A stretch of 64,000 nucleotides of DNA, from positions 187,429 to 251,428 of the forward strand of contig DASWYC010000002.1 in NCBI GenBank assembly GCA_036405175.1. The letters run 5' to 3'. The first letter of the stretch is position 1, and each line of letters opens with the position of its first letter. Positions 1-64,000 of the stretch are shown here, piece by piece. The notes beneath the pieces are model-generated. The model did no database searches. It worked only from the letters and a program-made list of their open reading frames with translations, and was not told where the DNA came from. The position numbers and the translations under genes were made by a program. The DNA is from Minisyncoccota bacterium (GTDB taxonomy: Bacteria > Patescibacteriota > Minisyncoccia > Phycocordibacterales > UBA1006).

Positions 1-2
1 GT

Positions 3-146
3 GATATTGATGAAACGTTAGAGCGACTCAAAAAGCACGGCGCAACGGTGGTTGATGAAGTGGTACAGTATGAAAATTCTTACCGGCTTTGCTATATTCG
101 AGGACCTGAGAATCTACTTATTGGGTTGGCGGAAGAGCTACATTAA
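3..146 (+). CDS. C-terminal fragment of a VOC/glyoxalase-family protein; the 5' end lies outside the window
   Basis: Frame 3 reads ...DIDETLERLKKHGATVVDEVVQYENSYRLCYIRGPENLLIGLAEELH*, which resembles the last beta-strands of the glyoxalase/bleomycin-resistance fold. A perfect hairpin terminator follows. Confidence 0.4.
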   Translation, partial: DIDETLERLKKHGATVVDEVVQYENSYRLCYIRGPENLLIGLAEELH

Positions 147-170
147 AATCAATAATAATTGATATATAAC

Positions 171-204
171 AAAAGGCTATTCTTATTTATTAGAATAGCC
201 TTTT
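171..204. terminator. Bidirectional intrinsic terminator between convergent genes
   Basis: aaaaggctattct-tatttatt-agaatagcctttt: a 13-bp perfect stem with A-run and T-run flanks. Confidence 0.7.
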
Positions 205-228
205 AATAATAACTTTAAGTAGCTCTGA

Positions 229-762
229 TTAATTGAGTGTTGACTCTTCAATCTCCTTTTTTAACTTTTCGAACTCTGTATCGTCGATAAGGTTTTCTTC
301 TTTAAAGGATTGAAGAGTGTCCAGTGCATCATCCTGACTCCAGAGATCATCGGATGACTTTGTCTTACTAACGATTTGTCCATGTCGTCCACATGCGCAA
401 ACGTCAAAGTAGGCAATGTCAACCGGTTCTCGCTGCTCTTTGCGGTCTCCTCCCAAAATCATTGCTAAAGCAAATGGGAACCCCATGCTACCAAATGGCC
501 CGCCACCAAATCCCCCAAGTGAAATAACGGTGACCTCAATCGCGGAGCCTGATGAGCTTTCAGTCCAAGGGATTTCCGGTTTTTCCAGAATTGAATCTCG
601 AAGATTTCTAAATTCTGTCGAGGTGAGTTTATTGTCATCAGCAAGAGCTTTTATTAGCTCGAAACCCTCCTTTTTGGATGTAAAAATTTGACTATGCGTA
701 CCATCGCTAAATTTAATAGCGAATCCGTCGCCATCTTGGAGAAGCTCTACTTTACTTTTCAT
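229..762 (-). CDS. Hypothetical protein with SHOCT-like C-terminal motif and Gly-rich middle
   Basis: 177-aa ORF with an ATG start. The C-terminus (DTLQSFKEENLIDDTEFEKLKKEI) matches the SHOCT pattern (L..G.I..EEFE..K..L). The middle has GGFGGGPFGSMGFPF. Confidence 0.55.
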   Translation of the reverse strand: MKSKVELLQDGDGFAIKFSDGTHSQIFTSKKEGFELIKALADDNKLTSTEFRNLRDSILEKPEIPWTESSSGSAIEVTVISLGGFGGGPFGSMGFPFALAMILGGDRKEQREPVDIAYFDVCACGRHGQIVSKTKSSDDLWSQDDALDTLQSFKEENLIDDTEFEKLKKEIEESTLN

Positions 763-987
763 AAGAACTAAGATTGGTTTATTGGTTTGAGAATTTATTT
801 TAAGATATTTACTAGAGTATTATAGCACATATAATACATAGAGTCAAGTATCTGAATAAAAGGTTCTTGTACTTCCAAAAACCCATGCTACAATAAAGGT
901 AATCCGAGCACCCGTGCTCAGAAAACAACCAAACAAGAGCAGGGTGTAAGGACTTCATGCTCTTTAAAAAAACCAAAAATTAAATTA

Positions 988-2463
988 ATGAAAGAATTAA
1001 GTATTTTTGAACAAAATTTGTGGCAGCGGCTACAAATCTACTCACCTGATGATCCTGGATCATCATTCCCATTTTCAAGAAGATTGGCACAGGAAAACTG
1101 GTGGTCAATCGGATACGCATTACGCGTAGTAGAAGAGTTTAAACGATTTGCATTTTTGGCAATCGTTGCAGGGCATACCGTTACGCCACCTATTGCAGTA
1201 GATGAAGCTTGGCACTTGCTTATGATTTATACACGAGAATATTGGAATGTATTTTGCAAAGATATTCTCGGTAAAGAGCTTCATCATGGACCAACTAAAG
1301 GTGGTGTTGAAGAAGATGATAAGTTTGATGGATTATATACTCAGACCAAAGAGTCGTATATAAAGTTTTTTGAAGAAGCGCCGCCTGCAGATATTTGGCC
1401 TTCCAATGATGTTCGATTTGGACAACAGTTTGTACGGTTAAATATTGAAGATCATCTGATTATCAAAAAAGATGACTTTCCATTTGTAACAAAAATAATA
1501 GTTATTTTCTTAAACCTCGTATTAAAAATTAAAAACATGAGAAACAAAATCAAAATCGGAGCAACCATTCTAGGAATGTTGATGCTCGCCATGGTAAGTT
1601 TTGGACAATCAGTACCAAACTTTCCAAGTCGTCCTGTATTGGATCAAGCAAACGTTTTATCTGATCTTCAAGAAAAGAATCTCAATGAACGCATTGGATC
1701 ATTTGAACAAAAAACTTCAATGCAGATTAGATTAGTAACCGTGCATGATGTGAGTCCGTATGCAACAGCATCAGCGTATGCAGAAGATGTGTATCATACA
1801 TGGAAGTTAGGTGATAAAGACAAGCACAATGGATTGTTACTGGTCATTACTCAAAAGATTGCAGGTCAAAGTACTGACATGAAAGACTATTGCAGAATCA
1901 TGACAGGATGGGGAATTGTTGCAATGGTTCCAGATACGGTGGTGATTAACGAGATTAAACATCGCTACATGATGCCAAATCTTCCAAGTCAGCCTTATTT
2001 GGCATTCGATAATTCACTCACAAGAATTTTTTACTACATAGAACGTTGGCAACAAGAACATCCAGAAGATGTGACAGTTCAACAAAAAAGTATTGAGAAT
2101 GTTACGAGCGATTCAGCAACAACATTTCCAATGACCGATGAAAAAGAATTAGATTCAATTTCAGGCGGTCACAAAGAGGAAACATCATGGTGGTCAAATC
2201 ATTGGGGATGGGTTCTTGGAGGAGTTGTATTGTTGATCATAGTGATAATTGGGGTTAATGTAACAGAGGAAAGCTCTGATTCATACTATAGATCGTCATA
2301 TAATGACGGTTCAACAAAAAAGAAAAAAGATAGCGGCTCATCGAGTAGTTCATCATGTGGTAGTTCCTTTGGCAGCTCAGGAGGTGGTTCTTCTGGTTGC
2401 GGGTCCAGCTGCGGAAGCGGTTGTGGTGGAGGAGGCTGCGGAGGTGGTGGATGTGGAAGTTAA
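988..2463 (+). CDS. Fusion ORF with an N-terminal DUF1399-like domain, an internal signal/TM segment, a TPM-domain (TLP18.3/YgcG-like phosphatase fold) region, a TM helix and a Cys/Gly/Ser-rich tail
   Basis: A single 491-aa frame with no stop. The N-terminal block (WWSIGYALRVVEEF...HTVTPPIAVDEAWHLLMIYTREYW...HHGP) is typical of DUF1399. An internal MRNKIKIGATILGMLMLAMVSFGQ looks like a signal peptide, followed by a TPM-like core (VLDQANVLSD...RLVTV...GLLLVI) and the TM segment WGWVLGGVVLLIIVIIG. The tail CGSSFGSSGGGSSGCGSSCGSGCGGGGCGGGGCGS is typical of YgcG/TPM proteins. Confidence 0.6.
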   Translation: MKELSIFEQNLWQRLQIYSPDDPGSSFPFSRRLAQENWWSIGYALRVVEEFKRFAFLAIVAGHTVTPPIAVDEAWHLLMIYTREYWNVFCKDILGKELHHGPTKGGVEEDDKFDGLYTQTKESYIKFFEEAPPADIWPSNDVRFGQQFVRLNIEDHLIIKKDDFPFVTKIIVIFLNLVLKIKNMRNKIKIGATILGMLMLAMVSFGQSVPNFPSRPVLDQANVLSDLQEKNLNERIGSFEQKTSMQIRLVTVHDVSPYATASAYAEDVYHTWKLGDKDKHNGLLLVITQKIAGQSTDMKDYCRIMTGWGIVAMVPDTVVINEIKHRYMMPNLPSQPYLAFDNSLTRIFYYIERWQQEHPEDVTVQQKSIENVTSDSATTFPMTDEKELDSISGGHKEETSWWSNHWGWVLGGVVLLIIVIIGVNVTEESSDSYYRSSYNDGSTKKKKDSGSSSSSSCGSSFGSSGGGSSGCGSSCGSGCGGGGCGGGGCGS

Positions 2464-2547
2464 ACGATGTATACATTGCCATGAAAATGGCGATTTTTTG
2501 TACCCAAAAATCTGACGGCTGATACGATTTTTGATATACTTGCTCAT

Positions 2548-3018
2548 ATGTATAATCAACACTACTCAATTGTTATTAATGCTCCTAAACAAAAGGTTTG
2601 GGAAATTATGTTAGCTGATGCAACGTATCGAGAATGGACTACAGCATTTAGTCCTGATGGATCACATTTTGAAGGAAATTGGGAAGAGGGATCAAAGATT
2701 CGATTTGTTGGATCTGATGAAACCGCAGAGATCCAAGGGATGGTATGTATTGTAAAAGCAAACAAGCCAGGAGAATTTGTATCACTTGAGATTAGTGGAT
2801 TTGCTGGTCCAAATGGTAGCGAAGATACTGAAAGTGATGAGGCAAAGAAATGGAAGGGCGGACTTGAAAACTACACCTTTATTGATCACGCAGATGGAAC
2901 TGAGCTCAAGATTGATCTTATGAATGAGCAAGAGGCTGATCCTGAGTTTGCTGAGCAGATGAAAGCTATGTGGCCAGCAGCACTGAAGAAGTTAAAAGAG
3001 ATTGTTGAATCAAATTAA
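2548..3018 (+). CDS. SRPBCC/AHSA1-like (activator of Hsp90 ATPase homolog) domain protein
   Basis: 156 aa. The opening MYNQHYSIVINAPKQKVWEIM...YREWT is characteristic of the Aha1/SRPBCC START-like fold. TATACT at 2535-2540 sits 7 nt before the ATG. Confidence 0.7.
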   Translation: MYNQHYSIVINAPKQKVWEIMLADATYREWTTAFSPDGSHFEGNWEEGSKIRFVGSDETAEIQGMVCIVKANKPGEFVSLEISGFAGPNGSEDTESDEAKKWKGGLENYTFIDHADGTELKIDLMNEQEADPEFAEQMKAMWPAALKKLKEIVESN

Positions 3019-3131
3019 TACACCAAAATACCTTACAGAAATGTGAGGTGTTTTTGGTATACAGTTTTTTGACTTTTTACCGTAAAAATGCATAATTTGC
3101 TAAACATTTACAAAAAATAAACATCACAATA

Positions 3132-4076
3132 ATGGAAAAAGAAAAAACAGATCAAGAGATTCACCGTGAAATGGTGATCAAATTTCAGGAGGCAATATGG
3201 AATACGGAAGATCTACGAGGTCTCGAACGTAAAGGTTCATATGATGGACATAACGACGTTAAGTCTCGATACTGGACAACTGTACTGTTTAAAACTAATC
3301 CATCCTTGCTATTGCCTAATAACACAAGGTTGGGCTATGGAAGTCTACCAGATTATTCGGTCGTTTTTATTTACGATCATGAGACCGGTAGTTCTACGTA
3401 TGTCAGAGAATGTTTTGATAGTCAGGGTAAAGATTCTTATAAAGATATCTGTACCTTTGCGGAATTCTTTCCTGAAAAGCGTGTTCTTGTTGCTCAATTC
3501 ACAAATAGGCTTATGCTCTATCAATTTAAAGAAGACTCATTTGAGATTTTTGCCAAAATTGATAGTGTTAAGTCTTTTGATAATCTGGATAGATATTTTA
3601 AACAAACTATCCAAAGGGTTATTTTTGAAGAGAACAACCTAAATTATTTAACCTATATTGATAGTGAGGGACATATCTCTTTGCTACGCTTTGATTGGGA
3701 TAAGCTTTCTCTTGAAATAAGCTTGCTGCCTGGATTTAATGTTCGTTTCGGTGGTCTTTATAGCTTAAATATTTACGAGTCTGAATTAGGACTCCTTGCC
3801 GTTATGGGAACATACGGACGACAAAGGTCTGAGCCCGACATGAGTTCTACATTCTTTATTCAATGGGATGTTCAGGATACTCCTCTTTCTCTTCATCACT
3901 ACAAAACTAATGTGTATCAAAGTTGGACACCAGGTAAGGTGACATTCTCTTCTGTAAAGCGAAAAGGTTTTATAAAAGTCAACATATTTCTTTCAGGGAG
4001 AGGGTTACTATCAGCAGACACCGTGCCCGTTAATATGAAATTCCTACAAGAAAAGGAGAAGAAGAAATCAAAGTAA
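3132..4076 (+). CDS. Hypothetical protein (314 aa) with no family I recognise
   Basis: A long clean ORF with an ATG start, followed by a strong hairpin terminator at 4081-4116. Confidence 0.5.
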   Translation: MEKEKTDQEIHREMVIKFQEAIWNTEDLRGLERKGSYDGHNDVKSRYWTTVLFKTNPSLLLPNNTRLGYGSLPDYSVVFIYDHETGSSTYVRECFDSQGKDSYKDICTFAEFFPEKRVLVAQFTNRLMLYQFKEDSFEIFAKIDSVKSFDNLDRYFKQTIQRVIFEENNLNYLTYIDSEGHISLLRFDWDKLSLEISLLPGFNVRFGGLYSLNIYESELGLLAVMGTYGRQRSEPDMSSTFFIQWDVQDTPLSLHHYKTNVYQSWTPGKVTFSSVKRKGFIKVNIFLSGRGLLSADTVPVNMKFLQEKEKKKSK

Positions 4077-4080
4077 TTTT

Positions 4081-4120
4081 AGCTGTTACTTAATAGTATA
4101 TTAGGTAACAGCTTTTAAAT
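4081..4120 (+). terminator. Intrinsic terminator after the 3132-4076 ORF
   Basis: agctgttac-(15 nt loop)-gtaacagct followed by tttaaattt. Confidence 0.6.
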
Positions 4121-4485
4121 TTAAAGTTTATATATTGAATGCAAAGTCGGTGCATTTGGCTACGAAGACAGGGTGTTCTTGTAAGGTGGTGGGTAAGCTT
4201 TGCGCTAGGTAATCCACTGGTAGAAGTATTCGATTTATGCTATTTTAAATGTCTTAACTTCATATTTAATAACACCATATATTTAGAGATGACATATCAT
4301 AGATTTCGTTATGTTGAGTAACGTGAAAAAGATTCCGAGGGTGGTGGCATTATATAGGAAGACGAAACGTAATTGAGAAAAGCAGATGATTATATTTTCT
4401 GCTTTTTTTGTTTGCTTTTCAAAAAACTATCAGTATGCTAAGCTGGCAAAAAGCTATCCAACTTCTAGCTTAACCCGCAGAAGGG

Positions 4486-5127
4486 ATGTTGGATCACCCT
4501 CTGTTTAAAAATAAAAATAATATGAAAATAAGAAGTTTTCAAGATGCTCTTATCTATGTGTGGAGGGAAAATAGAAAATGGGGCATAACATCCGATGATA
4601 ATAGATTTTCTCCTCAAGTTTTCTTAAATAAAATATTTAGACTCTTGTATGAAACAGGTAGTTTTCCTATAAAAACAGAGATGAGAACGATCCCGTCTAA
4701 CTTTGATTTTCTAAATAAGCCTGATAGTGAATTAACCGAGCGTCAAAAGCAGCACAAGGATGATGTTTTAAAACTCATTCTTTACTTTTTATTATTAATA
4801 AATTCAACCGTCCCGTATGAAAATGTTGAACGAGGCGGAACATTCTTTAGAATGAAAAAACTTCCGAATGAGCAAGATATTATTGATATTATTCTACGTA
4901 AAGATGGTAGTAGAAACCATAACGCTCCATCACTGGCTTCATGCTTTGAATACTTTTTGATACGCATGTCAGAGTTAACTGATAATACTCTTAATGCCGG
5001 TGACTTCCATTTGGATCCCTTAAGTGCAACAAAGCATCTTAGTGATCTATACATTTGTATAAGATACTGGCTTAAACACGTCAAAATAGGATTGTTTTTA
5101 TCTGGAATACCAAACATAAAGTTTTAG
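4486..5127 (+). CDS. Hypothetical protein (213 aa) with no family I recognise
   Basis: ORF with an ATG start, separated from the upstream gene by a 400-bp non-coding gap. It converges on topA with a shared hairpin. Confidence 0.45.
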   Translation: MLDHPLFKNKNNMKIRSFQDALIYVWRENRKWGITSDDNRFSPQVFLNKIFRLLYETGSFPIKTEMRTIPSNFDFLNKPDSELTERQKQHKDDVLKLILYFLLLINSTVPYENVERGGTFFRMKKLPNEQDIIDIILRKDGSRNHNAPSLASCFEYFLIRMSELTDNTLNAGDFHLDPLSATKHLSDLYICIRYWLKHVKIGLFLSGIPNIKF

Positions 5128-5157
5128 TTAGTATGAAAGTAAGTTATTTGTGTTTAG

Positions 5158-5192
5158 AAAAATCTCCCCAGAATGTTCCTGGGAGATTTTTT
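5158..5192. terminator. Bidirectional terminator between the 4486 ORF and topA
   Basis: aaaatctcccca-gaatgttc-ctgggagatttttt. Confidence 0.6.
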
Positions 5193-7521
5193 ATTTCACC
5201 TTTTCGTACGCAAGAATTTCTTCAACGGGTGCGTTGAGTGCATCAACTGAGTCGGGAATATAAATACGCTTAAGTCCTTTTTGATAGAACACTCCTTGTT
5301 TTCCTTTAAGGAGACGGATCTCTTTTCCGGTTTTTGGATGTTCAAAACTGCGCACTAATTCTGTTCCTTTTGGAAGTGCTTTTGGGGTATACAAAAGTTT
5401 TATAGCTTCTTCAAGTGTTACTGTTTCAAGTGTCTTTGGTTTTTTAATAGGGCGGAATACTTTACCCATGCCAACGTAAGGGCCGTAACGTCCATCATTT
5501 ACAAATACTTCTTCACCAGTCTTTGGGTCAGTTCCAAGAACTTTTGGATACACCAAAGCGGCAAGTGCTTTTGCAAGAGTCACATTTTCTGGTTTGGTGC
5601 GTCCAAGTGATGCTTTTTTAACTTCTGCATCTTTGTCACCAATAGTTACGTAGGTTCCGTAGCGTCCTTCGTGCAAATAGATTGGCAACTTTGTTTTTGG
5701 ATCTTCGCCAAGCAATACTCCTTGACCCAACGGAAGTCCACTCATGGTGAGTGCACCGGTACAATCCGGGTAGCGAGAACACGACATAAACTTTCCCGTT
5801 TTTCCAATTTTGATAATCATGCCGGCACCACAGACGGGGCATTTAAATTGAGCATCTGCTTCTCCAAGATTTGAAATACGTTCAATTGATTCCTTAGAAA
5901 GCACAGCTTTGTGGAGCGGCTTATACATTTCATCAATAGTTTCAATATAGGTAGCTTTTCCATCAGTGATGTCATCAAGCTTATCTTCCATGTGTGCAGT
6001 AAATACGTCACTGGTATATTCCAAAAAGTGTTCACGCAAGAACTTACTTACAATCATTCCGGTGTCAGTTGGCTTAAGAGAGCGTCCAATCTTTTCTACA
6101 TACGTACGCTCAATCAACGTAGAGATGGTGCTTGCATACGTTGAAGGACGACCAATACCACGCTTTTCAAGTTCTTTAACGAGTCCTGCTTCTGAATAAC
6201 GAGCAGGCGGCTCCGTGTGCTTTTCGGTGCATGAAATACTTTCTTTGGTGAGTTGCTGTCCTTCTTTAAGAGCAGGAAGTGGCTTATCGGTTGCTTCGCC
6301 ATATGTATCGCATTGCATGTAGCCAGCATTTAAGATAATGCTTCCGGTTACCGAGAAGTTATAGTCTTCTTTTTTATAATCAACAGTAATGGTTGCAGTA
6401 GTGCGTTCAACCTGCGCTGCAATCATTTGTGATGCAATGGTGCGCTTCCAGATTAAATCGTAAAGACGTTTTTCGTCCTCGGTACTTCCGCGACTGTAGA
6501 GTGATAAATTAGTTGGACGAATTGCTTCGTGAGCTTCTTGTGCATTTTTTGATTTTGCTTTGAACTGGCGATATTCATGCATTTCTGCTCCGTATCGTTC
6601 CGTTACGACACCTTTAATAATTCCTAACGCATCTTTTGAAAGTGCAGGAGAGTCCGTACGCATGTAAGTGATAAATCCTTGCTCATACAATTTTTGAGCC
6701 ACCATCATGGTCTTTGATGGAGAAAATCCAAGATAGTTTGAAGCCGCTTGTTGAAGTGACGAGGTGGTAAACGGAACTTTTGGTTTTTTCTCAACTTGCG
6801 TTACAGTAATCTTGCTCAGCGAAAACTCTTTGTGTCCATTAAGGAATTTGGTAAAGTCTTCAGAAAATTCACGATCCTCAAAATCTTTAGTTGCGGTAAA
6901 GGTAAGATCGGGGCGAGCAGTATTAATGGCAAGTTCAAAAAACGTAGTACTTTCAAATTTCTCAATTTCTTCCTCGCGCTCAACTAATATATGTAGAGCA
7001 GGAGACTGTACACGCCCAGCAGAAAGGCCGTAGCGGAGCTTTTTCCACAAAAGACCAGAAAGATCGTATCCTACCAAACGATCAAGTACACGGCGCGCTT
7101 CTTGAGCCTCAACGAGATTCATGTCAATCTCACGGGGCTTTTTAAGTGAATCGATGATGGCTTTCTCGGTCACCTCGTTAAAAGTGATGCGCTTGATATT
7201 AGGAAGTTTTTTAACTTTATCCTTAAGAACTTCTTGAATGTGCCAAGAAATCGCTTCACCTTCGCGGTCATTATCCGTTGCAAGATACACCATGTCTGCA
7301 TCTTTGGTGAGTTTTGAAAGTTCGCTAATCACGCTAGTCTTTCCGGTAGAGATTTCATAGTGAGGTTTGTATCCGCCTTCAATATCAACAGCATTTTTGC
7401 TTGATTTAGGAAGGTCACGAATGTGTCCAACACTGGCACGAACAATGAAATTACCTTCTTTTTTAAGGTACTTTTCAATGGTCTTTGCTTTTGATGGGGA
7501 CTCAACGATCACGAGTTGCAT
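5191..7521 (-). CDS. topA: DNA topoisomerase I
   Basis: 776 aa. The MQLVIVESPSKAKTIEKYL Toprim start, the TDNDREGEAISWH motif and the catalytic Tyr region (GFITYMRTDS) are present. The C-terminus carries a Zn-ribbon (CPVCGAGM...CSRYPDCTG) and repeated RYGPYV/RYGTYV topo-I C-terminal repeats. Confidence 0.95.
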   Translation of the reverse strand: MQLVIVESPSKAKTIEKYLKKEGNFIVRASVGHIRDLPKSSKNAVDIEGGYKPHYEISTGKTSVISELSKLTKDADMVYLATDNDREGEAISWHIQEVLKDKVKKLPNIKRITFNEVTEKAIIDSLKKPREIDMNLVEAQEARRVLDRLVGYDLSGLLWKKLRYGLSAGRVQSPALHILVEREEEIEKFESTTFFELAINTARPDLTFTATKDFEDREFSEDFTKFLNGHKEFSLSKITVTQVEKKPKVPFTTSSLQQAASNYLGFSPSKTMMVAQKLYEQGFITYMRTDSPALSKDALGIIKGVVTERYGAEMHEYRQFKAKSKNAQEAHEAIRPTNLSLYSRGSTEDEKRLYDLIWKRTIASQMIAAQVERTTATITVDYKKEDYNFSVTGSIILNAGYMQCDTYGEATDKPLPALKEGQQLTKESISCTEKHTEPPARYSEAGLVKELEKRGIGRPSTYASTISTLIERTYVEKIGRSLKPTDTGMIVSKFLREHFLEYTSDVFTAHMEDKLDDITDGKATYIETIDEMYKPLHKAVLSKESIERISNLGEADAQFKCPVCGAGMIIKIGKTGKFMSCSRYPDCTGALTMSGLPLGQGVLLGEDPKTKLPIYLHEGRYGTYVTIGDKDAEVKKASLGRTKPENVTLAKALAALVYPKVLGTDPKTGEEVFVNDGRYGPYVGMGKVFRPIKKPKTLETVTLEEAIKLLYTPKALPKGTELVRSFEHPKTGKEIRLLKGKQGVFYQKGLKRIYIPDSVDALNAPVEEILAYEKVK

Positions 7522-7647
7522 CTAAGCAAAGTATCATGCAGGATTTAAGATGTAAAGAGCGGGGATAACTAATGTACAGGTTTTATTTGATTATATGAGA
7601 AAACTTTGTTATAAAGATGGAAACTTTCACCTTAATTTCTTAAGCCG

Positions 7648-8124
7648 ATGACAATAATAAATCAAAGCTCGCTGGTGCGTGCTATAGGGTATAAGCCAGA
7701 CTACGATATTGAAAAAGGACCTCGGGCTGTTAAGGTCGTGGACGGACACCTTGCAGGAAAAATAAAAGAAAACTTTCCTGGCGTTGTTCAAAGCGCACTT
7801 CTGGCACTTGTTATGTTTTTCCAGGATATTGGTTACTGGAAAGGATTCACATTAAAGGAATATGTAGATTTTCTTCGAAGCTACTCTGGGCGCTCTGACG
7901 AGCAGGGGATTACAAACTCCTGTTCAATATTTGCAGGGTATGTAATGGATACTAATGGAGAGGTAATTTTGGTACAGGGTTTCATACTTTATGATGCCAG
8001 AACCCAGAGATTCTATCTCACAAATCAAATCCTGCTTTTACTTGAATTTAATAAATCAGATGATGTTTCAAAAAGAGTTTCTAATATTTCCACGCATACA
8101 GAAAAAAAGAAGAAAAAGAAATGA
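7648..8124 (+). CDS. Hypothetical protein (158 aa) with a lysine-rich C-terminus
   Basis: ORF with an ATG start and a TGA stop, followed by a strong bidirectional terminator. Confidence 0.45.
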   Translation: MTIINQSSLVRAIGYKPDYDIEKGPRAVKVVDGHLAGKIKENFPGVVQSALLALVMFFQDIGYWKGFTLKEYVDFLRSYSGRSDEQGITNSCSIFAGYVMDTNGEVILVQGFILYDARTQRFYLTNQILLLLEFNKSDDVSKRVSNISTHTEKKKKKK

Positions 8125-8136
8125 ATGTTCCATTTT

Positions 8137-8170
8137 AAAAGCCTCACAAGAATATTCTTGTGAGGCTTTT
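8137..8170. terminator. Bidirectional intrinsic terminator
   Basis: aaaagcctcacaag-aatatt-cttgtgaggctttt: a 14-bp perfect stem. Confidence 0.75.
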
Positions 8171-8190
8171 ATGGTGAAAAGTTAATCATG

Positions 8191-9378
8191 TTATTTCTTA
8201 AACATAAGACTTAGTGATAATACGATGGCAAGGCCACCAAAAGCTATCCATGCAACTGCATATGAAAATGTGTTGGCAAGATAACCAGAAACAAGCAGTC
8301 CAATACATCCAATAACCATTTGAAATGAGCTAATTACCGAGATCGTCGTTGCTTTGATCTTTGGATCGTGAATGTTATTGATGAGCATTTGACTCCTCAG
8401 TGTTCTAAATATCTCTCTCAAAGTTTGATTGATGATAATGAAGAATATCCAGTACGTACTCAAGAGAATAATTGCAATCATGCTAATCCCAACGCCAATA
8501 TTGATAATCTCAAGTGTGCGATGATTTGCATGAAGCATACGCTTTGCAATTTGTTTACCTAATGCTTGTGATCCAATAAACAGCAAGAATGTTGCACCAA
8601 GGTAGTGAGGTTCAATCTTGAGTGCTACTTGCCACTGCATATTCATGGGTTGATTTGCTAACATAGCTAGTGATCCTGAAAGCGTGATAAGAATAAGAAT
8701 CTTACTATGTATGATGATGCTAGCCGCACGCTTCCCATGGTCCAATGCATCTTGATAATGCTCACGCCATGGTTTTCTTTGAAGTGGTACCATCTCTTCG
8801 TAATCCTTGGTTTTAAAAATAATAAAGAGTGACATTCCACCCGAAAGAATGCTTCCTACCAAAAACGGCAGGTGAATGCTATAGCTATAAAGATAGCTTC
8901 CTAGCAGAACGGCAACCATGTGGCCAATCAGTCCGATAATCTCTACGTTAATACGCATCTTGTTACGCCGTGCTTCAGAAAATCCGCGCAGCTTGAGTGA
9001 CTCGTCAATCCATACCGTAAGTACACCGGTATTAAAGGCTGCGCCAACCGCAAGAATGATTTCTGCAATTGCTGCACTAAATACCGTAGTGCTTGCTGCA
9101 TATACTGCTAATCCAATTGAGTAAATGAATGCGGCTAAAAAGCATGCACGCTTTTTACCAATCATGTCAGCAATGATGCCGGTTGGAATCTCTAAGAGAA
9201 ACGTAAAGATGTAGAAGAATACATTGGGAAGATTTGCTTCAAGCGGACTCATCCCCGCATCAATGAAGAACTTTCCATAAATGGCGCTAATTACAGAGCC
9301 CATCGCAAAAGAAGATAAGAAGCCCATTACAAGGCACATCGTAGCCGAAAGGCCAGGGAATTGATCTGTTTGTTTCAT
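8191..9378 (-). CDS. MFS-type transporter
   Basis: 395 aa with about 12 hydrophobic helices. The MFS motif-A-like GIIADMIGKKRA sits after TM2, and the layout is two-fold symmetric around a central loop. Confidence 0.7.
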   Translation of the reverse strand: MKQTDQFPGLSATMCLVMGFLSSFAMGSVISAIYGKFFIDAGMSPLEANLPNVFFYIFTFLLEIPTGIIADMIGKKRACFLAAFIYSIGLAVYAASTTVFSAAIAEIILAVGAAFNTGVLTVWIDESLKLRGFSEARRNKMRINVEIIGLIGHMVAVLLGSYLYSYSIHLPFLVGSILSGGMSLFIIFKTKDYEEMVPLQRKPWREHYQDALDHGKRAASIIIHSKILILITLSGSLAMLANQPMNMQWQVALKIEPHYLGATFLLFIGSQALGKQIAKRMLHANHRTLEIINIGVGISMIAIILLSTYWIFFIIINQTLREIFRTLRSQMLINNIHDPKIKATTISVISSFQMVIGCIGLLVSGYLANTFSYAVAWIAFGGLAIVLSLSLMFKK

Positions 9379-9400
9379 TGTTATTAAATTTGTAAGATGT

Positions 9401-9424
9401 AAAAAAATCCGGCACTGCGCCGGG
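9401..9424 (-). terminator. Leader intrinsic terminator immediately upstream of the MFS start codon
   Basis: On the minus strand: ccggc-gcagu-gccgg followed by U7, ending about 20 nt before the ATG at 9378. Confidence 0.5.
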
Positions 9425-9649
9425 TTCTGATTACAAGGATGGAGGTTTCAACAATTAGGAGGGGAGAAATTACATCATCTTACAATAAGTTTCCGGAGCA
9501 CTACAAAGTGACGCCATGGTAATAGTGGCGAGCTTGTATGCAAACACTGGTGAACAGTGATTCTTATTGTTTGATGATGACGTTTGTCTCATACCATTTG
9601 AGTATCACTTAATTTTGCAAGAATGTCAATAGTTTGCTAGAATAGCCTT

Positions 9650-10909
9650 ATGAAAACGGATTTTGACGTAATTGTGGTAGGAGGAGGCGCTTCGGGAATG
9701 ATGGCGGCTATTTCTGCTGCACGAAACGGCAAGAAGGTTCTTATTCTTGAAAAAAATCCTCAACTTGGAGCTAAATTGGCTATTTCTGGTGGTGGCCGCT
9801 GTAATATCACTAACGCTACGTTTGATAATCGTGAGATGCTCAAAAACTATGGAAACGTGGAAAAATATCTTTTTTCACTCTTTGATCAATTTAATGCGCA
9901 AAGCACCTTTGATTTTTTTGCCGAGCTTAATTTACCTATTGTGGTTGAGGCTCGTAATCGCTGTTTTCCTAAATCTCAATCATCATTGCATGTGGTTGAA
10001 GTACTTGTGAAAGAAATCGCACGACTTGGAGTGGAAGTTTATCTAAAAGAGTCAGTATCAAAAATTCTTACACAAGAGAGTGGGAGTAAAAAAGTAATTA
10101 CCGGAATTCAAACAAAACAGACTACGTATACTGCTCAGCAATACATTCTTGCAACGGGCGGCATGTCTCATCCAGAAACGGGCTCAACGGGAGATGGATA
10201 CAGATGGCTTAAGGATCTTGGACACACCGTAGTTGATCCAACGCCATCATTGGTGCCACTTGCATGTCCCAATAAGTGGATTCATGATCTTTCAGGAACG
10301 GCATTTGAAAATGCACGCGTAACATTTTTTGTTGATGGTGTTCAAAAGTTTTCTAAAGTTGGAAAAGTATTGTGTACACACTTTGGATTATCTGGTCCGC
10401 AGATTTTGAATCTTTCAAAGAAGGTAAGTGACTTGCTCCATGAAGGTGATGTAGCGGCAACGATTAATGTCTATCCAGATTTAAATGAGAAGCAATTGGA
10501 CGAAAAGTTTTTGAAACTATTGGACAGTAATAAAAATAAATTACTTAAGACGATCATAAAAGACATTATGCCAAATGGGTTTACGGATGTCTTTAAAAAA
10601 TATTTCATAACGGACGAAGAATTAGAAACACCGGTACACAGTGTGTCCGTTACGCTTCGTAAAAAGATTGTTAAAACACTACAAGCATTGCCCGTGTCCG
10701 TTACAGGATTGATGGGATACGATCGTGCAATCATTGCTGATGGAGGAATCCCTCTTTCAGAAATTGATATGCGCACCATGAAATCACGTAAGTGTGAAAA
10801 CTTGTCCGTTACAGGAGATTTGCTTCATGTAATGCGTCCATCAGGAGGATATTCGTTGCAGCTCTGTTGGAGTACTGGGTTTGTGGCAGGGAAAAATACA
10901 GGTGAATAG
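9650..10909 (+). CDS. HI0933/BaiN-family FAD-dependent flavoprotein (aminoacetone oxidase family oxidoreductase)
   Basis: Starts DFDVIVVGGGASGMMAAISAARNGKKVLILEKN...GAKLAISGGGRCNITN, which is diagnostic of the HI0933 family. A -35 TTGCAA (9615-9620) and -10 TAGAAT (9638-9643) lie just upstream. Confidence 0.85.
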   Translation: MKTDFDVIVVGGGASGMMAAISAARNGKKVLILEKNPQLGAKLAISGGGRCNITNATFDNREMLKNYGNVEKYLFSLFDQFNAQSTFDFFAELNLPIVVEARNRCFPKSQSSLHVVEVLVKEIARLGVEVYLKESVSKILTQESGSKKVITGIQTKQTTYTAQQYILATGGMSHPETGSTGDGYRWLKDLGHTVVDPTPSLVPLACPNKWIHDLSGTAFENARVTFFVDGVQKFSKVGKVLCTHFGLSGPQILNLSKKVSDLLHEGDVAATINVYPDLNEKQLDEKFLKLLDSNKNKLLKTIIKDIMPNGFTDVFKKYFITDEELETPVHSVSVTLRKKIVKTLQALPVSVTGLMGYDRAIIADGGIPLSEIDMRTMKSRKCENLSVTGDLLHVMRPSGGYSLQLCWSTGFVAGKNTGE

Positions 10910-10936
10910 CGAGACCTTTTATCTTAACGCGTACAC

Positions 10937-10965
10937 TTGACATATCCTAGATTTAAGTGTAGATT
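10937..10965 (+). promoter_or_regulatory. Sigma70-like promoter (TTGACA-17-TAGATT) in the intergenic region
   Basis: Perfect -35 TTGACA at 10937-10942, a 17-nt spacer, and -10 TAGATT at 10960-10965. Confidence 0.4.
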
Positions 10966-11096
10966 ACTATTAATTTGATTTATTTACGGGACTGATGTGT
11001 GAAAGTGGCTGCAGGGAACTTTATTTGACCGACCCTGTGATGGATGCCAAAAAGTGCGGTGGGATTGTGAGGTCAAACCCTTTAAATTTACACTTG

Positions 11097-11130
11097 AAGG
11101 CAGCGTTAAAAGCGTTGCCTTTATTTTATT
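11097..11130 (+). terminator. Intrinsic terminator
   Basis: aggcagcg-ttaaaa-gcgttgcct followed by ttattttattt. Confidence 0.6.
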
Positions 11131-11166
11131 TACCAAGCTAATATCTGATATACTTATATAACCACT

Positions 11167-12855
11167 ATGGTAAAAAAGGTCCTTCGTTTGGTAAGCAAAG
11201 AAATTTCATCGTTCCATCAATCCGCCCTCATCCTTGGGGCTTTTACCTTGCTTGCACAGTTTATGGGACTTTTCCGTGATCGTTTGTTGGTGCAAGTGGT
11301 TGGTCTTGGGCATGATCTTGATGTATATAACGCATCATTCAAGATTCCAGACATCATGTTTGCATTGGGTGCATCGCTCATATCGGTGAATATTCTTATT
11401 CCATTTTTACGTACTAAAAAGAATGAGCTTGCAAACGGTGAAAGTGAATACGGTTCACTCTACAGCATTTTGATGACCTTTGGAATTGTGATGGTCTCGC
11501 TTTGTATTATTCTCTTTTTTACTATTCCATATTTTGCACCGCTCTTGGTTCCAGGATTTTCTCCGGAGCAAACTCATGACTATATTCAAATGGTACGCAT
11601 TATTTTACTATCACCAATTTTGATGGGACTTGCATCAAAATTCTCAGCAATTCTTCAGTATGAGCATAAAATTGTTCCAGTAGCAGTTGCACCAGTGCTC
11701 TACAATGTTGGAATTATTTTTGGAACATTGGCACTCTATCCAATTATGGGACCAAACGGGCTTGCACTTGGTGTGATCGCCGGAGCACTCCTTTCATTTG
11801 TGTTCCAAGGAAGTATCTCATTTGAATCACTCAAAAAAGTATTTTCGCATGTTCGCTATCATTTTGCTGATGTTAAATCAGTATTTGCATCATCAGTTCC
11901 ACGAACACTTACCTTAATGATGTCTACAATCACCTTTACCGGTCTTACTGCAATTGCATCACTTATTGCACCAGGATCAATCTCACGTCTGCAGTTTGCG
12001 TACATTTTGCAGGGAGTTCCGCTTTCATTAGTTGGAATTAGCTTTGCTGTTGCAGCATTTCCACGGCTTGCAGAATATTTTGGTGATAAAAAAATGCCTG
12101 AGTTTGGCAAACTATTAAGCAATGTTGTTTCTTCAATCATTGTGTGGATTTCACCGCTTATGGTACTTATGATTTTACTTCGTGCACACGTGGTACGTTT
12201 GGTATTTGGAGTGTCAAATGTGACCTGGGCATCAACGCGTATTATTGCTGCAGCATTAGGACTCTTCTCAATCTCACTCTTGGCACAAGGAATTTTGCAG
12301 TTGGCGCTCCGTACGTATTATGCGATCGGAGAAACACGACGTCCATTTTTGCAGTCAATTATTTCCGGAGTAGTTACGATTGGCTCAGGAATTGGCTTGC
12401 TTACCTATGCACAGAATAACGGTGACTGGTGGATTTGGTTTGCACAAACTATTAAAATTCCTGCAACGCCAGAATCATATATTGTATTGTTGGCCCTTGC
12501 ATTCTCAATTGGATCGCTTATTAACATGATGATTGCATGGTTGCCACTCGTTGAACGATTCATGAAGGGGCAAGATGATTCATTTAATAGAATCTGCTTG
12601 CAGGTTGCATTAGCACTTACTGGAGCCGTTGCTGCTGCGCGTATTGTGCTTCATTTTATTGGATCAATTGTGACACTTGATACCGGACTTGCGGTGTTGT
12701 TGCACGGAGGAGCAGCTGCGCTTGCTGCAATTGCAATATATGTACTGGTGATGGTCTTGCTTGATAACGAAGAAGTGCTCAATATGATCATTTCAATCCG
12801 TCAGAAGTTTGGAGTAAAGGAGGCTGCATATTTAGAGGAGGATTCACTTGAATAA
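11167..12855 (+). CDS. murJ: Lipid II flippase MurJ (MviN)
   Basis: 562 aa polytopic membrane protein. The N-terminus (SALILGAFTLLAQFMGLFRDRLL...G..LDVYN.SFKIPD) is typical MurJ. A TATACT/TTATAT -10 lies 6-12 nt upstream. Confidence 0.8.
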   Translation: MVKKVLRLVSKEISSFHQSALILGAFTLLAQFMGLFRDRLLVQVVGLGHDLDVYNASFKIPDIMFALGASLISVNILIPFLRTKKNELANGESEYGSLYSILMTFGIVMVSLCIILFFTIPYFAPLLVPGFSPEQTHDYIQMVRIILLSPILMGLASKFSAILQYEHKIVPVAVAPVLYNVGIIFGTLALYPIMGPNGLALGVIAGALLSFVFQGSISFESLKKVFSHVRYHFADVKSVFASSVPRTLTLMMSTITFTGLTAIASLIAPGSISRLQFAYILQGVPLSLVGISFAVAAFPRLAEYFGDKKMPEFGKLLSNVVSSIIVWISPLMVLMILLRAHVVRLVFGVSNVTWASTRIIAAALGLFSISLLAQGILQLALRTYYAIGETRRPFLQSIISGVVTIGSGIGLLTYAQNNGDWWIWFAQTIKIPATPESYIVLLALAFSIGSLINMMIAWLPLVERFMKGQDDSFNRICLQVALALTGAVAAARIVLHFIGSIVTLDTGLAVLLHGGAAALAAIAIYVLVMVLLDNEEVLNMIISIRQKFGVKEAAYLEEDSLE

Positions 12856-12911
12856 ATAGATAAAAAAAGGTATAGTTTTTAGTATCATTCATCCTTAAAA
12901 TTCATAGTGAC

Positions 12912-13241
12912 ATGTTCGAAGAAAAAACCATTACGTGCAGTCAGTCTATTTTTACGCATGAACTCTTTGGTTCAATGCAGACATTTACATTGCCAATCGG
13001 AGACAATATCCACATCAAGATGTTCTTTCCTATAAGAAATGGGACGTTGATTAGGATTCCCTACAAGATCCTAAGAGAAACAGTGTCGCCGGGTAGGTCA
13101 CTAAAAATAGAGTGCCTTCCTGCACATGTTAGGAGGCACGGAGTATTATTGTCCTATCAAGGCAGATTGAGTAATCCAAGTGCTGGAATTGGATTTAAAG
13201 ATCAAAAACAGCTCCTCGAAGAGCTATTGCTGTGGGGTTAA
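12912..13241 (+). CDS. Hypothetical small protein (109 aa), weak call
   Basis: ORF between murJ and the terminator at 13260. It has no recognisable motifs. Confidence 0.25.
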   Translation: MFEEKTITCSQSIFTHELFGSMQTFTLPIGDNIHIKMFFPIRNGTLIRIPYKILRETVSPGRSLKIECLPAHVRRHGVLLSYQGRLSNPSAGIGFKDQKQLLEELLLWG

Positions 13242-13259
13242 TGCAAATTCTTAAGAGAG

Positions 13260-13293
13260 AGGCATCACAAGAAAAATCTTGTGATGCCTTTTA
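13260..13293. terminator. Bidirectional intrinsic terminator
   Basis: aggcatcacaag-aaaaat-cttgtgatgcct followed by ttt. Confidence 0.7.
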
Positions 13294-13318
13294 AATTACT
13301 TCACCAGTAAACTTACTA

Positions 13319-15055
13319 TTACAACTCCCGTGATCGGGTACTAATAAGATTCTGGACATGCTGCACAAACTCATCAGCGGCCATTTCTTGTTTGTCTCCG
13401 GTGCGAAGCTCAATAGTAAGCTTTCCTGATTCCATTTCTTTATCTCCAACAACAATCGCGTACGGAGTTTTTTCAGTCTTAGCTTGGCGAATACGCTTTC
13501 CAAGAGAATCATCCATCAATAACTCAACATTCATACCAGCTGCACGCATTTGCTTCTGAATACCTTCAGCAAATTCTTTGTGAGATTCTCCAACTGGAAT
13601 AATCGCAGCATGCGTTGGGCTCATCCAAAGAGGGAATGCGCCACCGTAGTGTTCAATAGCAAGCGCCATAAAACGTTCCAATGATCCAATCAATGCACGG
13701 TGAATCATAATTGGTGTTTTTAATTGCCCATCTTTATCTTTGTATTCAAGCTTAAATCGCACTGGCTGATTAAAGTCCACTTGAATCGTTGAGATCTGCC
13801 ATTCACGTCCAAGTGCATCAACGGCCATAATGTCCATCTTTGGTCCGTAGAATGCAGCTTCTCCAATTCCTTCAACAAATGGAATCTCAAGTTTTTCAAG
13901 AAGCTTACGCAATAATCCTTCTGCTTTTTCCCATACTGATGCATCACCAAGATACTTTTCTTTTTCTGCAGGATCATGAAGTGAAAGACGAATATGATAT
14001 TTAAATCCATAGGTGGTAAGTGCTTTTTTAATCGCATTCAATACCAAAATGAATTCATCTTCAAGTTGATCTTCGGTACAAAATGCATGGCCATCATCTT
14101 GAGCAAATGCACGTGCACGGGTAAGTCCAGACAATTCTCCTGGGCGTTCATCACGGTAAAGCATTGCAAAGTCTGCATATTTAATAGGAAGATCGCGGTA
14201 ACTGCGTGGTTCAGATGCAAAGATCTGTGTGTGTTGTGGGCAGTTCATTGGTTTCAAGAAGAACTCATCATCAGAATAGTGCGAATGAACTTCAAACATA
14301 TCTTCTTTATATTTGTCGTAGTGTCCAGACACTTTAAAGAGTTCAGCCTTGTTCATGTTAGGAGTATTCACTTCAAGATATCCACATTCTTGGTTAAGCT
14401 CTCGTGAGAAATCTGCAATCTTATTACGAAGATATGAACCTTTTGGTGTATAGAGTGGAAGCCCTGATCCAACCAAATCAGAAAATACAAACAATCCTAA
14501 TTCTTTTCCAAGCTTGCGGTGATCACGCTCTTTAGCAAGTTCGCGATTACTCAAAAAGGTATCAAGCTCATCTTTGGTGTCAAAGGCAATTCCATAGACA
14601 CGGGTAAGCATAGTGTTGTTTTCATTTCCACGCCAGTACGCACCAGAAATTCTATCAAGCACCCATGAATCATTTTCAATCTGATTCATATTTTCAACGT
14701 GTCCACCTTTACAAAGATCAGTAAATTCTCCGGAAGTGTAGGTGGTAATAGCTTCACCGTTCTTTGCAATGTCAGCAATAAGTTCAAGTTTGTATTTGTT
14801 GTTCTTGAATAATTCCTCAGCTTCAGTAGTGGTGAGGGTAGTAGGAGTGAAGGTTGACCATGTAGCAATGGTTGTCTTCATGATTTCAGTAAGTTTTGGT
14901 AAATCATCAAGTGAGAGGGTTTCTCCTTGAAGGTCAACATCGTAATAAAATCCGTTTTCCACAGCAGGACCAATGGTCAAGAGGGCAGACGGTTTGAGTT
15001 TAATAATGGCATCACCCAGCAGATGGGCAAGCGAATGTCGTTTTTCTGAAATCAT
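13319..15055 (-). CDS. thrS: Threonine--tRNA ligase, lacking the N-terminal TGS domain
   Basis: Class II motifs are present: HRDLPIKYADFAMLYRDE, GLTRARAFAQDDGHAFC and the zinc-site RHSLAHLL. The ORF-track start at 15106 is TTG. The ATG at 15055 sits 7 nt downstream of a TATACT -10 on the minus strand. Confidence 0.9.
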   Translation of the reverse strand: MISEKRHSLAHLLGDAIIKLKPSALLTIGPAVENGFYYDVDLQGETLSLDDLPKLTEIMKTTIATWSTFTPTTLTTTEAEELFKNNKYKLELIADIAKNGEAITTYTSGEFTDLCKGGHVENMNQIENDSWVLDRISGAYWRGNENNTMLTRVYGIAFDTKDELDTFLSNRELAKERDHRKLGKELGLFVFSDLVGSGLPLYTPKGSYLRNKIADFSRELNQECGYLEVNTPNMNKAELFKVSGHYDKYKEDMFEVHSHYSDDEFFLKPMNCPQHTQIFASEPRSYRDLPIKYADFAMLYRDERPGELSGLTRARAFAQDDGHAFCTEDQLEDEFILVLNAIKKALTTYGFKYHIRLSLHDPAEKEKYLGDASVWEKAEGLLRKLLEKLEIPFVEGIGEAAFYGPKMDIMAVDALGREWQISTIQVDFNQPVRFKLEYKDKDGQLKTPIMIHRALIGSLERFMALAIEHYGGAFPLWMSPTHAAIIPVGESHKEFAEGIQKQMRAAGMNVELLMDDSLGKRIRQAKTEKTPYAIVVGDKEMESGKLTIELRTGDKQEMAADEFVQHVQNLISTRSREL

Positions 15056-15183
15056 ACCTACGCAGTATAGCTTAAAACCAAGCTGATTTCCAGGATCTTT
15101 TAACAATATCTTTTGATAATTAGTGAGTAAATCTGGGCGAGTAGACTCTTGTGTGATATTATCAAGCTATAATGCCGGGATGG

Positions 15184-15267
15184 TGGAATCGGTAGACACG
15201 AGGGACTTAAAATCCCTTTCTAGCAATAGAGTGCGGGTTCGATTCCCGCTCTCGGCACCCGAAGAAT
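15184..15267 (+). tRNA. tRNA-Leu (anticodon TAA), class II with a long variable arm
   Basis: Cloverleaf read by eye: acceptor GCCGGGA/TCTCGGC, anticodon loop CTTAAAA, T-arm GCGGGTTCGATTCCCGC. No CCA is encoded (ACCC). Confidence 0.85.
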
Positions 15268-15714
15268 AAATAATAAGAACTTTAGTAAAATCCTGTATGA
15301 AAATATGGGATTTTGCATTGACAAGTTGCTCAAGAGTGAAGTGCAATGTTTTTGGTGGCTGGCCTTAGTGTAAAGAAAAGCTTTTAAGAAATTCCAAGAT
15401 AACTCTATTGGACACTATAAAGGACATGTTGGACAAGTACTGAAAAGCATGCTCTCAGCTTTATGTCCATTAGAGTACGTATGTTGTCCTATAGAAGAAT
15501 AGATAGGAAATATAAAGTTTCACGCTTATGATTAACATAAGTTTATGCCAAGAAATAAAGAGTGGTACATGAAACACCTTTTGATATTATAAAACCATCA
15601 AAAAGCTGGGCAAAAAATAACAAAAACATTTGTTAAAATTTGCTTGTTTTTCAGAGCATGACCTCGTATTCTGGGCTAATAAGCGCTAAAAACGCTTGAA
15701 TTTATAAGCCCCTT

Positions 15715-18700
15715 ATGATAGCCTGCCGTTATAATATGAATAGTCACAAAGTTACCTTCGCTGCAGTCTTACCAACTGTTTCTTATAAGGTTTTTCAGCG
15801 TCTTTTGACGTATTTTTTATTACTATTTTTTACCATTAATCCATTCGTCTCCATTGTATCTGCCGCTGAGATTGGTCATAATCCACAAGTCTCAAGCTAT
15901 GATACGGTGGTGGATGGTATTGGGCAGTCGCCGAATACTTCCGTAACTACTCCTTCTGGAGCTTTGCCCTTAAATACGCCAGTGGCACCTCTTTCATCTT
16001 CAGCACAAGTTGAAATTTCCTCAGGAGCATTTGTCGATGCATATGACTTTAATCTTCCTAAGGGACCTGGAGGTATTATCCCGCCCCTTGCACTTTCATA
16101 CGATTCACGTCGCAGAAATTATGATGGGTCTTTTGGTATAGGGTTTACTCTGGATATTCCGACCATTTCTCGTATTAATAAGTTTGGTATTGATCGCATG
16201 TATGAAGATAGCTCTTTTTCTTCCAGCATTCATGGTGAGTTGGTAAAGTTAAGTAAAGAACAAGATGCATACGGAGTGTATGGAGTGAAGAATGGTTATG
16301 GACGCTACATATTTAATCGAGACAATTCATGGAGTTATATCAACAAAGAAGGTGTAACCTATGTATTTGGGGCAAAGAGTACAGAGCGTGAATTTATCTC
16401 AACTGATGATACAAAGATTTCCCAATGGAATCTTTCAACAATTACTGATCCGTATAAGCACACGTATAGATATGTTTACGATAAGGTGTCAGAAAAACTT
16501 TTCCCAATTGCCATCTTGTATCCAAATGATATTTATAAAGTTGATATCGGGTGGAATCGTGCACCTCAAACGACGCTAACTTACGAAAATGGGTATGGAC
16601 AAGGTGTTGGTTCTCGTCGTGCTACTCAGGTTACGTTGAGCGCTTTAGGTGTTATGTATAGGACTCATGCATTTACATTCAATCCATCTACGCTCCGTTT
16701 GGAAAAAATTACAGATTCTGTGTTGGGTGATACAGTATTCACGTATACAGACATTGAAAATCCTCGCAATGCAGTTGTTGTAGAAAAGCCATTGTGGAAT
16801 GTCACTCAGCATCGTGTGGATATTGACGGTGATGGCCAGCAAGATATTTATCGAGTAGAAGCTAATACTACACCCACCAAGCGAACACTTACTATTGGCA
16901 CTACGGTATACCAGAACATGCCGCAGTTTGATGGCTTTGCTGATATAAATAATGACGGTGCTGTAGATGGATATAGTACTGATGGATGTTATCGAACGTA
17001 TCAGGGTAATGGGGTGTTTAGTGCAGCAATTTGTAATCTTGGGCTTATTGTTGGAGATAAGATGATTTTTGAAGATATTAATAATGATGGAATTATCGAA
17101 TATATTACTGCTGCTCAGGGGCACCTCAAAGTATATACGTTCAAGGATGGGAAATATACATTAAATCCATCTATGAAAGCTGTTGGGGGAACTATGTGGG
17201 ACGACCTAACAAATAGCTATATGGCAACTTTTGATGTGAACGGCGATAATCAAAAAGATATTTTGATTGGCGGCGATGCATATCTTAATAGAGGAGTGTT
17301 CTTTGAATTTTCAAATAACTACCAAGTAGATACTTCAAATAGATATTATTTCCCTAATGCCGGAAAGTTGGAATATCAATATATATTAACGCCCGTTGAT
17401 TATAACGGTGATGGTCTGCTTGAAATTAAAATCGATGAAAACTGGAAAGAACAATGTTCAAGTAGCGGTACAGGCTGGTGCGCAAAAGTGAATACTCAGA
17501 AATTCTTGAATAGCGGGCACGGATGGATTGCTGTTAATGTTGATTATTGGAATAACTTTACTTCATTTACTCAAGAAAAGGTTCCTCTTATTACAAAAGT
17601 TGCGGATGCTCGTCTTGAGACAGATGTTGTTTATGGACTCGAAGATATTGCAAAAAGTAATATTTTAGGAAGTATTAAGAAGGTTATTGTTGTGAAATCA
17701 ATCACAAGTCCATATAGTCAAACAAATTATAGTTACACCAATGGAAAGTACTACTTTAACCAGAAAGAACAAACCAGTGAGTTTGCCGGCTTTGAGACGG
17801 TGGTGGCCACTGACGGGTTAGGGCGCAAATCAATTTCGTATTTCCATCAGGGAAATGATACGAATACCGCCAAGGGAGAATTTGAAGATTCGCGCTATAA
17901 AATTGGGCGAACATTCCGCCAAGAATTCTATGGTGCTACCGGAACATTACTCAAAACTATCACCACTAAGTGGATTCAGGCGGATTTAGGATCTGAACGA
18001 TATTTGGTGGTGCCGGAATACACCTCACAGCTGATTGATGGTGTAGGTACGGCGGTTGGCTATACGTATGATACTGCGGTGGGAGAGTTGGTTCGCCAAT
18101 ATAATTTTGGTGACGCAACGGTGAATACTGACGGATCATTCACTGATGTTGGCATCGACCTTGTGATTACTAAATATCATTACAAAACCAATGGAGCGTT
18201 GGTAGTGCGTGATGAAGAGCAGCGTGAACGTAATGGTGAGCAGCTTTTTCATGGGCGCTATACATATAACCCGGCATTAACTCAACTGGTTAAAGAAGAA
18301 GTATCAGAAATGCCCGGATCATTTGCGAGCAGAACTTTCTCATACACAAGTGATGGAAGCTTGAGTAGCTCTACTGATTTTATGGGGAATACTACTACCT
18401 ATACATATGATAGCTATAAATTCCTTCCAAAGACAATCACTAATGCGCTGGGTCATATAACGACGCTTGAGTATAACTATGTAGTTCAAAAACCAATCAA
18501 AGTTGTTACACCTGATGCTATTACGTCAACCTATGTCTATGATCTGCTTGGTAATGAGCTTGAATACTACCGCAATGGAGTAAAAGAAAGAGTTGCTTCT
18601 GTTTCAAATAACTTTAAAGATTACACATATTCTCAAACTCTTAATACGAGTACCAGTATCCCTGCAAGTGACACATATGTTCAAAAAGTAGTTAATCATG

Positions 18701-21700
18701 ATGGGCTTATGCGTCCTGTCTATGAGCGTGATACTGACGGTAACCATATAGCGACTACATACGATCAGTATGGACGCGTGGCAGAGAAAACTATTCCCTA
18801 CACAGGTATGCTTACTGATAGTAAAAAAATAAGATTTACATATGACGATTTAGATCGTGTGATTACTCAGACTACTGTGGATGGCGTAACTCGCTATGCT
18901 TATAACGGACGTACGGTGACGATAACCAGTCCGTCGGACACGATAAAAATGATGGAATATGATAGCGCAGGTAACTTAATTGCGGCGACTGAAGGTGGAT
19001 TTACAACACGGTATACCTATAACGGTAATAATAATCTTGTTAAGCTCGTTGATCAGGAAGGAAATATTAAAGAACAGTCATTTAATCTGCTTGGTCGCAA
19101 ACTCATGACAACTGACCTTCGTAAATCAATAGCCGCTGACTATGGGCGATACTATTTTGTGTATGATCGCAACGGTAATCTTACTCAAGAAATAAAACCA
19201 GGAAATGTAACCGTACTTCATACTTATGATACGCTTGGCCGCTCAAAAACTACCACATCAGGAGAGGATACTATTACGTATACATATGATACCTGTATGC
19301 CAGGCAAACTCTGTTCAGAAACACGCGGAGCGTATTATTCAAAAACTTATACATATACTCCTAAGGGGCAAATAAAAACAGTTACTGAAAAGATTCATGA
19401 TAAAACCAGTATTGTTCAATATGAATATATGGGTGCAGGGGATTTGGTAACAAAAATTACCTACCCTGGCAATATTATCATCACATATGAATATCAAAAG
19501 GATAAATTGGTGCAGATAAAGAAAAATGGAACGTCGCTATTAAGCTCTGTTCAGTACGACTTTGGACGTCTTAAACAACTTCAGTTTGCAAACGGTCTTA
19601 AAACGGTAAATGCGTATAATGAAAATAATTTATATCGCCTTTCGCAGCGTGTGACTACAAATAGTGGAAATACAAAGTTACAAGATATTGGCTATACGTA
19701 TAACTCTTTAGGAATGATTGCTAGCCTTGTTGATTCATCAGATACTCCAACTAAAAAATCAGTTACCTACGTATATGATGATGTGCAGCGTCTCCTAACT
19801 GTTACATATACTATTAGCTCTGATACTACTACAGAAAACTTCACTTACTCTCCATCAGGTAACTTACTTAGTTCGCCTCGTGGAACAATGACGTATGGAG
19901 AAACTGTATCGCCTCAACAGATGAATATGGAGGTGATTGTACCCGAAGAAGAGCAAGCTCAGTCATCTCAGCAGGCCTCAGAGAATCCACCGATTATTCA
20001 TCCAGAAAACCCAGAGTCACCTATCATGCCAACGGTGCCTTCAGGAAATAGTAATGGTCGTAATGATGAAGTTTCATATCGCCATTCCAAATGGAACCCA
20101 GGTGGCTTGCTTAAGGCAACAATCGCATATGCAGAAGAAGTTAAAGTAGGTGAAGAGTCGGGCAGAAATGATCAAGAAATAGCATTAGATTTGGATCAAG
20201 AGCCCGAGTCATCGTTACAAAACCAAACTCTACAGGAAAAAGCCTTGTCTACCTGTGGTGAAGATGGAGTGTTAATCGCTGATTGTGTTATTTCACAACA
20301 ACAAGCTGATCCTATTGAATGTCTGCCGCCAGGTATTTTGGCATCTGGGCGATGCCTCATGCCCGAATCATGGACAAATTCAGAAACTTCTTGTCCTCCT
20401 GCATCTGAAAGATGCTCCGCTATAGTGAATGTTAACTGTTTGGAAAATGAAGTGCCCACCGATGGTGGATGTGCAAGAAAAGTGACGGCAATGCTTGCTT
20501 CTGACAGTGTCGACAGTGATCCGCTCACTCTTGATCAATTGGTTGATCGTCTGCGTGGCAAACTTATTACCATTTATCAAACAGGTAGTGGTATGCTCAT
20601 GACTCTTATTAATGGTGAATCAGGTGAAACAGGGGTGCGTATCCGTAATGATATTGCAGGCAAAGTTGTAATGCCACGCGATGCACAAACTATTGCCGTC
20701 AGCTTTGAAAAGGCGCTTTCCGTAGTACCAACTATTACTATTACACCTCAGGGTCCGATTACTGGAACACCATATATTACCAGCGTAAGCACTACTGGAT
20801 TCACAATTAATGTGACGTCGCCAGTGTTGCAAGATGTGATATTCCATTACTATGCATTTGGTATCCCAGAGTCAGAGTTACAAACTGTGGGAACCATTCC
20901 TCAGCCAACAACTCCAACCGAGCCGTCGGAAACTGAATGTCCTCTTGGATTTGAAAAAGATGCACAACAAAATTGTATTCCCGAGGTGGACACAAGTGAT
21001 CCTGTAGAAGTAGTACATCCACATGCCGTAACCTCCCAAGAAAAAGATGGGAGTGTTACAAGCTACACCTATGATGCGCGAGGTAATCTCTTGAATGATG
21101 GAACTTATACGTATGTGTGGAGTAATCTTAATGAATTGATGTCATCTCAAGATACTAATACAACAGTTCGTTATAACTACTCACCATCACATGATAAGAT
21201 TTATGAGGAAGAAGTGAGTGGTGACACAGGCTCACCGATGATTAATAAAACATACTTCTTTAGCTCTTTAATTAATCGTAATGGAATGATTGAGATTGCA
21301 TTGCCATACGGTATTGTGTTAAAAAATGGCACACCAATATATACGTTTACTGATCATCTTGGTACGGTACAGGTAATTGCTAATCAAGCCGGAGTCGCAA
21401 CTGATGTATTTGATACGTATGCTTATGGTGATGAGCGAGTGAAAACCGGTACGACAGATGCCAAGTACGCACTTCATGAGTACGACAATAATCTTATTTA
21501 TATGAAAGCGCGCTATTATGATCCAGCAACCGGTTCATTTATCTCACAGGACCCAACCGTCTTGCTTGCACCAGAACAATATATTGGGGATCCATTACAG
21601 CTTAATGCGTATGGATATGCGCGCGGGAATCCAGTGATGCATAATGATCCAGATGGAAATCAAGCTGTAGCTGCTATGGTAATTGCACCCGCTCTTGAAT

Positions 21701-22278
21701 CTTCTGCTATGCTTGCTCTTTTAGGAAGCTCTGCAACATGGTTGAGTAGGAGCCGCGATACGATGCTTCTGCCGCTTATGGGTATGCATTATTTGATGAG
21801 TAGGGCGACCGAGAATAACCAGCCGCTTCCTATTCCGCAAGGTTTATCGCTTCCATATGTGCCAAATCCTGAAGATCCAGATGATTTTCTAAAATCTGTA
21901 GATGAATCTAGACGAAATGGGCATGTGAGAAGTAAGCACGTCAAAAATAGTAGAAGTAATCTACTGCAGGAGCTTGAGAGTAATCCAAATTCTGATGGAG
22001 CAACAAGCTTTCGCTCAAGTAAGACTGCTGAGCAAGCTATTAAGAATGGTCTAAATAATAATCAAAGTCATATCAATAACTTTTTGAATAACGAAAGGGT
22101 GGGTGAAAGAACATTTATTGATTATAATACAGGCAATAGTATTGGGTATGGATACACAAAGTTGGCTACAGGAGAAATAATTAAAGTAAATTCAATTAAA
22201 GTAGTTAGAATTGTGATAGAAAAAATGTCGAGAGCGAATTATAAGATAATTACAAGTTTTCCAAAAGCTGGAATATAG
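15715..22278 (+). CDS. Giant secreted polymorphic toxin, Tc-toxin TcB/TcC-like. From N to C it has a SpvB-type domain, an FG-GAP-like beta-propeller, YD/RHS repeats with a Cys-rich insertion, an RHS repeat-associated core ending in DPDGN, and a variable C-terminal toxin domain
   Basis: 2187 aa. There is an N-terminal signal/TM segment (FLLLFFTINPFVSIVSAAEIG). The SpvB signature is SSGAFVDAYDFNLPKGPGGIIPPLALSYDSRRRNYDGSFGIGFTLDIPTISRI. FG-GAP-like repeats include DIDGDGQQDIY, DINNDGAVDGY, DINNDGIIEYI, DVNGDNQKDILIGG and DYNGDGLLEI. Many YD repeats are present (YTYD.., YVYDRNGNL.., YTYDARGNLL). The RHS core reads TDHLGTVQVIAN...ARYYDPATGSFISQDP...NAYGYARGNPVMHNDPDGN, followed by a 205-aa unique tail. 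Confidence 0.9.
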   Translation: MIACRYNMNSHKVTFAAVLPTVSYKVFQRLLTYFLLLFFTINPFVSIVSAAEIGHNPQVSSYDTVVDGIGQSPNTSVTTPSGALPLNTPVAPLSSSAQVEISSGAFVDAYDFNLPKGPGGIIPPLALSYDSRRRNYDGSFGIGFTLDIPTISRINKFGIDRMYEDSSFSSSIHGELVKLSKEQDAYGVYGVKNGYGRYIFNRDNSWSYINKEGVTYVFGAKSTEREFISTDDTKISQWNLSTITDPYKHTYRYVYDKVSEKLFPIAILYPNDIYKVDIGWNRAPQTTLTYENGYGQGVGSRRATQVTLSALGVMYRTHAFTFNPSTLRLEKITDSVLGDTVFTYTDIENPRNAVVVEKPLWNVTQHRVDIDGDGQQDIYRVEANTTPTKRTLTIGTTVYQNMPQFDGFADINNDGAVDGYSTDGCYRTYQGNGVFSAAICNLGLIVGDKMIFEDINNDGIIEYITAAQGHLKVYTFKDGKYTLNPSMKAVGGTMWDDLTNSYMATFDVNGDNQKDILIGGDAYLNRGVFFEFSNNYQVDTSNRYYFPNAGKLEYQYILTPVDYNGDGLLEIKIDENWKEQCSSSGTGWCAKVNTQKFLNSGHGWIAVNVDYWNNFTSFTQEKVPLITKVADARLETDVVYGLEDIAKSNILGSIKKVIVVKSITSPYSQTNYSYTNGKYYFNQKEQTSEFAGFETVVATDGLGRKSISYFHQGNDTNTAKGEFEDSRYKIGRTFRQEFYGATGTLLKTITTKWIQADLGSERYLVVPEYTSQLIDGVGTAVGYTYDTAVGELVRQYNFGDATVNTDGSFTDVGIDLVITKYHYKTNGALVVRDEEQRERNGEQLFHGRYTYNPALTQLVKEEVSEMPGSFASRTFSYTSDGSLSSSTDFMGNTTTYTYDSYKFLPKTITNALGHITTLEYNYVVQKPIKVVTPDAITSTYVYDLLGNELEYYRNGVKERVASVSNNFKDYTYSQTLNTSTSIPASDTYVQKVVNHDGLMRPVYERDTDGNHIATTYDQYGRVAEKTIPYTGMLTDSKKIRFTYDDLDRVITQTTVDGVTRYAYNGRTVTITSPSDTIKMMEYDSAGNLIAATEGGFTTRYTYNGNNNLVKLVDQEGNIKEQSFNLLGRKLMTTDLRKSIAADYGRYYFVYDRNGNLTQEIKPGNVTVLHTYDTLGRSKTTTSGEDTITYTYDTCMPGKLCSETRGAYYSKTYTYTPKGQIKTVTEKIHDKTSIVQYEYMGAGDLVTKITYPGNIIITYEYQKDKLVQIKKNGTSLLSSVQYDFGRLKQLQFANGLKTVNAYNENNLYRLSQRVTTNSGNTKLQDIGYTYNSLGMIASLVDSSDTPTKKSVTYVYDDVQRLLTVTYTISSDTTTENFTYSPSGNLLSSPRGTMTYGETVSPQQMNMEVIVPEEEQAQSSQQASENPPIIHPENPESPIMPTVPSGNSNGRNDEVSYRHSKWNPGGLLKATIAYAEEVKVGEESGRNDQEIALDLDQEPESSLQNQTLQEKALSTCGEDGVLIADCVISQQQADPIECLPPGILASGRCLMPESWTNSETSCPPASERCSAIVNVNCLENEVPTDGGCARKVTAMLASDSVDSDPLTLDQLVDRLRGKLITIYQTGSGMLMTLINGESGETGVRIRNDIAGKVVMPRDAQTIAVSFEKALSVVPTITITPQGPITGTPYITSVSTTGFTINVTSPVLQDVIFHYYAFGIPESELQTVGTIPQPTTPTEPSETECPLGFEKDAQQNCIPEVDTSDPVEVVHPHAVTSQEKDGSVTSYTYDARGNLLNDGTYTYVWSNLNELMSSQDTNTTVRYNYSPSHDKIYEEEVSGDTGSPMINKTYFFSSLINRNGMIEIALPYGIVLKNGTPIYTFTDHLGTVQVIANQAGVATDVFDTYAYGDERVKTGTTDAKYALHEYDNNLIYMKARYYDPATGSFISQDPTVLLAPEQYIGDPLQLNAYGYARGNPVMHNDPDGNQAVAAMVIAPALESSAMLALLGSSATWLSRSRDTMLLPLMGMHYLMSRATENNQPLPIPQGLSLPYVPNPEDPDDFLKSVDESRRNGHVRSKHVKNSRSNLLQELESNPNSDGATSFRSSKTAEQAIKNGLNNNQSHINNFLNNERVGERTFIDYNTGNSIGYGYTKLATGEIIKVNSIKVVRIVIEKMSRANYKIITSFPKAGI

Positions 22279-22302
22279 CTATGTAAGTAATAAATATTAT
22301 TT

Positions 22303-22662
22303 ATGAATAACTTTCAAGACAAAGGAGTTAATACATTATGGGATACTCTCACGGGTGCGTACTTAGATCAGCATTATCCCTATGAATTTGGAACATATGA
22401 GAATGCAATACGTGAGTTTATAAAGTTTTATATTTTAGAAATTGATGAATTTATTAAAAACACCGAAGCAATGATTCAAAATGAAGCAGACTTAAAGTTT
22501 TTTATGTCCAATTCAGACTTTAAAATACATCGTAGTGAGGAATTTAAAAAGATGAATCCGCACTATGAAGAGTATCAGATGAAAAGATTCCTTAAAATCT
22601 TTGAAGATTTGAAATCTCAGTATCAAAAGATGAAGGAAGAAGGTTCAATTTCTAAGGCATAA
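22303..22662 (+). CDS. Putative cognate immunity protein for the upstream RHS C-terminal toxin
   Basis: A 119-aa acidic ORF starting 24 nt after the toxin stop. It has an ATG start and a strong terminator right after it. The position is typical of Rhs/CDI immunity genes. I recognise no family. Confidence 0.5.
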   Translation: MNNFQDKGVNTLWDTLTGAYLDQHYPYEFGTYENAIREFIKFYILEIDEFIKNTEAMIQNEADLKFFMSNSDFKIHRSEEFKKMNPHYEEYQMKRFLKIFEDLKSQYQKMKEEGSISKA

Positions 22663-22666
22663 ACTC

Positions 22667-22699
22667 AAATCAAAAACCACTTTTCGTGGTTTTTGATTT
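22667..22699 (+). terminator. Intrinsic terminator
   Basis: aaatcaaaaaccac-ttttc-gtggtttttgattt. Confidence 0.75.
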
Positions 22700-22713
22700 A
22701 CTAGCCAAATTTG

Positions 22714-23322
22714 ATGAAAGGTGTACACTACAAGAGTATGAAGAAATACACCAATATCATCATTCTTTTAAGTATTATCATAATTGGACTTGTAGTTTAT
22801 ATTATCGCTAATAACCGTAAGAGCGTTGACGTTGACACCATGACCACATCGGAGGAAATGGTAACAACGCCCGTTGGTGAACAATCCACCACTACTACGT
22901 CTTCAACACCGGTAAAAAAGACTACAACCTCAACACCTAAGAAGACAACCACCGCAACAACGTCTCCAACACCATCAATTAACAAGACATTGTTGGAGAA
23001 TAATCCCTACGTACCATACGGATTCTATATCCAAACACCAACCGGGTATCGTTTGCGACCTTCAACTGATTCTGTAACCGGAAACGTAACGGTTGGATAT
23101 CCAGATGGAGTAATTATGTATGTTAAAGATGCCGCTAAGTATGAGCAATCAACCGTTGTTCCAAAGTATAAATATCTAGGAACAACTAAGGTTGGAGGAA
23201 ATACCTTTAAGACCTATACCTACGGAACCATGACCTACTACTGGATCACTGATGGCAATGAAGGATACGAAATCATTACCACCAAAAAAGATTCATTAAG
23301 TACGTTTGAGATTTTAGAATAA
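22714..23322 (+). CDS. Membrane-anchored protein with a Thr/Ser/Pro-rich (mucin-like) linker and a beta-rich C-terminal domain
   Basis: The N-terminal TM is IIILLSIIIIGLVVYII, then TTPVGEQSTTTTSSTPVKKTTTSTPKKTTTATTSPTPS, then a roughly 110-aa Tyr/Gly/Thr-rich domain. The track start at 22711 is TTG, and an ATG lies at 22714. Confidence 0.5.
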   Translation: MKGVHYKSMKKYTNIIILLSIIIIGLVVYIIANNRKSVDVDTMTTSEEMVTTPVGEQSTTTTSSTPVKKTTTSTPKKTTTATTSPTPSINKTLLENNPYVPYGFYIQTPTGYRLRPSTDSVTGNVTVGYPDGVIMYVKDAAKYEQSTVVPKYKYLGTTKVGGNTFKTYTYGTMTYYWITDGNEGYEIITTKKDSLSTFEILE

Positions 23323-23340
23323 AAACATGCTTATTCACGT

Positions 23341-23376
23341 AAAACCCACCAGAGATGGTGGGTTTTGACTTTTTTA
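23341..23376 (+). terminator. Intrinsic terminator
   Basis: aaaacccacc-agagat-ggtgggtttt followed by gactttttt. Confidence 0.7.
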
Positions 23377-23429
23377 AATAGTGTGATATTTTTGAGATAT
23401 CATTTCACCTTAAACAAAATATACCTAAA

Positions 23430-24029
23430 ATGCAGCTGATTAATATATTTCATAATCAAGTCTTTGCTCAGGCTATGATTGTATTGATATTTCTCCTTAT
23501 AGTAGCCGTATGGTCTTACTTTGGAAATATTGATAAAACAAGCCCTGGGTACATCGCTAAACAAATTAAAAAACAGGATAAGCGGAATATTCGATATATA
23601 AAAGATATCCTAAAAGGTCACTACATAAAACTAACCAAGGAGCAAATAGCTCAATTTATCGAAAAGTATTCCGTATGGGTCCAACAAGAAAAACAGCTTG
23701 TATCAACAACTTCTAAAGAGCGATTATTCAGACAAGGACAATATCGCAATGAATTTAAAGTTAGTTTTATGTTTCTTGATGAATTATTGCCCGAAGAAGA
23801 GTCTCCGTTCAAGCTTGCCTTTAAAGATGCATTTACTGAACCATTTCCTTCAACTCATGATATGGACGATTGGGCATTTGTAAATAAAGTAACAGATATT
23901 CTTGCTTTGAAAGGATATAACCCTCGGGAAGAACGCCTTGTTGCTTTGGTACACAAAAAAGAACATTTTGTGAATCATGATATTACAACGGGAATCATTA
24001 TTTTTGATATCTACCTTCTTGAAGAATAA
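23430..24029 (+). CDS. Hypothetical membrane-anchored protein (199 aa)
   Basis: N-terminal TM (FAQAMIVLIFLLIVAVWSYF). I recognise no family. Confidence 0.45.
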   Translation: MQLINIFHNQVFAQAMIVLIFLLIVAVWSYFGNIDKTSPGYIAKQIKKQDKRNIRYIKDILKGHYIKLTKEQIAQFIEKYSVWVQQEKQLVSTTSKERLFRQGQYRNEFKVSFMFLDELLPEEESPFKLAFKDAFTEPFPSTHDMDDWAFVNKVTDILALKGYNPREERLVALVHKKEHFVNHDITTGIIIFDIYLLEE

Positions 24030-24055
24030 AACAATGGTCAGACAAATAAAACTTA

Positions 24056-24082
24056 AAAAAGCCGCATTTCCTGCGGCATTTT
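24056..24082. terminator. Bidirectional terminator before the rbfA 3' end
   Basis: aaaaagccgca-tttcc-tgcggcattttttatt. Confidence 0.6.
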
Positions 24083-24373
24083 TTATTCCCCAAAAGAATT
24101 TAATCTAAAGGTAAAGAAGGGAACGTGCTTTGCACGGCGCTTCTTTAAAATATTATGGCGGATGTCAGAGATATTACGTTCCAAAAAGAGCATTACTTCG
24201 GGTGCTTTTTCTGTTGGGAGCACAGAAACATAGATCAACATATCAGAACGATCACGTCCTGCTTTTGCTCCGGTTAATGTAATAAGCGATGTTTTATTAG
24301 AAAGTTTTTGAACTTCCTCGGCTACATCTTTCAACATCTCTTCTTCAAATGATTTATCTCGATAATTACTCAT
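24083..24373 (-). CDS. rbfA: Ribosome-binding factor A
   Basis: Directly downstream of infB. The pattern (...VQKLSNKTSLITLTGAKAGRDRSDMLIYVSVLP...HNILKKRRAKHVPFFTFRLN) matches RbfA. The track start at 24385 is TTG, and an ATG lies at 24373. Confidence 0.7.
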   Translation of the reverse strand: MSNYRDKSFEEEMLKDVAEEVQKLSNKTSLITLTGAKAGRDRSDMLIYVSVLPTEKAPEVMLFLERNISDIRHNILKKRRAKHVPFFTFRLNSFGE

Positions 24374-25850
24374 ATGCAATTTCAAATGATTCTAATAAGC
24401 TTCCTTCTTCGATCTCGCCTTTAACTTCAACCATAGCACCAAATTCACCATCCTTTAAAACCTGAATAGGTGCTTTGGCTTGCTGCATGGTCATAAGTTT
24501 TCCATACACGCTTACGCCTTCTTGATTGGTAATTTTAATGCGATCGCCAGTCTTGAGTTGTCCTTCTTTAAGTGATCCACCAATCAGGTGTTCGGTTTTC
24601 TTTGAGCTAAATACTTTTAAGATCTTTGCCGATCCATTAATACGTTCGGTTTTTTCACGTTTAATGCGTTTTTCGCGTTCTTCTTCAAGATATTCGGTTG
24701 CCTTATAGATAATATTAAATGATTTAATCGTTACATTTTCCTGAGCAAGATCAGCAGCGGCTTTATCTACGCCAACGTTAAAGGCAATCACAATAGCGCC
24801 GTTATCGGTGAGGGCAAGTTTAATATCTGCTTCTGATACAGTTCCAACACCTGAGTAAACAATCTTATAGAGAACTCTGTCTGATGAAAGTGTTGAAATA
24901 ATTGATTCAAGTGCTTCACGAGTTCCGGCAACATCAGCTTTAATAATGAGAGGAACTACCGCACGTGTATCATCTTCATCAACAGCGGTAAATGCACGTT
25001 CCTTTTCAAGAAGTTCACGTGTTTCTGCAATAAAGTTTTCTGCTTCTTTTTTGTCTTTGCATACAATAAATTCTGATCCAGCTTCTGGAAGATTATCAAA
25101 TCCAACGAGTGTAACAGGGGTAGAGAAGGTTGCTGATTCAATTGGCTTTTGATACGTAGTATCAAGCACAATACGGCTTGGTGTCATAGCAAGACCGGCA
25201 ACAATAATATCACCACGCTTGAGCGTTCCTTTTTTAATGATGAGTGTTGCGCTGATTCCTTTTTTATCATCTCTGTGTGCTTCAATCACGAATCCTTCTG
25301 CTGGCGCATCTTCTTCGGCAGTAAATTCTTCTAGTTGCGCAACCAATAAAATCATATCAAGCAACTCAGAAACTCCCGTTCCTTTTTTTGCAGAGATCTT
25401 TGCTACGGGAGTATCTCCTCCGTAGCCTTCACAATACACTTCATGTTCAGCAAGTGCCCAAAGAACGCGATCAATATTCGCATCAGGAAGATCAATTTTA
25501 TTCACCGCCACCACAAACGGCACCTTATTTTCTTTAATAGTTTGAAGCGCTTCAAGCGTCTGAGGTTTGATACCTTCAACAGCAGACACAATTAAAATCG
25601 CAATATCTGCGATGGTTGCTCCGCGTGAACGCATGCCAGAAAATGCTGCGTGACCAGGAGTGTCAATAAAGGTGATAAGAGAGGAGTATCCTTCCGGGGT
25701 GGTGTGAGAAACTTCATACGCAGAAAGATACTGGGTAATTCCTCCAGCTTCACCGGCAACAATGTTGGTTTTTCTGATGAAATCGAGAAGGGTTGATTTG
25801 CCGTGGTCAACGTGTCCCATGATTGCAACAATAGGTGGTCGAGTCTTCAT
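24366..25850 (-). CDS. infB: Translation initiation factor IF-2, short form of about 494 aa with the N-terminal half missing
   Basis: Opens with the G-domain: RPPIVAIMGHVDHGKSTLLD, DTPGH, NKID. Domains II to IV follow to the C-terminus. The track start at 25868 is TTG, and the likely ATG is at 25850 (MKTRPP). Confidence 0.9.
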   Translation of the reverse strand: MKTRPPIVAIMGHVDHGKSTLLDFIRKTNIVAGEAGGITQYLSAYEVSHTTPEGYSSLITFIDTPGHAAFSGMRSRGATIADIAILIVSAVEGIKPQTLEALQTIKENKVPFVVAVNKIDLPDANIDRVLWALAEHEVYCEGYGGDTPVAKISAKKGTGVSELLDMILLVAQLEEFTAEEDAPAEGFVIEAHRDDKKGISATLIIKKGTLKRGDIIVAGLAMTPSRIVLDTTYQKPIESATFSTPVTLVGFDNLPEAGSEFIVCKDKKEAENFIAETRELLEKERAFTAVDEDDTRAVVPLIIKADVAGTREALESIISTLSSDRVLYKIVYSGVGTVSEADIKLALTDNGAIVIAFNVGVDKAAADLAQENVTIKSFNIIYKATEYLEEEREKRIKREKTERINGSAKILKVFSSKKTEHLIGGSLKEGQLKTGDRIKITNQEGVSVYGKLMTMQQAKAPIQVLKDGEFGAMVEVKGEIEEGSLLESFEIAYE

Positions 25851-25918
25851 ATATATGTATATCCCCAAGTAGTTTGACGATTTTCAGATTATAATGCAAA
25901 ATAATAAAATAAGCAATT

Positions 25919-27169
25919 ATGATGAATTTCTTCAAAAAACTTCACCACAAGCGCCAATTGGCGAAGTTTTTTGATTATGCCGCGCATACTCCCATGCGTG
26001 ATGAGGTGATACAAGTAATGGAAGATGAAATCCGTGAGTACGGCAATCCGTCATCAATTCATGGTTATGGAGTAGCTGCTCAGAAAAAGATTGAAGATGC
26101 CCGCACTCGCATTGCAAATATTTTTAAAGTTTCATCTAGTGAGATAATTTTTACCCCAGGAGGAACCGCATCAATCAACTTGGCAATCCAAGGAGTATTG
26201 GGTGCATTCTCTCAACAATTTCCCGATAGAACCCCTCATATTATTACCAGTAATGTTGAGCACTCTGCCGTACGTCAGACCGTACGCAATTTAACGGAGC
26301 TTGGCGTGATAACTTCAACAGAACTGCCCGTAAATGAATTTGGTATAGTAGCTGCTGCGGATGTTATTAGCGCGGTTACCGAAGATACCGTATTAGTAAC
26401 GATGATGATGGTGAACAACGAATACGGAGCAGTCTTTCCGATTCAAGAAATTGGAAAAGCATTATTTGTATATAAAAAAGAAACGAGTGTGCAGTATCCA
26501 CTCTTTCATGTTGATGCATCACAGGCATTTTTACCGTTTGAAATTATTCCGCGATCACTGCATATTGATGTGTTGTCATGTTCAAGTGCAAAAACCTACG
26601 GACCAGCACATGGGGGCGTTTTGTATGCACGCAAGGGAATTAAATTAAGTGAAATTATGTATGGCGGATCGCAAGAACAAAAATTGTGGCCGGGTACACA
26701 ATCGGTGGCAGATATAGTTGCGGCAGTTGCATCGTTTGAGTTAGCTGCTCGTGAACGTGAACAAGAAGTTATGCGCGTGTCAGAATTGCAATCATATGTG
26801 CGCGAGCAATTGCAAAGTTCTTTGGCGCAAGAATTTGGATTACAATTTTCTTTACCTCTTGAAAATGTATCACCATATATTTTGCATGGATACATTGAAG
26901 GAGTTTCAAGTGAGCGTTTATTATTGGAGCTTGATGCGTACGGATATTCAATCAGTGCACAGGCAGCATGTGATTCTGATAAAGAAGGAATTTCAGAAGC
27001 AGTAAAAGCGCTCTGGTCTGCACAAGGAAATAGTTCTTATGAAGGAGACCGTGCCGTATTTAGAATTTCATTTGGATTATATTCAAACAAAAAGGGAATT
27101 GATGGGTTTATCCAAGCGCTCAATAACATCTTAAAGAAGTTTCAGCAAGAACAAGGGTTACTTAAATAA
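25919..27169 (+). CDS. Class V aminotransferase / cysteine desulfurase-like (NifS/IscS family) protein
   Basis: DYAAHTPMRDEV...GNPSSIHGYG...IIFTPGGTASINLAIQG...SCSSAKTYGPAHGGVLYARKG fits the fold-type I PLP cysteine-desulfurase pattern. I did not confirm the catalytic Cys loop. Confidence 0.65.
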   Translation: MMNFFKKLHHKRQLAKFFDYAAHTPMRDEVIQVMEDEIREYGNPSSIHGYGVAAQKKIEDARTRIANIFKVSSSEIIFTPGGTASINLAIQGVLGAFSQQFPDRTPHIITSNVEHSAVRQTVRNLTELGVITSTELPVNEFGIVAAADVISAVTEDTVLVTMMMVNNEYGAVFPIQEIGKALFVYKKETSVQYPLFHVDASQAFLPFEIIPRSLHIDVLSCSSAKTYGPAHGGVLYARKGIKLSEIMYGGSQEQKLWPGTQSVADIVAAVASFELAAREREQEVMRVSELQSYVREQLQSSLAQEFGLQFSLPLENVSPYILHGYIEGVSSERLLLELDAYGYSISAQAACDSDKEGISEAVKALWSAQGNSSYEGDRAVFRISFGLYSNKKGIDGFIQALNNILKKFQQEQGLLK

Positions 27170-27289
27170 AAGCCTCACTAGTAAGACTTTTATTTGCATG
27201 AGGTAATATTGACATTATATAGTATTAGTGATATAATATTTATCTAATCTTTAATAAAATATTCATTCATCTTAAAACATATTTTTCCA

Positions 27290-28252
27290 ATGAAAAATTT
27301 AATTTTCCTAATTGCTTTCTTTGTAAGCACTACAACTTTTGCCCAATATTATTCTGAGACAGCCCCAGACTTTATTACAGTCAAAGGGTCCGCAAGATTT
27401 GGAGATGGCTGGGGTAACTCAAGCTCATTTGGTAAGAAGAGTTTCGCCGCAGGCCTCAACAATACCGTAACTGGTGAAAATTCAATTGCGTGCGGTGTTG
27501 GATTAAATATTCGAACACCTAATCAGGTTGTTCTGGGTACGTATAACATTGCTTACGGCAGTAGCACAAGTGGTACAACTGGCACAGACCCGTTAGTAAT
27601 AATAGGGAATGGCGTTGCCTCATGGGCACCAAGTAATGCCATGGTTATATTGCGGAATGGCAATATCGGTATTGGACCACATACTTGGCCACCAACAGCG
27701 CAATTACACATAGCTTACGACGAGTATAAGAATCCAGATGAAGCTGCCTTCAGAGCTGATGGAAGTACATACAGTACTACTATACATGATGATATGTATG
27801 AAGACGTCAACATCAATGGTGGTAACGATTACTCATTTGTGAACCTCGCCCGACCTGCTGGTCAAAGGGTTGGCATTGGTGCTAATCCCGATAACGGACC
27901 TGAAAAACTTTATGTTAAAGGTCATATGAAGGTCACCGGTTATGTTGGGTCAACCGAAGGGTTTTATATCTATAATACTGAACCCACAACAGGCTCTTTG
28001 GTACCAAATCAAAAAAGTTTCCTACAGAGACTAAATGAGATGGCGGTTGTATCTTATAAGAAAGATTCAGTAGTTGTTAAGCAATATCTCAGTATTAATC
28101 CAGCTGAAACATCAATTGTTAGCAGTGTTGGCAAAACTGAAAAGGCGAAGGACTATATACAAGTAGTAAACACTCTTGTTGGCGCGGTTAAGGAACTTGC
28201 CGAAGGGAACAAGCTACTTAAAGCAGAAATTGAAAAATTAAAAAAGAAGTAA
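27290..28252 (+). CDS. Secreted fibre-like protein with a YadA-head-like/tail-fibre-like repeat region and a C-terminal domain like the endosialidase chaperone (peptidase S74) with a coiled coil
   Basis: The signal peptide is MKNLIFLIAFFVSTTTFAQ. Degenerate S.A.G..N.A.G..S repeats (KKSFAAGLNNTVTGENSIACGVGLN) are present. NAMVILRNGNIGIGP...AQLHIA resembles tail-fibre collar segments. The C-terminus (LNEMAVVSYKKD...LVGAVKELAEGNKLLKAEIEKLKKK) resembles the S74 intramolecular chaperone domain. Confidence 0.5.
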   Translation: MKNLIFLIAFFVSTTTFAQYYSETAPDFITVKGSARFGDGWGNSSSFGKKSFAAGLNNTVTGENSIACGVGLNIRTPNQVVLGTYNIAYGSSTSGTTGTDPLVIIGNGVASWAPSNAMVILRNGNIGIGPHTWPPTAQLHIAYDEYKNPDEAAFRADGSTYSTTIHDDMYEDVNINGGNDYSFVNLARPAGQRVGIGANPDNGPEKLYVKGHMKVTGYVGSTEGFYIYNTEPTTGSLVPNQKSFLQRLNEMAVVSYKKDSVVVKQYLSINPAETSIVSSVGKTEKAKDYIQVVNTLVGAVKELAEGNKLLKAEIEKLKKK

Positions 28253-28271
28253 GATAGTAATCTTTTATGGA

Positions 28272-28305
28272 GAGCCATACGCAATTGGGTGTATGGTTCT
28301 TTTTA
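28272..28305 (+). terminator. Intrinsic terminator
   Basis: gagccatac-gcaattgggt-gtatggttc followed by tttttatt. Confidence 0.6.
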
Positions 28306-28394
28306 TTGACAAGATTACATATATATGGTAATATGTCTTTGAATCATATTACCAATAAAATCATAAATTTCTCACTTTAAATTCAAATAAATCA

Positions 28395-30035
28395 ATGAAA
28401 AAACAACTATTGTTCGCATTACTGTGCACTCTCTCTGTAAGTGCTTTTGCTCAATTTGAAGCATGTCCAGGTCTCATTTGGACAAAGGGTGCCGTTAAAA
28501 TTGGTGCAGAACCTAATTACTATCCTTTGCCAAAAGAGGGAGAATTGCTGCAAGTTCGTGGTAGTGGATACGTAACAGACGACCTCACCGCAACGAGAAT
28601 CTATTCTCAAATGAGTGATAGAGGTGTTCCTGTTAGTAGCCCCTATCCTTCGTTAAATAAAGTATTGAGAATAGGTGTTTTATCAAGTATTGAATTTGGT
28701 AAACTCGTAACTCGACTTAATGGGGCAGATTTAGAAAGAGAATTTCCTAATGGTGTTACTGAAAGGAAGACAGTTGGGAAGTTTTTTAACTACGATGAGA
28801 TGAACGCAGCAGTGATTAACTCAATCCAAGCACTTTATGAAAAGGTTGTTAATCTGGAAGCAGAGAACACAGCTCTTAAATCAAGGGTTGCTAAACTTGA
28901 AAAACAAAATGACCCTTGTCTTAAAGTTACTGCGCGTATTAGTGAGAGTGCTGATAATCCTACATCAAAGACTCTTATTGCCAATAGGTCCACTGCTTCC
29001 TCTGCAATGCTTATTCATGCATTTACTATTAAACCCAAGGATGGAGATGCTGTATTAAAAAACATTCCTGTAAAAATTACCCTTGCCGAAGTGATGGGTG
29101 GAACTCAAACCATCAATTCTTCAGAAGGCTTCGGAGCGTTATTTAATGCAATGGTTGAGTCTGTCTGGGTCGAAGTAAATGGTCACTTTGCTACTGAAGC
29201 TATTGCCTCGATCTCGCACACTTCGACCACAGGTCAAGTTTCAGATGTGGAAGTTAATAGTATTAACTTTGATATCAATGGTAATATAACCATTCCAAAC
29301 GGATCAACCGCTGTGGTTAAAGTTTATGTAAGACTGGCACCAATGCCTGATAATGGAGGCGCTATGAATGCTAACTCAGGAGTAACGATCTCTTCGTCGG
29401 TAAATGGAGACTCAATAGTTCTTGGAACCCCTAATTGCGATGCTATCCCGCCATTCTCAATAACAGGATCATCGACGGGTTATACCCATACTATTCGCAC
29501 CGCGGGTGTTATCTCCGTTATGGGTACTGCCTCCATAGAACCCACTAAGTATATCGAGACAGGCAAAACAAAGTATGTGGTATATACGATTCCGATAACA
29601 CTTACGGCTGTCAGTAAGACTTTCTATGTGGGACAATCGGCTGAATGGGCTACTCGTTCAGGTTCAGGTACTGCTGCTGTTGCATTTGCACTTCAATCAG
29701 CATCTGCGCCCAGTACGGATATAACCAGTCTGGATGAATGCGCTATTACAAATGGGTCAGGTTCTTCAGGGGCAGTTGGGTATATATTTTCGTCACCGCA
29801 GGCCCCTGTGCAAAATCTCGGATATCGTATCGATGAAGGCGTATCGAGAACTTTCATACTCCAGGTGGTGGTAAGTCCGGGTTCAGGTCCTGAAATTCAG
29901 AATGAAGCTCTTCGTGTAGCGCTTAAATCTATTAAATATTACACGAACGATTCGCTTTCGGCTGGTGAGACAATAGATATTGTTCGCATTGTTGAAAATA
30001 ATAGGACTGACTTTGAGCTATATATTGTCAACTAA
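28395..30035 (+). CDS. Secreted protein with an N-terminal segment like the endosialidase chaperone, a coiled coil, and a roughly 350-aa beta-rich C-terminal domain
   Basis: The signal peptide is MKKQLLFALLCTLSVSAFAQ. SDRGVPV...LEREFPNGV...GKFFNYDEMNAAVINSIQALYEKVVNLEAENTALKSRVAKLEKQ parallels the S74 chaperone consensus (GFIAQEV..VFPELV...VNY..L.P.L.EAIKEL...LKA.LEKL). A long Ser/Thr/Gly/Val-rich domain follows. Confidence 0.5.
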   Translation: MKKQLLFALLCTLSVSAFAQFEACPGLIWTKGAVKIGAEPNYYPLPKEGELLQVRGSGYVTDDLTATRIYSQMSDRGVPVSSPYPSLNKVLRIGVLSSIEFGKLVTRLNGADLEREFPNGVTERKTVGKFFNYDEMNAAVINSIQALYEKVVNLEAENTALKSRVAKLEKQNDPCLKVTARISESADNPTSKTLIANRSTASSAMLIHAFTIKPKDGDAVLKNIPVKITLAEVMGGTQTINSSEGFGALFNAMVESVWVEVNGHFATEAIASISHTSTTGQVSDVEVNSINFDINGNITIPNGSTAVVKVYVRLAPMPDNGGAMNANSGVTISSSVNGDSIVLGTPNCDAIPPFSITGSSTGYTHTIRTAGVISVMGTASIEPTKYIETGKTKYVVYTIPITLTAVSKTFYVGQSAEWATRSGSGTAAVAFALQSASAPSTDITSLDECAITNGSGSSGAVGYIFSSPQAPVQNLGYRIDEGVSRTFILQVVVSPGSGPEIQNEALRVALKSIKYYTNDSLSAGETIDIVRIVENNRTDFELYIVN

Positions 30036-30069
30036 CGTTTAAAACTAAAAACAAATTATAAAAGCTAGA

Positions 30070-30105
30070 GAGCCTTTCGCACTAATTGTGAAAGGTTCTT
30101 TTTAT
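30070..30105 (+). terminator. Intrinsic terminator
   Basis: gagcctttcgcac-taatt-gtgaaaggttc followed by tttttatttc. Confidence 0.6.
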
Positions 30106-30172
30106 TTCTCAAAAATCTAGCAAATGAAAACAAAATGAAGCTTTTGACAGTAAAGTAACGCCCGTAGATTTC

Positions 30173-30200
30173 TTGTCAAAAACTTTTGTCATGATATACT
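30173..30200 (+). promoter_or_regulatory. Candidate clpB promoter with TTGTCA direct repeats
   Basis: TTGTCA at 30173-30178, then 16 nt, then an extended -10 TGaTATACT ending at 30200. A second TTGTCA lies at 30186-30191 and an inverted TGACAG at 30155-30160. Confidence 0.35.
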
Positions 30201-30290
30201 GAGTACAACATTTTTCATACCTTGCAAAGAGTTTTAATCATTATTTGGTCGTCAAACTCAGTAATAACGTATGAAAAATAACTATATAAT

Positions 30291-32993
30291 ATGTTTCCAC
30301 CATTTAATCAATTTACCACTCCCGCAAAACAAGCTATTCAAAAAGCGCATGAGCTTGCACTTGAACGTGGTCTTACAGACGTAACCGCACTTCATTTATT
30401 GTGTGCACTCCTTTTGCAGGATGACAGCTTGCCGCTCGCACTTCTTGAAAAATCTGGTGCATCTGCTAATCGTATTTCAGAAACAGTGATTGAAATTGTT
30501 GATGCTCAAGCAAAGGAGGATCAGACTGAGGCAACACTTGATACTAACGTTCAGGTATTTCTTACCCAAGATATGGCACTCACCATTGAACGTGCAGTAA
30601 AAGAAGCAAAAGATTTGAATGAAGAATTTATTGGGACCGAACATCTATTTCTTGCTATTTTTGATGTACCATCAGAAGCACAAATGTTGTTGAATGAGTT
30701 TGGTGTAACAAAAGAATCTGTTACTAAAACTATTAAAGAAGCAAAGATTGAAATGGAAAAAAATAACACCAATGAGGACAAGGCATATAAACTGCTTCAA
30801 AAGTATGCTATCAATCTTACGCAAAAAGCTAAGCAAGAAAAACTCGATCCAGTGATTGGTCGTGATGCAGAAATTATGCGTGTGATTCAGATTCTTTCTC
30901 GTCGTACTAAAAACAATCCAATCTTAATTGGTGAACCGGGTGTTGGAAAGACTGCACTTGTTGAAGGTCTTGCAATTAGAATGGCAAAAAATGATGTACC
31001 AGATTCTTTAAAAGATAAAGAGTTGGTGCTTCTTGATCTTGGAATGTTGATTGCAGGCACTAAGTATCGTGGTGAATTTGAAGAGCGTCTTAAAAAGCTC
31101 ATGAAAGAAGTTGAAAGCTCAGAAGGAAAGGTAATCATGTTTATTGATGAGATTCACACGATTGTTGGCGCAGGAGCATCTGATGGATCAATGGATGCTG
31201 CAAATCTTTTAAAGCCGGCACTTGCACGTGGAGACATTCACACTATTGGTGCAACAACCCTTAATGAGTATCAAAAGTATTTTGAAAAAGATCCAGCATT
31301 GGCACGTCGCTTCCAACCGGTCTATGTTGATGAACCATCAGAAGAAGACGCCATTGCAATCTTGCGTGGACTTAAGCAGAAATATGAAATTTTCCACGGA
31401 GTGCGCATTCATGATGATGCAATCATCTCTGCTGTGACACTTTCTTCTCGCTATATTACCAGCCGATTCCTTCCCGATAAAGCCGTTGATTTGATTGATG
31501 AAGCGGCGGCATCGCTAAAAATCTCTCTCCAAAACAAACCTGCAGAACTTGAAGAGGCTCATAGAAAGATTATGCGTTTTGAAATTGAGCTTGAGGCGCT
31601 TAAGCGTGAAGCAGAAGGTAGTGACGATGATGCTCAAAAAGCACAATCACGCATTGAACATATTAAGTCTGAGATTGCTGATCTTAAATCAGGAACCAAA
31701 GAGCTTGAAGTTAAATGGCTTAACGAGAAGAAGCTCGTAGGGGATGTGGCGACGCTTAAAAAAGAGCTTTCTCATGTGCGTGTTGAAGCAGAGAATGCAG
31801 AAATGCGTGGAGATCTTGCCCATGTTGCAGAGATTCGCTACGGCAAGATCCCACTTCTTGAAAAGAAAATCAATGATCTTCAAACAAAGCTTGGAAAGAT
31901 TCATAAGCAACGTCGTGTGCTGCGTGAAGAAGTTACCGCTGGAGATGTGAGTACGGTAGTATCACGCTGGACCGGAATCCCGACTGATAAATTAGTGGAA
32001 GGTGAATCAGCTCGCTTATCTCATATGGAAGAAGATTTAAAGAAACGTGTAAAAGGACAGGATGAAGCGATTGAAAAAATTTCACACGCTATTCGTCGTT
32101 CACGTGTTGGAATCTCTGACCCAAAACGACCAATTGGAAGCTTTATGTTCCTTGGGCCAACAGGAGTTGGAAAAACCGAGCTCACCAAAGCACTTGCAGA
32201 GTTTTTGTTTAACAAAGATGATGCACTCATCCGTGTAGATATGTCTGAATTTATGGAGCGTCACTCAGTGTCTAAATTGGTTGGCTCTCCACCAGGATAT
32301 GTTGGCTATGAAGAATCTGGAAAGTTTACCGAAGCCGTTCGCCATCGTCCCTACTCAATTGTGCTGTTTGATGAGATTGAAAAAGCACATCCAGATGTGT
32401 TTAACATTCTCTTGCAAGTGCTTGATGATGGACGTCTTACTGATGGAAAAGGCCGTGTGATCAACTTTAAAAATACCGTGATTATTATGACCTCGAACAT
32501 TGGATCACATCATATTCAAAAGATGCAGACACTTGGATTCTCTAATCATGACGACAAGCAAGAATATGAATATGTAAAAGAGAAAGTGATTGACTCGTTG
32601 AAAGATCGATTCAAGCCAGAATTCTTGAATCGTCTTGATGATATTATTGTATTTGATGCGCTGAGCCAAGAGCATATCAATGACATTGTTCGTGCGCAGA
32701 TTGAATTGGTACGCGAACGATTAATTGCACGAGATATTCAAATTCAGTGTACCGATGCTGTGCTTGAATACTTGGGTAAAAAAGGATTTGATAAACAATA
32801 CGGTGCTCGTCCGCTTAAACGCGTTATCCAGAATGAGATCTTGAATAAAATTGCACTCATGATGGTGAATAACCAGGTGACCAGCGGATCAGTTGTATCA
32901 TTTGATATTGATAAAAAAGGCGAATTGGTAATTTCTTCAAAAAAGAAATCGCCAATTAAAAAAATTGCTGAATCAATTCAAGAAGTTCAATAA
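30291..32993 (+). CDS. clpB: ATP-dependent chaperone ClpB (Hsp100, two AAA+ modules with a coiled-coil M-domain)
   Basis: 900 aa. N-domain repeats, Walker [10 protein letters not shown], the long coiled-coil middle domain, and a second Walker [17 protein letters not shown] is near the C-terminus. Confidence 0.95.
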
Positions 32994-33022
32994 AAAAGCC
33001 TCCTGAATAAGGAGGTTTTTTA
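32992..33022. terminator. Bidirectional terminator after clpB
   Basis: aaaaagcctcc-tgaataa-ggaggtttttt. Confidence 0.75.
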
Positions 33023-33047
33023 TGATTACATCTTTAGTTTATTGAGC

Positions 33048-33560
33048 TTATTCAGCGTTTGCTTGTTCGTTGAGGAATTGTTGTAAGTTCGCTCTAAATA
33101 AATGTAAGAAGTTTTCCTCAAACTTTGAAATTTGTGTAAGTGAGAAAGGGTTTCTAAGAAGCTTATTCGCATAACAACAATCAAAAAGATGATTGATGAT
33201 TGATTTTGAAGACTCCTGCAGTCCGGCAACTTTTCGATAAAATAATTGTTTCTCTGAGATTGCATGGTCCAGGATGTTTTCTCGTAAAGACATTGTTGTC
33301 TGTAGTGTTGTTATTCTAAGTTGAAATGCTTGCGTGGGGGTTGCTTGGCGCAGAAAGAGTATTTTGTCTCCATTATTAATTGCTGGTACTTTTTTCGATC
33401 TTGTTAAGAGTGTCCAAACAATAATAAAGTAATCCGCAGGTTGCCCCATTTCATTTAGTAAACGTGATTCATTAGAAGGATTGCTCCGAGCAACTGTTTC
33501 TACGATAAGTCTTTCAAAGAGCGTTAGGGTATTGGTAAGACTTTCTGAACTGATTTTCAT
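33048..33560 (-). CDS. Hypothetical protein (170 aa)
   Basis: ORF with an ATG start. I recognise no family. Confidence 0.45.
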   Translation of the reverse strand: MKISSESLTNTLTLFERLIVETVARSNPSNESRLLNEMGQPADYFIIVWTLLTRSKKVPAINNGDKILFLRQATPTQAFQLRITTLQTTMSLRENILDHAISEKQLFYRKVAGLQESSKSIINHLFDCCYANKLLRNPFSLTQISKFEENFLHLFRANLQQFLNEQANAE

Positions 33561-33694
33561 ATGAGGAAGAAGGTTTTATTGTGTAAAAAGAATGACTTTA
33601 TAATAGTGAAAATCTGAGAAAAGTCAAATAATAGCTGGAAAAGATATGGAAGGTGTGTTATAGTTTTTGTACTGCGAAAGCAGAAAACCACCAT

Positions 33695-33781
33695 GCGTCG
33701 GTGGTAGAGTGGTCAATTACACCTGACTGTAAATCAGGCGCCTATATGGCTTCGTTGGTTCAAGTCCAACCCGGCGCACCA
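33695..33781 (+). tRNA. tRNA-Tyr (anticodon GTA), long variable arm, CCA encoded
   Basis: Acceptor GCGTCGG/CCGGCGC, anticodon stem-loop CCTGA-CTGTAAA-TCAGG, T-arm GTTGG-TTCAAGT-CCAAC, then A-CCA. A hairpin terminator follows. Confidence 0.85.
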
Positions 33782-33784
33782 TCA

Positions 33785-33816
33785 AAATCTCCCGTACGGG
33801 AGATTTTGCATTTTTT
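33785..33816 (+). terminator. Intrinsic terminator after tRNA-Tyr
   Basis: aaatctcccg-tacg-ggagattt followed by tgcatttttt. Confidence 0.7.
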
Positions 33817-33843
33817 AGTATTTATGCTATAGTTATCCCACTT

Positions 33844-34029
33844 ATGTCACAGCTACATTTAGTAACCCTCAAGTCAAAGGAAACCGGAGAATATGTAATG
33901 ACCCGCGTAAACGCTAAGCGTCGTCTTAACTATTCTCAGAAGAACTTTAAGCTTAAGCTTATGAAGTTCTCAAAACTCCTCCGAAAACACGTTCTCTTTG
34001 AGGAAACCAAAAAGATCTTTAAGAAATAA
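33844..34029 (+). CDS. rpmG: 50S ribosomal protein bL33
   Basis: 61 aa. LVTLKSKETGEYVMTRVNAKRR...KLKLMKFSKLLRKHVLFEETKKI aligns with E. coli L33 ([46 protein letters not shown]). It sits between tRNA-Tyr and tRNA-Gly, which is the canonical context. Confidence 0.75.
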   Translation: MSQLHLVTLKSKETGEYVMTRVNAKRRLNYSQKNFKLKLMKFSKLLRKHVLFEETKKIFKK

Positions 34030-34112
34030 TCTTGCTTCGGCAGGATTTTTCTTTTGTATACAAAGAAAGGGTAATTTACGATACGCCTCCAGCATGATAC
34101 TATACATAAATT

Positions 34113-34186
34113 GGGCGATTAGTTTAGTGGTAGAACAGCGGTCTCCAAAACCGCTGGTAGAGGTTCGATTCCTCTATCGCCCGCCA
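34113..34186 (+). tRNA. tRNA-Gly (anticodon TCC), CCA encoded
   Basis: Acceptor GGGCGAT/ATCGCCC, D-arm AGTTTAGTGGTAGAAC, anticodon loop CTCCAAA, T-arm AGAGGTTCGATTCCTCT. Confidence 0.85.
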
Positions 34187-34257
34187 AATATAGCTATTAA
34201 GAAATAATAGAGATCCATATATTTCTTTTTAAAAGTTTCCCGTGTTAAAATTATTAC

Positions 34258-34899
34258 ATGAAAGAATCAATGGAGTTCTATGACTCAAGCACAGAGAGCG
34301 AAGAAAGTATTGAGAATAAAGAGGAGATAAAACCTGAAATAGATTGGAAATCTCCTTCAGCTGATGATCAAATAAAATTCTTTGAAGCACTTAATTCTGC
34401 TGAGAATAATACTGGAGATGTTCATGAGGTGCCAGACTTATTCATTGATGGAAAGTTTAATAAAGAATTATTCGCAGGATTATTGCTTTTTAGAGCTCCA
34501 AAATATGTGTTAGTGGGGAGTGAGAATGCTGAAAAAGTAATTGGCTTTTTTACTCAATTAAATAAAAAGCTTAATAGTCCATTATTGGGATCAACCATTG
34601 AATACTTTAATGAACAAGTACCCTATTTGAATGCAGCTAATAATATTCAAGAAAATGCCTTTGCAAAATTCGAAACGATTAAGAATAAGGCAGGTGAGAT
34701 TGAATGGTTTGAGGGAGATGTGGAGGCTAAGGGTGATGTGTTGGTAGAAGCTAGTAAGGCACAGTCACTGCAAGTAAAAGTTGAAGTATTTTTTACTAAT
34801 CTTGTGAATAGAACTTACGATGCTCTCTGGGATGAGTATTTGGTTAAAAAAGAAGATGATAATAAAAGTCTTAATAGTGAAAGTAAGCTTCTCAATTAA
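34258..34899 (+). CDS. Hypothetical acidic protein (213 aa)
   Basis: ORF with an ATG start. I recognise no family. Confidence 0.45.
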   Translation: MKESMEFYDSSTESEESIENKEEIKPEIDWKSPSADDQIKFFEALNSAENNTGDVHEVPDLFIDGKFNKELFAGLLLFRAPKYVLVGSENAEKVIGFFTQLNKKLNSPLLGSTIEYFNEQVPYLNAANNIQENAFAKFETIKNKAGEIEWFEGDVEAKGDVLVEASKAQSLQVKVEVFFTNLVNRTYDALWDEYLVKKEDDNKSLNSESKLLN

Positions 34900-35131
34900 C
34901 AAAGAGTTGCTTTGGTAAGAAAAACAAAATAAAAAACCTTCCATCAAATGGTCGGTTTTTTGTAATAAGATTCTTATCTGCTTTCCGTAGAAGCTTTGGG
35001 ACAGCGTAACGGTTTTTTCTAACATTTTCTTTTATGATGGCACTTTCAGTTTTAGTGGGCTTGGGGCCTGCTTTTACCTGAAGACTCACAACAAAAATAA
35101 AACCCAGAGCGAAGATAAGTTTCAATTTCAT
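34892..35131 (-). CDS. Possible small secreted protein (about 79 aa), weak call
   Basis: An internal Met gives MKLKLIFALGFIFVVSLQVKA (signal-peptide-like), then a basic segment. It overlaps the end of the previous gene by a few nt. Confidence 0.25.
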   Translation of the reverse strand: MKLKLIFALGFIFVVSLQVKAGPKPTKTESAIIKENVRKNRYAVPKLLRKADKNLITKNRPFDGRFFILFFLPKQLFVN

Positions 35132-35253
35132 GTTATTAAAGTATAGATTGTACCTAAACAGTATATCATATAAATGAGACAAAGTCAAGTCATTGTGGAC
35201 GTAGTACGCAAAGTATTGTATAATAATTTAGAATTTTAAAATCCACAAATTTA

Positions 35254-35517
35254 ATGAAAAATTTAAACAAAAAGATTCTTGTTAGATTTACACTATTTAA
35301 CATTAATCCTGCTAGTGACAAAGTTTTTGAAATAAGAACTGCTGGGATTCTTGAAACCGAACTCAATGAGAATTTCGGAGAAATTATTGTCAAACTGGGG
35401 AATGATCCGCATGTAATTAATCCAAAAAGTATTTCTGTAGAATCGGATGATAAGGTCTATGTGAAATCAAAAGGTGGAATTTACTTGCTGGAAAAGTATC
35501 CTCAGGAATTTTATTAA
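35254..35517 (+). CDS. Hypothetical small protein (87 aa), weak call
   Basis: ORF followed by a hairpin terminator. I recognise no family. Confidence 0.3.
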   Translation: MKNLNKKILVRFTLFNINPASDKVFEIRTAGILETELNENFGEIIVKLGNDPHVINPKSISVESDDKVYVKSKGGIYLLEKYPQEFY

Positions 35518-35521
35518 GATT

Positions 35522-35551
35522 AAATCCCTCATTCTATTGGATGAGGGATTT
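35522..35551. terminator. Bidirectional terminator overlapping the miaA stop
   Basis: aaatccctcat-tctattgg-atgagggattt. Confidence 0.65.
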
Positions 35552-36427
35552 AATAATTTCTTCGTTTGAAGTTGTAAGCGGATTAAACCATTGAATATCT
35601 TGATTTCGCTTAAACCAAGTTTCTTGCCGCTTAGCATATTGGCAAATTTTGTGAAAGAGTTGTTGTTGAAATTCTTCAAGAGAAAGTTCGCCTTTAATAT
35701 ATTGAGCTGCAAGTTTGTATTCTAGGCCAAGTTCTTCACAACGCTCAAGAGTTAAAAAATTTGCATCAAGAAGTTGTTGAGCTTCTGCAATAATTGCTTC
35801 TGTGCGTTCACGTGTTGCTCGAGAATTTTTAATAAGTTCTTGATGCTCATTGCGGGGAATTGAAAGTCCAATCCATGTCCATTCAATGGGTTGAGAAAAT
35901 TTAACGGGAATTTTTGCAGGAATTGTACCCATATGGTCAATAATTGAAAGTGCACGAATCATGCGATCACGATTAGTTGTATCAATCGAAAGGGCAAGAA
36001 TAGGATCGAGCTTACGCACATGCTCTTTAATTTCTTCAGTAGATAGGGAAGTATATTTTTCTAATGTATTATCAGAAACTTCTGGAACGTCGGGCAACAT
36101 TTCTTTAATAAATGCATCAATATAAAATCCAGTACCGCCAACAATAATCGGAGTAATATTGCGTGCCATACAATCTTCAATCACCACATGTGCTTGTGTT
36201 GCAACATCAACCACTGATGCGCGGTATGATGGTTCAAAAATATCAATCAAATGATGAGGGATTTCCTGCGTTTCTTCGGGGGTGACTTTTGCCGTTCCGA
36301 TATTTAAGTATTTATAGATTTGACGAGAATCAGCAGAAATAATCTCGCCATGCACTTTTTTAGCGAGTTCAATACCAAGGTTTGTTTTTCCGGTTGCGGT
36401 TGCACCGCATATAACATAGCCGATCAT
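35534..36427 (-). CDS. miaA: tRNA dimethylallyltransferase
   Basis: P-loop VICGATATGKT, then ...ISADSRQIYKYLNIGTAKVT and HHLIDI. The track start at 36439 is TTG, and an ATG (MIGYVICG) lies at 36427. Confidence 0.9.
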   Translation of the reverse strand: MIGYVICGATATGKTNLGIELAKKVHGEIISADSRQIYKYLNIGTAKVTPEETQEIPHHLIDIFEPSYRASVVDVATQAHVVIEDCMARNITPIIVGGTGFYIDAFIKEMLPDVPEVSDNTLEKYTSLSTEEIKEHVRKLDPILALSIDTTNRDRMIRALSIIDHMGTIPAKIPVKFSQPIEWTWIGLSIPRNEHQELIKNSRATRERTEAIIAEAQQLLDANFLTLERCEELGLEYKLAAQYIKGELSLEEFQQQLFHKICQYAKRQETWFKRNQDIQWFNPLTTSNEEIIKSLIQ

Positions 36428-36428
36428 A

Positions 36429-36875
36429 TTATCGTCCAATCAACTTTTTAAGACGATCAATCATGCGAGAATCCTCACGCTTTTTAATTGCTTGGCGTTT
36501 ATCGTACAGCTTTTTACCTTTTGCAAGTGCACATGAAAGCACAATACGTTGACCCTGCAAACCAATTGCAAGTGGCACAAGGGTGAGTCCACCTTCTTTG
36601 CGCTTGCGAGCAAACTCAAGAAGCTCATCTTTGGTTAAGAGAAGCTCGCGGTCACGATATTGCATTTGTTCTGACGTTTTAATTTGATATCCAGGGATGA
36701 ATGCCTTAGTAAGGTACATGCGTCCATGCTTTTCGGTAATATATGAACCAGCTAGTTTTGCACGACCGTTTCTGAGGCTGCGCACCTCACTACCAAGAAG
36801 CTTCATGCCGGCGGTGAAGGTTTCGATAATGTCATAGTGGTGCCCCACACCTTGATTTTCTATGATTGGTTTCAT
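36429..36875 (-). CDS. smpB: SsrA-binding protein SmpB
   Basis: 148 aa. YDIIETFTAGMKLLGSEVRSLR...KLAGSYI... and the basic C-terminal tail typical of SmpB. Confidence 0.9.
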   Translation of the reverse strand: MKPIIENQGVGHHYDIIETFTAGMKLLGSEVRSLRNGRAKLAGSYITEKHGRMYLTKAFIPGYQIKTSEQMQYRDRELLLTKDELLEFARKRKEGGLTLVPLAIGLQGQRIVLSCALAKGKKLYDKRQAIKKREDSRMIDRLKKLIGR

Positions 36876-36979
36876 GAGAATACTTTATCATAATTGAGGG
36901 TAAATTGACAGTTGTTTAAATATGTGATAAATAATAATTAAATTAACATAAAAATAAACAATTTTAACAAAATATACTT

Positions 36980-37594
36980 ATGAAATTAAAAGATATCCAG
37001 CATTATTTTTTGCTAAAAGAACCAATGGCTGAAAAGTCCAACGAAGAGATTATTAAAATAATTGAAAGCGATTCGACTCCTAATCTAAATGGTATAGCAT
37101 TCTGGCAACTATCTACGTATGGGATTAAGCAGCTTCCACTAAGCCTTAAGTTTTATTCACCAGATTTTCCGAAAAGAATATGGACACTTTTGGATCTTTT
37201 GGTTGAAGTGGAGGATTCAGAAATTGATAATCTCTTCGGAATAAGACAAACCGAGGTTGTGTATGATCCGATAACAAAGGTTTCAAATCCGCACTATATG
37301 ACGTCCGTTAGGCTTACAAAGGTGCAAAATATCGACACCGAGTGTACGCTTATAACGATCGTACAAAAAGGTGATAACCTTTTTTCTGCCATTCTCAATG
37401 AAAGTCCATCTTCAAGGCTGGAAAAAGGAAAAGTTTTTGGTGGTCATATGGTGCCTGAAGTTATTGCCATTGCTCGAGCACTAAAGACAGGGAACTGTAG
37501 TATTTTAAGTCCGGAAGACATAGTTTATGGGGATAAAATTCCAATAACATACCTACGCACTATTGAAGGTGTGGTTGCATCAAATGTCGCCTAA
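36980..37594 (+). CDS. Hypothetical protein (204 aa)
   Basis: ORF with an ATG start. It is not adk or map as the ribosomal-operon context would predict. Confidence 0.45.
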   Translation: MKLKDIQHYFLLKEPMAEKSNEEIIKIIESDSTPNLNGIAFWQLSTYGIKQLPLSLKFYSPDFPKRIWTLLDLLVEVEDSEIDNLFGIRQTEVVYDPITKVSNPHYMTSVRLTKVQNIDTECTLITIVQKGDNLFSAILNESPSSRLEKGKVFGGHMVPEVIAIARALKTGNCSILSPEDIVYGDKIPITYLRTIEGVVASNVA

Positions 37595-37657
37595 CCTAAA
37601 AAGAATATGTAATTTTAAGAATCAGTCCGAATTCGTTGTGGATTTGGGCTTTTTTCT

Positions 37658-37686
37658 TGACTATTTTCAAAAAAAGCATTATATTA
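37658..37686 (+). promoter_or_regulatory. Sigma70-like promoter (TTGACT-17-TATATT) for the infA-rpmJ-rpsM-rpsK-rpsD-rpoA-rplQ-rplM-rpsI operon
   Basis: -35 TTGACT at 37658-37663, a 17-nt spacer, -10 TATATT at 37681-37686, and the infA ATG at 37700. Confidence 0.45.
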
Positions 37687-37699
37687 TACCCATTCCGTA

Positions 37700-38038
37700 A
37701 TGAGTACTGAAGAACCTAACAACATAATCACTGGCGTCGTTGTAGAAGCGTTACCAAACGCTATGTTTCGCGTTCTATTAGATCAGCAAAACGAACCTGC
37801 AACCACCGTAGTAGACACTTCTGCGGGGTCAGACAATACCAGCGAAACAGATGCTGTAACCTCTGGGTCACCTAAGCGTGAACCTATCGTTGCGTATCTT
37901 GCGGGGAAAATGAAATTTCACCGTATTCGCGTTATAGTGGGTGATAGTGTTGATGTGCTCCTCGATTCATACGGAGGAAAAGGCCGAATCGTTCGTCGAC
38001 ATTCGATGCCTGACAAACGTATTACGAATAAAAAATAA
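37700..38038 (+). CDS. infA: Translation initiation factor IF-1 with a roughly 28-aa Ser/Thr/Asp-rich insertion
   Basis: GVVVEALPNAMFRVLL...VAYLAGKMKFHRIRVIVGDSVDVLLDSYGGKGRIVRR aligns with E. coli IF-1 (GTVLETLPNTMFRV...[36 protein letters not shown]). The extra segment is PATTVVDTSAGSDNTSETDAVTSGSPKR. Confidence 0.8.
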   Translation: MSTEEPNNIITGVVVEALPNAMFRVLLDQQNEPATTVVDTSAGSDNTSETDAVTSGSPKREPIVAYLAGKMKFHRIRVIVGDSVDVLLDSYGGKGRIVRRHSMPDKRITNKK

Positions 38039-38103
38039 TCGTATAACCGAGTTTTTACACAAAAGCTCAGGTTTTTTGTGTTTAAACTCTCATATATTTA
38101 ATT

Positions 38104-38220
38104 ATGAAAGTTGTTTCATCACTTAAAGCGGTGACGAAAGACGATAAGATAGTTCGTAGACGTGGTCGCCTTTACAGAATTAACAAAAAAAATCCTCGTC
38201 GCAAAGCGCGACAGGGATAG
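38104..38220 (+). CDS. rpmJ: 50S ribosomal protein bL36
   Basis: 38-aa [41 protein letters not shown]. It matches L36 (MKVRASVKK.C..CKI.RR.G...V.C...P.HKQRQG), is below the ORF-track size cutoff, and sits in the canonical infA-rpmJ-rpsM position. The Zn-binding Cys residues are replaced. Confidence 0.8.
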
Positions 38221-38231
38221 CATAATCATCT

Positions 38232-38612
38232 ATGCGTATTCTTGGAATTAATATTCCTGATAACAAGAGACTTGAATATGCTTTGACTGCTGTATATGGA
38301 ATCGGGCTTTCTCGCGCGCAAAAGATCCTTAAAGAGGTGAAGATTGATGCAGGAGCTAAAGCCGCTGACCTTTCTACTGAGGAAGAAAATAACATTCGTG
38401 CTCAGATTGAAGGAATGGTTCTAGAAGGAGACCTTCGTCGTGAAGTAAGTCAAACTATCAAACGTCTCAAAGACATTGGAAGCTTCCGTGGTTCACGCCA
38501 CGCACATGGCCTTCCAACGCGTGGACAACGCACCAAAACAAATTCCCGAACTGTTCGCGGTAACAAGCGATCAACCATGGGATCTGGTCGAAGAAAGGTT
38601 GAGAAAACCTAG
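38232..38612 (+). CDS. rpsM: 30S ribosomal protein uS13
   Basis: MRILGINIPDNKRLEYALTAVYGIGLSRAQKIL... and the basic C-terminal tail. Confidence 0.95.
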   Translation: MRILGINIPDNKRLEYALTAVYGIGLSRAQKILKEVKIDAGAKAADLSTEEENNIRAQIEGMVLEGDLRREVSQTIKRLKDIGSFRGSRHAHGLPTRGQRTKTNSRTVRGNKRSTMGSGRRKVEKT

Positions 38613-38636
38613 GATTAACATAAATCTCTATTTACT

Positions 38637-39071
38637 ATGGGAAAAAAACGTATTGTTAAACAATCAGGACAACGTGCCAACAGCTCACTTAAAAACCGTG
38701 CGCTCTCACGTTTGCCAAAAACCAAGCTTGCACAGGGAATTCTCTCTATTCAAGCAACCTATAACAACACCATCGTTTCTTTGACCGATAAAAATGGTAA
38801 TGCTCTCACCGCTTCTTCATCAGGCGCCCTTGGATTTAAGGGAGCTAAGAAGGGAACTCCGTTTGCTGCGGCAAAAGTTGGAGAACTCATCGGAGAGAAA
38901 GCACAACTTATTGGAATCAAAGAAGTTGATGTAGTAGTTAAAGGAGTTGGATCTGGTCGAGAATCAGTAATCCGAGCATTTTCTGGTCAGGGGATCGATA
39001 TCACTTCAATTAGTGATAAGACTCCAGTTCCTCACAACGGGGTACGACCACCAAAAGCTCGTCGCGTGTAA
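38637..39071 (+). CDS. rpsK: 30S ribosomal protein uS11
   Basis: IQATYNNTIVSLTDKNGNALTASSSGALGFKGAKKGTPFAA...VRPPKARRV. Confidence 0.95.
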   Translation: MGKKRIVKQSGQRANSSLKNRALSRLPKTKLAQGILSIQATYNNTIVSLTDKNGNALTASSSGALGFKGAKKGTPFAAAKVGELIGEKAQLIGIKEVDVVVKGVGSGRESVIRAFSGQGIDITSISDKTPVPHNGVRPPKARRV

Positions 39072-39074
39072 TAT

Positions 39075-39689
39075 ATGCCGATACTTAAAAAATATAAGGT
39101 GTGTCGCCGCATGGGGGTAGGTCTCTATGAGAAATGCCAGACCAAGCAATTTGCGGATTCTGTTGAACGCATTCGCTCAAATAAAAAGAGTGCACCAAAG
39201 CGTCAATCAGACTTTGCAAAGCAGCACCTTGAAAAGCAAAAAGCACGTTTTATGTACGGAGTATCAGAAAAGCAATTTTCTGGTTATGTGCAAGAAGCGC
39301 TTGAAAAAGCAATGAAGCACAAGAGTACGCCTGCTCTTTACGTATTTCAAAAACTTGAAACACGTTTGGATAACACGGTATACCGCCTTGGCCTTGCAAA
39401 ATCACGCAGAATGGCGCGCCAGCTTGTATCACACGGTCACATTGCTGTGAACGGACGCAAGCTCACCATTCCTTCTTACTCTGTTAAGCAAGATGATCTT
39501 ATTGAAGTTCGTGAAGGCAGTAAGTCATCAAAACTATTCCTTGAAATCGAAGAAAGTCTTAAAGCGAATAAATCACCTGAATGGGTACTCTGGGATGCTA
39601 AATTCAAATCAGCAACCGTTAAGGGTTCTCCTTCTAATCCCGATCCTCTCTTAAACTTCCAAGCTGTGATTGAATATTATTCACGATAA
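39075..39689 (+). CDS. rpsD: 30S ribosomal protein uS4
   Basis: RLDNTVYRLGLAKSRRMARQLVSHGHIAVNGRKLTIPSY (S4 domain). Confidence 0.95.
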   Translation: MPILKKYKVCRRMGVGLYEKCQTKQFADSVERIRSNKKSAPKRQSDFAKQHLEKQKARFMYGVSEKQFSGYVQEALEKAMKHKSTPALYVFQKLETRLDNTVYRLGLAKSRRMARQLVSHGHIAVNGRKLTIPSYSVKQDDLIEVREGSKSSKLFLEIEESLKANKSPEWVLWDAKFKSATVKGSPSNPDPLLNFQAVIEYYSR

Positions 39690-39723
39690 TAGTTGTTCTT
39701 TATTAAGTAATTATATAAACACT

Positions 39724-40713
39724 ATGATTGATACCCAAATTCTTTTGCCTTCAAAGTATCATGTGATCAAAACATCTGCACATGAAGGAGTTTTCTCTGT
39801 AGAAGGTCTTTATCCGGGTTACGGTCACACGCTTGGTAACTCACTTCGAAGAATCATTCTTTCTTCAATGAAGGGAACCGCGGTAACACGCATCAAAATT
39901 ACTGATGCACCTCACGAATTCACTACGATTGAAGGAATCAAAGAAGACGTAATGTCTATCATCCTCAATCTTAAAAAGGCACGCTTTGGATTTGTTGGAG
40001 ATGAGCCTCAAACGCTTACTCTTTCAATTAAAGGAGCACAAACCGTAACAGCTGGATCATTCACCAAGAATGGATCAGTTGAAATTCTTACTCCAGATCA
40101 ATATATCTGTGAACTTACTACCAAAACTGCAAAGCTTGATCTTGAGATCACGCTTGAAAAGGGAATTGGATTTGTTACCAGTGATCTTATGAGTAAGGAG
40201 AAAATCCCAGTAGGCACCATGGTGCTTGATGCGGTATTCTCACCGGTGAAAAAAGTGAGCTACGAGGTAGATGATATGCGTGTTGGTAATCGCGTTGACT
40301 ACAACCGATTGTCTATCACCATTCAAACCGACGGAAGCGTTACTCCAGAAGAAGTATTTAAGGAATCTGTACACATCATGATTAATCAGTTGCGTGCAGT
40401 ACTTGAACTCTCTCTTGAAGAAATGCCTCAGAAGAAAGAATCATCAGATATTCTTGCATCAATTGGAACATCTGCAGAACCAGCGTCTGCATTTAGCCAA
40501 GATGAAATGAATGATCTTTTGAAGACAAGAATTGAATCACTTTCACTTTCTGCACGAACACAAAACATTCTCTCAGATTCTAATATTAGAACTCTTGGAG
40601 GATTGGTGCGAAAGTCTGAAGCTGATCTTCTTGAATTGCCAGGTTTCGGGCAAAAGGCGCTTGATGAGATTATCGAAGCACTCGCTCAGAAAAATCTCAA
40701 ATTGCGTGATTAA
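39724..40713 (+). CDS. rpoA: DNA-directed RNA polymerase subunit alpha
   Basis: [26 protein letters not shown]... is the N-terminal domain, and the alpha-CTD has [13 protein letters not shown]. The ATG at 39724 is preferred over the track start at 39670, which overlaps rpsD. A TATATA -10 lies 6 nt upstream. Confidence 0.9.
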   Translation: [329 protein letters not shown]

Positions 40714-40736
40714 TAGCTAAGAAAGCACTAATTGAT

Positions 40737-41087
40737 ATGCGACATCATCACGGACAACGAGTCTTTTCACTACGGCCAGACACCGCAACTCTTATGCGCT
40801 CTCTTGCCCGTGAACTTATAGTGCGCAATTCTATCAACACCACGCTTGCAAAAGCAAAGGAATTGCGTCCGTTCATTGAACGACTCGTAACACACGCAAA
40901 GAAAGATACTATCCATACGCTTCGTCTTACCCGAGCATTCTTGCATAACGATGTAGTTATTGCGAAGAAGCTTGCAGCGAAGAGTAAGGTATTCGAAGGT
41001 CGAAACGGAGGTTACACCCGTATTACTAAAACTGGACGACGAACTTCTGATGGGGCACAAATGGCTCAGATCGAGTTTGTTGACTAA
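40737..41087 (+). CDS. rplQ: 50S ribosomal protein bL17
   Basis: MRHHHGQRVFSLRPDTATLMRSLAREL... and GGYTRITKTGRR. Confidence 0.9.
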   Translation: MRHHHGQRVFSLRPDTATLMRSLARELIVRNSINTTLAKAKELRPFIERLVTHAKKDTIHTLRLTRAFLHNDVVIAKKLAAKSKVFEGRNGGYTRITKTGRRTSDGAQMAQIEFVD

Positions 41088-41090
41088 TGT

Positions 41091-41441
41091 ATGAATATCT
41101 CAATGATTACCATTGATGCAGCCGGTAAAAAACTTGGACGTCTTGCGACTGAAATTGCAGTAGCACTTCGTCGTAAGGACAGCGCAGATTTTGCTCCGCA
41201 AGAAATGCCGCAAGTTATGGTTACCGTTAAGAATGCATCAAAAATTGACATGTCAGACAAGAAAGGCGAGCACAAACTTAAGTCATATTCTGGATATCCA
41301 GGAGGACTTAAAGAAGAAACTGCCGCTCACTTGATTATGCGACGTGGCATCAAGCCGGTACTTGAGCATGCAGTGTCGGGTATGCTTCCTAAAAACAAAC
41401 TTCGTCAGCGTTTTATTCAAATGCTTACGATTGAAGACTAA
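41091..41441 (+). CDS. rplM: 50S ribosomal protein uL13
   Basis: IDAAGKKLGRLATEIAVALRRK... and GMLPKNKLRQ. Confidence 0.9.
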   Translation: MNISMITIDAAGKKLGRLATEIAVALRRKDSADFAPQEMPQVMVTVKNASKIDMSDKKGEHKLKSYSGYPGGLKEETAAHLIMRRGIKPVLEHAVSGMLPKNKLRQRFIQMLTIED

Positions 41442-41443
41442 TT

Positions 41444-41950
41444 ATGGATGAACTCAATAAGCAAGCTGAACAAGACGCCGCTCTTGATGCACTTGAAACC
41501 ATGAATGCTCCTGAAGAAATTGTTTTTGAAGGAAAAGACATTGTTATCAAAGAGCTCAAGAAAGGAGAATATGTAGAAGCAGTAGGACGCCGTAAAACAG
41601 CATCTGCTCGCGTACGTATTTTCTCTGGCAAAGGTAAAAAGCTTACCGTTAACGACCAGGATTACCAAAAATACTTCAAGAATCTTATTGAATGGAAGGC
41701 CGTAATGGAGCCACTTTCAAAGACGAAGATTGATGGCGTAGAGATCACCGCTCATGTTATGGGAGGTGGAGCTCACGCTCAGGCTGAAGGAATTGCACTT
41801 GCAATTGCACGTGCTTTGACCAAGCTTTCACCAGAATATCGCGGCGTTCTTAAAAAACTTGGACTTCTTAAACGAGATCCTCGTAAAAAGGAACGCAAGA
41901 AATTTGGACTCAAAGCAGCGCGTAAAGCGTCACAATGGGCAAAGCGTTAA
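41444..41950 (+). CDS. rpsI: 30S ribosomal protein uS9
   Basis: GRRKTASARVRIFSGKGKKLTVN... and GGGAHAQAEGIALAIARAL...RDPRKKERKKFGLKAARKASQWAKR. Confidence 0.95.
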   Translation: MDELNKQAEQDAALDALETMNAPEEIVFEGKDIVIKELKKGEYVEAVGRRKTASARVRIFSGKGKKLTVNDQDYQKYFKNLIEWKAVMEPLSKTKIDGVEITAHVMGGGAHAQAEGIALAIARALTKLSPEYRGVLKKLGLLKRDPRKKERKKFGLKAARKASQWAKR

Positions 41951-41980
41951 TTTGGATTGCAGACATGTATATGGATGCGC

Positions 41981-42005
41981 AAAAAACACCTTCGGGTGTT
42001 TTTTG
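41981..42005 (+). terminator. Intrinsic terminator after the ribosomal operon
   Basis: aaaaaacacc-ttcg-ggtgtttttt, nested inside an outer ggatgc/gcatcc stem. Confidence 0.8.
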
Positions 42006-42080
42006 TTTTGAGTGCATCCGTTTGACTTTTTAAGTGATATGTGAGATTTTATAAGTTGTAAATCTTAAAAATTTATTACT

Positions 42081-42374
42081 ATGAAAATCGAAAATACTTT
42101 AGGAAGTCCTCCTAATATTAGATCTGATCAGCAGCCTTTATTGGACGCTTTTACATCAGGTAGAATAATCAAACAGATAACGTATCACAGTGTAACGTCT
42201 TCTGGTAAGACAAAATATGTGACCAGATATAATTTTTACGCCCATAGATACATCGCAAACTATAGTACAACTGGAGGGGTGAGGCGGGATCTCGTTCAGG
42301 GTTTGCCGCCAACAAAAAAACATCCAAAAAGAACACAGTTTTGCATGGATGAGGTGTCATCATTCCAGATTTAG
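42081..42374 (+). CDS. Hypothetical small protein (97 aa)
   Basis: ORF with its own strong terminator immediately downstream. Confidence 0.4.
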   Translation: MKIENTLGSPPNIRSDQQPLLDAFTSGRIIKQITYHSVTSSGKTKYVTRYNFYAHRYIANYSTTGGVRRDLVQGLPPTKKHPKRTQFCMDEVSSFQI

Positions 42375-42393
42375 ATTGTAAGAATTTTTCTGA

Positions 42394-42420
42394 AGCCCGC
42401 CACAGTTAATTGGCGGGTTT
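42394..42420 (+). terminator. Intrinsic terminator
   Basis: cccgcc-acagttaatt-ggcggg followed by ttttt. Confidence 0.75.
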
Positions 42421-43509
42421 TTGGTTTGTAGTACAATAGATACACTTATGCTTACACCATTTGCTTCGGTATTTCTGCCGTCCATTATTACTTTTTTCGT
42501 TGCAGTTCTCTTGGTTGAGCCTTTTACAACATTTTTATACAAGCATCGTCTCTGGAAAAAAACGAGGCGCGAAGATAATAACCCTGATGAAATTTCTCAG
42601 GCATATATGCAGATTCATGATGGCGCTAAAGAAGTTAAAACACCTCGCATGGGTGGAATGCTGATTTGGCTTTCAGTGCTTGCGGTTGTAATACTGTTTT
42701 TCTTGTTGCCATCAGTCGCTCCTAATGATGCGATTACGCGTTTGAACGTGCTCAGTAAAGAGCAGACGCTTATGGTTGCACTTGGATTCTTTGCAGGTGC
42801 ACTCATTGGACTTATTGATGATCTTACGAGTGTAAAAGTTATCGTTGGGAAGTTCTTTGAACATGGTATTCCTCGTTGGCTCTTTTTTACTATTATGTTT
42901 GCCGTAGCTATTGCTTCTGGGTGGTGGCTTTTTGCAAAGCTTGGGATGACAACACTTCTTATTCCGCTCATGGGAACTATTAGTATTGGCTGGCTTATCA
43001 TTCCACTTTTTGTGATTGTGATGCTCGGGCTGTTCTCGAGCGGTGTGATTGATGGAATTGATGGTCTTGCTGGCGGTGTGATGACGATTATTTATGCAGC
43101 ATACGGTGTAATTGCACTCTTGCAAGCACAGTATGATTTGGCAGGGTTCTTGTTTGCCATCATGGCAGCACTGTTGGTATTTTTATGGTTCAATATTCCG
43201 CCAGCTCGTTTTTATTTGGGAGAAACGGGGATGCTTGCGCTGACCATGGGTCTTGCATATGCGGTATTTATTACTAAGCAAGTAGTAGTATTGATTATTA
43301 TTGCATTACCGCTGGTTGCAACATCCCTTTCATCACTTATTCAAATTTATTCAAAAAAATATTTGGGCAAGAAAGTATTTAAGGTAGCACCACTCCATCA
43401 TCATTTTCAGGCTATTGGATGGACGAATGAAAAGGTGGTAATGCGTTACTGGGTAGTAACTATTGCCTGTGCAATTATTGGAATTGCACTTACACAATTG
43501 GTGGTATAA
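42421..43509 (+). CDS. mraY: Phospho-N-acetylmuramoyl-pentapeptide transferase
   Basis: KTPRMGG, the DD motif (LIGLIDDLTSVK) and GVIDGIDGLAGG are present, with about 10 TM helices. Confidence 0.85.
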   Translation: MVCSTIDTLMLTPFASVFLPSIITFFVAVLLVEPFTTFLYKHRLWKKTRREDNNPDEISQAYMQIHDGAKEVKTPRMGGMLIWLSVLAVVILFFLLPSVAPNDAITRLNVLSKEQTLMVALGFFAGALIGLIDDLTSVKVIVGKFFEHGIPRWLFFTIMFAVAIASGWWLFAKLGMTTLLIPLMGTISIGWLIIPLFVIVMLGLFSSGVIDGIDGLAGGVMTIIYAAYGVIALLQAQYDLAGFLFAIMAALLVFLWFNIPPARFYLGETGMLALTMGLAYAVFITKQVVVLIIIALPLVATSLSSLIQIYSKKYLGKKVFKVAPLHHHFQAIGWTNEKVVMRYWVVTIACAIIGIALTQLVV

Positions 43510-43513
43510 ACAT

Positions 43514-44665
43514 ATGCGCATTAAGAACGTCTTCATCTACAAACCATTTTTTATAACCTTCCTGGTAATCTTAGGTTTGGGATTTTTGGTGTTCTTGTCG
43601 AGTTTGTTCTCGGTGCTTTCAGAAAGTAAACAGCTTTTCTTTGAGATTCTTATTTCTCAAGTTGCAATGGGACTCATTGGTGGTGCCTTAGTTGGATGGG
43701 TACTGTTTTATATCCCACCACGATTCTATGAAAAGGTTGCATATCCATTATTTATCTTTGCAGTAGTATTGTCACTCTTAGTATTTATTCCTGGTCTTGG
43801 AGTGTATCATGGAGGGGCTCATCGATGGCTTAATCTTGGATTTACTACATTCCAGCCGGGAGAACTTTTAAAAGTTGCGGCTATCTTGGCATTTGCAAAG
43901 TTCTTTTCAACACGCGTACCACGCATTCATCATAAAAAACATGCTGAAGAAGAGGTGTCGGAGAAATCAAGTTGGAAAGAAATGTTTTTACCCCTTGCAA
44001 CTATGCTGTGTGTTTTGGCAGGAATCTTTTTGGGTCAACGTGATACAGACAACTTAGTGGTAATTTCAAGCGCCCTGATTATTATGTACTTTGTGTGGGG
44101 TGCACCACTTAAACATTTTGGTGCATTGTTAATCGGAGGAATTGCCTCACTTGGAGCATTGGTACTGGCGCGTCCATATGTATTAGCGCGCTTTAAAACA
44201 TTCTGGAGTCCAGAAATTGATCCATTAGGGGCATCGTATCAGGTACGCCAGTCCTTGATTGCAATTGGAAGCGGAGGACTTTGGGGTAAGGGATATGGAA
44301 TGAGTATTCAAAAGTTTAGTTATTTGCCTGAACCATTAGGGGACTCAATTTTTGCTGTGATTGGGGAAGAGTTTGGGTTTATTGGAACAATTCTCCTGAT
44401 TACGCTCTTTATTCTCTTTTTATATTTTGGTATGCGCCAATTACGATTTATCCATGGAAACTTTGAGCGACTGGTAATCATTGGAGTTATTTGTGGCATT
44501 GTGATGCAGGCATTTTTGAATATTGGTGGGGTGATTCAGATTTTCCCAATGGCAGGAAACGCGTTGCCGTTTGTGAGTCAGGGAGGAACTGCACTCTTCT
44601 TGCATATTGCATCTATTGGAATGATTTTGGGGTTAGTATCGCATAATGCACGAGGGAAGATTTAA
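43514..44665 (+). CDS. ftsW: SEDS-family peptidoglycan glycosyltransferase FtsW/RodA
   Basis: GGAHRWLNLGFTTFQPGELLKVAAILAFA..., SQGGTA... and the polytopic layout. The track start at 43463 is TTG, and an ATG lies at 43514. Confidence 0.85.
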   Translation: MRIKNVFIYKPFFITFLVILGLGFLVFLSSLFSVLSESKQLFFEILISQVAMGLIGGALVGWVLFYIPPRFYEKVAYPLFIFAVVLSLLVFIPGLGVYHGGAHRWLNLGFTTFQPGELLKVAAILAFAKFFSTRVPRIHHKKHAEEEVSEKSSWKEMFLPLATMLCVLAGIFLGQRDTDNLVVISSALIIMYFVWGAPLKHFGALLIGGIASLGALVLARPYVLARFKTFWSPEIDPLGASYQVRQSLIAIGSGGLWGKGYGMSIQKFSYLPEPLGDSIFAVIGEEFGFIGTILLITLFILFLYFGMRQLRFIHGNFERLVIIGVICGIVMQAFLNIGGVIQIFPMAGNALPFVSQGGTALFLHIASIGMILGLVSHNARGKI

Positions 44666-44729
44666 AGTGAGATGAATTTCGTTTCAATCGTAAAGGGTGG
44701 CAGGAATTTACCCATGATATAATGGCGAT

Positions 44730-45860
44730 ATGAAAATTGCCTATACAGGAGGAGGAACTGGTGGACATGTATATCCGATTATTGCCGTAAATGAAGAACT
44801 GATGGATATCTACGATGATGAAAAATTTATCGATCAAGGAGTGTATTTTTTCTCAAACACTCCATATAACGAAGAACTCCTTCAGCGAAACTTTATCGAA
44901 TACATACATGTTCCAGCAGGAAAGATGCGCATGTATCCATCATTTCAAAATTTCATTGATATTTTTAAAACACTCTACGGAATCATTGTTGCGTTTGTGA
45001 AGCTGTATAAAATTATGCCGGATGTGGTATTTGGAAAAGGCGGCTATTCAAGTTTTCCAACTGTCTTTGCTGCATGGATGATTGGTATTCCTATTGTGAT
45101 TCATGAGTCAGATGTTGCTCCAGGGCGTGCCAACACACTCTGCGGACGCTTTGCAACCTTTATCTGTGTGTCCTATGAAGAAGCTCGAGAATACTTTGCT
45201 AAAAAAGATAAGGTGATCCATACGGGACAACCAATCCGTCGTGCATTGCAAACGCGTCTTGATGAGGAATTTGCCTATGAGGGAATTAATCATAATAAAA
45301 AGACATTGTTGGTAATTGGGGGAAGCCAGGGGGCACAGATTTTTAATAATCTTATGATTCAGCTTGCACCAAATTTGGTGAAGACTCATAATATTTTGCA
45401 TATTGCCGGTGCTAAAAACTATGCCAATCAAAAGCAGGTAATTGATTCAGTACTTGCTCGTAATCCTGATAAAGACTCATACATTTTATTTGAATATGTT
45501 GATGAGATTTTGCTCCGTAAACTCTATTCTGCCGCTGATGCTGCGCTTACTCGTGCAGGTTCAACGCTCTTTGAAATTGCATGTTTTGCCGTGCCATCAA
45601 TCGTGGTGCCATTTACGGTTTCTAATAGAGACCACGCACGCAAGAATGCATTTGCATTTGCAGCAACAGGGGCTGGAACGGTAATTGAAGAAGCCAATCT
45701 GTCCGATGAAATCTTCATGCAAGAGCTCACGTTTATTGAAACTGATGAACGATTCAAACAAGCAGCAGAAACATTTCCATCACTACAACTTCACCGTCAT
45801 GCGGCAAAAACAATTGCTGAGCTTTTGATTACGGTTGCCAAAGAGCACTATAAACAGTAA
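44730..45860 (+). CDS. murG: UDP-N-acetylglucosamine--N-acetylmuramyl-(pentapeptide) pyrophosphoryl-undecaprenol GlcNAc transferase
   Basis: MKIAYTGGGTGGHVYPIIAV is diagnostic. The second-domain GGSQGAQ and TRAG are present. An extended -10 TGATATAAT sits 6 nt before the ATG. Confidence 0.9.
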   Translation: MKIAYTGGGTGGHVYPIIAVNEELMDIYDDEKFIDQGVYFFSNTPYNEELLQRNFIEYIHVPAGKMRMYPSFQNFIDIFKTLYGIIVAFVKLYKIMPDVVFGKGGYSSFPTVFAAWMIGIPIVIHESDVAPGRANTLCGRFATFICVSYEEAREYFAKKDKVIHTGQPIRRALQTRLDEEFAYEGINHNKKTLLVIGGSQGAQIFNNLMIQLAPNLVKTHNILHIAGAKNYANQKQVIDSVLARNPDKDSYILFEYVDEILLRKLYSAADAALTRAGSTLFEIACFAVPSIVVPFTVSNRDHARKNAFAFAATGAGTVIEEANLSDEIFMQELTFIETDERFKQAAETFPSLQLHRHAAKTIAELLITVAKEHYKQ

Positions 45861-45869
45861 ACTGAATAA

Positions 45870-47315
45870 ATGAAAACGAACCAAGTTGTAACACGTTTTG
45901 CACCAAGTCCAACGGGATTTATGCACGTTGGTGGTGTGCGCACGGCATTGTACGCGTGGCTTTTTGCCCGTAAAAATGGCGGAAAATTTATCCTTCGTAT
46001 TGAAGATACTGACAAAGAACGTGAAGTGCAGGGTTCTATTGAACATATTATGAAGTCACTCAAATGGCTTGGCATTGAGTGGAATGAAGGGCCGGATATT
46101 GGCGGACCAAATGCACCCTATATTCAATCTGAGCGCAAAGCATCACATCAAAAATATGCACAGCAATTGATTGATAAAGGACTAGCATATGCTGATCCAT
46201 ATACTGAGGAAGAGGTTGAAGGATTCCGCAAACAAGCAGAAGAAGCTAAGAAGCCATTTTTGTATCGTGATTATCGTCCGGAGAATCCACCAGTATGGGA
46301 TGGGTCACAACCGCTTCGTCTTAAAATTGTTGATCCAAAAGAATCACATTGGCACGATTTAGTGCGCGGAGATTTATCTGCAGGACCAGAAGCGCTTGAT
46401 GATTTTGTGATCATTAAATCTGACGGATACCCAACATATAACTTTGCTCATATTATTGATGATCTTGAAATGGGGGTTACGCACATTATGCGTTCTGATG
46501 AGTTCATCTCGTCAACGCCAAAATATTTGGCACTCTACGAGGCGCTTGGTATTGAGCGTCCAGAGTTTGTCATGTTGCCACCAATTATGGGGGCAGATGG
46601 AAAGAAAAAGTTGGGAAAGCGTGATGGCGCAAAAGATGCTATGGATTATCAGCGTGAAGGATACTTGCCACAAGCACTCATGAACTTTTTAGCATTTATT
46701 GGATGGAATCCTGGTGGCGAGAAGGAAGTATTTACCCCACAAGAACTCATTGAAGAGTTCAGTATTGAACGTATTCATACCAGTGGAGGAAAATTTAATG
46801 AAGAGAAATTGAAGTGGTTTAATAAGGAACATCTTAAATTGATGCTCGAGGATGCTCAAAAAGAATATATTCGTCCAGCAGTGGTTGGATTAAATGTGAC
46901 TCAGGATGCGGGGCGTATCGAACGTTCACTTCTTTCTACTCTTGAGCGTATTTCATACAGTGGAGAAGTGGCAGGATTACTCGAAAATGGAGAGCTTAAC
47001 TACTTACGTGATGAAATTGTTCTTGATCCAGCACTTATTGCATGGAAGCAGTCTACTCAACAAGATGCATATAATCATTTAGGTGTTGTGTTAGATAAGC
47101 TTGCTGGCGTACCCTCAATTACTCAAGCGTTTACTGATGATCTGCTTGCCTATGCAACTGAGCACGGAAAGGGAAATGTTCTATGGCCGCTACGCTACGT
47201 ATTGAGTGGCAGTCAAAAATCTCCTGATCCATTTACACTTTTGACGATTCTTGAAAAAGAAGAAGCTGTTAAACGTATTGAGGCTGGACGTACACAGCTT
47301 GCTGGAATCCTCTAA
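45870..47315 (+). CDS. gltX: Glutamate--tRNA ligase
   Basis: VTRFAPSPTGFMHVGGVRTALYAWLFARKNGGKFILRIEDTDKERE, HIGH and KLGKR (KMSKS-like) motifs. Confidence 0.95.
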   Translation: MKTNQVVTRFAPSPTGFMHVGGVRTALYAWLFARKNGGKFILRIEDTDKEREVQGSIEHIMKSLKWLGIEWNEGPDIGGPNAPYIQSERKASHQKYAQQLIDKGLAYADPYTEEEVEGFRKQAEEAKKPFLYRDYRPENPPVWDGSQPLRLKIVDPKESHWHDLVRGDLSAGPEALDDFVIIKSDGYPTYNFAHIIDDLEMGVTHIMRSDEFISSTPKYLALYEALGIERPEFVMLPPIMGADGKKKLGKRDGAKDAMDYQREGYLPQALMNFLAFIGWNPGGEKEVFTPQELIEEFSIERIHTSGGKFNEEKLKWFNKEHLKLMLEDAQKEYIRPAVVGLNVTQDAGRIERSLLSTLERISYSGEVAGLLENGELNYLRDEIVLDPALIAWKQSTQQDAYNHLGVVLDKLAGVPSITQAFTDDLLAYATEHGKGNVLWPLRYVLSGSQKSPDPFTLLTILEKEEAVKRIEAGRTQLAGIL

Positions 47316-47319
47316 AAAT

Positions 47320-47350
47320 AAAAACTCGCTAGTTAGGCGAGTTTTTATTT
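47320..47350. terminator. Bidirectional terminator
   Basis: aaaactcgc-tagttagg-gcgagttttt followed by attttt. Confidence 0.75.
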
Positions 47351-47368
47351 TTAAATTTAGTAACTTAC

Positions 47369-47710
47369 TTATCTTAATAGGGTAAGTAGAACGAGTACAG
47401 AAAAAAAGAAAAATCCTCCTAAAAGAATATTTACTTTAGAAATCTTCTTTCCAAAGAACTTATGTATATAAAATTGTATAAATTCATCATCAGAGTTTAT
47501 TTTTTTATCGTAAATTCTCCTCAAGTTAAATTCCCACTTGGTAGGTGGGCAGTATCCCAAGAAAATCCAACAAGACATCCAAATCACTAATGAAACTAAA
47601 TAGAAATACTTAAATTCTGGGAATAACCATCCAGCAAGAAATACAATGCCAAGAAGTACGTGAAGGACAAAAAGAAGATTGGCGAACCCAAGGATTATAA
47701 TCTTTTTCAC
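47369..47710 (-). CDS. Small integral membrane protein, DUF2784-like
   Basis: 113 aa with 3-4 TM helices and a GYCPPTKWE motif resembling the DUF2784 CPLT..E signature. The start is GTG, 6 nt downstream of an extended -10 TGATATATT on the minus strand. Confidence 0.5.
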   Translation of the reverse strand: MKKIIILGFANLLFVLHVLLGIVFLAGWLFPEFKYFYLVSLVIWMSCWIFLGYCPPTKWEFNLRRIYDKKINSDDEFIQFYIHKFFGKKISKVNILLGGFFFFSVLVLLTLLR

Positions 47711-47764
47711 TCCTTTAATATATCATGGACTCAAAAAGTTTTAATGAATATTTTATTTCCTCAA

Positions 47765-47875
47765 AGTGAGCAGTCGCGCAGTGGCTGATAGAGAGTGCCG
47801 CTGCAGCGCTTCGGCACGACCATATCAGACCGCGAGCGTAGGGCCAATAGAGCCCGCTGCGAACGAGAGGAAATA
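47765..47875. ncRNA. Candidate structured RNA element, GC-rich, of unknown class; strand undetermined
   Basis: A 110-nt GC-rich island sits in an AT-rich divergent intergenic region, upstream of both flanking -10 boxes. It contains nested helices (CTGATA/TATCAG, GTGCCG/CGGCAC, GGGC/GCCC) and a UUCG loop. Confidence 0.3.
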
Positions 47876-47927
47876 GCATTTTGCATTAAACTTTAGGTGC
47901 TACCGCTATAGTATACTGAGAAGAACT

Positions 47928-49211
47928 ATGCAGCGCGTGGCTTTTATAATGTTTTCTCTTGCAATAATTGGTGTAACGCCACTTATTACTCATGCATCCG
48001 CAAAAGAAGAATCGTTAAAAGTTCAAAAAACTATTACTACGCTTGAGCAGCAAAAACAAGATTTGCTGGATCAGCAACTGCAGCGCAAAGAAGAGCACAT
48101 GAATATTAAAAATAAACTTAAATATAATGAGCTCAATAAAGAAGAGACACTCTTGCTAATTGCAGAAGAAATGAATGAATTAGAATCAAGTGGCAGCACC
48201 ATCTCAACGCTTACCAAAGGAATCATCTCGCAAGAGCGACTGGTAAAAAATCTCGTACGCCGTATTTATATGCTGCAAAGCCAGAATCGTTTCTTGACGT
48301 ATCTTTCTCAAAAGAAACTTTTGGATGATTCAAAAACTTCATATGTTGGGGTGCTTAATAATCTCCACTCAAATATTACGCAATACAAAAATCTTTTAGC
48401 TGCGCTCTCTCAAATTCAGGATAGTCATGAATTGTCTCAACTCAACCTTGATCGTCTTGAAGAAATTTATCAATTTAGAATGACGGAGCTTCAGCAAGTC
48501 ATTGAAGCTGATACACGAGAAATGCAAAGCCGCAGCGAGCAGCTCAAGCAACTTGATCAAACCATCAACAAGCAGAAAGAACACTATGCGGAACTCCAAA
48601 TAGAGATCGAAGCCGATTTGATTATGGCTGAGAATCGTAATGTGTCATACAAAGCACCGGAACCAGGTGAATTGTTCTCGTGGCCCCTCAAAGAAATATT
48701 AGTAACACAGATGTTTGGACAAACCAAAGATGCTAAGCGTTTGTATGTATCGGGCAGTCATAGTGGGGTAGATTTTAGAGCAAACTATGACACCATTCTT
48801 TCAATTGGAAAAGGAGTAGTTGCGGCTGTGGGTGATACCGACTTGGCATGCAGTAGATCATCATTTGGAAAATGGATTTTGATTGAATATCCGGAAGGAG
48901 TGTCAGTAACCTATGCACACTTGTCTAAAGTATTTGTGTCACCTGGTGATGTAGTTGGTGTAGGTGATGCAATTGCAGTATCAGGAAATACCGGACGCAC
49001 TACGGGGCCGCACCTTCACCTGGGAATGTATACCACGTATGATAATCTGGGTAAAAAAGTGGTACATGTTGAAGGAAAGGAGAGTACAGTTTGCAAGGGA
49101 AAGATTTTAGTACAGCCACGTGCGCCACGTAGTGCGTATTTGGATCCTCTTGAGTATCTACCCAAACTCCAAAAAGGTATGGCAAAGGTAGGATCAACTC
49201 ATAATCATTGA
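47928..49211 (+). CDS. M23-family peptidoglycan endopeptidase with an N-terminal signal peptide and a long coiled coil (EnvC/LytM-like)
   Basis: A signal peptide, about 230 aa of coiled coil, then the M23 domain: GVDFRA..., the HxxxD region and GRTTGPHLHLGMY (HxH). The agtatact -10 lies 10 nt upstream. Confidence 0.8.
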   Translation: MQRVAFIMFSLAIIGVTPLITHASAKEESLKVQKTITTLEQQKQDLLDQQLQRKEEHMNIKNKLKYNELNKEETLLLIAEEMNELESSGSTISTLTKGIISQERLVKNLVRRIYMLQSQNRFLTYLSQKKLLDDSKTSYVGVLNNLHSNITQYKNLLAALSQIQDSHELSQLNLDRLEEIYQFRMTELQQVIEADTREMQSRSEQLKQLDQTINKQKEHYAELQIEIEADLIMAENRNVSYKAPEPGELFSWPLKEILVTQMFGQTKDAKRLYVSGSHSGVDFRANYDTILSIGKGVVAAVGDTDLACSRSSFGKWILIEYPEGVSVTYAHLSKVFVSPGDVVGVGDAIAVSGNTGRTTGPHLHLGMYTTYDNLGKKVVHVEGKESTVCKGKILVQPRAPRSAYLDPLEYLPKLQKGMAKVGSTHNH

Positions 49212-49213
49212 TT

Positions 49214-49245
49214 CAATAAAACCACTCATCTGAGTGGTTTTATTG
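49214..49245. terminator. Bidirectional terminator
   Basis: caataaaaccact-catctg-agtggttttattg. Confidence 0.75.
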
Positions 49246-49773
49246 AATTGGTGCAAATCTAAAATTATTCTTTTGATAGAGCTCAACAGAAACTCCAAGT
49301 GAAGGCTCGAGAGGAATCACGGTACGCGTATACTTTGAAACAACATCGTGATTTGCAAAATGAATCATACGTTCTTGCTGAAGCTGGCTAAATTCTGCAA
49401 TAGCAAGCGTAGCCCCATGCTTAAGGATTCTGTGAACTTCGGTAAGGAGGCTTTTCTCATGAATAAATTCATGGAATGAGTTCGAAAAAATCACCAGATC
49501 GGCACTTTCATCAGGAAGCTGGGTAGAGAAGATCACAGGTGTCGCCATGTAAAGGATAGTGATGTTTGAATATTCTGCGTATGCTTTTGAAAGCTTAGCG
49601 TGTTGATCCTTTGAATGAGTTACACCAAGGTATAAGTCTCCGGTTTTGAGTGCTTCTTCAATAAGCGGTGGATGCCCGTATGATGAGAATACACCAAACT
49701 CAACAATTCTATACCCACGGAATTGCGGATTAAGGATCATTTTTTGAATTTGAAGCGGCAAAGCAAACCACAT
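49240..49773 (-). CDS. Class I SAM-dependent methyltransferase-like protein
   Basis: ADLVIFSNSFHEF...LLTEVHRILKHGATLAIAEF is a methyltransferase post-motif-II/III region. The track start at 49821 is an ATG sharing a CATG with the divergent ABC gene start and has no promoter. The internal ATG at 49773, with TACAAT upstream, is preferred. Confidence 0.5.
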   Translation of the reverse strand: MWFALPLQIQKMILNPQFRGYRIVEFGVFSSYGHPPLIEEALKTGDLYLGVTHSKDQHAKLSKAYAEYSNITILYMATPVIFSTQLPDESADLVIFSNSFHEFIHEKSLLTEVHRILKHGATLAIAEFSQLQQERMIHFANHDVVSKYTRTVIPLEPSLGVSVELYQKNNFRFAPIQ

Positions 49774-49819
49774 ATCATGTTTATTGTAGCATGATGGTGA
49801 GGATGGTATATTTAGTATC

Positions 49820-51616
49820 ATGTCTCAAGCCTCTGAAACAAAAACTAATACTATTTTAAGAACTTTAGGTAAAATAAATAAAATTGCTATTCAGGAGTAT
49901 CCTTGGTTTCTGTTTGGAATCCTGATACTAACTCTTGTGCTATCTGCAGCACCATATATGTTCTCATTTGTACAAGGAATATTTGTTGATCGCCTTGTAG
50001 ACTACGTAAACCTTGGGTCCAATACTCTTAAAAGTATTTATACAATTCTTGGTGTTTTTGTAGGCGTTTATTTGATTCAAGAAATTATTGGAGTATTTTT
50101 AAGTTTTATTGATCGTAGATTTGGTGTAAAAATTGATGGAACGACCTCACTACTGCTTCTTAAAAAGAAGGGAGAACTTAGTGTTGCTGATTACGATAAC
50201 AGTGAAATTTGGTCGAGTGTCACCAAAGCAACAGAAGCCCAAGGTTCAATCCGGGCAACTATTTATGCACAAAATCAAATCCTTAAACAGATTATCAGCT
50301 TGGTGATCGGAGCAGTGATTGTGGCTCGATTTTCAGGTCTTTCTCTTCTTATTGCACTCCTTGCATCTGCTCCTTCTGCAATTATTAGTTTTCTTGAGAA
50401 TAATGCAGATTGGAAGCGTTGGCTTCAGGATACAACCATGAGAAAACATATTAACTATATTTATGGACTTTTCGGCACAGAGAGAACGCTTGCTGAGATG
50501 AAATTTTTTCAAGTTGGATCTAAGTTAACTTCAAAATGGGATACAGAGCGAAAAGAGCATATTGAGAAGAAGATTTTTGCTATCCAAAACAGATTTGCCC
50601 CTCTCTTCAGTCTTGCATCTGTTTTTTCTGCACTCGGATATATGGCAATTTTTTACATCCTTACCCAACAGGGGATTAAAGGAGAAATTTCTATAGGAGA
50701 TATTATCTTTTATATCTCAAGTATTTTTGGTTTGAGTAATGCGTTCTCAGGACTTCTTTCAAGTATTGGAATGAACTATCAAAACGTTCTTAAGCTTAAA
50801 GAATATGTTGACTTTCTTGAAATAAAGCCGTCAATGGTTGATGGGACAAACTCTCCAGTTCAGCTCATTCATCCACCTTTGATGACAATTAAAGATTTAT
50901 ATTTTGGATATCAAGATAAAAAAGTACTCAAAGGAGTTTCGGCAATAATTAAACCGGGAGAAAAGATTGCAATTGTTGGTTTAAATGGAGCAGGAAAGAC
51001 AACACTCATTAAAATGATCACCAAGGTATACAACCCAGATTCAGGTTCAATTAAAATTAATGAACATGATCTTGAAGATCTTGCATCATCGTGGTGGTAT
51101 GGACATTTAGGTGTGCTCTCTCAAGAATATACTAATTACAGTTTTACGGTTGAAGAATCTATTGCAGTGGGAAGCAATGATCCTATGAACGAAGATCGCG
51201 TGATTGAATCTGCAAAGCTTGCTCAGATTCATGACACGATTATGGAATTGCCACTTGGATACAAAACACAGCTCGGGCGTCAATTTAAAGATGGACATAA
51301 CTTCTCAATTGGACAGTGGCAGAAGTTAGCAATTGCGCGTGCGCTCTACCGCAAGCCAAAAGTACTCATTTTGGATGAACCAACCTCAGCCGTTGATGCA
51401 GAGGCAGAAGAAGCTATCTTTAATAACCTTCATGATCTTTCAAAAGAAACCACGCTTATCTTCGTCTCACACAGATTCTCAACGATTCGTCGTGCAGACC
51501 GCATTCTCTTGGTATCTGATGGGAAAATCAGTGAACAGGGAGCCCACGAGGATCTCATGAAGATGAAGGGTGAATATTCGCGACTCTTTACTCTTCAGGC
51601 TAAGTCGTATCAATAA
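49820..51616 (+). CDS. ABC transporter permease/ATP-binding protein (type I exporter half-transporter)
   Basis: 598 aa. A 6-TM domain, then an NBD with Walker A GLNGAGKTT, the Q-loop, the signature-like FSIGQWQKLAIARAL and Walker B ILILDEPTSAVD. Confidence 0.9.
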   Translation: MSQASETKTNTILRTLGKINKIAIQEYPWFLFGILILTLVLSAAPYMFSFVQGIFVDRLVDYVNLGSNTLKSIYTILGVFVGVYLIQEIIGVFLSFIDRRFGVKIDGTTSLLLLKKKGELSVADYDNSEIWSSVTKATEAQGSIRATIYAQNQILKQIISLVIGAVIVARFSGLSLLIALLASAPSAIISFLENNADWKRWLQDTTMRKHINYIYGLFGTERTLAEMKFFQVGSKLTSKWDTERKEHIEKKIFAIQNRFAPLFSLASVFSALGYMAIFYILTQQGIKGEISIGDIIFYISSIFGLSNAFSGLLSSIGMNYQNVLKLKEYVDFLEIKPSMVDGTNSPVQLIHPPLMTIKDLYFGYQDKKVLKGVSAIIKPGEKIAIVGLNGAGKTTLIKMITKVYNPDSGSIKINEHDLEDLASSWWYGHLGVLSQEYTNYSFTVEESIAVGSNDPMNEDRVIESAKLAQIHDTIMELPLGYKTQLGRQFKDGHNFSIGQWQKLAIARALYRKPKVLILDEPTSAVDAEAEEAIFNNLHDLSKETTLIFVSHRFSTIRRADRILLVSDGKISEQGAHEDLMKMKGEYSRLFTLQAKSYQ

Positions 51617-51685
51617 TATTGACATTATCTATTAATATGTTATACTGAAATCTGTAATATAAATTAACATTTAAATATCATATTA

Positions 51686-53512
51686 ATGGAAAAATTGAAT
51701 AATATCGACCTCTACAAACAGATTATTGGCTTCGCAAAGCCTTTCAAAAAGCCCTTCATATGGGTGTTCACCTGCATTGCTATTGCAAATGCTGCAAGCG
51801 CTCTTGCGGCTTGGTGTTTCAGTAAGATATTTAATATCATACAAGAACATCGGACAGATAAGGAATATCTCTATGTCAGCTTAGGTCTTACGGTAGTATC
51901 AGGAGTATTCTTCTTGATAAGAATACTTGTAACAACTAAGCAAGGAAAGATTGAAGTAAAGTATTTGGATTATCTAATTCAGAATTATTTAAATCATGCA
52001 TCGGTCGCCAAATTCTTTTCTTTTTCAGGAGGTCAGCACTTGAACGAACATTCAGGAGTTAAACAAAGTATCGTAAATAATGGAGTATCGTCATTAAAGT
52101 CTCAAATTGAAGAACTTATCTACGACCTTACTCCCAATGCATTACGATTTCTCATGGCGCTATTCCTACTAATGTATGCAAACTTATTGGTAGGATTATT
52201 GTTTATTATTGTATCTGTGATATTCGGATTAATGATGCATAGATATAATTTAAAGCTTGTGCCTGGAATTCGTAAGCTGCGAGACTACAACATCGTTAGA
52301 TCCCGCTTTACCTCTGAACTGTTTAGGTTTGTTGGTCTTGTTAAAAGTGAAAGTCAAGAAAAACGTTCGCTCACAGAACTCAATGGGGTACAATCAACCG
52401 GTCAAGAAATTTATGCAGAAACTTGGAATCCAGCCATCGATAGGATGAGGGTCATACGGTTTATCGTAACAAGTTTGCGCTATGGACTTATTGCTCTTGG
52501 GGTTTATTTATTTTTTGATAATAAGCTTGGGGCAGGCGATTTATTCTTAATCTTTACATGGTCAACCACCTTTATTGACAGCTTGTGGGAGTTTACTGAT
52601 TTTCATAAAAGATTTCTGCTTGATAAGATAAATATTGAGAAATACTTTCAGATACTAAATGTTAAGCCTGATATTCTTATTGTTGAGAATCCAATAAAAA
52701 TTCCCAATCTAAAAGGGGTTATTGAGTTTAAAGATGTTACTTTTGGTTATCCTAGACGAAAAGATTCTCATGAAAGTATCGAAAACGATGAAGAACCTTT
52801 TCAAAATGTTCTTCATAAAATATCTTTTAAGATATATCCTGGAGAAAAAATAGGAATTGTGGGGGAATCAGGTTCAGGAAAGTCAACTTTGGGATCATTA
52901 ATATTGAGAAGTTTTGATCCTCAAGAAGGCCAAATATTCATTGATGGTAATGACTTGCGTTTACTTGATCTTGGTCTATATCTTAAACAAGTAGGCGTTG
53001 TTCCTCAGCAGGTAGATCTTCTCGACCGTTCCATTAAAGATAATATTCTTTTTGGACTGAACGAAGGGGCAGAAATACTCTCAGATGAACAACTCAAAGA
53101 AATTGCAGAAATGGCTGGCATTAACGGTTTCTTTTCTCGATTAGAACATGGATTTGATACACTTGCTGGTGAACGTGGTATAAAGCTTTCTGGCGGAGAA
53201 CGTCAAAGGATTGGAATCGCTCGAGCTTTAGCAAAGAATCCTCAAATTATGATTTTTGATGAAGCAACATCTGCGCTGGATACAGTAAATGAAAAGATTG
53301 TTCAAGACGCAATAAATAGGGCATGTAAAGATAAAACAGCTCTGATTATTGCTCATCGCTTATCTACGGTTAAAAGTTGTGACAAAATTATGGTCTTTAG
53401 GGCTGGATATCTTGTTGATATTGGCTCTCACGAAGATTTATTAAAAAGATGTGACTATTACTCTGAGCTTGTTGCTCATCAAATCGAGCAAGTTACATTT
53501 AGTTTAAATTAA
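51686..53512 (+). CDS. ABC transporter permease/ATP-binding protein (type I exporter half-transporter), likely the heterodimer partner of the upstream gene
   Basis: 608 aa. A TMD plus an NBD with Walker A GESGSGKST, the signature LSGGERQRIGIARAL and Walker B MIFDEATSALD. Confidence 0.9.
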   Translation: MEKLNNIDLYKQIIGFAKPFKKPFIWVFTCIAIANAASALAAWCFSKIFNIIQEHRTDKEYLYVSLGLTVVSGVFFLIRILVTTKQGKIEVKYLDYLIQNYLNHASVAKFFSFSGGQHLNEHSGVKQSIVNNGVSSLKSQIEELIYDLTPNALRFLMALFLLMYANLLVGLLFIIVSVIFGLMMHRYNLKLVPGIRKLRDYNIVRSRFTSELFRFVGLVKSESQEKRSLTELNGVQSTGQEIYAETWNPAIDRMRVIRFIVTSLRYGLIALGVYLFFDNKLGAGDLFLIFTWSTTFIDSLWEFTDFHKRFLLDKINIEKYFQILNVKPDILIVENPIKIPNLKGVIEFKDVTFGYPRRKDSHESIENDEEPFQNVLHKISFKIYPGEKIGIVGESGSGKSTLGSLILRSFDPQEGQIFIDGNDLRLLDLGLYLKQVGVVPQQVDLLDRSIKDNILFGLNEGAEILSDEQLKEIAEMAGINGFFSRLEHGFDTLAGERGIKLSGGERQRIGIARALAKNPQIMIFDEATSALDTVNEKIVQDAINRACKDKTALIIAHRLSTVKSCDKIMVFRAGYLVDIGSHEDLLKRCDYYSELVAHQIEQVTFSLN

Positions 53513-53520
53513 TTTCTTAA

Positions 53521-53551
53521 AAAGACTCTCAAGCATCTTGAGAGTCTTTTT
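53521..53551 (+). terminator. Intrinsic terminator after the ABC pair
   Basis: aaagactctcaag-catc-ttgagagtcttttt. Confidence 0.75.
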
Positions 53552-53580
53552 GTATGAATATCAAGATTTTTTGTTAAAAA

Positions 53581-53607
53581 ATCCACCTGCAGACCGGTGG
53601 GTTTTTT
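53581..53607 (+). terminator. Second tandem hairpin/terminator
   Basis: atccacc-tgcagacc-ggtgggtttttt. Confidence 0.55.
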
Positions 53608-53624
53608 GGTATACTAGTTCCGTT

Positions 53625-54824
53625 ATGTCATCACTCTACAAGGACGCAATTTACTGGATTGAAACCGATCAAATCCAACCAAACCCTTACCAGCCTCGTA
53701 AAGAATTTGATGAGGCCGCTTTGCTTGATTTGGCAGATTCTATTCGCCAGTATGGGATTTTGCAGCCTTTGGTGGTGACCCGTGTTGAAGATATTAATCC
53801 AGAAGGTGGAATGGACGTTCGCTATGAGTTGATTGCAGGAGAACGTCGTTTGCGTGCTTCTAAGATTGCGGGGCTGTATCAAGTACCGGTGATTATTCGT
53901 AAAAATGAAGACAATAAAGCAAAATTTGAGTTGGCAATTATTGAAAACCTTCAGCGCGAAGATTTGAACGCAATTGATCGCGCTATTGCGTTTGATCGTT
54001 TGGTAAATGAATTTGGATTAACGCATGCTCAGGTTGGAAAGCGTATGGGAAAGTCGCGCGAGTATGTTACCAACACCTTGCGTTTGTTGGCACTTCCTGA
54101 AGAGATTAAGCAAGCGGTGATGAGTCGTCGCCTTCCAGAAGGACACTGTCGTCCTTTGTTGATGTTGAGTGAGCGCCCAGAAGAACAAATGACCCTCTTT
54201 CATGAGATAGTTATTAAAAAACTAACCGTACGTGATGCGGAACGTATTGCACGTGGAATTGCTCAGGATAAAGTTCGCAAACCAAACGCTGAGCCGCGTG
54301 ATTTGGATCTTGAAAAGCGAGAACAGGAGGTTTCTAAGAAAATTGGTGCACGCGTGACGGTTGAAAAGCATCGCGGACAAGGTGGACGATTAGTGGTGGA
54401 AGTGATGTCTGAAGAAGATATTGAGCAGATCATGAAAGCTTTGGAAGCACTTGGAACATTGCCAGGGGCTGAACTGTTGAAGTCTCAACTTGCTGGATCA
54501 ATTGAAGATTTTAATAAGAAGCGTATGAGTCAGGGTGGTGGTGTGTTTGAATCAGCCGGAACTCACACAACCGATGAATCTTCAACCGGATCAATTGAAC
54601 AGGCGCTTGAAATTGCACAAGAAGAAAAAGAGGAAGAAGCTTCTACTTCTAAAGCGATTAACTATGATGATTTTTCATACGCAGAAGATGACTATTCAGT
54701 ATTTGGAGGCTCAGTATTAGAAACTCCGCCTGATGAATCAGATTTTGGATCGTATGCAACCCAAACGCCTGCAGCAGATAAGCAGCAGGATGATAATGAT
54801 CCTTCAATCACGTTTACCGTATAA
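53625..54824 (+). CDS. parB: ParB/Spo0J-family partition protein with an extended acidic C-terminal tail
   Basis: GILQPLVV and the ParB box II GERRLRASKIAG, plus an HTH region. The last roughly 120 aa are acidic and low-complexity. The ATG at 53625 follows GGTATACT (53608-53615) by 9 nt. The track start at 53538 lies inside the terminator region. Confidence 0.85.
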   Translation: MSSLYKDAIYWIETDQIQPNPYQPRKEFDEAALLDLADSIRQYGILQPLVVTRVEDINPEGGMDVRYELIAGERRLRASKIAGLYQVPVIIRKNEDNKAKFELAIIENLQREDLNAIDRAIAFDRLVNEFGLTHAQVGKRMGKSREYVTNTLRLLALPEEIKQAVMSRRLPEGHCRPLLMLSERPEEQMTLFHEIVIKKLTVRDAERIARGIAQDKVRKPNAEPRDLDLEKREQEVSKKIGARVTVEKHRGQGGRLVVEVMSEEDIEQIMKALEALGTLPGAELLKSQLAGSIEDFNKKRMSQGGGVFESAGTHTTDESSTGSIEQALEIAQEEKEEEASTSKAINYDDFSYAEDDYSVFGGSVLETPPDESDFGSYATQTPAADKQQDDNDPSITFTV

Positions 54825-55375
54825 TGGAACGCTATTTTTTGAAAGAACTGGGAATTGAATATGTGGTAAAGCAGAGCACTCGCGCAAAACGAGTGTCCAT
54901 TGCGGTGCATCATACCCATGAGGTTGTGGTGACTAAACCGCGACGTATTTCGCTATCCTCAATTCATGATATTGTGAGGCAGAATATCGGTGTAATTGAA
55001 AAGATGCGAGCTAAAATTGCAACGTCAGATAAAATTAGTTTAGGTGCTTCGCGAGAAGATTATCTAAAAAATAAAAAGCTGGCAGAGGACCTGCTTGCAC
55101 CGCGTGTAAAAGCATTGGCGCATCTTATGGATATTAAATATGAAAAACTAACAGTACGATATCAGGTAAGCAGGTGGGGAAGCTGTTCAAGCACGGGAAC
55201 AATCAGTCTTAATTACAAACTTATTAAACTTCCTATTCATCTCCAAGATTATGTAATTATTCATGAGTTGGCGCATAGAAAAGAAATGAACCACTCATCT
55301 CGCTTTTGGAAACTCGTTGAACAATTTGATCCACAGTATAAACAAAACAGAAAAGAACTCCAGAGGTATTTTTAA
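54824..55375 (+). CDS. YgjP/DUF45-like (SprT-like) zinc metallopeptidase-fold protein
   Basis: WGSCSSTGTISLNYKLIKLP...IIHELAHRKEMNHSSRFW carries the HExxH motif typical of the YgjP family. Its start overlaps the parB stop (TAATG). Confidence 0.75.
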   Translation: MERYFLKELGIEYVVKQSTRAKRVSIAVHHTHEVVVTKPRRISLSSIHDIVRQNIGVIEKMRAKIATSDKISLGASREDYLKNKKLAEDLLAPRVKALAHLMDIKYEKLTVRYQVSRWGSCSSTGTISLNYKLIKLPIHLQDYVIIHELAHRKEMNHSSRFWKLVEQFDPQYKQNRKELQRYF

Positions 55376-55400
55376 GCCACTCATTACTGAGCGGTTTAAT

Positions 55401-56909
55401 TTATTTAAAGAATCGCATAAACAAGCTGGCCTCTTTTGATTTATTACGAAGATTGCGCTTGGCAAAGCTGGTCTTTGCAAACGGCAATAACTTATAACTT
55501 GGTTTAGCCTTTGGATCCACTTCAACATGCACTACATCATTAGAGTGAAGTTCAGTTTTTAAAGAAGAATATTTTCCATTAATAGTTATGGCGTGGGCGT
55601 GATCACCGATATCAGTGTGTACGGCATAAGCAAAATCAATACCCGTTGAGCCGTGTGGCAAATCAATAACGTCACCTTTAGGGGTAAATACAAAGATACG
55701 ATCTTCAAAAAAATCGGTCTTTAACGATTTTAAATATGAATCAGGATCCTTTGATTCGCTCTTAAGATCAGATAAATCCGAAAGCCATGACAATGCATGG
55801 TATTTTTCTTTTTTAGTATCAATATTAATAATTGAATTTTTGTATGCAAAGTGTGCGGCAATTCCAAATTCTGATTGCTCGTGCATCTTGTGCGTTCTAA
55901 TCTGAATTTCCGCAACACCGCCATCACCGGTAAATACCGTAGTATGAAGCGATTGATAGCCGTTTGGTTTTGGAAGCGCAATGAAATCTTTAATACGTCC
56001 CGGTACTGGTTTAAGGTGGGCATGAATAATCCCGAGTGCGCGATAACAATCTTCCGGCGTATCAACTAAAACACGCAATGCAATCATGTCAGAGACTTCG
56101 TCTACCGAGTATCCTTTGCGGGTCATCTTTTTATACAGTGAAAAGACTCCTTTAATGCGGTGAGTAGTTGAGTTGGCAATACCGTTATCGCTTAAAATGC
56201 GTTTAAGTTTTTTGAAGAGCTTTTCAACCATTTCCTCATTTTTCTTAGCACGGGAACTCATCACCGTCATGAGCTTTTGATATTCTTCTGGATAGGCATA
56301 GGGGAATGCTGCATCCTGAAGTTCTCCAGAAAGTTTTGCCATTCCCAATCGTCCTGCTAATGGTGCATAAATCTCAATACTTTCAAGTGCAATACGTGGG
56401 CGCTTGTCCGGGCGTACGCCGTCAAGTGTTTGCAGGTTATGAAGACGGTCACAGAGTTTAATGATCACCACACGCACATCTGCTGCGGAGGCAATAAAGA
56501 ATTTGCGGAGTGATTCCACATGACGATCACGTCCTTGATATTTTAGCTTTCCAAGTTTGGTAACTCCTTGTACAAGGCTAGTAATCTCGTCGCCAAATTT
56601 AGCACGCAATTCATCCTCAGTAAGTGAGGTATCTTCAAGAGTATCGTGCAGAAGTGCAGCGGCAATGGTTGTGGCGCCCAATCCATAACGAGCAACGTTG
56701 CATGCCGTCTCAAATACATGATACACATACGGCTCGCCACTGTTGCGCTCCTGTCCATCGTGATAGGTAATAGCAGTATCTAGGGCACGTTCCAAAAGCT
56801 CCACTTTGTCCGCCGTAAATTCACGCCCCCAGGCTTTTGAAGAGGTTTCAACAAGTTTTGCCACGCTCAAATCCTTGCGAGGATCTTTGGTGATTGCACG
56901 GGTTGTCAT
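55401..56909 (-). CDS. rel: Short RelA/SpoT-homologue (p)ppGpp synthetase/hydrolase with HD, synthetase and TGS domains and no ACT domain
   Basis: The HD domain has HDTLEDT. The synthetase domain has DMIALRVLV...GYQSLHTTV. TGS is the C-terminal FTPKGDVIDLPHGSTGIDFAYAVHTDIG. Confidence 0.9.
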   Translation of the reverse strand: MTTRAITKDPRKDLSVAKLVETSSKAWGREFTADKVELLERALDTAITYHDGQERNSGEPYVYHVFETACNVARYGLGATTIAAALLHDTLEDTSLTEDELRAKFGDEITSLVQGVTKLGKLKYQGRDRHVESLRKFFIASAADVRVVIIKLCDRLHNLQTLDGVRPDKRPRIALESIEIYAPLAGRLGMAKLSGELQDAAFPYAYPEEYQKLMTVMSSRAKKNEEMVEKLFKKLKRILSDNGIANSTTHRIKGVFSLYKKMTRKGYSVDEVSDMIALRVLVDTPEDCYRALGIIHAHLKPVPGRIKDFIALPKPNGYQSLHTTVFTGDGGVAEIQIRTHKMHEQSEFGIAAHFAYKNSIINIDTKKEKYHALSWLSDLSDLKSESKDPDSYLKSLKTDFFEDRIFVFTPKGDVIDLPHGSTGIDFAYAVHTDIGDHAHAITINGKYSSLKTELHSNDVVHVEVDPKAKPSYKLLPFAKTSFAKRNLRNKSKEASLFMRFFK

Positions 56910-56955
56910 TGACTCATCATATCAAAAATATCCCTAATATGGTATAGTTTGAAAC

Positions 56956-58287
56956 ATGAAACGCATTGATCCAGAAACCGCCAAAGGGGTAGAGGATTAC
57001 CTTCCGGCACAAGCAACGCTTAAGAAAAATCTTATTCAAACTATTAGTGCAGTATGTGAGCGGCATGGATTTGAATATCTTGAAACACCAATTTTAGAAA
57101 ATATTACCACGCTGAAAACTGCGGAGAGTGACTTTAGAATTTTTAATGCACTTACTGGTGAGGATGATGCATGGGATACGGGCCTTCGTTTTGATCTTAC
57201 GGTTCCGCTGGCACGCGTAGTTGCTATGCACTGGAATGATCTTTCAAAACCCTTTAAGCGATATCAGGTGGGTGAAGTATTCCGTGGCGAGAAGCCTCAA
57301 AAGGGACGCTTGCGCCAATTTACGCAGTTTGATTGTGATATTGTAGGTACTCAGAATAAAGATGCTGATGTGAGCTTGCTTTTGTTGGCACGTAATGTGT
57401 TCGACGAGCTTAAGCTTGGACAAAAAGCTACGCTTCATATTAACTCAAAAGAATATTTTTATGCTTTACAAGATGTTCTTAAGATTTCTGATGAAACGTT
57501 GGAAGAGTTAGTAAAATTGTTTGATAAAAAAGCAAAAATTAGTGCAGAAGAATGCGAGCAATCACTTGTTGCACTTATTACTGATTCAGCGGGGCAAGAG
57601 GTATGCCGCAAAATCCTTAATCATACTCCTTCAGAAGACTTTGAAACCATGTTGAGTTATCTTTCTTCTAATACGCTTGTAAATATTTATGATAATGGAG
57701 GTCGGCTTGAAAAGCTGCGTGATGAATTTGCTGCATTAGAAGATGTTCTTTCTAATAACGAAGCAAGTACCTCATTTGTATTTAATCCAACCATCGCGCG
57801 TGGCTTTGGCTACTATACTGGCATGGTATGTGAGGTGATAATCGATGGGTTTAACTTCTCAGTCCTTGGTGGCGGACGCTACGACAAACTTACTGAACGT
57901 TTTTCTCCACAAAATTTCCCAGCGGTGGGTATCTCATTTGGCGTAGATCGCATTCTAATTGTTCTTAATGAACTTGGCCTTACTCTTACACCAATCCAGA
58001 AAACTCATGTCGTTGTTGGATATATTAATGAGTCAGCTCGCGCCTACGCATTTTCTGTATTAACTGGCTTAGATGCGTACAAAGACTCTATTGCATCAGA
58101 AATGTATATTGGTGATCAGATTGATGCGCGCAGTATTCTTATGTATGCACTTGCAAAGCAAGCAACCCATATGGTGGTAGTAGGTGAAGATGAAATGGAA
58201 AATAGTAATGTAACGGTAAAGAATCTTGCAGCCAAAGAACAAACAACCATTCCTGTTGATGTTCTTGAAAGTTATCTTCGTGGATAG
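56956..58287 (+). CDS. hisS: Histidine--tRNA ligase
   Basis: Class II motifs: KRYQVGEVFRGEKPQKGRLRQFTQFDCDIVG, GGGRYDKL and the C-terminal anticodon-binding domain. Confidence 0.85.
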   Translation: MKRIDPETAKGVEDYLPAQATLKKNLIQTISAVCERHGFEYLETPILENITTLKTAESDFRIFNALTGEDDAWDTGLRFDLTVPLARVVAMHWNDLSKPFKRYQVGEVFRGEKPQKGRLRQFTQFDCDIVGTQNKDADVSLLLLARNVFDELKLGQKATLHINSKEYFYALQDVLKISDETLEELVKLFDKKAKISAEECEQSLVALITDSAGQEVCRKILNHTPSEDFETMLSYLSSNTLVNIYDNGGRLEKLRDEFAALEDVLSNNEASTSFVFNPTIARGFGYYTGMVCEVIIDGFNFSVLGGGRYDKLTERFSPQNFPAVGISFGVDRILIVLNELGLTLTPIQKTHVVVGYINESARAYAFSVLTGLDAYKDSIASEMYIGDQIDARSILMYALAKQATHMVVVGEDEMENSNVTVKNLAAKEQTTIPVDVLESYLRG

Positions 58288-58301
58288 GGTATACTGTATT
58301 C

Positions 58302-58673
58302 ATGAATAGAATCCTTCTTTGGATTGTTGAACACATCAGTACTTTTGTGGCATATGCTCAACAGCAAACCCCGGCTGCAGGGCCAATCTTAAATATTCCT
58401 AAGTTTGAAAATCCACTTGCAAAGGCTGGTATTAATGACCTTCCATCATTTATTGAAACTATTCTTAAATTTGTTGTTGATCTTGGAACACCGCTCATTG
58501 CTATTGCATTTATCTGGACAGGGCTCCAGTATGTATTGGCGCAAGGAAATCCTGAGAAGCTTAAGAATGCTCACCGTGCCGCAAAGTATACATTTATTGG
58601 AGCAATACTTATTTTGGGAGCCTTTGTGGTAACGAAGGTAATCTCTGCAACGATTGGAGAAGTTATTGATTAA
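58302..58673 (+). CDS. Small secreted two-helix membrane protein, T4SS pilin-like (VirB2/TrbC-like, PF18895-like); array member 1
   Basis: 123 aa. A signal peptide ending FVAYAQ, then two hydrophobic helices separated by a short W/basic loop (LIAIAFIWTGLQYVLAQGNPEK...FIGAILILGAFVVTKVI). GGGTATACT sits 6 nt before the ATG. Confidence 0.6.
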   Translation: MNRILLWIVEHISTFVAYAQQQTPAAGPILNIPKFENPLAKAGINDLPSFIETILKFVVDLGTPLIAIAFIWTGLQYVLAQGNPEKLKNAHRAAKYTFIGAILILGAFVVTKVISATIGEVID

Positions 58674-58682
58674 AATATTTTT

Positions 58683-59042
58683 ATGAACATCATTTCATTT
58701 ATCTCAACGTATTTTTCACCAGCAATTATTGCTGAAGCTGCATGTACCAGCCCATCATGTGTTGGCTCATTTGGTACTTTCGTTGAATATGTAATTTATC
58801 TGATTAGTAAGGTAGCTATTCCAGTTTTACTTACTGCTGCGGTTGTTGTATTTTTCTACGGTATTATTAGAACCTATATTTGGGAAACTGACCCGGCAAC
58901 AATTAATAAAAATAAATTTTATGTAGCATGGGGTCTTGGAGGAATCTTTGTGATGCTTGCTATCTGGGGAATCATTAATGTGATCTCAAGCAGCATTGGT
59001 ATTGGAATTGGTGGGGATATCGTTATTCCACAGTTTAAATAA
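58683..59042 (+). CDS. T4SS pilin-like small membrane protein; array member 2
   Basis: 119 aa. A signal-like N-terminus (AIIAEAA), helix 1 IPVLLTAAVVVFFYGIIRTYIWE, then helix 2 WGLGGIFVMLAIWGIINVISSSIGIGIGG. It is a close paralog of member 3. Confidence 0.6.
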   Translation: MNIISFISTYFSPAIIAEAACTSPSCVGSFGTFVEYVIYLISKVAIPVLLTAAVVVFFYGIIRTYIWETDPATINKNKFYVAWGLGGIFVMLAIWGIINVISSSIGIGIGGDIVIPQFK

Positions 59043-59115
59043 CTTGATGAAGTTTGTAGGTGTATACTTAAGGGGTATCAGTTAATCATTACGGATATCA
59101 ATTAATTTTTTTATT

Positions 59116-59496
59116 ATGAAGACATTACAGAAATACGGAGTATCCCTCATGTCATTGGTGTGGATAGTTCCTTCATTTGCATACGCACAGGTTATTCCTG
59201 GTGGACGTTCTCTTTGGGATATCGCAGGTGAATACATTAAGTACATCACCAACAACCTTATTCCAATCTTGGTGACGATTGCAGTGATCGTACTCATTGT
59301 TAACATCATCCGCTACATTCTCTGGAACAACAAAGGAGAAATCGAGCACAAGAAGGCTGCATCTCAGCTTGCATGGAGCATCGGAGGACTCTTTATCATC
59401 CTTGCCATCTGGGGAATCATTGCGGTAATCTCTAAGACTCTTGGTATCGGAATTGGAGGAAATCCAATTGATCTTCCTGGAGTTCCATTTCCGTAA
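59116..59496 (+). CDS. T4SS pilin-like small membrane protein; array member 3
   Basis: 126 aa. The signal is ...VPSFAYAQ, helix 1 is IPILVTIAVIVLIVNIIRYILWNNKGE, and helix 2 is WSIGGLFIILAIWGIIAVISKTLGIGIGG. Its own terminator follows. Confidence 0.6.
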   Translation: MKTLQKYGVSLMSLVWIVPSFAYAQVIPGGRSLWDIAGEYIKYITNNLIPILVTIAVIVLIVNIIRYILWNNKGEIEHKKAASQLAWSIGGLFIILAIWGIIAVISKTLGIGIGGNPIDLPGVPFP

Positions 59497-59515
59497 GAGA
59501 TTTTCACTCCTTATT

Positions 59516-59540
59516 AAAAACAGCATTCGTGCTGTTTTTA
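59516..59540 (+). terminator. Intrinsic terminator inside the pilin-like array
   Basis: aaaaacagca-ttcg-tgctgttttt. Confidence 0.7.
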
Positions 59541-59592
59541 ATTTTCCACGTGTATCATTTTTGATACAACGTACACGGTATACTGTATCTAT

Positions 59593-59805
59593 ATGTTAAT
59601 CAACACAGTACTTTTGCACGGATTTCCTATTGCAGTTGGTGTGGTAGTTGCAATTATTATCGCAAGTATCCTTAGATATCACCACGCAAAGAAGAAAAAT
59701 AAAAAAGAAGCTAAAAAGCGTCTCAATAAGCGAATCGGTTGGTATATTGCAACCTTGCTCGCTATTGGTATTTTGTGGATGCTTATGATTATAGGCACTC
59801 GATAA
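59593..59805 (+). CDS. Small two-TM membrane protein with a basic loop; array member 4, divergent
   Basis: 70 aa. Two hydrophobic helices flank the basic loop RYHHAKKKNKKEAKKRLNKR. CGGTATACT sits 8 nt before the ATG. Confidence 0.5.
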   Translation: MLINTVLLHGFPIAVGVVVAIIIASILRYHHAKKKNKKEAKKRLNKRIGWYIATLLAIGILWMLMIIGTR

Positions 59806-59892
59806 TCAAAAAACAACTTATAAACATTGGCATCAACGCCGGTGTTTTTGTATACACAAATAATTAGTGAATAGGTGCGCTATACTATGTAC

Positions 59893-60282
59893 ATGAATCT
59901 CATAGAACTCATATCGATCATCACTCCTACTGCAGAAGCAGCAACTGCTGTTGAAACAGCGAACAAAGCCATATCAAAATTATTTACCGCGATTATTAAT
60001 CCAGTCATTAAGCTTGCATTCGTAGTAGGTATTTTCTTCTTCTTTTATACAATTATCCGTCGTGTATTGTGGGAACGAGGAAAGACCGATGAGTTTGGTT
60101 GGAAAGAAGGGCGCGGAGGTGTCATGGTATGGGGAATCCTCGGACTCTTTATTATGATTGCCGCTGCAGGAATCATTGGAACCATGAAAACTGGAATTCT
60201 TAAATTTGGTAAAGCAACAACCGGAGGAGGAAATACTACGACTCCAGTAGCTCCTGAACCAGATTTTACGCTTCCTAATTAG
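59893..60282 (+). CDS. T4SS pilin-like small membrane protein; array member 5
   Basis: The signal is ...TPTAEAATA. Helix 1 is AFVVGIFFFFYTIIRRVLWERGK and helix 2 is VWGILGLFIMIAAAGIIGTM, then a Gly/Thr tail. The track start at 59875 is GTG. An ATG at 59893 sits 7 nt after TATACT (59881-59886). Confidence 0.55.
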   Translation: MNLIELISIITPTAEAATAVETANKAISKLFTAIINPVIKLAFVVGIFFFFYTIIRRVLWERGKTDEFGWKEGRGGVMVWGILGLFIMIAAAGIIGTMKTGILKFGKATTGGGNTTTPVAPEPDFTLPN

Positions 60283-60310
60283 ACCTTATTTGATGGTATA
60301 CTAACCATGT

Positions 60311-60574
60311 ATGCTCTTTGACCTTATCTTGCAATCACCAGAATTTTTCAACGGTGCGTTCAATTTTTTTGTAGGCTATATTTTATTGCCAATCGTTGGT
60401 GTGCTTGCAGGGTTTTCATTTATTATATTTCTCTACGGATACGTTAAAAGCGTCCACCTGGGAGATTATTACAGTAAAGGTGAAGACGAAGGCAAAGAAC
60501 TTATGGGGAAGGGCCTCCTGTTCATGGCGCTCTGTGCAGGAATTTTTATCATTTCATATTACTTTCTTGTGTAA
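60311..60574 (+). CDS. Small two-TM membrane protein; array member 6
   Basis: 87 aa. Two hydrophobic helices around an acidic loop (GDYYSKGEDEGKE). TGGTATACT (60294-60302) lies upstream. Confidence 0.5.
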   Translation: MLFDLILQSPEFFNGAFNFFVGYILLPIVGVLAGFSFIIFLYGYVKSVHLGDYYSKGEDEGKELMGKGLLFMALCAGIFIISYYFLV

Positions 60575-60580
60575 CCCTGT

Positions 60581-61381
60581 ATGAAAAAGCCAATGTATCG
60601 TGATTTGCTGGTTATTGTTGGACTGGTGGCTATTGTTGCCGGATCACTTATTATTTACAAAAAGAAATCACCGCTCAGCGTTGCTGTATGTGATGAAAAT
60701 ACCTATCTTATCTCAGAAAAGAAGGTTACCTTTAATGAGAAAACTGATACTTATGAAATTGAGGTTGATTTACCATTGCCTCAATCATCTGAACTTGAAA
60801 CATTTATTAGAAAAGTTGCCAATGAACGCATTGATGGATTTAGAAAAGGAATTACTCAACCATCAGAAGGAGATATTACCAATGGATCAGGAAATCCTTC
60901 ACAACAAATTCTTAAAGGAGAGCTTTCTACCTCAACCTCGTTCGTAAATTACCAACTCCTTAACTATGTATATACTGGTGGAGCTCACGGCATGCCACTT
61001 ACCGAAACATTTGTATTCTCACGTGCTAATCCAACCAAGACCATTGAATTTGGAGATCTTTTTACCGCATCAGAACAATTTATTCCGATAGTCACATCGG
61101 TAGTTATTCCAAAGATTCTTGAGCAATACCGTGATATCTATATGGAATCAACAGTATATACTCCAGAAGAACTCACCAATGCACTCACGCAAGGCACCGA
61201 ATGGTCTGAATATTTTAAGAATTTTATTCTTACCGATGAAGGTATCACATTTATCTTTAGCGCATACTCAATTGCACCATATTCAGAAGGAGAGCCAGAA
61301 ATTACTGTCCCATGGAGTGCCGTCGATTCAATCCTTACCGAAGAAATGCACGAGCTTCTTAAAGTGTGTGCAAAAAAGTAA
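60581..61381 (+). CDS. DUF3298/DUF4163 (RsiV/PdaC-like) domain membrane-anchored protein
   Basis: An N-terminal TM (LLVIVGLVAIVAGSLIIY), then YVYTGGAHGMPL, which matches the DUF3298 YxGGAHG signature. Confidence 0.6.
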   Translation: MKKPMYRDLLVIVGLVAIVAGSLIIYKKKSPLSVAVCDENTYLISEKKVTFNEKTDTYEIEVDLPLPQSSELETFIRKVANERIDGFRKGITQPSEGDITNGSGNPSQQILKGELSTSTSFVNYQLLNYVYTGGAHGMPLTETFVFSRANPTKTIEFGDLFTASEQFIPIVTSVVIPKILEQYRDIYMESTVYTPEELTNALTQGTEWSEYFKNFILTDEGITFIFSAYSIAPYSEGEPEITVPWSAVDSILTEEMHELLKVCAKK

Positions 61382-61427
61382 CATGAACTGTTGTATACTT
61401 GATGCATATTAGTAATGTTTGATAGCT

Positions 61428-61502
61428 ATGGCAAAAGGACAGAATCGTGACGCAAAAAACAAAAATGTAAAGAAGCCAAAAAAGACAGCGGTAAAGAAAT
61501 AG
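61428..61502 (+). CDS. Candidate tiny lysine-rich peptide (24 aa), weak call
   Basis: MAKGQNRDAKNKNVKKPKKTAVKK*. It is preceded by an extended -10 TGTATACT (61392-61399) and followed immediately by a perfect hairpin terminator. Confidence 0.3.
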   Translation: MAKGQNRDAKNKNVKKPKKTAVKK

Positions 61503-61505
61503 AAA

Positions 61506-61533
61506 AAAGACTCTCTTAACGAGAGTCTTTTTT
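61506..61533. terminator. Bidirectional terminator with the same stem as the terminator at 53521
   Basis: aaagactctc-ttaac-gagagtctttttt. Confidence 0.75.
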
Positions 61534-62082
61534 AATACGAGCGATTTCTTGCTGAAGTTCTTCAAGGAGTGACTCAATCTTGTTAATACTGTCAGGTTCT
61601 TTTTGCGTGGATGATGTAGGTGTTTCTTCTTCGTCTAAGTCTTCTTGAATATCACCAATATCTTCCTGGATCTCGTCAATGTCATGAGCAACTTCATCCA
61701 TATCTTCTTGAATGTCTTCAATATCATCATGAATCTCATCAACATCCTTTTGGATTTCATCAATGTCTTGGGCCACCTCATCGATATCTTTCTGGATATC
61801 TTCAAGATCATCTGATACTTCACTAATATCTTCAGACACCGTGGTAAGTTGTTCCTCTGCACGATTTACTGACATTTGAATAAAAATAGAAAGATAGATA
61901 GCTTCGAGCGACACGATGGTTGTAAGAATAAGGAGAACTTTATTAGTATCAAAACCCAAGAGAATCAACACCATAAAGGTAACAAAAATAATAGTATGCA
62001 AAAGGAGCGATATTGATGACCCGATAAATCGAGTAGATTTTTGTGAGATTTCTTCGATTTTTTTGAGTAGACGCTCCTTCAT
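61516..62082 (-). CDS. DUF1003-family membrane protein with a C-terminal acidic heptad-repeat tail
   Basis: The N-terminus (FIGSSISLLLHTIIFVTFMVLILLGFD...LLILTTIVSLEAIYLSIFIQMSVNRAEEQ) matches the DUF1003 core (...LS..AA.QAP.I.MSQNRQ). About nine D[ILM]xE[IV]xx heptads follow (DIDEIQK, DVDEIHD, DIEDIQE, DMDEVAH...). Confidence 0.65.
   Translation of the reverse strand: MKERLLKKIEEISQKSTRFIGSSISLLLHTIIFVTFMVLILLGFDTNKVLLILTTIVSLEAIYLSIFIQMSVNRAEEQLTTVSEDISEVSDDLEDIQKDIDEVAQDIDEIQKDVDEIHDDIEDIQEDMDEVAHDIDEIQEDIGDIQEDLDEEETPTSSTQKEPDSINKIESLLEELQQEIARIKKDSR
61575..61860. repeat. Imperfect 21-bp tandem repeats inside the DUF1003 gene, encoding acidic heptads
   Basis: Units of the form atcttc(t/c)tg(a/g)at(a/c)tc(a/g)tc(a/c)at recur in the DNA, consistent with the protein-level heptads. 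Confidence 0.6.
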
Positions 62083-62371
62083 AGTGTTTAATATATACCA
62101 TAAAATACTAATATTGGCAATATCAGGCAGCGTGAGTGAAAAAGAGGTATTATGAAAGTATTAAATCTTTATACAAAATGACCAGAATTGGTATACCAGG
62201 ATCCGTACATCTATCGCTTGAGGACCATACGTGCATATTCGCATTAATGATCCAATCGCTCCTTGAACTGTCCAAGAACGGACAATTAGGACCTTTTGAT
62301 GAATATGATTGAAAAAGTGCCTCGTAAATTAATTTACGAGGCTTTAGTGTATACGTGCTACACTTTTATAT

Positions 62372-62764
62372 ATGCAAACTCTTAAAACTCTCCTTGCAAT
62401 CATTATTCCACTTATTGTGATTGACGGTCTTTGGTTGTTTACTGCTGGTAAAGCAATCTATCCAAAATTTATTGGTCATTTGATGGCGCCAGATACTACC
62501 TGGATTCCAATTATTATTTTTTATCTTTTGTATACGGTTGGACTTTTTGTATATGTGGTAAATCCATCACTTCATGCCAACACCACCTGGATTGTGGTAT
62601 TAGTAAAAGGACTTTTGTTTGGATTGGTAGCGTACGGTGCATATGATTTAACTAATCACGCCACACTACTTAATTGGAAGACCCCTATGACCATCATTGA
62701 TATGGCATGGGGAGCAACCGTGACTGGGCTTGCAAGCTTGATTGCGTATTTGTGGGTAAAGTAA
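62372..62764 (+). CDS. Small integral membrane protein (130 aa, 4 TM), DUF2177-like
   Basis: Four hydrophobic helices with a conserved-looking AYGAYDLTNHATL segment. The family assignment is tentative. Confidence 0.5.
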   Translation: MQTLKTLLAIIIPLIVIDGLWLFTAGKAIYPKFIGHLMAPDTTWIPIIIFYLLYTVGLFVYVVNPSLHANTTWIVVLVKGLLFGLVAYGAYDLTNHATLLNWKTPMTIIDMAWGATVTGLASLIAYLWVK

Positions 62765-62790
62765 AATCCCTAAAAATAATTATAGGGATT
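62765..62790. terminator. Bidirectional hairpin between convergent membrane-protein genes
   Basis: aatcccta-aaaataatta-tagggatt. Confidence 0.55.
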
Positions 62791-62793
62791 AAC

Positions 62794-63228
62794 TTAACCA
62801 TATGTCAGATAGCAACTTAGAAAGATTGCTTGACCACCCACTGTTACCATAAGCATTAGTGTTTCTTGTTTATCGGATGATTTTTTTCTGGTCCTCTCTA
62901 CTTTTGGGTACATATTCTTTTTTAGAAAAAAGATTGTACATCTCACAAGCAGATATAAATGTGCTACTAGGACACAGATATTGATTAAAGTATAAAGGCC
63001 AAATAGTATCTTTACAGCCATTGGAGCGCTAAACCCCAAACCTTTGATTCCTAATTGAGCCTGTAATCCGTGCAGGAATACAAACGCAATCAATAAAAAG
63101 GCAAGTGGGATGAAACGATTTCTACGATCCATGCAGTCAGCGCTGTTATAAAAACGAAATATTAATAACCCGATTACTGCTTTTCCTACAAAAGGAAGCT
63201 TGCCAATCATTTTTGTAAAATTTTTCAT
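62794..63228 (-). CDS. Hypothetical integral membrane protein (144 aa)
   Basis: ORF with an ATG start and 3-4 hydrophobic helices. I recognise no family. Confidence 0.45.
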   Translation of the reverse strand: MKNFTKMIGKLPFVGKAVIGLLIFRFYNSADCMDRRNRFIPLAFLLIAFVFLHGLQAQLGIKGLGFSAPMAVKILFGLYTLINICVLVAHLYLLVRCTIFFLKKNMYPKVERTRKKSSDKQETLMLMVTVGGQAIFLSCYLTYG

Positions 63229-63389
63229 TGTAAAGAAAGTTTAATGTAATCCTGTACTATATAGCTTTAGGTCTTACGGTTTAATGAAATAATAGCATAT
63301 TATCTCATACTTGTCAATATATCAGTTATGTTCACACCATGAACACTTTTTTGCTTTTCTGTCAAAAATAAGCTAAAATCAATCACATT

Positions 63390-64000
63390 ATGGCTAAAGA
63401 CGCAGTAGTAATTCGCTTTGAAAACGTATCGTTTGATTACGGACCACACAAACAAACACTTGATGATGTGTCATTTTCAGTGCGCACCAAATCAAAAATC
63501 ACCCTCATGGGGCAAAACGGAGCAGGAAAGTCTACGCTTTTTGGACTCATTACCGGCGATCTTGAGCCAACTGAAGGTCGCATTCTCCGTGAACATGGCG
63601 CAACCGTGGCTATTGCTCGTCAGGTAATTCCTCGCACCCATCTTGATATGACCGTACGTGAATTTTTCCAATCAGGATTCAAAGAAAAAATCTATGACAT
63701 TGATCCACGCATCAAGAAAGTATTGGAAGCGGTAAATTTTGATACACCGTATGATCGTATTGTTCGTACGTTTTCTGGAGGACAGCAGGCACGTCTTCTT
63801 TTGGCATCAGCACTCATTCTTGAGCCAGATATTTTGTTGCTCGACGAGCCAACCAACAATCTTGATCATGCAGGTATTGAACACCTCACGCAATTTCTTG
63901 TTGACTACTCAAAGACCGTGATTGTTATTTCTCACGATGCAGACTTCCTTAATAAATTCACCCAAGGCGTGTTGTATTTGGATGTGTATACCAAAAAGAT
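63390..64000 (+). CDS. ABC-F family ATPase (EttA/Uup-like translation factor), N-terminal part; the 3' end lies outside the window
   Basis: Read by hand from the ATG at 63390: MAKDAVVIRFENVSFDYGPHKQTLDDVSFSV...LMGQNGAGKSTLFGLITGDLEPTEG (Walker A), then FSGGQQARLLLASALILEPDILLLDEPTNNLD (signature plus Walker B). There are no TM segments. TAAAAT at 63374-63379 lies upstream. Confidence 0.8.
   Translation, partial: MAKDAVVIRFENVSFDYGPHKQTLDDVSFSVRTKSKITLMGQNGAGKSTLFGLITGDLEPTEGRILREHGATVAIARQVIPRTHLDMTVREFFQSGFKEKIYDIDPRIKKVLEAVNFDTPYDRIVRTFSGGQQARLLLASALILEPDILLLDEPTNNLDHAGIEHLTQFLVDYSKTVIVISHDADFLNKFTQGVLYLDVYTKK

Follow-up and report, generated by a model that had tools for sequence, protein, structure and literature searches.

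The window analysed here covers 64 kb of a contig that is at least 668 kb long and comes from a Candidatus Paceibacterota (CPR) bacterium with a tiny genome. Its largest ORF (15715..22278, forward strand) starts with ATG and encodes 2187 aa without interruption, the second largest encoding 900 aa, in line with the original prediction that this is by far the largest gene; the NCBI protein starts seven codons downstream at M8 (nt 15736) and comprises 2180 aa. The locus lies between thrS and rbfA/infB, the same slot that is occupied in the ortholog (P0002), and follows a tRNA-Leu gene (15173-15260), with a gap to the ATG of 454 bp rather than the 445 bp first given for this non-coding region. A chimeric contig or an interrupted ORF, named with the prediction as a ground for rejecting it, is excluded by an independent Logan assembly (L003, SRR11449184, 13,013 bp), which is identical to the window base for base (100%) from position 14847 on and encodes the identical 2187-aa ORF; parts of the ORF were also found in four more sequencing runs. 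The ORF is thereby confirmed as genuine, and its domains and the gene that follows it are listed in Table 1.

Table 1. Features of the toxin locus, with positions in the window and the basis of each assignment.
Feature	Position (strand)	Residues	Basis
Putative N-terminal signal peptide / membrane anchor	15715..15867 (+)	1-51	Kyte-Doolittle hydropathy
SpvB/TcB-type N-terminal domain	15997..16809 (+)	95-365	Pfam SpvB, AF2 model, Foldseek
FG-GAP β-propeller region	16810..17589 (+)	366-625	Pfam FG-GAP_3, five DxDxDG-type motifs
RHS/YD-repeat shell, part A	17590..19902 (+)	626-1396	RHS_repeat, YD_repeat_2x, PDB sequence matches
Insertion part 1, acidic/Pro/Gln/Ser-rich linker	19903..20250 (+)	1397-1512	Composition
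Insertion part 2, Cys-rich segment with four close Cys pairs	20251..20499 (+)	1513-1595	Cys positions, P0002 alignment
Insertion part 3, conserved helix and H-type-lectin / tail-fibre-tip-like β-sandwich	20500..20889 (+)	1596-1725	Structural neighbours
Insertion part 4, Pro/Thr linker with fifth Cys pair	20890..21012 (+)	1726-1766	Cys pair kept in P0002
RHS shell, part B, and RHS-associated core	21013..21660 (+)	1767-1982	TIGR03696, predicted autoproteolysis motif ...ARYYDPATGSFISQDP...NPVMHNDPDGN
Pre-toxin segment: hydrophobic stretch, then Pro-rich linker	21661..21918 (+)	1983-2030, 2031-2068	Hydropathy
Predicted RNase A-superfamily toxin domain, CdiA-CT(Ykris) type	21919..22278 (+)	2069-2187 and stop codon	Pfam, PDB
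Probable cognate immunity gene	22303..22662 (+)	119 aa	Position, 24 nt past toxin stop codon; ortholog conservation

Candidate export signal, predicted cocoon-like fold and resemblance to Tc toxins

The N-terminus has the features of a candidate signal or membrane anchor, as first proposed: a hydrophobic stretch at about aa 30-50 (Kyte-Doolittle maximum of 2.05 in a 19-residue window, around aa 35-46) is preceded by the basic residues K25 and R29 and followed by VSA-AE (VSAAE). In profile searches, SpvB, FG-GAP, RHS repeat and RHS core each scored above their own cutoffs. The match to SpvB (PF03534) at aa 116-184 (E 1.2e-11 to 1.8e-10, 41-45 bits vs a cutoff of 22) is partial, covering profile positions 17-83 of 287, while FG-GAP_3 matches aa 454-518 (E 1.2e-10); five DxDxDG-type motifs (aa 369, 410, 454, 507 and 562) are all kept in the ortholog. 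The SpvB-type domain and the roughly five FG-GAP repeats that had been anticipated are thus borne out.

The protein had originally been described as a fused TcB-TcC-like BC protein, and structure prediction had been proposed as a check. An AF2 model of aa 95-800 (706 residues) reached a mean pLDDT of 66.5, a moderate quality, with the SpvB/TcB-type domain modelled best (pLDDT about 80-90) and the propeller at 50-70. Its 11 best PDB matches in Foldseek are TcB/BC cocoons (5kis, 4igl, 6h6f and 4o9x, with E 3.5e-20 to 5.8e-17 and TMq 0.43-0.48), followed by T6SS Rhs proteins (E about 1e-10) and by teneurins and a bacterial teneurin-like protein (both E about 1e-7); the SpvB/TcB-type domain matches TcB/BC and the SpvB N-domain 6p0x. 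The fold resemblance to BC proteins thus stands, but membership among Tc toxins does not, given that no TcA partner was found in the window or beside 80 relatives and that the 2187-aa protein has no Pfam match to TcdB mid-N or mid-C. Propeller and shell together span about 1,500 residues; TcB and the shell of TcC together comprise about 2,150.

In Tc toxins, the contact with TcA is made by the SpvB and FG-GAP domains. Their presence, together with the first rank of the TcB/BC cocoons and the fact that 64 kb of a far longer contig was inspected, speaks for the BC subunit of a true tripartite Tc toxin, in which a TcA-like translocator encoded elsewhere would dock on the propeller and inject the RNase described below into a eukaryotic or bacterial host. 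We consider this quite unlikely, since the window holds no TcA, T6SS or CdiB genes, as had been noted from the outset, and no TcA-sized, T6SS or CdiB gene lies beside any of 80 related CPR loci (the best 80 of 143). The lack of TcdB mid-N/mid-C matches also counts against a Tc subunit, autonomous action outside the cell is suggested by the paired cysteines and the N-terminal export signal, an immunity gene is atypical for eukaryote-aimed Tc toxins, and a published census assigns TcC almost exclusively to Proteobacteria (96.4%) and Firmicutes (3.2%) (PMC7861908).

An RHS shell with a lectin-like insertion

Part A of the shell matches RHS_repeat (PF05593) and YD_repeat_2x (TIGR01643), is colinear in homology with CPR relatives, and finds the Rhs effectors Tse15, 7q97 and Tse5 in PDB sequence searches. 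In part B, the Rhs_assc_core profile (TIGR03696) matches aa 1902-1981 (52.3 bits vs a cutoff of 32.5) and ends at G1981, exactly at nt 21657, where the core had been predicted to end; the same core consensus is present in 53 CPR relatives. DPDG is followed by Asn, a position occupied by Leu in many Rhs and TcC proteins, and autoproteolytic cleavage by the core is assumed from the motif.

The long YD/RHS shell proposed for aa 780-1900 is present but not continuous, as it is split by a non-RHS insertion of 370 residues (aa 1397-1766). This insertion occupies the shell loop Y.Y-(5-10 aa)-PHAVT of relatives, where the loop measures 5-10 residues, and its C-terminal boundary is the conserved shell motif HPHAVTS. 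The first linker, long and fast-evolving (E16, S13, P11 and Q11 among 116 residues), is 21% identical to its counterpart in the ortholog, compared with 74-79% for the shell. Among the four cysteine pairs of the second part (1514/1524, 1536/1547, 1560/1567 and 1575/1586), 1560/1567 is lost jointly in the ortholog and the other three are conserved, as is the fifth pair, C1742/C1754. The mature protein contains 16 cysteines forming eight close pairs, every one conserved or co-deleted in the ortholog, a pattern that fits disulfide bonding and folding outside the cell.

The modelled core of the β-sandwich (aa 1629-1723, nt 20599-20883) has lectins and the receptor-binding tips of phage fibres as structural neighbours. 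An HMM of this lectin domain matched, among 80 relatives, only the 2187-aa protein and its ortholog; judged from these sequences, the insertion is lineage-specific. Its putative disulfide pattern, its fold and its size suggest that it may point outward.

RNase A-like toxin domain, downstream gene and proposed mechanism

The pre-toxin segment, for which a Pfam search returned no family, contains a hydrophobic stretch (19-residue Kyte-Doolittle maximum of 1.89 at about aa 1994) that is found in all three RNase A-like family members, in none of three LysM-type members and in neither of two lipase-type members. The last 119 residues are assigned by homology to the RNase A-superfamily toxins of CdiA-CT(Ykris) type: they match RNAse_A_bac (PF18431; E 7.4e-20) over the full profile (1-113), as well as PDB entry 5e3e_B (E 2.7e-8). 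H2075 and T2180 align with catalytic His175 and Thr276, both conserved in both orthologs, and F2182 aligns with Tyr278; the Arg186-equivalent residue is Glu here and Arg in the ortholog. The original prediction had left the C-terminal toxin unnamed, missing both this domain and the 370-residue lectin-containing insertion.

A teneurin-like adhesin or attachment device for an episymbiotic lifestyle, with the shell as scaffold and the RNase domain vestigial, would accommodate the teneurin-type structural matches, the propeller and lectin-like insert as typical adhesion modules, and the Glu at the Arg186-equivalent position. It is nevertheless highly improbable: the catalytic His and Thr and the complete Pfam profile are retained, the RHS core still has its full autoprotease motif, and a dead toxin would need no conserved, tightly linked immunity-type gene.

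The downstream gene, originally called a putative immunity gene, is indeed small and conserved, its 119-aa product being 77% identical to that of the gene in the same position of the syntenic ortholog locus. Its match to CdiI_2 (PF18593) is weak (E 5.6e-4; 21.1 bits, under the cutoff of 26.7), a PDB search gave no match, and the gene is otherwise an orphan. In one relative with an RNase A-like toxin (L062), a downstream 119-aa ORF matches CdiI_2 above the cutoff; hhalign found no significant similarity between the two proteins. From its position, conservation and weak CdiI_2 likeness, the gene probably encodes the immunity protein. The presence of an immunity gene speaks for a target of bacterial type, whereas classical Tc toxins act on eukaryotes. 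Since interbacterial polymorphic toxins are typified by just this pairing of nuclease and immunity gene, the protein most likely acts on another bacterium, either the host of the presumed episymbiont or competing cells.

We favour, as the likely reading, a two-gene toxin-immunity module built around a Sec-exported, TcA-independent RHS toxin with its own receptor-binding module. The protein would be exported by Sec and fold outside the cell, where the RHS core would cut after ...DPDGN (about N1982/Q1983). A fragment of 205 residues would then stay within the shell, whose other end the propeller and SpvB part would close as in Tc BC cocoons. The lectin-like insert would project outward and bind a glycan on the surface of the target, supplying the targeting done elsewhere by TcA, CdiA or VgrG; the hydrophobic pre-toxin stretch may aid the RNase in crossing the target membrane to degrade cellular RNA, and the 119-aa protein would protect the producer and its kin by blocking the RNase.

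The family in CPR bacteria and the closest known systems

The only ortholog (68-70% identity) has a matching architecture and the same toxin family, not a swapped one; shell part B is 79% identical, the RNase domain and pre-toxin stretch about 50%, and divergence is faster in the toxin and in the immunity protein's N-terminal part than in the shell. A family scan found 143 relatives; the best 80 were fetched, all homologous to the 2187-aa protein, and 66 of them are labelled CPR. Within this family the protein stands out as divergent, with 26-30% identity to relatives, and C-termini over 53 CPR relatives are polymorphic, comprising nucleases, peptidoglycan hydrolases and lipase-like domains. 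The rarity in a reduced genome that had been implied does not hold: the toxin family is common in CPR bacteria, and what is new is the variant with the lectin-like insertion.

A polymorphic C-terminus and a fast-diverging toxin and immunity protein, together with a Sec-type signal, RHS shell, nuclease and immunity gene as in Bacillus WapA (PMC5435912), would also suit a surface-retained, contact-dependent inhibition toxin for kin discrimination among Paceibacterota, its lectin-like insert holding the protein on the wall or S-layer of the producer itself instead of recognising a target. This version largely overlaps with the one we prefer, differing only in insert ligand and target, and appears unlikely: a Pfam search recognised no cell-wall-binding or anchoring domain, the orthologs retain their toxin family instead of swapping it, no orphan toxin or immunity cassettes were found downstream of the locus, and the insert's neighbours are phage fibre receptor-binding tips and lectins, with which self-binding would still be compatible.

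The protein shares with Tc BC cocoons (Photorhabdus TcdB2-TccC3, Yersinia entomophaga YenB-YenC2) the SpvB-type N-domain, FG-GAP propeller, RHS shell, core motif and a variable C-terminal toxin, here predicted to be encapsulated. Unlike them, it is a single polypeptide with an export signal, a predicted RNase warhead, a probable immunity gene and the 370-residue shell-loop insertion, and has neither TcdB mid-N/mid-C matches nor a TcA nearby. The Sec-dependent Gram-positive RHS/YD proteins of Bacillus subtilis WapA/WapI type resemble it in export independent of T6SS and two-partner systems, RHS shell, C-terminal nuclease and adjacent immunity gene. In WapA, wall-binding repeats take the place of the SpvB domain and propeller, and WapA is not known to have a shell-internal insertion. 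An RNase A-like Rhs protein from Streptomyces was earlier suggested to use such a Sec-type route (PMC5435912).

CdiA-CT/CdiI of Yersinia kristensenii (PDB 5E3E) shares the toxin family PF18431 with the His175 and Thr276 equivalents, and Phe at the Tyr278 position recurs in many homologs; it differs in CdiB/CdiA delivery in Gram-negative bacteria, in Arg186 (Glu here) and in its immunity protein, ours being sub-threshold for CdiI_2. T6SS Rhs effectors (RhsA, Tse15, Tse5, Tre23-Rhs) are alike in shell and core, with shell sequence matches and second-tier structural matches, but are T6SS-dependent through PAAR or VgrG-binding N-termini and lack a Sec signal, SpvB domain and propeller. To H-type lectins (Helix pomatia agglutinin, discoidin I, SLL-2) and receptor-binding tips (phage tail fibres, tailspikes, R-pyocin fibres) the insert is 11-22% identical, its sugar binding being putative, and it sits in an RHS shell loop, not at a fibre tip. 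Other SpvB/FG-GAP/RHS proteins occur across CPR bacteria, an example being the RHS toxin of 2487 aa described from 'T. rhizospherense' (PMC6031116); they are likewise large secreted RHS polymorphic toxins with an adjoining immunity gene. Among 80 relatives, the present protein and its one ortholog are set apart from them by the lectin-like insertion.

Gene integrity and the TcB-like front end

The toxin gene is an uninterrupted frame opening with ATG and, as first described, by far the longest in the window (the runner-up encodes 900 aa). The objection that it might be interrupted or lie on a chimeric contig, which the original prediction itself had raised, fails because an independent Logan assembly (locus L003; run SRR11449184, 13,013 bp) matches the window base for base and carries the full ORF, and because parts of the ORF in four sister runs also match; misassembly is thereby ruled out. 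An identical protein, entered at NCBI under the title [quoted passage not shown], comes from a 667,975-bp contig; its length there is 2180 aa because the start is taken at M8. The non-coding gap between the end of tRNA-Leu at 15260 and the toxin ATG measures 454 bp, not the 445 bp given initially; it yielded no RNA element in an Rfam search (whose sole matches were three tRNAs) and no plus-strand sigma-70-like candidate in a promoter scan, and neither candidate start (15715 or 15736) has a clear Shine-Dalgarno sequence ahead of it. At the N-terminus, basic residues precede a hydrophobic core of 19 residues (Kyte-Doolittle maximum 2.05), which VSA-AE follows; together they make a putative Sec-type signal or anchor.

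Coordinates and matches of features in the window (nt) and in the window protein (aa)
Feature	Position	Match or property
tRNA-Leu	nt 15173-15260	
Non-coding gap	nt 15261-15714	
Toxin ORF	nt 15715..22278 (+)	2187 aa (ORF listing)
SpvB PF03534	aa 116-184	41-45 bits, cutoff 22, partial profile coverage (Pfam)
FG-GAP_3 PF13517	aa 454-518	above curated cutoff (Pfam)
RHS_repeat PF05593		53.5 bits, cutoff 22 (Pfam)
YD_repeat_2x TIGR01643		59.3 bits, cutoff 15.8 (NCBIfam)
Rhs_assc_core TIGR03696	aa 1902-1981	52.3 bits, cutoff 32.5 (NCBIfam)
Insertion in RHS shell	aa 1397-1766	
Insertion part 1		E/S/P/Q-rich linker, 116 residues; 21% identical to ortholog, versus 74-79% for shell
Insertion part 2		83 residues, four close Cys pairs
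Insertion part 3		helix and β-domain, 76% conserved
Insertion part 4		Pro/Thr linker with fifth Cys pair
Post-core hydrophobic stretch	aa 1983-2030	KD19 maximum 1.89
RNAse_A_bac PF18431	aa 2069-2183	E 7.4e-20, 72.3 bits, cutoff 27, profile 1-113 of 113
Immunity candidate	nt 22303..22662 (+)	119 aa
A/T-rich hairpin	nt ~22672-22694	not flagged by terminator scan
203-aa ORF (202 aa by other gene calls)	nt 22711-23322 (+)	N-terminal TM helix, Thr-rich linker, β-rich C-terminal domain; no Pfam family
199-aa ORF	nt 23430-24029 (+)	N-terminal TM helix, no family
Strong terminator-like hairpins	nt 23340-23367, 24061-24077 (both strands)	on either side of 199-aa ORF
Five further ORFs, 213-546 aa	nt 27290-28252, 28395-30035, 3132-4076, 4486-5127, 34258-34899	no Pfam family at E <=1e-5; interspersed with core genes
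427-aa Peptidase_M23 protein	nt 47928-49211 (+)	adjoins cell-wall synthesis genes

All of the domains originally proposed (SpvB, FG-GAP, RHS repeat and RHS core) score above curated cutoffs in Pfam and NCBIfam; the RHS shell also matches Rhs proteins in the PDB, and five DxDxDG-type motifs (aa 369, 410, 454, 507 and 562) are all kept in the ortholog. The structure prediction that had been proposed was run on aa 95-800 from a 14-sequence alignment and gave a mean pLDDT of 66.5, with the SpvB part good and the propeller moderate. In a Foldseek comparison of this model with the PDB, eleven TcB/BC entries came out on top (E 3.5e-20 to 5.8e-17, TMq 0.43-0.48; among them 5kis, 4igl, 6h6f, 6h6e, 6l7i, 9c4k, 6sue and 4o9x), followed by T6SS Rhs proteins (E ~1e-10), teneurins (~1e-7) and the SpvB N-domain 6p0x (TMt 0.52). 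Because Foldseek ranks the TcB/BC cocoons first, the front end is, as modelled, TcB-like; a model of this quality supports the architecture and not its details.

In Tc toxins, the TcA partner forms the translocation channel, and its gene usually lies at the same locus as BC. No TcA partner was found in the 64-kb window or beside the best 80 of 143 relatives, and T6SS, T7SS and CdiB genes are likewise missing from the window, in agreement with the initial reading, which had seen no TcA-like partner, T6SS genes or CdiB. The TcdB middle/N and middle/C domains (PF12256 and PF12255) gave no match in the window protein in sub-region searches to E 5; PF12256 is carried by several relatives. Since neither a TcA partner, in the window and beside the 80 relatives, nor these middle domains were found, the protein should not be classed as a Tc toxin subunit: the TcB-TcC-like reading stands for the front end, with its SpvB and FG-GAP domains, but not for TcA or the TcdB middle domains.

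The RNase A-like warhead and its genomic neighborhood

The RHS core reads ARYYDPATGSFISQDP...NAYGYARGNPVMHNDPDGN, with a putative DPxG autoproteolysis motif (ARYYDPATGSFISQDP...NDPDGN), and the core consensus ARY..G.F.SQDP...LNSYSYARNNP....DP.G is common to 53 relatives. On the model of TcC and Rhs proteins, in which cleavage follows the core motif, a cut here would release aa 1983-2187, a fragment of 205 residues made up of a hydrophobic stretch, a Pro-rich linker and the RNase domain. The hydrophobic stretch follows the core in all three RNase A-like family members, window included (KD19 1.77-1.97), and is absent from three of three LysM-type (<=0.08) and two of two lipase-type members (<=0.38), a pattern which, in this small sample, would fit membrane crossing by warheads that act in the cytoplasm.

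Bacterial RNase A-superfamily toxins of the CdiA-CT(Ykris) type have metal-independent RNase activity that is blocked by a cognate immunity protein. Besides its full-length Pfam match, the C-terminal domain of the window protein matches the Yersinia kristensenii CdiA-CT RNase (5e3e_B, E 2.7e-8). With residue numbers of CdiA-CT(Ykris) derived from published mutagenic primers, His175 and Thr276, reported as completely conserved in the RNase A-like toxin family, correspond to H2075 and T2180, both invariant in the ortholog; Tyr278 corresponds to F2182, Phe being frequent among homologs at this position, and Arg186 to E2086, which is Arg in the ortholog (PMC5435912). A contig scan of metagenomes with the toxin-domain alignment returned no match.

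The 119-aa ORF begins 24 nt past the toxin stop codon. Among 5.8 billion proteins it has a single homolog, its positional counterpart in the ortholog locus (77% identity, with divergence mostly in the first 30 residues). From this position and conservation, the 119-aa ORF is probably the cognate immunity gene that had been proposed downstream of the toxin, but its match to CdiI_2 (PF18593), which we take to be the family founded on the Y. kristensenii CdiI protein, falls below the cutoff (E 5.6e-4, 21.1 bits versus 26.7, profile 6-55 of 91). The ortholog's candidate does not match CdiI_2, and the 119-aa protein found nothing in the PDB (as a single sequence or a two-sequence profile) or in NCBIfam. 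Downstream of the RNase A-like relative in L062, a Saccharibacteria MAG, a 119-aa ORF passes the CdiI_2 cutoff (34.7 bits), and its hhalign comparison with the window protein of the same length was not significant; the ORF downstream of the other RNase A-like relative (L078) is unrelated (168 aa). Membership of the 119-aa protein in CdiI_2 is thus not established.

The module occupies the same slot in the ortholog's 66.7-kb contig (L001), between ThrRS and RbfA: topoisomerase I, an FAD protein, MurJ, NYN and ThrRS lie to the left, then the toxin, the immunity candidate and two variable genes, then RbfA, IF-2, an aminotransferase and ClpB. Because this flanking gene order is shared with the window, the module is one inherited within the lineage and not recently acquired. 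GC content across the toxin gene (0.39-0.43) is similar to the rest of the window (the 2 kb downstream are at 0.338), and recent horizontal acquisition is rejected on this ground and on that of synteny with the ~68%-identical ortholog. Outside the module, the window is devoted to core functions (tRNA synthetases, RpoA, FtsW, MurG, ParB, RelA and ABC transporters). A search of these other parts turned up no orphan fragment of an RHS protein or toxin.

Several nearby genes deserve mention. At the position of the 203-aa ORF, where GC reaches the window minimum (0.338), L001 carries a TraB/GumN-like gene of 291 aa that is unrelated to it, so what lies between the immunity candidate and rbfA varies; the following 199-aa ORF is 24% identical to its 196-aa positional counterpart in L001. 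The L001 equivalents of ORFs 27290-28252 and 28395-30035 are likewise without annotation. The Peptidase_M23 protein is a possible peptidoglycan endopeptidase, which may be a housekeeping enzyme or a factor acting on host cell walls.

An insertion with a lectin-like domain in the RHS shell

The long YD/RHS shell described initially does consist of RHS/YD repeats, but it is not continuous, being interrupted by an insertion of 370 residues. At the loop concerned, relatives read Y.YD.(I/L)GN.T.K.D.G.Y.Y, 5-10 residues and PHAVT, whereas the window protein, aligned with its ortholog and relatives, reads FTYSPSGNLLSSPRGTMTYGE, 370 residues and VVHPHAVTS. All 16 cysteines of the mature protein fall into eight neighboring pairs, which are kept in the ortholog except for 1560/1567, lost together. 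Such pairing fits disulfide bonding and hence an extracellular location.

Against Pfam, the β-domain of the insertion gives a weak match to H_lectin (PF09458) that lies below the gathering score (E 0.0084, 16.7 bits versus 24). An exhaustive HMMER search of 1.84 billion representatives retrieved 57 distant relatives (E 1e-7 to 1e-3), and among the 35 that were scanned, 13 carry Peptidase_S74, a tail-fibre chaperone, and six carry H_lectin (E <=1e-3). At the sequence level, a 47-sequence profile of the domain retrieved no solved structure; the AF2 model built from the 47-sequence alignment (pLDDT 85 overall, >93 in the core) has the β-sandwich fold of H-type lectins, which bind carbohydrate (GalNAc/Gal). 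The distant relatives (P0063-P0119, aligned to window aa 1641-1722) form a family with the pattern AG.A.IPAG...V.V.F...Y...P.VT.TP....Y.V....TGFTI......D..F.W.A, and these lectin-like β-sandwiches often form the C-terminal end of large proteins.

When the best 80 of the 143 CPR relatives were searched with the β-domain HMM, only the window protein and its ortholog matched, so the insertion is lineage-specific. We infer that it faces outward from the shell, because 370 folded, disulfide-bonded residues together with the 205-residue toxin would be too much for the lumen, and because the β-domain has a surface-recognition fold. As far as can be told, an insertion of this kind, confined to one lineage, disulfide-rich and carrying a lectin-like domain within a conserved shell loop, is new; no report of a lectin domain set into an RHS shell came out of an incomplete literature search.

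The CPR-wide family and related systems

The nearest database matches beyond the ortholog are SpvB/FG-GAP/RHS proteins with 24-30% identity, one of them labelled "Patescibacteria group bacterium". A genome contig scan seeded with the N-terminal domain alignment of closer relatives, the window protein left out, confirmed 143 relatives; the same kind of scan with the full window protein returned none, and a 14-sequence N-terminal alignment that included it was too divergent for search patterns. Among the best 80 of the 143, most of which have ORFs of 1,950-2,900 aa, 66 carry CPR labels (Saccharibacteria, Paceibacterota/Parcubacteria, Doudna-, Ryan-, Kaiser-, Magasanik-, Uhr-, Falkow-, Nomura-, Staskawicz-, Vogel-, Zambryski-, Komeili- and Adlerbacteria, Peregrini-/Peribacteria and Minisyncoccia), and all 80 match the window protein, at best colinearly over aa 55-1400 (26-27% identity, E 1e-106). 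The last 250 residues are polymorphic among 53 relatives, with C-terminal domains that include RNase A-like (three, window included), LysM (three), α/β-hydrolase or PGAP1-like (two), Ntox50, Tox-REase-7, Peptidase_M15_4/VanY, Ntox44, barnase-type ribonuclease, Ntox21 and SLT.

None of the 80 relatives has a neighbor of TcA size. At related CPR loci, the long upstream ORFs were considered as TcA-like candidates and rejected: they encode RpoC, helicases, histidine kinases, a lipase and unannotated secreted proteins of ~1,200 aa. The last precede the RHS gene, in the same orientation, in Doudnabacteria (L045:2280-5891), a Patescibacteria MAG (L049:774-4310) and Falkowbacteria (L052:2266-5946), match no Pfam family and have no counterpart in the window. 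The L049 protein shares 27-28% identity with each of the others over about 800-1000 residues, and those two match each other weakly (25% over 161 residues, E ~3e-5); they could be partners of the RHS toxin or merely surface proteins. One 2335-aa SpvB/RHS member (L015, NZ_FZMP01000168.1) lies on a contig whose label names the archaeon Candidatus Methanoperedens nitroreducens, and automated TPA assemblies place several others in Gammaproteobacteria; these cases could be binning or labelling errors, or real transfers.

Taken together, the window protein is a polymorphic toxin of the RHS kind that joins a TcB-like front end to an RNase A-type warhead and probably has an immunity partner; the original prediction was essentially right. 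The basic classification is unchanged, NCBI having already auto-annotated an "RNase A-like domain-containing protein"; the finding is real but less surprising than first presented, since members of the family occur widely across CPR and automatic annotation had already reached this protein. To our knowledge, almost none of the CPR/Patescibacteria episymbionts can be cultured, and the means by which they harm, exploit or compete with cells are largely unknown. The RNase A-type toxin and its probable 119-aa antidote form a concrete module open to testing in E. coli. The lectin-like insert suggests that RHS cocoons can gain a targeting domain of their own within the shell, which bears on how cells are found without TcA, CdiA or T6SS and on the engineering of cocoon-based delivery. 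For the question of delivery route raised at the outset, the insert provides an answer that can be tested. A broader proposal, which we hold to be doubtful, is that TcB-fronted RHS cocoons are a general, TcA-independent contact weapon of these episymbionts against the bacteria they live on, retargeted here by a phage-fibre-like lectin domain that sits in a shell loop together with a disulfide-rich tether. If true, this would be a previously undescribed retargeting of an RHS cocoon in this lineage, and receptor binding, encapsulation, release and membrane entry (through the hydrophobic pre-toxin stretch) would be combined in one polypeptide.

No account of a CPR-wide TcB-like RHS family came out of our incomplete literature search; a paper on a rhizosphere Saccharibacteria genome briefly notes an RHS/YD toxin with an immunity gene (PMC6031116). 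A census of Tc toxins placed 96.4% of TcCs in Proteobacteria and 3.2% in Firmicutes, and put aside "orphan" TcCs as possibly delivered by other means (PMC7861908); TcB-like RHS toxins with diverse warheads (nucleases, wall hydrolases and lipase-like domains) across many CPR classes extend beyond the taxa of that census. Rhs proteins with an RNase A-like toxin domain are known, including one from Streptomyces for which Sec-dependent export was suggested by analogy with WapA (PMC5435912). The window protein would act like a self-contained, Sec-exported cocoon toxin, and the system closest to it in logic is WapA.

Follow-up and report, generated by a model that had tools for sequence, protein, structure and literature searches.

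An RHS toxin gene with an RNase A-like C-terminal domain and a putative, far-diverged CdiI_2-type immunity gene in a Candidatus Paceibacterota genome

Organization of the RHS toxin locus

The stretch of DNA analyzed here, hereafter the window, comprises 64 kb of the genome of an ultra-small Candidatus Paceibacterota bacterium (CPR/Patescibacteria). It contains a gene for an RHS/YD-repeat polymorphic toxin of 2187 aa (15715-22278, stop codon TAG at 22276-22278), which like all features described below lies on the forward strand. Pfam searches of the encoded protein showed matches to SpvB, FG-GAP_3, RHS_repeat (five times) and RNAse_A_bac, and NCBIfam added TIGR01643 and TIGR03696. Besides the SpvB-like and FG-GAP regions the protein carries a variable insert of about 400 aa; PAAR, VgrG, LXG or TPS domains were not detected with Pfam. 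Reading of the first 50 residues (15715-15864) suggests a Sec signal peptide with a basic n-region KVFQR, a hydrophobic core LLTYFLLLFFTINPFVSIV and a cleavage-like site between VSA and AE. An identical layout, with the site between ASA and QE, is seen at the N-terminus of the ortholog from a sister genome.

The RHS-associated core (21418-21660; TIGR03696, residues 1902-1981, E = 6e-14) ends with DPDGN, an autoproteolysis-type motif at residues 1978-1982 (21646-21660). YD/RHS repeats, a core terminated by a DPxGx motif and a variable C-terminal domain, which characterize RHS/YD polymorphic toxins, are thus all present. The motif is followed by a tail of 205 aa (21661-22275, pI 9.5), which starts with QAVAAMVIAPALESSAMLALLGSSATWL and includes GHVRSKHVKNSRSN. 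The first 86 aa of the tail form a pre-toxin linker (21661-21918) consisting of a hydrophobic stretch AVAAMVIAPALESSAMLALLGSSATWL and a highly conserved junction PNPEDPDDFLKSVDESR. No Pfam match was obtained in this linker, AlphaFold2 (AF2) pLDDT is below 50 over tail residues 1-68, and the segment 21837-21926 is about 91% identical to the sister genome at the nucleotide level. The last 119 aa (residues 2069-2187, 21919-22278, pI 10.0) constitute the toxin domain.

Downstream of the RHS stop codon a spacer of 24 nt leads to the ATG of a second ORF of 119 aa (22303-22662), and the unit is closed by a terminator-like hairpin at 22667-22699 with a perfect stem of 14 bp and a loop of 5 nt. The hairpin is strong (dG -19 kcal/mol, z = -6.4) and none of 200 shuffled sequences was as stable. 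It escaped a simple terminator scan, since the T-run is located inside the 3' arm and not after it. The positions of DPDGN, tail, small ORF and spacer given in the first-pass annotation were all correct, and the hairpin lies where it had placed a terminator for the small ORF. The ORF had also been described as acidic, which holds in a mild form only (pI 5.2, 21 D+E vs 16 K+R).

According to tblastn the C-terminal domain, the 119-aa ORF and the RHS core each occur only once in the window, so that orphan cassettes of C-terminal domain and immunity gene, an arrangement considered in the first-pass annotation, are absent from these 64 kb. The conserved linker motif EDPDDFLKSVDE was absent in a metagenome scan, and scanning genome contigs with linker-derived peptide patterns confirmed no relative. 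The RHS genes retrieved in a scan with the RHS-core motif were all unrelated and carried different C-terminal domains.

The C-terminal domain is a bacterial RNase A-like toxin domain

The toxin domain matches PF18431 (RNAse_A_bac) over profile positions 1-113 of 113 with 77.3 bits at a cutoff of 27 (E = 2e-21), and the sister ortholog scores 77.1 bits. With phmmer against the PDB the toxin chain of Yersinia kristensenii (5E3E_B) was found at E = 2.6e-8. The AF2 model has pLDDT values above 90 over tail residues 90-205 and shows the kidney-shaped alpha+beta fold of RNase A-like proteins; in Foldseek the top matches were 5e3e_B/D (E = 8e-8, probability 1.00, TM 0.81-0.82), followed by onconase and RC-RNase4. 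Since family profile, sequence match to 5E3E_B and predicted fold agree, the domain is a clear member of the known, already-described bacterial RNase A-like family PF18431. The nuclease-type toxin proposed from the sequence alone is thereby specified as an RNase, and the accompanying view that toxin and small ORF lack homology and may represent a new toxin/immunity family does not hold for the toxin. Assignment to the Bacillus lipoprotein subgroup RNase_A_lipo was rejected, as NCBIfam scores reached 33-39 bits at a cutoff of 200.

The C-terminal domain alone gave no matches in a word-indexed protein search. Homologs were recovered only with a three-sequence profile including the 5E3E_B sequence. 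Because of its diversity an alignment of 16 RNase sequences yielded no usable patterns, and a hand-made degenerate motif was used for scanning instead. In Y. kristensenii numbering His175 is present in 87 of 87 aligned homologs and Thr276 in 86 of 87; the window toxin has both. Position 278 is Phe in the window toxin and in 15 of the 87 homologs, and Phe at this position has been reported to be common among homologs (PMC5435912).

Two positions deviate from the family pattern. Position 177 is Lys in the window toxin vs Gly in 86 of 87 homologs, and position 186 is Glu (LLQEL), where 86 of 87 homologs, the sister ortholog among them, have Arg. The codon is GAG in the window and AGA in the sister ortholog; Glu186 is therefore not a single-base error. 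Lys177 and Arg180 are new basic residues of the window toxin and are located near position 186 in the sequence. Arg186 has been proposed from mutagenesis as a transition-state stabilizer, and in the prototype the R186A mutant showed lowered RNase activity and abolished growth inhibition (PMC5435912), which suggests that the window toxin is perhaps weakened or works differently. Among 20 aligned homologs only His175 and Thr276 were fully conserved, and plasticity of the active site of RNase A-like toxins has been noted (PMC5435912). Because of this restricted conservation Arg186 is probably not strictly defining for PF18431. The exchange of Arg186 for Glu remains a real deviation from the family pattern.

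The downstream ORF probably encodes a divergent CdiI_2-type immunity protein

We assessed which genes accompany PF18431 toxins in other genomes. In seven of seven loci a CdiI_2 gene (PF18593) was found 3' of the RNase gene, immediately in six and separated by a transposase-like gene in the remaining one (L013). Among 28 non-redundant ORFs located downstream of the RNase in Acidobacteriota, Bacillus, Luteimonas, Mycobacterium, Pseudomonas and other taxa, 27 encode CdiI_2, and the structure 5e3e_A is itself a member of PF18593. CdiI_2 is the usual partner of RNase A-like toxins, present almost everywhere, and the 119-aa ORF occupies the same position directly 3' of a PF18431 toxin.

Direct searches with the ORF were nearly empty. 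phmmer found a single homolog among 1.84 billion representatives, and a word search returned two proteins only. Neither the ORF nor a profile of ORF and ortholog matched anything in the PDB. The structural model, computed from a two-sequence alignment, is all-alpha with moderate confidence (pLDDT 76.7), and Foldseek found no PDB match at E<4. Against Pfam CdiI_2 the ORF reached 21.1 bits, below the gathering score of 26.7 (E = 5.6e-4, residues 14-62 only); its sister ortholog (P0002) gave no CdiI_2 match at E<=1.

An independent HMM built from 35 sequences scored the ORF at 14.4 bits in the same register as Pfam, a value equaled by one of 20,000 shuffled sequences, and the ortholog at 7.5 bits, equaled by 71 of 20,000. 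Alignment to CdiI_2 with hhalign gave P = 2.9e-4, and the cognate immunity structure ranked third of 48,164 for the ORF. With only seven, mostly enterobacterial CdiI_2 sequences the signal was lost (hhalign Prob 0.09%; with the HMM the score of the ORF was equaled or exceeded by 1096 of 20,000 shuffled sequences). Of the family N-terminal motif fLgaYFHQDW..E(F/H)g the corresponding segment LTGAYLDQHYPYEFG retains Gly, Tyr, Gln and Glu-Phe-Gly; Asp21 of the family is changed to His and the preceding His/Asn to Asp, turning HQD into DQH. The GCxYxP loop of CdiI_2 is replaced. In a full-length MAFFT alignment the ORF and CdiI_2 also line up at two helices, a central one with EI..L and a C-terminal one with (W/F)L..(V/I). 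Judged by this sub-threshold but repeated sequence evidence, the ORF most likely encodes a CdiI_2 protein that has diverged far from the family, and the view of the first-pass annotation that it lacks nameable homology and may be part of a new family is not supported.

Several other matches were discarded. A protein of 7722 aa (P0003), in which 14 stretches matched residues 74-102 of the ORF, was regarded as a repeat or coiled-coil artefact. Pfam TcdB_toxin_midN hits with E of 0.15 for the ORF and 0.008 for the ortholog were below cutoff and treated as noise. A role in phage defence was rejected since PADLOC models matched neither the toxin nor the ORF nor the two downstream ORFs.

Toxin domain and N-terminal immunity half diverge together

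All conservation and divergence figures given here rest on comparison with one sister genome. There an ORF with 80% identity follows the orthologous RHS-RNase gene of 2199 aa, an arrangement found on six contigs. The placement proposed for a cognate immunity gene is accordingly kept next to an orthologous toxin in the only other genome having the ORF, and remote relatives are placed likewise across phyla.

Protein identity to the sister genome is 89-98% for housekeeping neighbors, 71-75% for the RHS body and 50% for the RNase domain. Within the immunity protein it is 56% at the N-terminus and 91% at the C-terminus. Sliding nucleotide identity delimits a divergent block at 21927-22436, which covers the RNase domain, the spacer and the first approximately 45 immunity codons, between flanks that are 91-95% identical. 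Inside the block dS is 2.6 and 1.8 vs 0.43-0.76 in the flanks, and GC content is 0.33 and 0.30 vs 0.40. C-terminal domain and immunity gene thus diversify faster than shell and genome in this one comparison. The dN/dS ratio is 0.16 in the RNase domain and 0.20 in the ORF, which indicates purifying selection on both. RNase domain and N-terminal immunity half behave as a single exchangeable cassette, which diverges fast, is low in GC and is bordered by conserved flanks, as far as a single sister genome shows.

Discussion

In summary, we consider it probable that the locus encodes a WapA-like RHS polymorphic toxin of Candidatus Paceibacterota that is exported via Sec, and that the region described here is its toxin-immunity end. 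The 2187-aa protein would be exported via its putative N-terminal signal peptide, and the YD/RHS shell would enclose the C-terminal tail, which, as in the family, would be freed through aspartyl autoproteolysis at the motif that ends in DPDGN. The last 119 residues belong to the bacterial RNase A-like family and would act as a metal-independent RNase, for which CdiA-CT of Y. kristensenii is the prototype; by analogy their substrates may be the tRNA and rRNA of a recipient cell. The downstream ORF is probably the cognate immunity protein, a very divergent CdiI_2-type all-helical protein. Its motif GAYLDQHY..EFG may correspond to the segment Tyr17-Gly27 of CdiI(Ykris). There this segment sits as a plug in the active site of the toxin, with Gln20 and Asp21 contacting His175, Thr276 and Tyr278.

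Two other readings concern the small ORF. It could belong to an unrelated, lineage-specific immunity family next to a genuine PF18431 RNase, its likeness to CdiI_2 being due to chance or convergence. The single phmmer homolog and the two word-search proteins, the sub-threshold Pfam score with no match for the ortholog and the empty Foldseek result would fit such an origin, as would the fact that two of 35 non-redundant downstream ORFs elsewhere (L102 and L106) also deviate from the motif. We regard it as unlikely, however: three sequence methods agree on register and motif, with p between about 1e-4 and 6e-4 and a hypothesis that the gene context had set in advance, the cognate structure ranks near the top of 48,164, and the MAFFT alignment extends to the central and C-terminal helices. 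A role other than immunity, with the ORF encoding a chaperone or an adaptor or being an unrelated small gene between RHS gene and terminator, is very improbable. The 24-nt spacer indeed lacks an obvious Shine-Dalgarno sequence; position, size, predicted all-alpha fold and net acidity next to a toxin of pI 10 nevertheless fit the pattern of every homologous locus examined, the ORF has persisted beside the toxin in the sister genome, where the two ORFs that follow it are replaced, and its N-terminus co-diverges with the RNase domain.

A further alternative concerns the toxin, which would be catalytically disabled or strongly attenuated by R186E together with G177K. On this view the locus would either be in decay or serve a different function of the RHS protein, for instance adhesion, and the immunity gene would be kept against toxins of neighbors. 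Glu186 is unique to the window protein among homologs with Arg in 86 of 87, the prototype does not inhibit growth with R186A (PMC5435912), and the codons argue against a single-base error. Against this, the ORF is intact across 2187 codons, dN/dS in the RNase domain is 0.16, His175 and Thr276 are retained, the active site is known for its plasticity (PMC5435912), and the nearby Lys177 and Arg180 may substitute for the lost arginine. Inactivation or strong attenuation seems to us improbable, and an RNase A-like toxin with a CdiI_2-type partner remains the preferred reading.

With toxin and immunity protein so assigned, a more speculative idea would be that their interface was rewired: Arg186 was lost to Glu, Lys177 and Arg180 were gained, the plug triad was inverted from H-Q-D to D-Q-H, and RNase domain and plug-bearing immunity half would have been exchanged as one recombination cassette. 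We hold this to be doubtful. If the pair is active, it would represent a natural case of coupled remodeling of catalytic site and inhibitor in the RNase A-like family, and a contact-dependent or secreted RNase weapon of a genome-reduced CPR episymbiont, possibly directed against its host or rival symbionts. The unique R186E and the sharply bounded co-diverging cassette offer testable hypotheses on the residues required by the RNase and on the half of CdiI_2 that determines specificity. Hardly any publications dealing with RHS toxins of Paceibacterota/CPR were found; an RHS-delivered RNase A-like toxin-immunity pair is now documented in a genome of this group. The immunity protein was recovered only by context-guided profile tests, which calls for caution with counts of "novel immunity families".

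Comparison with known systems

The closest known system is CdiA-CT/CdiI of Y. kristensenii ATCC 33638 (PDB 5E3E, PF18431 and PF18593; Batot et al. 2017, PMC5435912). Toxin family by HMM, sequence and predicted fold as well as His175 and Thr276 are shared, the immunity gene, putative in the window, lies directly downstream, and its N-terminal motif aligns with the active-site-contacting segment Tyr17-Gly27. Toxin identity is only about 30%, with Arg186 replaced by Glu, Gly177 by Lys and Tyr278 by Phe. The window ORF has 119 aa instead of the 98 aa of CdiI(Ykris), scores below the Pfam threshold, carries His for Asp21 and has a different, longer C-terminal half. Unlike the CdiB/CdiA two-partner system, the window toxin resides on an RHS protein with a putative Sec-type signal in a CPR bacterium.

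Rhs proteins with an RNase A-like C-terminal domain have been described for Pseudomonas, Chryseobacterium, Vibrio and Streptomyces malaysiense (PMC5435912). The window protein shares with them the RHS shell, core and RNase A-like domain followed by an immunity gene (putative here). Most of these proteins are T6SS-associated and proteobacterial, whereas the window protein has no PAAR/VgrG-type domains and is similar to the Streptomyces protein, for which Sec dependence has been proposed.

WapA of Bacillus subtilis is a Sec-exported, wall-associated YD-repeat toxin with a tRNase C-terminal domain and the immunity protein WapI. Its C-terminal domains come from other toxin families, and the window protein differs by its SpvB-like and FG-GAP regions and the variable insert of about 400 aa, with no wall-binding domains identified. 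In overall organization the two appear alike: a monoderm-style layout with an N-terminal signal peptide (putative here), YD/RHS repeats, a core, a polymorphic C-terminal RNase and a small immunity gene downstream.

Layout of the RHS gene and its surroundings

The RHS ORF (2187 aa, 15715–22278, + strand, stop codon at 22276–22278) combines SpvB-like and FG-GAP regions, five RHS/YD repeats and an RHS-associated core (Pfam, NCBIfam), the latter matching NCBIfam TIGR03696 at residues 1902–1981 and ending in the motif DPDGN (21646–21660, +). The tail behind this motif comprises 205 residues, beginning with a hydrophobic stretch and ending in a basic domain (pI 10). Tail residues 1–68 are predicted to be disordered in the AlphaFold2 model and have no family match in Pfam. 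The 119-aa ORF (22303–22662, +, pI 5.2) starts 24 nt past the RHS stop codon and is followed by a hairpin with a perfect 14-bp stem (22667–22699, +, dG -19 kcal/mol, z -6.4).

Several further features were noticed. An insert of about 400 aa without RHS character separates the YD repeats from the RHS core (19903–21114, RHS residues ~1397–1800). It contains an acidic low-complexity stretch and a Cys-rich segment, shows a weak H-type-lectin-like match (E=0.04) and may act as a variable module at the surface or for receptor binding. Within the protein, divergence from the sister genome peaks at RHS residues 1397–1600 (19–35% identity, dN/dS 0.34). A tRNA-Leu(TAA) gene (15173–15260, +), a typical landmark of variable islands, lies between the ThrRS and RHS genes, ~450 bp before the latter begins. 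Two downstream ORFs (22711–23322, 203 aa, and 23430–24029, 199 aa, both +) have hydrophobic N-terminal segments and no family match in Pfam or the PADLOC models; the 203-aa ORF has a Thr-rich linker, and a strong terminator-like hairpin is found at 23340–23367. Another RHS C-terminus (…AYGYASGNPV…DPLGLW) is encoded on the 681-kb JGI contig Ga0308157_10000026 (locus L136, 119–2007), with a Gly/Ala-rich hydrophobic stretch directly after the cleavage motif, a different C-terminal domain and an overlapping 217-aa downstream ORF. Similar hydrophobic stretches occur in two other loci (L134, L135); such a stretch may be a common feature at the start of RHS C-terminal domains.

The toxin domain is a member of the RNase A-like family

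The toxin is a member of the known RNase A-like family PF18431 (Bacterial CdiA-CT RNAse A domain), which tail residues 87–201 match over its full length with 77.3 bits (E=2e-21) at a gathering score of 27 bits. The first-pass annotation, whose coordinates are all correct, including those of DPDGN, the 119-aa ORF and the hairpin, had suggested a nuclease-type C-terminal domain, and this match bears it out. Among PDB sequences the RNase domain matches the CdiA-CT nuclease domain from Yersinia kristensenii (chain B of 5E3E; phmmer, E=2.6e-8). In its AlphaFold2 model, for which 17 sequences were aligned, pLDDT exceeds 90 throughout the domain, and the top Foldseek matches are 5e3e_B/D (E=8e-8, probability 1.00, TM 0.81–0.82), followed by onconase and RC-RNase4, proteins of the RNase A superfamily.

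Activity of the prototype, which cuts down tRNA and rRNA with no metal added, depends on His175, Arg186, Thr276 and Tyr278 (PMC5435912). His175 and Thr276 are present in the window toxin, as in 87/87 and 86/87 aligned homologs, respectively. Residue 278 is Phe, which is shared with 15 of the 87. At two positions the window toxin stands alone among the 87 homologs: it carries Glu for Arg at 186 and Lys for Gly at 177, while the sister-genome ortholog has Arg and Gly. The codons at position 186 (GAG in the window, AGA in the ortholog) are at least two bases apart, Glu186 therefore not being a trivial sequencing error.

The usual partner of RNase A-like toxins

With a profile built from three RNase domains, 21 PF18431 proteins were recovered. 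In all seven loci examined a CdiI_2 gene (PF18593) lies 3' of the RNase gene, directly so in six; at the seventh (L013) a transposase-like gene separates the two. CdiI(Ykris), the prototype immunity protein (5E3E chain A), itself belongs to PF18593 (E=8e-44). Scanning GTDB species genomes with a degenerate motif yielded 89 verified RNase domains, from Acidobacteriota, Bacillus and relatives, Luteimonas/Lysobacter, Mycobacterium, Pseudomonas and others. Nearly all of the 95–125-aa ORFs downstream start with the motif fLgaYFHQDW..E, and 27 of 28 non-redundant ones match PF18593 at E<=1e-3. Since a CdiI_2 gene follows nearly every PF18431 toxin, CdiI_2 is the expected partner, which set the hypothesis for the 119-aa ORF.

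The ORFs at two loci depart from YFHQDW (L102, YFNWSMDY; L106, WFSEGMDF), and one or both of these, or another member, failed the Pfam test at 1e-3; more divergent immunity sub-types therefore exist.

Relation of the 119-aa ORF to CdiI_2

By ordinary sequence search the 119-aa ORF is nearly an orphan. Besides the ORF itself, a word-indexed search of 5.8 billion proteins returned a single protein, the 80%-identical sister-genome homolog P0002, and exhaustive phmmer against 1.84 billion representatives gave only P0002 again, plus a spurious repeat match. Six contigs, belonging to two sample series, encode P0002 directly 3' of the orthologous RHS-RNase gene (2199 aa), in a locus syntenic with the window (ThrRS - RHS - ORF - ... 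- RbfA - IF-2).

The Pfam CdiI_2 profile aligned residues 14–62 to its positions 6–55 with 21.1 bits (E=5.6e-4), below the cutoff of 26.7 bits, and the ORF is thus no formal Pfam member. A seven-sequence, mostly enterobacterial CdiI_2 profile gave no signal. Against an HMM built from 35 non-redundant immunity proteins of diverse phyla, the ORF obtained 14.4 bits in the register of the Pfam match (residues 16–62), equalled by 1 of 20,000 composition-preserving shuffles; the ortholog P0002 reached 7.5 bits (71 of 20,000). Alignment to the immunity family by hhalign gave P=2.9e-4 over columns 14–43. The AlphaFold2 model consists of seven helices at moderate confidence (pLDDT 76.7), for which Foldseek returned no match in the PDB. 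3PPB, the closest CdiI(Ykris) homolog named in the 5E3E paper (PMC5435912), also appears in the structure list for the ORF. Because these weak lines are independent, agree on the register and fit the family predicted from context, we consider the 119-aa ORF likely to be a remote CdiI_2 homolog.

In 5E3E the toxin active site is touched by immunity residues Tyr12, Arg15, Cys16, Gln20, Asp21, Glu23 and the Asp74–Tyr78 loop; Asp21 forms a salt bridge to His175 and a hydrogen bond to Thr276, and Gln20 contacts Ser196 and Tyr278 (PMC5435912). The family-matching segment of the 119-aa ORF, LTGAYLDQHYPYEFG, would be the corresponding active-site plug. The family's Gly, Tyr, Gln and Glu-Phe-Gly residues are all present in this segment, and its polar triad reads D-Q-H, versus H/N-Q-D in the family. 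The C-terminal half is longer and without the GCxYxP loop; the central EI..L helix and the terminal (W/F)L..(V/I) helix still align to the family (MAFFT).

Divergence from the sister genome

Flanking housekeeping proteins are 89–98% identical between the two genomes (dS 0.4–0.7), the RHS body 71–75% (dS 1.8–2.8), the pre-toxin linker 60% (dS 0.76) and the RNase domain 50% (dS 2.6). The first 50 residues of the 119-aa ORF show 56% identity (dS 1.8), the remainder 91% (dS 0.43). On the nucleotide level a block at ~21927–22436 is 50–65% identical, flanked 5' by a 91% identical junction (21837–21926, encoding PNPEDPDDFLKSVDESR) and 3' by 22437–22646 (92–95%). High dS within the block and low dS in the flanks agree with this mosaic. 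GC content is 0.33 in the RNase domain, 0.30 in the 119-aa ORF, 0.40 in the RHS body and 0.39 in the window. With one comparison genome and short segments, the pattern carries the signature of a toxin-immunity cassette swapped by recombination, in which the immunity N-terminus would have moved with the toxin. As dN/dS is 0.16 and 0.20, respectively, RNase domain and 119-aa ORF are both constrained.

For the RHS body (15715–21660, against sister locus L001 3385–9560), dS is several-fold above that of the flanking housekeeping genes, which argues for old divergent RHS alleles or recombinational gene replacement and against divergence in place. The two ORFs downstream of the immunity gene are effectively unrelated to their positional counterparts in the sister genome (19–24% identity), so the variable region reaches the RbfA/IF-2 genes.

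Delivery and comparison with known systems

Pfam searches found no PAAR, VgrG, LXG or TPS domains in the RHS protein. The N-terminus resembles a signal peptide, with a basic stretch, a hydrophobic core of ~19 residues and the site VSA|A, whose counterpart in the ortholog is ASA|Q. From both observations, the protein would most likely leave the cell by the Sec pathway, as a WapA-like RHS toxin that is either surface-bound or secreted. A Sec-type route has likewise been proposed for a Streptomyces Rhs protein with an RNase A-like domain (PMC5435912).

The reading of the two genes as a toxin-immunity pair is supported, P0002 following the orthologous RHS-RNase gene in the sister locus. The suggestion of a new toxin/immunity family is not supported, given a toxin in PF18431 and a sub-threshold CdiI_2 signal in the 119-aa ORF. 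For CPR bacteria, the group (phylum Minisyncoccota) to which the source genome belongs, hardly any publications on RHS toxins were found. The combination of RHS, RNase A-like C-terminal domain and immunity gene has been known since 2017 (PMC5435912). The locus is a new divergent member of this known toxin-immunity type in an unusual host lineage, and its remaining interest lies in the unique R186E/G177K exchanges, the inversion of the plug motif and the cassette that co-diverges within sharp boundaries.

Follow-up and report, generated by a model that had tools for sequence, protein, structure and literature searches.

Two adjacent genes for candidate secreted surface fibres with a putative reduced S74/ICA module in a Candidatus Paceibacterota genome

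Two adjacent genes (here A and B) of a Candidatus Paceibacterota (CPR) MAG encode proteins that probably act as surface fibres or adhesins, oligomeric and without self-cleavage. On balance, we favour an account in which both products would be Sec-exported surface fibres carrying an S74 remnant without its Ser-Lys dyad, with B derived from an A-like gene. As far as can be read from their sequences, A is a miniaturised and divergent member of a Bacteroidota YadA-head/S74 fibre family, and B is a chimera in which an A-like signal peptide, an S74 remnant and a zipper precede a 368-aa beta-rich domain.

Results

Locus and gene control

The two ORFs lie side by side in the window (the whole 64-kb stretch of DNA that was analysed), with exactly the coordinates and lengths (320 and 546 aa) given in the earlier note (Table 1). 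Their gene context is identical in five independent assemblies, so the locus is not an assembly artefact (the observation as a whole covers a single population). The flanks had been described as a cysteine-desulfurase-like gene and clpB, and we recovered them as an aminotransferase-V (Aminotran_5) gene on one side and clpB on the other, with no phage genes nearby; the wider neighbourhood is one of housekeeping functions (IF-2, RbfA, aminotransferase, ClpB, MiaA).

A and B are predicted to be transcribed independently, each from its own promoter and down to its own hairpin terminator. The promoter of A, 53 nt upstream of the ATG, matches the consensus perfectly, in a region where the total of promoter-like sites returned by the consensus scan is not above that of shuffled sequences. 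The terminators attributed earlier to the two genes were found in both cases as a hairpin, followed in A by a T-run. That of B is homologous to that of A (with compensatory changes in the stem), and the tail motif of the pair is absent from the rest of the window. No paralogs of A or B were found within the window, and a survey for related genomes by means of the flanking aminotransferase returned as its sole match a 31%-identical Lachnospiraceae gene.

Table 1. Coordinates of the genes A and B, their control signals and the segments of their products (positions in the window; aa, residues of the protein).
Feature	Position	Strand	Details
Gene A	27290..28252	+	HEY1041337.1, VGE63_01280; GenBank name 'hypothetical protein'
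Gene B	28395..30035	+	HEY1041338.1; GenBank name 'bZIP transcription factor'
Promoter of A, sigma-70-like	27209..27237	+	TTGACA-17-TATAAT, TG-extended, 12/12 matches (consensus scan)
Promoter of B, sigma-70-like	28306..28334	+	TTGACA-17-TAATAT, TG-extended (consensus scan)
Intrinsic terminator of A	28269..28307	+	14-bp stem, -19.3 kcal/mol, z -6.0, then T-run
Intrinsic terminator of B	30067..30106	+	15-bp stem, -19.8 kcal/mol
A, putative signal peptide	27290..27346	+	aa 1-19, MKNLIFLIAFFVSTTTFAQ; from sequence; AF2 helix 2-19
A, YadA-like head repeats and neck/collar	27416..27715	+	aa 43-142; SNAMVILRNGNIGIG...PTAQLHIA
A, distal S74/ICA remnant (putative) and four-heptad zipper	28130..28249	+	aa 281-320; a = V,V,N,I; d = L,L,L,L
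B, putative signal peptide	28395..28454	+	aa 1-20, MKKQLLFALLCTLSVSAFAQ; from sequence; hydrophobic window
B, S74-like remnant (putative)	28611..28910	+	aa 73-172; SDRGVP at catalytic position (Lys lost)
B, beta-rich C-terminal domain	28929..30032	+	aa 179-546, 368 aa

Protein A belongs with a Bacteroidota fibre family

Both proteins open with the hydrophobic leaders that had been taken for secretion signals. They read ...TTTFAQ at the end in A and ...SAFAQ in B, are modelled by AF2 as helices (residues 3-15 in B), and resemble each other (z=11).

The affiliation of A is carried by its head and neck. The YadA-like head claimed earlier fell short of the Pfam model (YadA_head, PF05658: 14.2 bits vs a cut-off of 25) and stood by a family HMM built without A, which recognises residues 43-142 at 72.9 bits (E 9e-25); the homologs of A carry PF05658 themselves. 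The only relatives of A among 5.8 billion proteins are Bacteroidota proteins named 'tail fiber domain-containing' (with PF13884 and PF05658), part of a large, multi-copy and chromosomal Dyadobacter-type family that is matched at database-wide E values of 4e-7 to 1e-4, with 42% identity over ~100 aa to P0003 from D. endophyticus. The alignment is colinear with this family from end to end, and the collar segment singled out in the earlier note holds its best-conserved motif (SNAMVILRNGNIGIG). Structure prediction is confident for residues 41-140 (AF2 pLDDT 81-96) and for the terminal helix 283-319 (pLDDT >82, ending in KLKKK), in a model that has low confidence over residues 150-283 and does not resolve them. 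Searches of PDB sequences with A and B yielded nothing useful, and Pfam, PHROGs and NCBIfam, applied to the whole proteins and to sub-regions, gave only the sub-threshold YadA_head match and coiled-coil noise.

Like its Bacteroidota relatives (P0003), A has a signal peptide ending in AQ, YadA-like heads and an SNAxTILRNGNIGIG neck, remains colinear down to the ...AVKEL helix, and is chromosomal and non-phage. Unlike them, it is about half as long, with only 2-3 head repeats and an unrecognisable middle, lacks the S74 catalytic half together with the SDxRxK motif, and is encoded in a monoderm CPR genome, where the Bacteroidota are diderms; B, for its part, has no head and carries an unrelated C-terminal domain. 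The likeliest origin of A is a horizontal transfer.

The head repeats are also of the type found in trimeric autotransporter adhesins (TAAs; YadA, UspA1, BoaA and AtaA were compared): TAA heads are the top Foldseek matches of A, at a non-significant E of ~1, and a faint sequence match to UspA1 was seen. Here too the differences are substantial, since the host of A and B is a monoderm without outer membrane, Pfam gave no match in A to the C-terminal YadA_anchor beta-barrel, and any oligomerisation would depend on an S74-derived helix, where TAAs rely on anchor and stalk.

A probable distal S74/ICA remnant without the catalytic dyad

The segments that had been likened to the S74 chaperone hold up only in their distal part. 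PF13884 (gathering score 22 bits) matched neither A nor B nor any of their sub-regions at E<=10, a check that went against the earlier note and in which the positive controls (P0003, P0004 and P0019) reached 52-58 bits. A custom HMM of the PF13884 span scored -0.4 and 0.1 bits (>10% of shuffles do as well), and the catalytic half covered by PF13884 is indistinguishable from shuffles in both proteins. What stood of the claim is the following stretch with its helix: a profile of the family's S74 C-terminus matched B at 104-172 (14.3 bits) and A at 281-318 (11.6 bits) in the same distal columns, each score being reached in at most 1/3000 shuffles, and placed A and B first and second among the 136 ORFs of the window. 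This profile region aligns to the alpha4 helix of the MyRF ICA and matches the phage tail-fibre chaperone structures 6f45, 8jov, 7dc3 and 3gud. The statistically supported part of the B remnant comprises residues 104-172, including a zipper (144-171) with I, V, N, V at a and L, L, L, L at d; the coiled coils reported earlier are present as the terminal helix of A and as helix 134-176 of B. Both proteins appear to keep only the distal part of S74 and a four-heptad helix of the alpha4 type.

A doubtful but serious alternative is that the N-terminal module of B (and perhaps the C-terminus of A) does not derive from S74 at all, and joins a lineage-specific region to a generic leucine zipper, the weak profile matches being then due to the periodicity and composition of coiled coils. 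Besides the missing PF13884 match and a first half no better than shuffles, it draws on the hhalign comparison with the family S74 profile, where the probabilities of 78% (B) and 44% (A) stem mostly from the amphipathic helix and collapse to 11% and 0.4% once the zipper is removed; reversed sequences of the same composition and periodicity, however, reach only 0.2-2.7%, and profile matching is not confined to the helix but also takes in an FPxxV...NY segment upstream of it, in the same columns in A and B. When residues 20-180 of B were searched exhaustively with HMMER in 1.84 billion representatives, the only matches besides B were two spurious ones (a repeat protein and a pure coiled coil), and AF2 is uninformative on B (pLDDT 41 from a 2-sequence alignment, of low confidence throughout). 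Against this, A is a family member independently, by its colinear head and neck, the VGAVKEL of its zipper is identical in the alpha4 helix of MyRF, and the spacing between SDR and FP motif in B is as expected. We retain derivation from S74 as the preferred reading.

Some further resemblances, noticed by eye, were discarded. In the first mature residues, neither APDFITVKGSAR of A (vs APQQFSFQGVAR of the family) nor LIWTKGAVKIG of B (vs LIWYPxKAAFRxG) was supported by the family HMM, and the likeness of PYPSLNK in B to PYPSLSK in P0003 (3/5000 shuffles) was post hoc and not conserved in the family.

In the catalytic columns, the SDrRLK of the family is replaced by NTEPTT in A and by SDRGVP in B, which retains Ser and Asp but not Lys; the SDxRxK motif is present in 105 of 121 family members and absent from both. 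The check for a conserved Ser-Lys dyad that the earlier note had suggested thus came out negative, and with both the PF13884 domain and the dyad unrecognisable no auto-cleaving chaperone is predicted in A or B. That the segments still process themselves through non-canonical residues, A shedding its C-terminus and B being cut near residue 73, seems to us highly improbable. B does keep Ser73-Asp74-Arg75 at the SDR position of the family, and a Ser...Lys pair (SLVPNQK) can be read in A shortly after the aligned site, but B has Pro or a gap in the Lys column, A carries substitutions at both positions of the dyad, and the cut would leave of B a 'mature' peptide of only ~50 aa, functionally senseless. 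Moreover, neither Ser nor Lys can be dispensed with in endoNF, MyRF or Bdellovibrio Bd3182 (PMC8326128, PMC10769870).

Set beside known S74/ICA domains (endoNF 3GW6, T5 pb1 4UW8, phi29 gp12 3GUD, MyRF 7DC3), A and B agree, at the level of sequence, in the distal segment and in an alpha4-type helix of four heptads, whose d positions hold Leu and whose a positions hold beta-branched residues and a single polar one. In MyRF, this helix (F, V, T, I at a; N, L, L, L at d) drives trimerisation, and a long C-terminal region comes after the S74/ICA domain (PMC8326128), a precedent for the layout of B. Unlike these domains, A and B have neither PF13884 match nor Ser-Lys dyad, so self-cleavage is not expected, and the module of B does not cap a long triple beta-helix but is placed ~50 residues into the mature protein.

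No prophage context at the locus

The architecture of an S74 chaperone is typical of phage fibres, and the S74 region of the donor family matches more than 1150 phage tail-fibre records. It is nevertheless very unlikely that A and B are tail fibre or tailspike genes left behind or carried as cargo by a mobile element such as a prophage, as they match no phage genome or IMG/VR contig, find only marginal PHROGs matches to families of unknown function, are native in GC and GC3, and sit among the housekeeping genes named above. Three tRNA genes do occur in the window, but at a distance of at least 3.6 kb and beyond clpB, and neither flanking repeats nor an integrase were found at A and B; the closest relatives of A are multi-copy chromosomal genes of Bacteroidota. 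The earlier note was thus right about the tail-fibre likeness (the relatives bear that name and combine YadA-like heads with S74 chaperones) and about the lack of other phage genes at the locus. Its idea of a domesticated phage fibre fared worse: with chromosomal relatives, and no phage or viral contig matched by A or B, such domestication would at best belong to the ancient history of the donor family.

Protein B joins an A-like N-terminus to a native surface domain

The N-terminal placement of the S74-like segment in B, previously remarked upon as unusual, is genuine. Where the module of A follows head and neck at the C-terminal side, as would suit a chaperone of the fibre, that of B has ~50 residues before it and ~370 after it, which is inconsistent with a chaperone role, and the family HMM detects no head region in B. 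The beta-rich C-terminal domain (reported earlier as 350 aa, here about 368) is 50% identical to the C-terminus of P0006 (HEY1041233.1), a PG_binding_1 paralog located elsewhere on the same 668-kb contig, among genes unrelated to A. No other relatives of this domain were found in 185,579 species genomes or in JGI metagenomes, and Foldseek returned generic tandem Ig-like proteins at TM <=0.2 (usable only as 'beta-sandwich-rich'). A fusion of an A-like leader, S74 remnant and zipper to a P0006-type domain would account for the odd position of the S74-like segment. A search for an anchoring device (LPxTG, transmembrane segment or PG-binding domain) found none.

The NCBI name of B is wrong: a bZIP-type transcription factor is effectively refuted, as the Pfam bZIP_1 and bZIP_2 matches (16.7 and 14.4 bits at residues 143-173, under gathering thresholds of 27.6 and 22.3 bits) cover the zipper half only (model positions 27-57 of 64) without the basic DNA-binding region, in a protein that has a putative signal peptide and whose 368-aa domain is of extracellular type and recurs in a peptidoglycan-binding protein.

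Discussion

The Bacteroidota family combines, in this order, a signal peptide ending in AQ, a head of YadA-like repeats (left-handed beta-roll), a neck with RNGNIGIG, the S74/ICA intramolecular chaperone and a C-terminal helix. In A, the catalytic half of S74 would have decayed, Ser and Lys being lost, while the distal part and the alpha4-type zipper were retained. B would have arisen from an A-like gene (as suggested by the like leader, the S74 remnant, a weak similarity of the two modules at z=4, the zipper register and the homologous terminator), losing the head and gaining a domain that it either copied from or has in common with a surface protein of this genome that is anchored to peptidoglycan. 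Following export and cleavage of the signal peptide, the proteins would oligomerise, probably as trimers, by means of the S74 remnant and zipper; not being cleaved off, this part would stay attached as a permanent oligomerisation module. If retained at the cell surface, they may then present, for the binding of some surface, a small head of the YadA type in the case of A and tandem beta-sandwich domains in that of B. By the GCN4 rules of Harbury et al., Leu at d with beta-branched residues or Asn at a reportedly favours dimers in isolated zippers, so trimerisation of A and B is not assured.

A functional parallel may be offered by the mosaic adhesive trimeric (MAT) fibres of Bdellovibrio bacteriovorus, a bacterium that lives on other bacteria: these are cellular, non-phage, secreted adhesins (PMC10769870), as A and B would be. 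MAT tips are mosaic, some ending in S74 and the NS74 ones having beta-sandwich domains instead, and GIG...P...L-type capping-loop motifs occur upstream of S74 (PMC10769870); mosaic architecture, beta-sandwich alternatives and a motif of this type upstream of S74 recur in our pair. Unlike A (only 320 aa) and B (~50 aa ahead of the S74-like part), MATs have ~1000 aa, long coiled-coil trimeric stalks and a conserved beta-rich N-terminal domain of ~130 aa, and their S74 domains are catalytically active, the S782A substitution blocking cleavage (PMC10769870). No sequence homology of A or B to MAT proteins was found in the PDB searches, and the Foldseek match of A to Bd1334 was non-significant.

A bolder scenario, to which we give little credence as a whole, is that an episymbiont captured a fibre adhesin from Bacteroidota (the donor possibly being its host or a close neighbour), turned the self-cleaving S74 chaperone into a permanent trimerisation module that no longer cleaves, and reused this module at the N-terminal side of B to display a native CPR surface domain in trimeric form. 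Even a joint assembly of A and B, as a fibre that bridges by its two ends in host attachment, is conceivable, since the two zippers have matching registers and both bury an Asn in heptad three; the e/g salt-bridge pattern, as read from the zipper registers, favours B homo-oligomers over A-B pairs.

To our knowledge, host recognition and attachment by CPR/Patescibacteria outside the Saccharibacteria are essentially unknown, and the hosts of Paceibacterota have mostly not been identified. In A and B, each with a strong predicted promoter, the locus provides two specific candidates for such fibres, secreted and displayed at the surface, in Paceibacterota, and a possible horizontal-transfer link to soil Bacteroidota, besides correcting the database mis-annotation of B. 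It would also be an example of an S74/ICA chaperone cut down to its trimerising helix and redeployed through domain shuffling, a reduction that bears on how fibre modules evolve outside phages.

Two secreted-type genes in a housekeeping neighbourhood

The two adjacent secreted-type open reading frames described in the earlier note (hereafter A and B), an observation that proved largely real, were recovered at exactly the same coordinates and are identical to two GenBank proteins from a 668-kb contig of a Candidatus Paceibacterota MAG. Both N-termini read as a lysine-containing n-region followed by a hydrophobic core and a leader ending in FAQ, and AF2 placed leader helices at residues 2-19 (A) and 3-15 (B). 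Considering that the gene order RbfA, IF-2, Aminotran_5, A, B, ClpB was repeated in five independent Logan assemblies (SRR11449177-187), the locus is no assembly or binning chimera. Each gene has a promoter and, as previously claimed, a terminator of its own, and the surroundings were indeed devoid of phage-like genes within approximately 15 kb on either side, where we found housekeeping genes (MurJ, ThrRS, IF-2, ClpB, MiaA) and an RHS toxin.

Features of the A/B locus and its surroundings (window coordinates)
Feature	Position	Strand	Description
RHS-type polymorphic toxin	15715-22278	+	2187 aa
Small ORF	22711-23322		unannotated
Small ORF	23430-24029		unannotated
IF-2	24366-25868	-	about 500 aa (494 aa as called in Logan assemblies)
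Palindrome	27164-27195		near-perfect; overlapping the aminotransferase stop codon
A promoter	27209-27237	+	sigma-70-like; TTGACA-17-TATAAT, TG-extended, perfect match
A	27290-28252	+	320 aa ORF; identical to HEY1041337.1 (VGE63_01280), named 'hypothetical protein'
A terminator	28269-28307	+	strong hairpin, -19.3 kcal/mol, z about -6
B promoter	28306-28334	+	sigma-70-like; TTGACA-17-TAATAT
B	28395-30035	+	546 aa ORF; identical to HEY1041338.1, named 'bZIP transcription factor'
B terminator	30067-30106	+	strong hairpin, -19.8 kcal/mol, z about -5

The palindrome upstream of A (AAATAAAAGCCTCACT / AGTAAGACTTTTATTT) is probably the terminator of the aminotransferase gene, separating it from A's promoter. 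The RHS protein, encoded in this CPR genome roughly 5 kb upstream of A and B, combines SpvB, FG-GAP and RHS repeats with a toxin domain of the 'bacterial CdiA-CT RNase A' type at its C-terminus (PF18431, 7e-20), and the two small ORFs that follow it could be its immunity genes. The IF-2 of this genome is without the long N-terminal region present in many bacteria.

Protein A and its Bacteroidota relatives

The YadA-head-like repeats and collar previously read in A stood up against a family HMM (56 members, A left out of building), which matched residues 43-142, a stretch that takes in both head repeats and neck motif (SNAMVILRNGNIGIG), with 72.9 bits (E 9e-25), but not at Pfam level, where YadA_head appeared only below threshold (14.2 bits vs a cut-off of 25). 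AF2 modelled residues 41-145 and a helix at 283-319 with high confidence and gave no confident model for residues 150-283. The top Foldseek matches (E ~1, not significant) were the YadA-like heads of the trimeric autotransporters AtaA, BoaA, CbpF, BpaA and SadA, which is consistent with the sequence evidence.

Among 5.8 billion proteins, A had only three non-self relatives, all from Bacteroidota (E 4e-7 to 1e-4). Two of them come from Dyadobacter, are named 'tail fiber domain-containing proteins' and carry both PF13884 and PF05658. The third (P0002) adjoins a hybrid kinase of the Reg_prop/Y_Y_Y kind that is characteristic of Bacteroidota. A search seeded with the relative from Dyadobacter endophyticus (P0003) yielded more than 600 family members, often as several paralogs per chromosome-sized contig, with which A was colinear from signal peptide through C-terminal helix (MAFFT alignment). 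P0002, the best match of A, belongs to a YadA-head fibre gene without an S74 domain (locus L010, 4438-7808), and its gene order (Y_Y_Y hybrid kinase, LuxR-type response regulator, fibre gene, PTL_trimer/FG-GAP_2 protein) suggests a regulated fibre gene cluster.

Since all relatives of A belong to Bacteroidota, and since among CPR proteins it stands alone, the most economical reading of the sequences is that A was acquired horizontally from Bacteroidota and then diverged extensively; GC, GC3 and the flanks of A and B bear no sign of recent insertion. The proposal that a phage fibre had been domesticated did not hold for this locus: the intact S74 region of the donor family has matches in over 1150 phage tail-fibre records, but neither A nor B matched any of 50,697 phage genomes or IMG/VR, and the relatives form a cellular family. 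We replace the phage-domestication framing with proposed descent from fibre proteins of a cellular Bacteroidota family, together with domain shuffling.

A putative S74 chaperone remnant

The S74-like domains (intramolecular chaperone auto-processing, ICA) reported in both proteins survived only in their distal part. Pfam gave no PF13884 match in A or B, whether as whole proteins or as sub-regions. PF13884 covers no more than 56 residues at the start of the chaperone region (residues 427-482 of P0003, SDRRLK to FPELV), and this half was unrecognisable in A and B with a custom HMM (0.1 and -0.4 bits for the two proteins, equalled by more than 10% of shuffles). The catalytic SDrRLK columns read NTEPTT in A and SDRGVP in B, and the Ser-Lys dyad, indispensable in endoNF, MyRF and Bdellovibrio Bd3182 (PMC8326128, PMC10769870), is absent from both. 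On these grounds we rejected an S74 peptidase or chaperone domain.

A profile of the family C-terminus (105 members) matched both proteins at the same columns, with 14.3 bits in B (110-170) and 11.6 bits in A (281-318), the top scores of 3000 shuffles being 8.5 and 11.3, respectively; A and B occupied ranks 1 and 2 among the 136 window ORFs of at least 80 aa. Against the family S74 profile, hhalign returned probabilities of 78% for B (E 2e-5) and 44% for A (reversed sequences 0.2-2.7%), dropping to 11% and 0.4% without the zipper. The C-terminus profile also matches the solved chaperone domains 6f45, 8jov, MyRF 7dc3 and phi29 3gud, and the columns kept in A and B align to a MyRF segment inside the C-terminal alpha4 helix (N670-K705). 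In MyRF, the alpha4 triple coiled coil (a = F,V,T,I; d = N,L,L,L) is the main driving force of ICA trimerisation (PMC8326128). Its VGAVKEL recurs identically in A, and the zippers comprise four canonical heptads (a = V,V,N,I in A and I,V,N,V in B; d = L,L,L,L in both). It is defensible, from sequence, to say that A and B hold an S74/ICA remnant cut down to its oligomerising core, and the label S74 has to give way to that of a putative dead remnant that keeps the trimerisation helix.

Protein B as a chimera

Residues 179-541 of B share 50% identity (E 2e-110) with the C-terminus of P0006 (HEY1041233.1), a 676-aa protein with an N-terminal PG_binding_1 domain, encoded on the same contig between ftsK/recA and ribosomal protein genes. 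This shared domain had no further relative in species genomes or JGI metagenomes, and across the databases searched its family appears confined to the one genome. Pfam returned no match on it, and a low-confidence AF2 model suggests only tandem beta-sandwiches. The P0006 gene itself lies outside the window (locus L001, 10001-12031; neighbours ftsK, recA, M48 peptidase and rplJ/rplL), and its product is laid out as signal peptide, PG_binding_1, Pro/Thr linker and an extra ~200 aa before the B-type domain.

The N-terminal 180 residues of B were an orphan in exhaustive search. Nevertheless, the leaders and first mature residues of A and B resemble each other (z=11; z=5 for the mature part by itself, 0/2000 shuffles), and a colinear alignment pairs A 186-320 with B 20-180 (z=4.0, 5/2000 shuffles), with a short echo at DNA level (GIGANPDN vs IGAEPNY codons). 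The two terminators are homologous (GAGAGCC...GGTTCTTTTTATT, 79% identity), their stems bearing compensatory substitutions (CAUAC/GUAUG vs CUUUC/GAAAG) and their GGTTCTTTTTATT tail occurring nowhere else in the 64-kb window. In the simplest history, an A-like unit would have been duplicated, lost its head and received a P0006-type domain between zipper and terminator. Such a fusion would account for the N-terminal S74-like segment in B, rightly noted as unusual; in MyRF, too, the ICA domain can precede a long C-terminal region (PMC8326128). The GenBank name of B stems from the leucine zipper (aa 144-171) and was rejected as a mis-annotation, since the protein carries a signal peptide but lacks the basic region.

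Putative function

We envisage that both proteins would be exported by Sec with cleavage of the leader, and would oligomerise via the non-cleaving remnant and zipper, A displaying a small YadA-like head and B its beta-sandwich domains. No LPxTG, transmembrane segment or PG-binding domain was found in either protein. By ICA precedent the oligomers may be trimeric; under GCN4 rules such a zipper in isolation would favour dimers. While A and B fall outside the MAT family, their closest functional analogy is with the MAT fibres of Bdellovibrio, cellular and mosaic trimeric adhesins (S74 or non-S74) in an organism that attacks other bacteria (PMC10769870).
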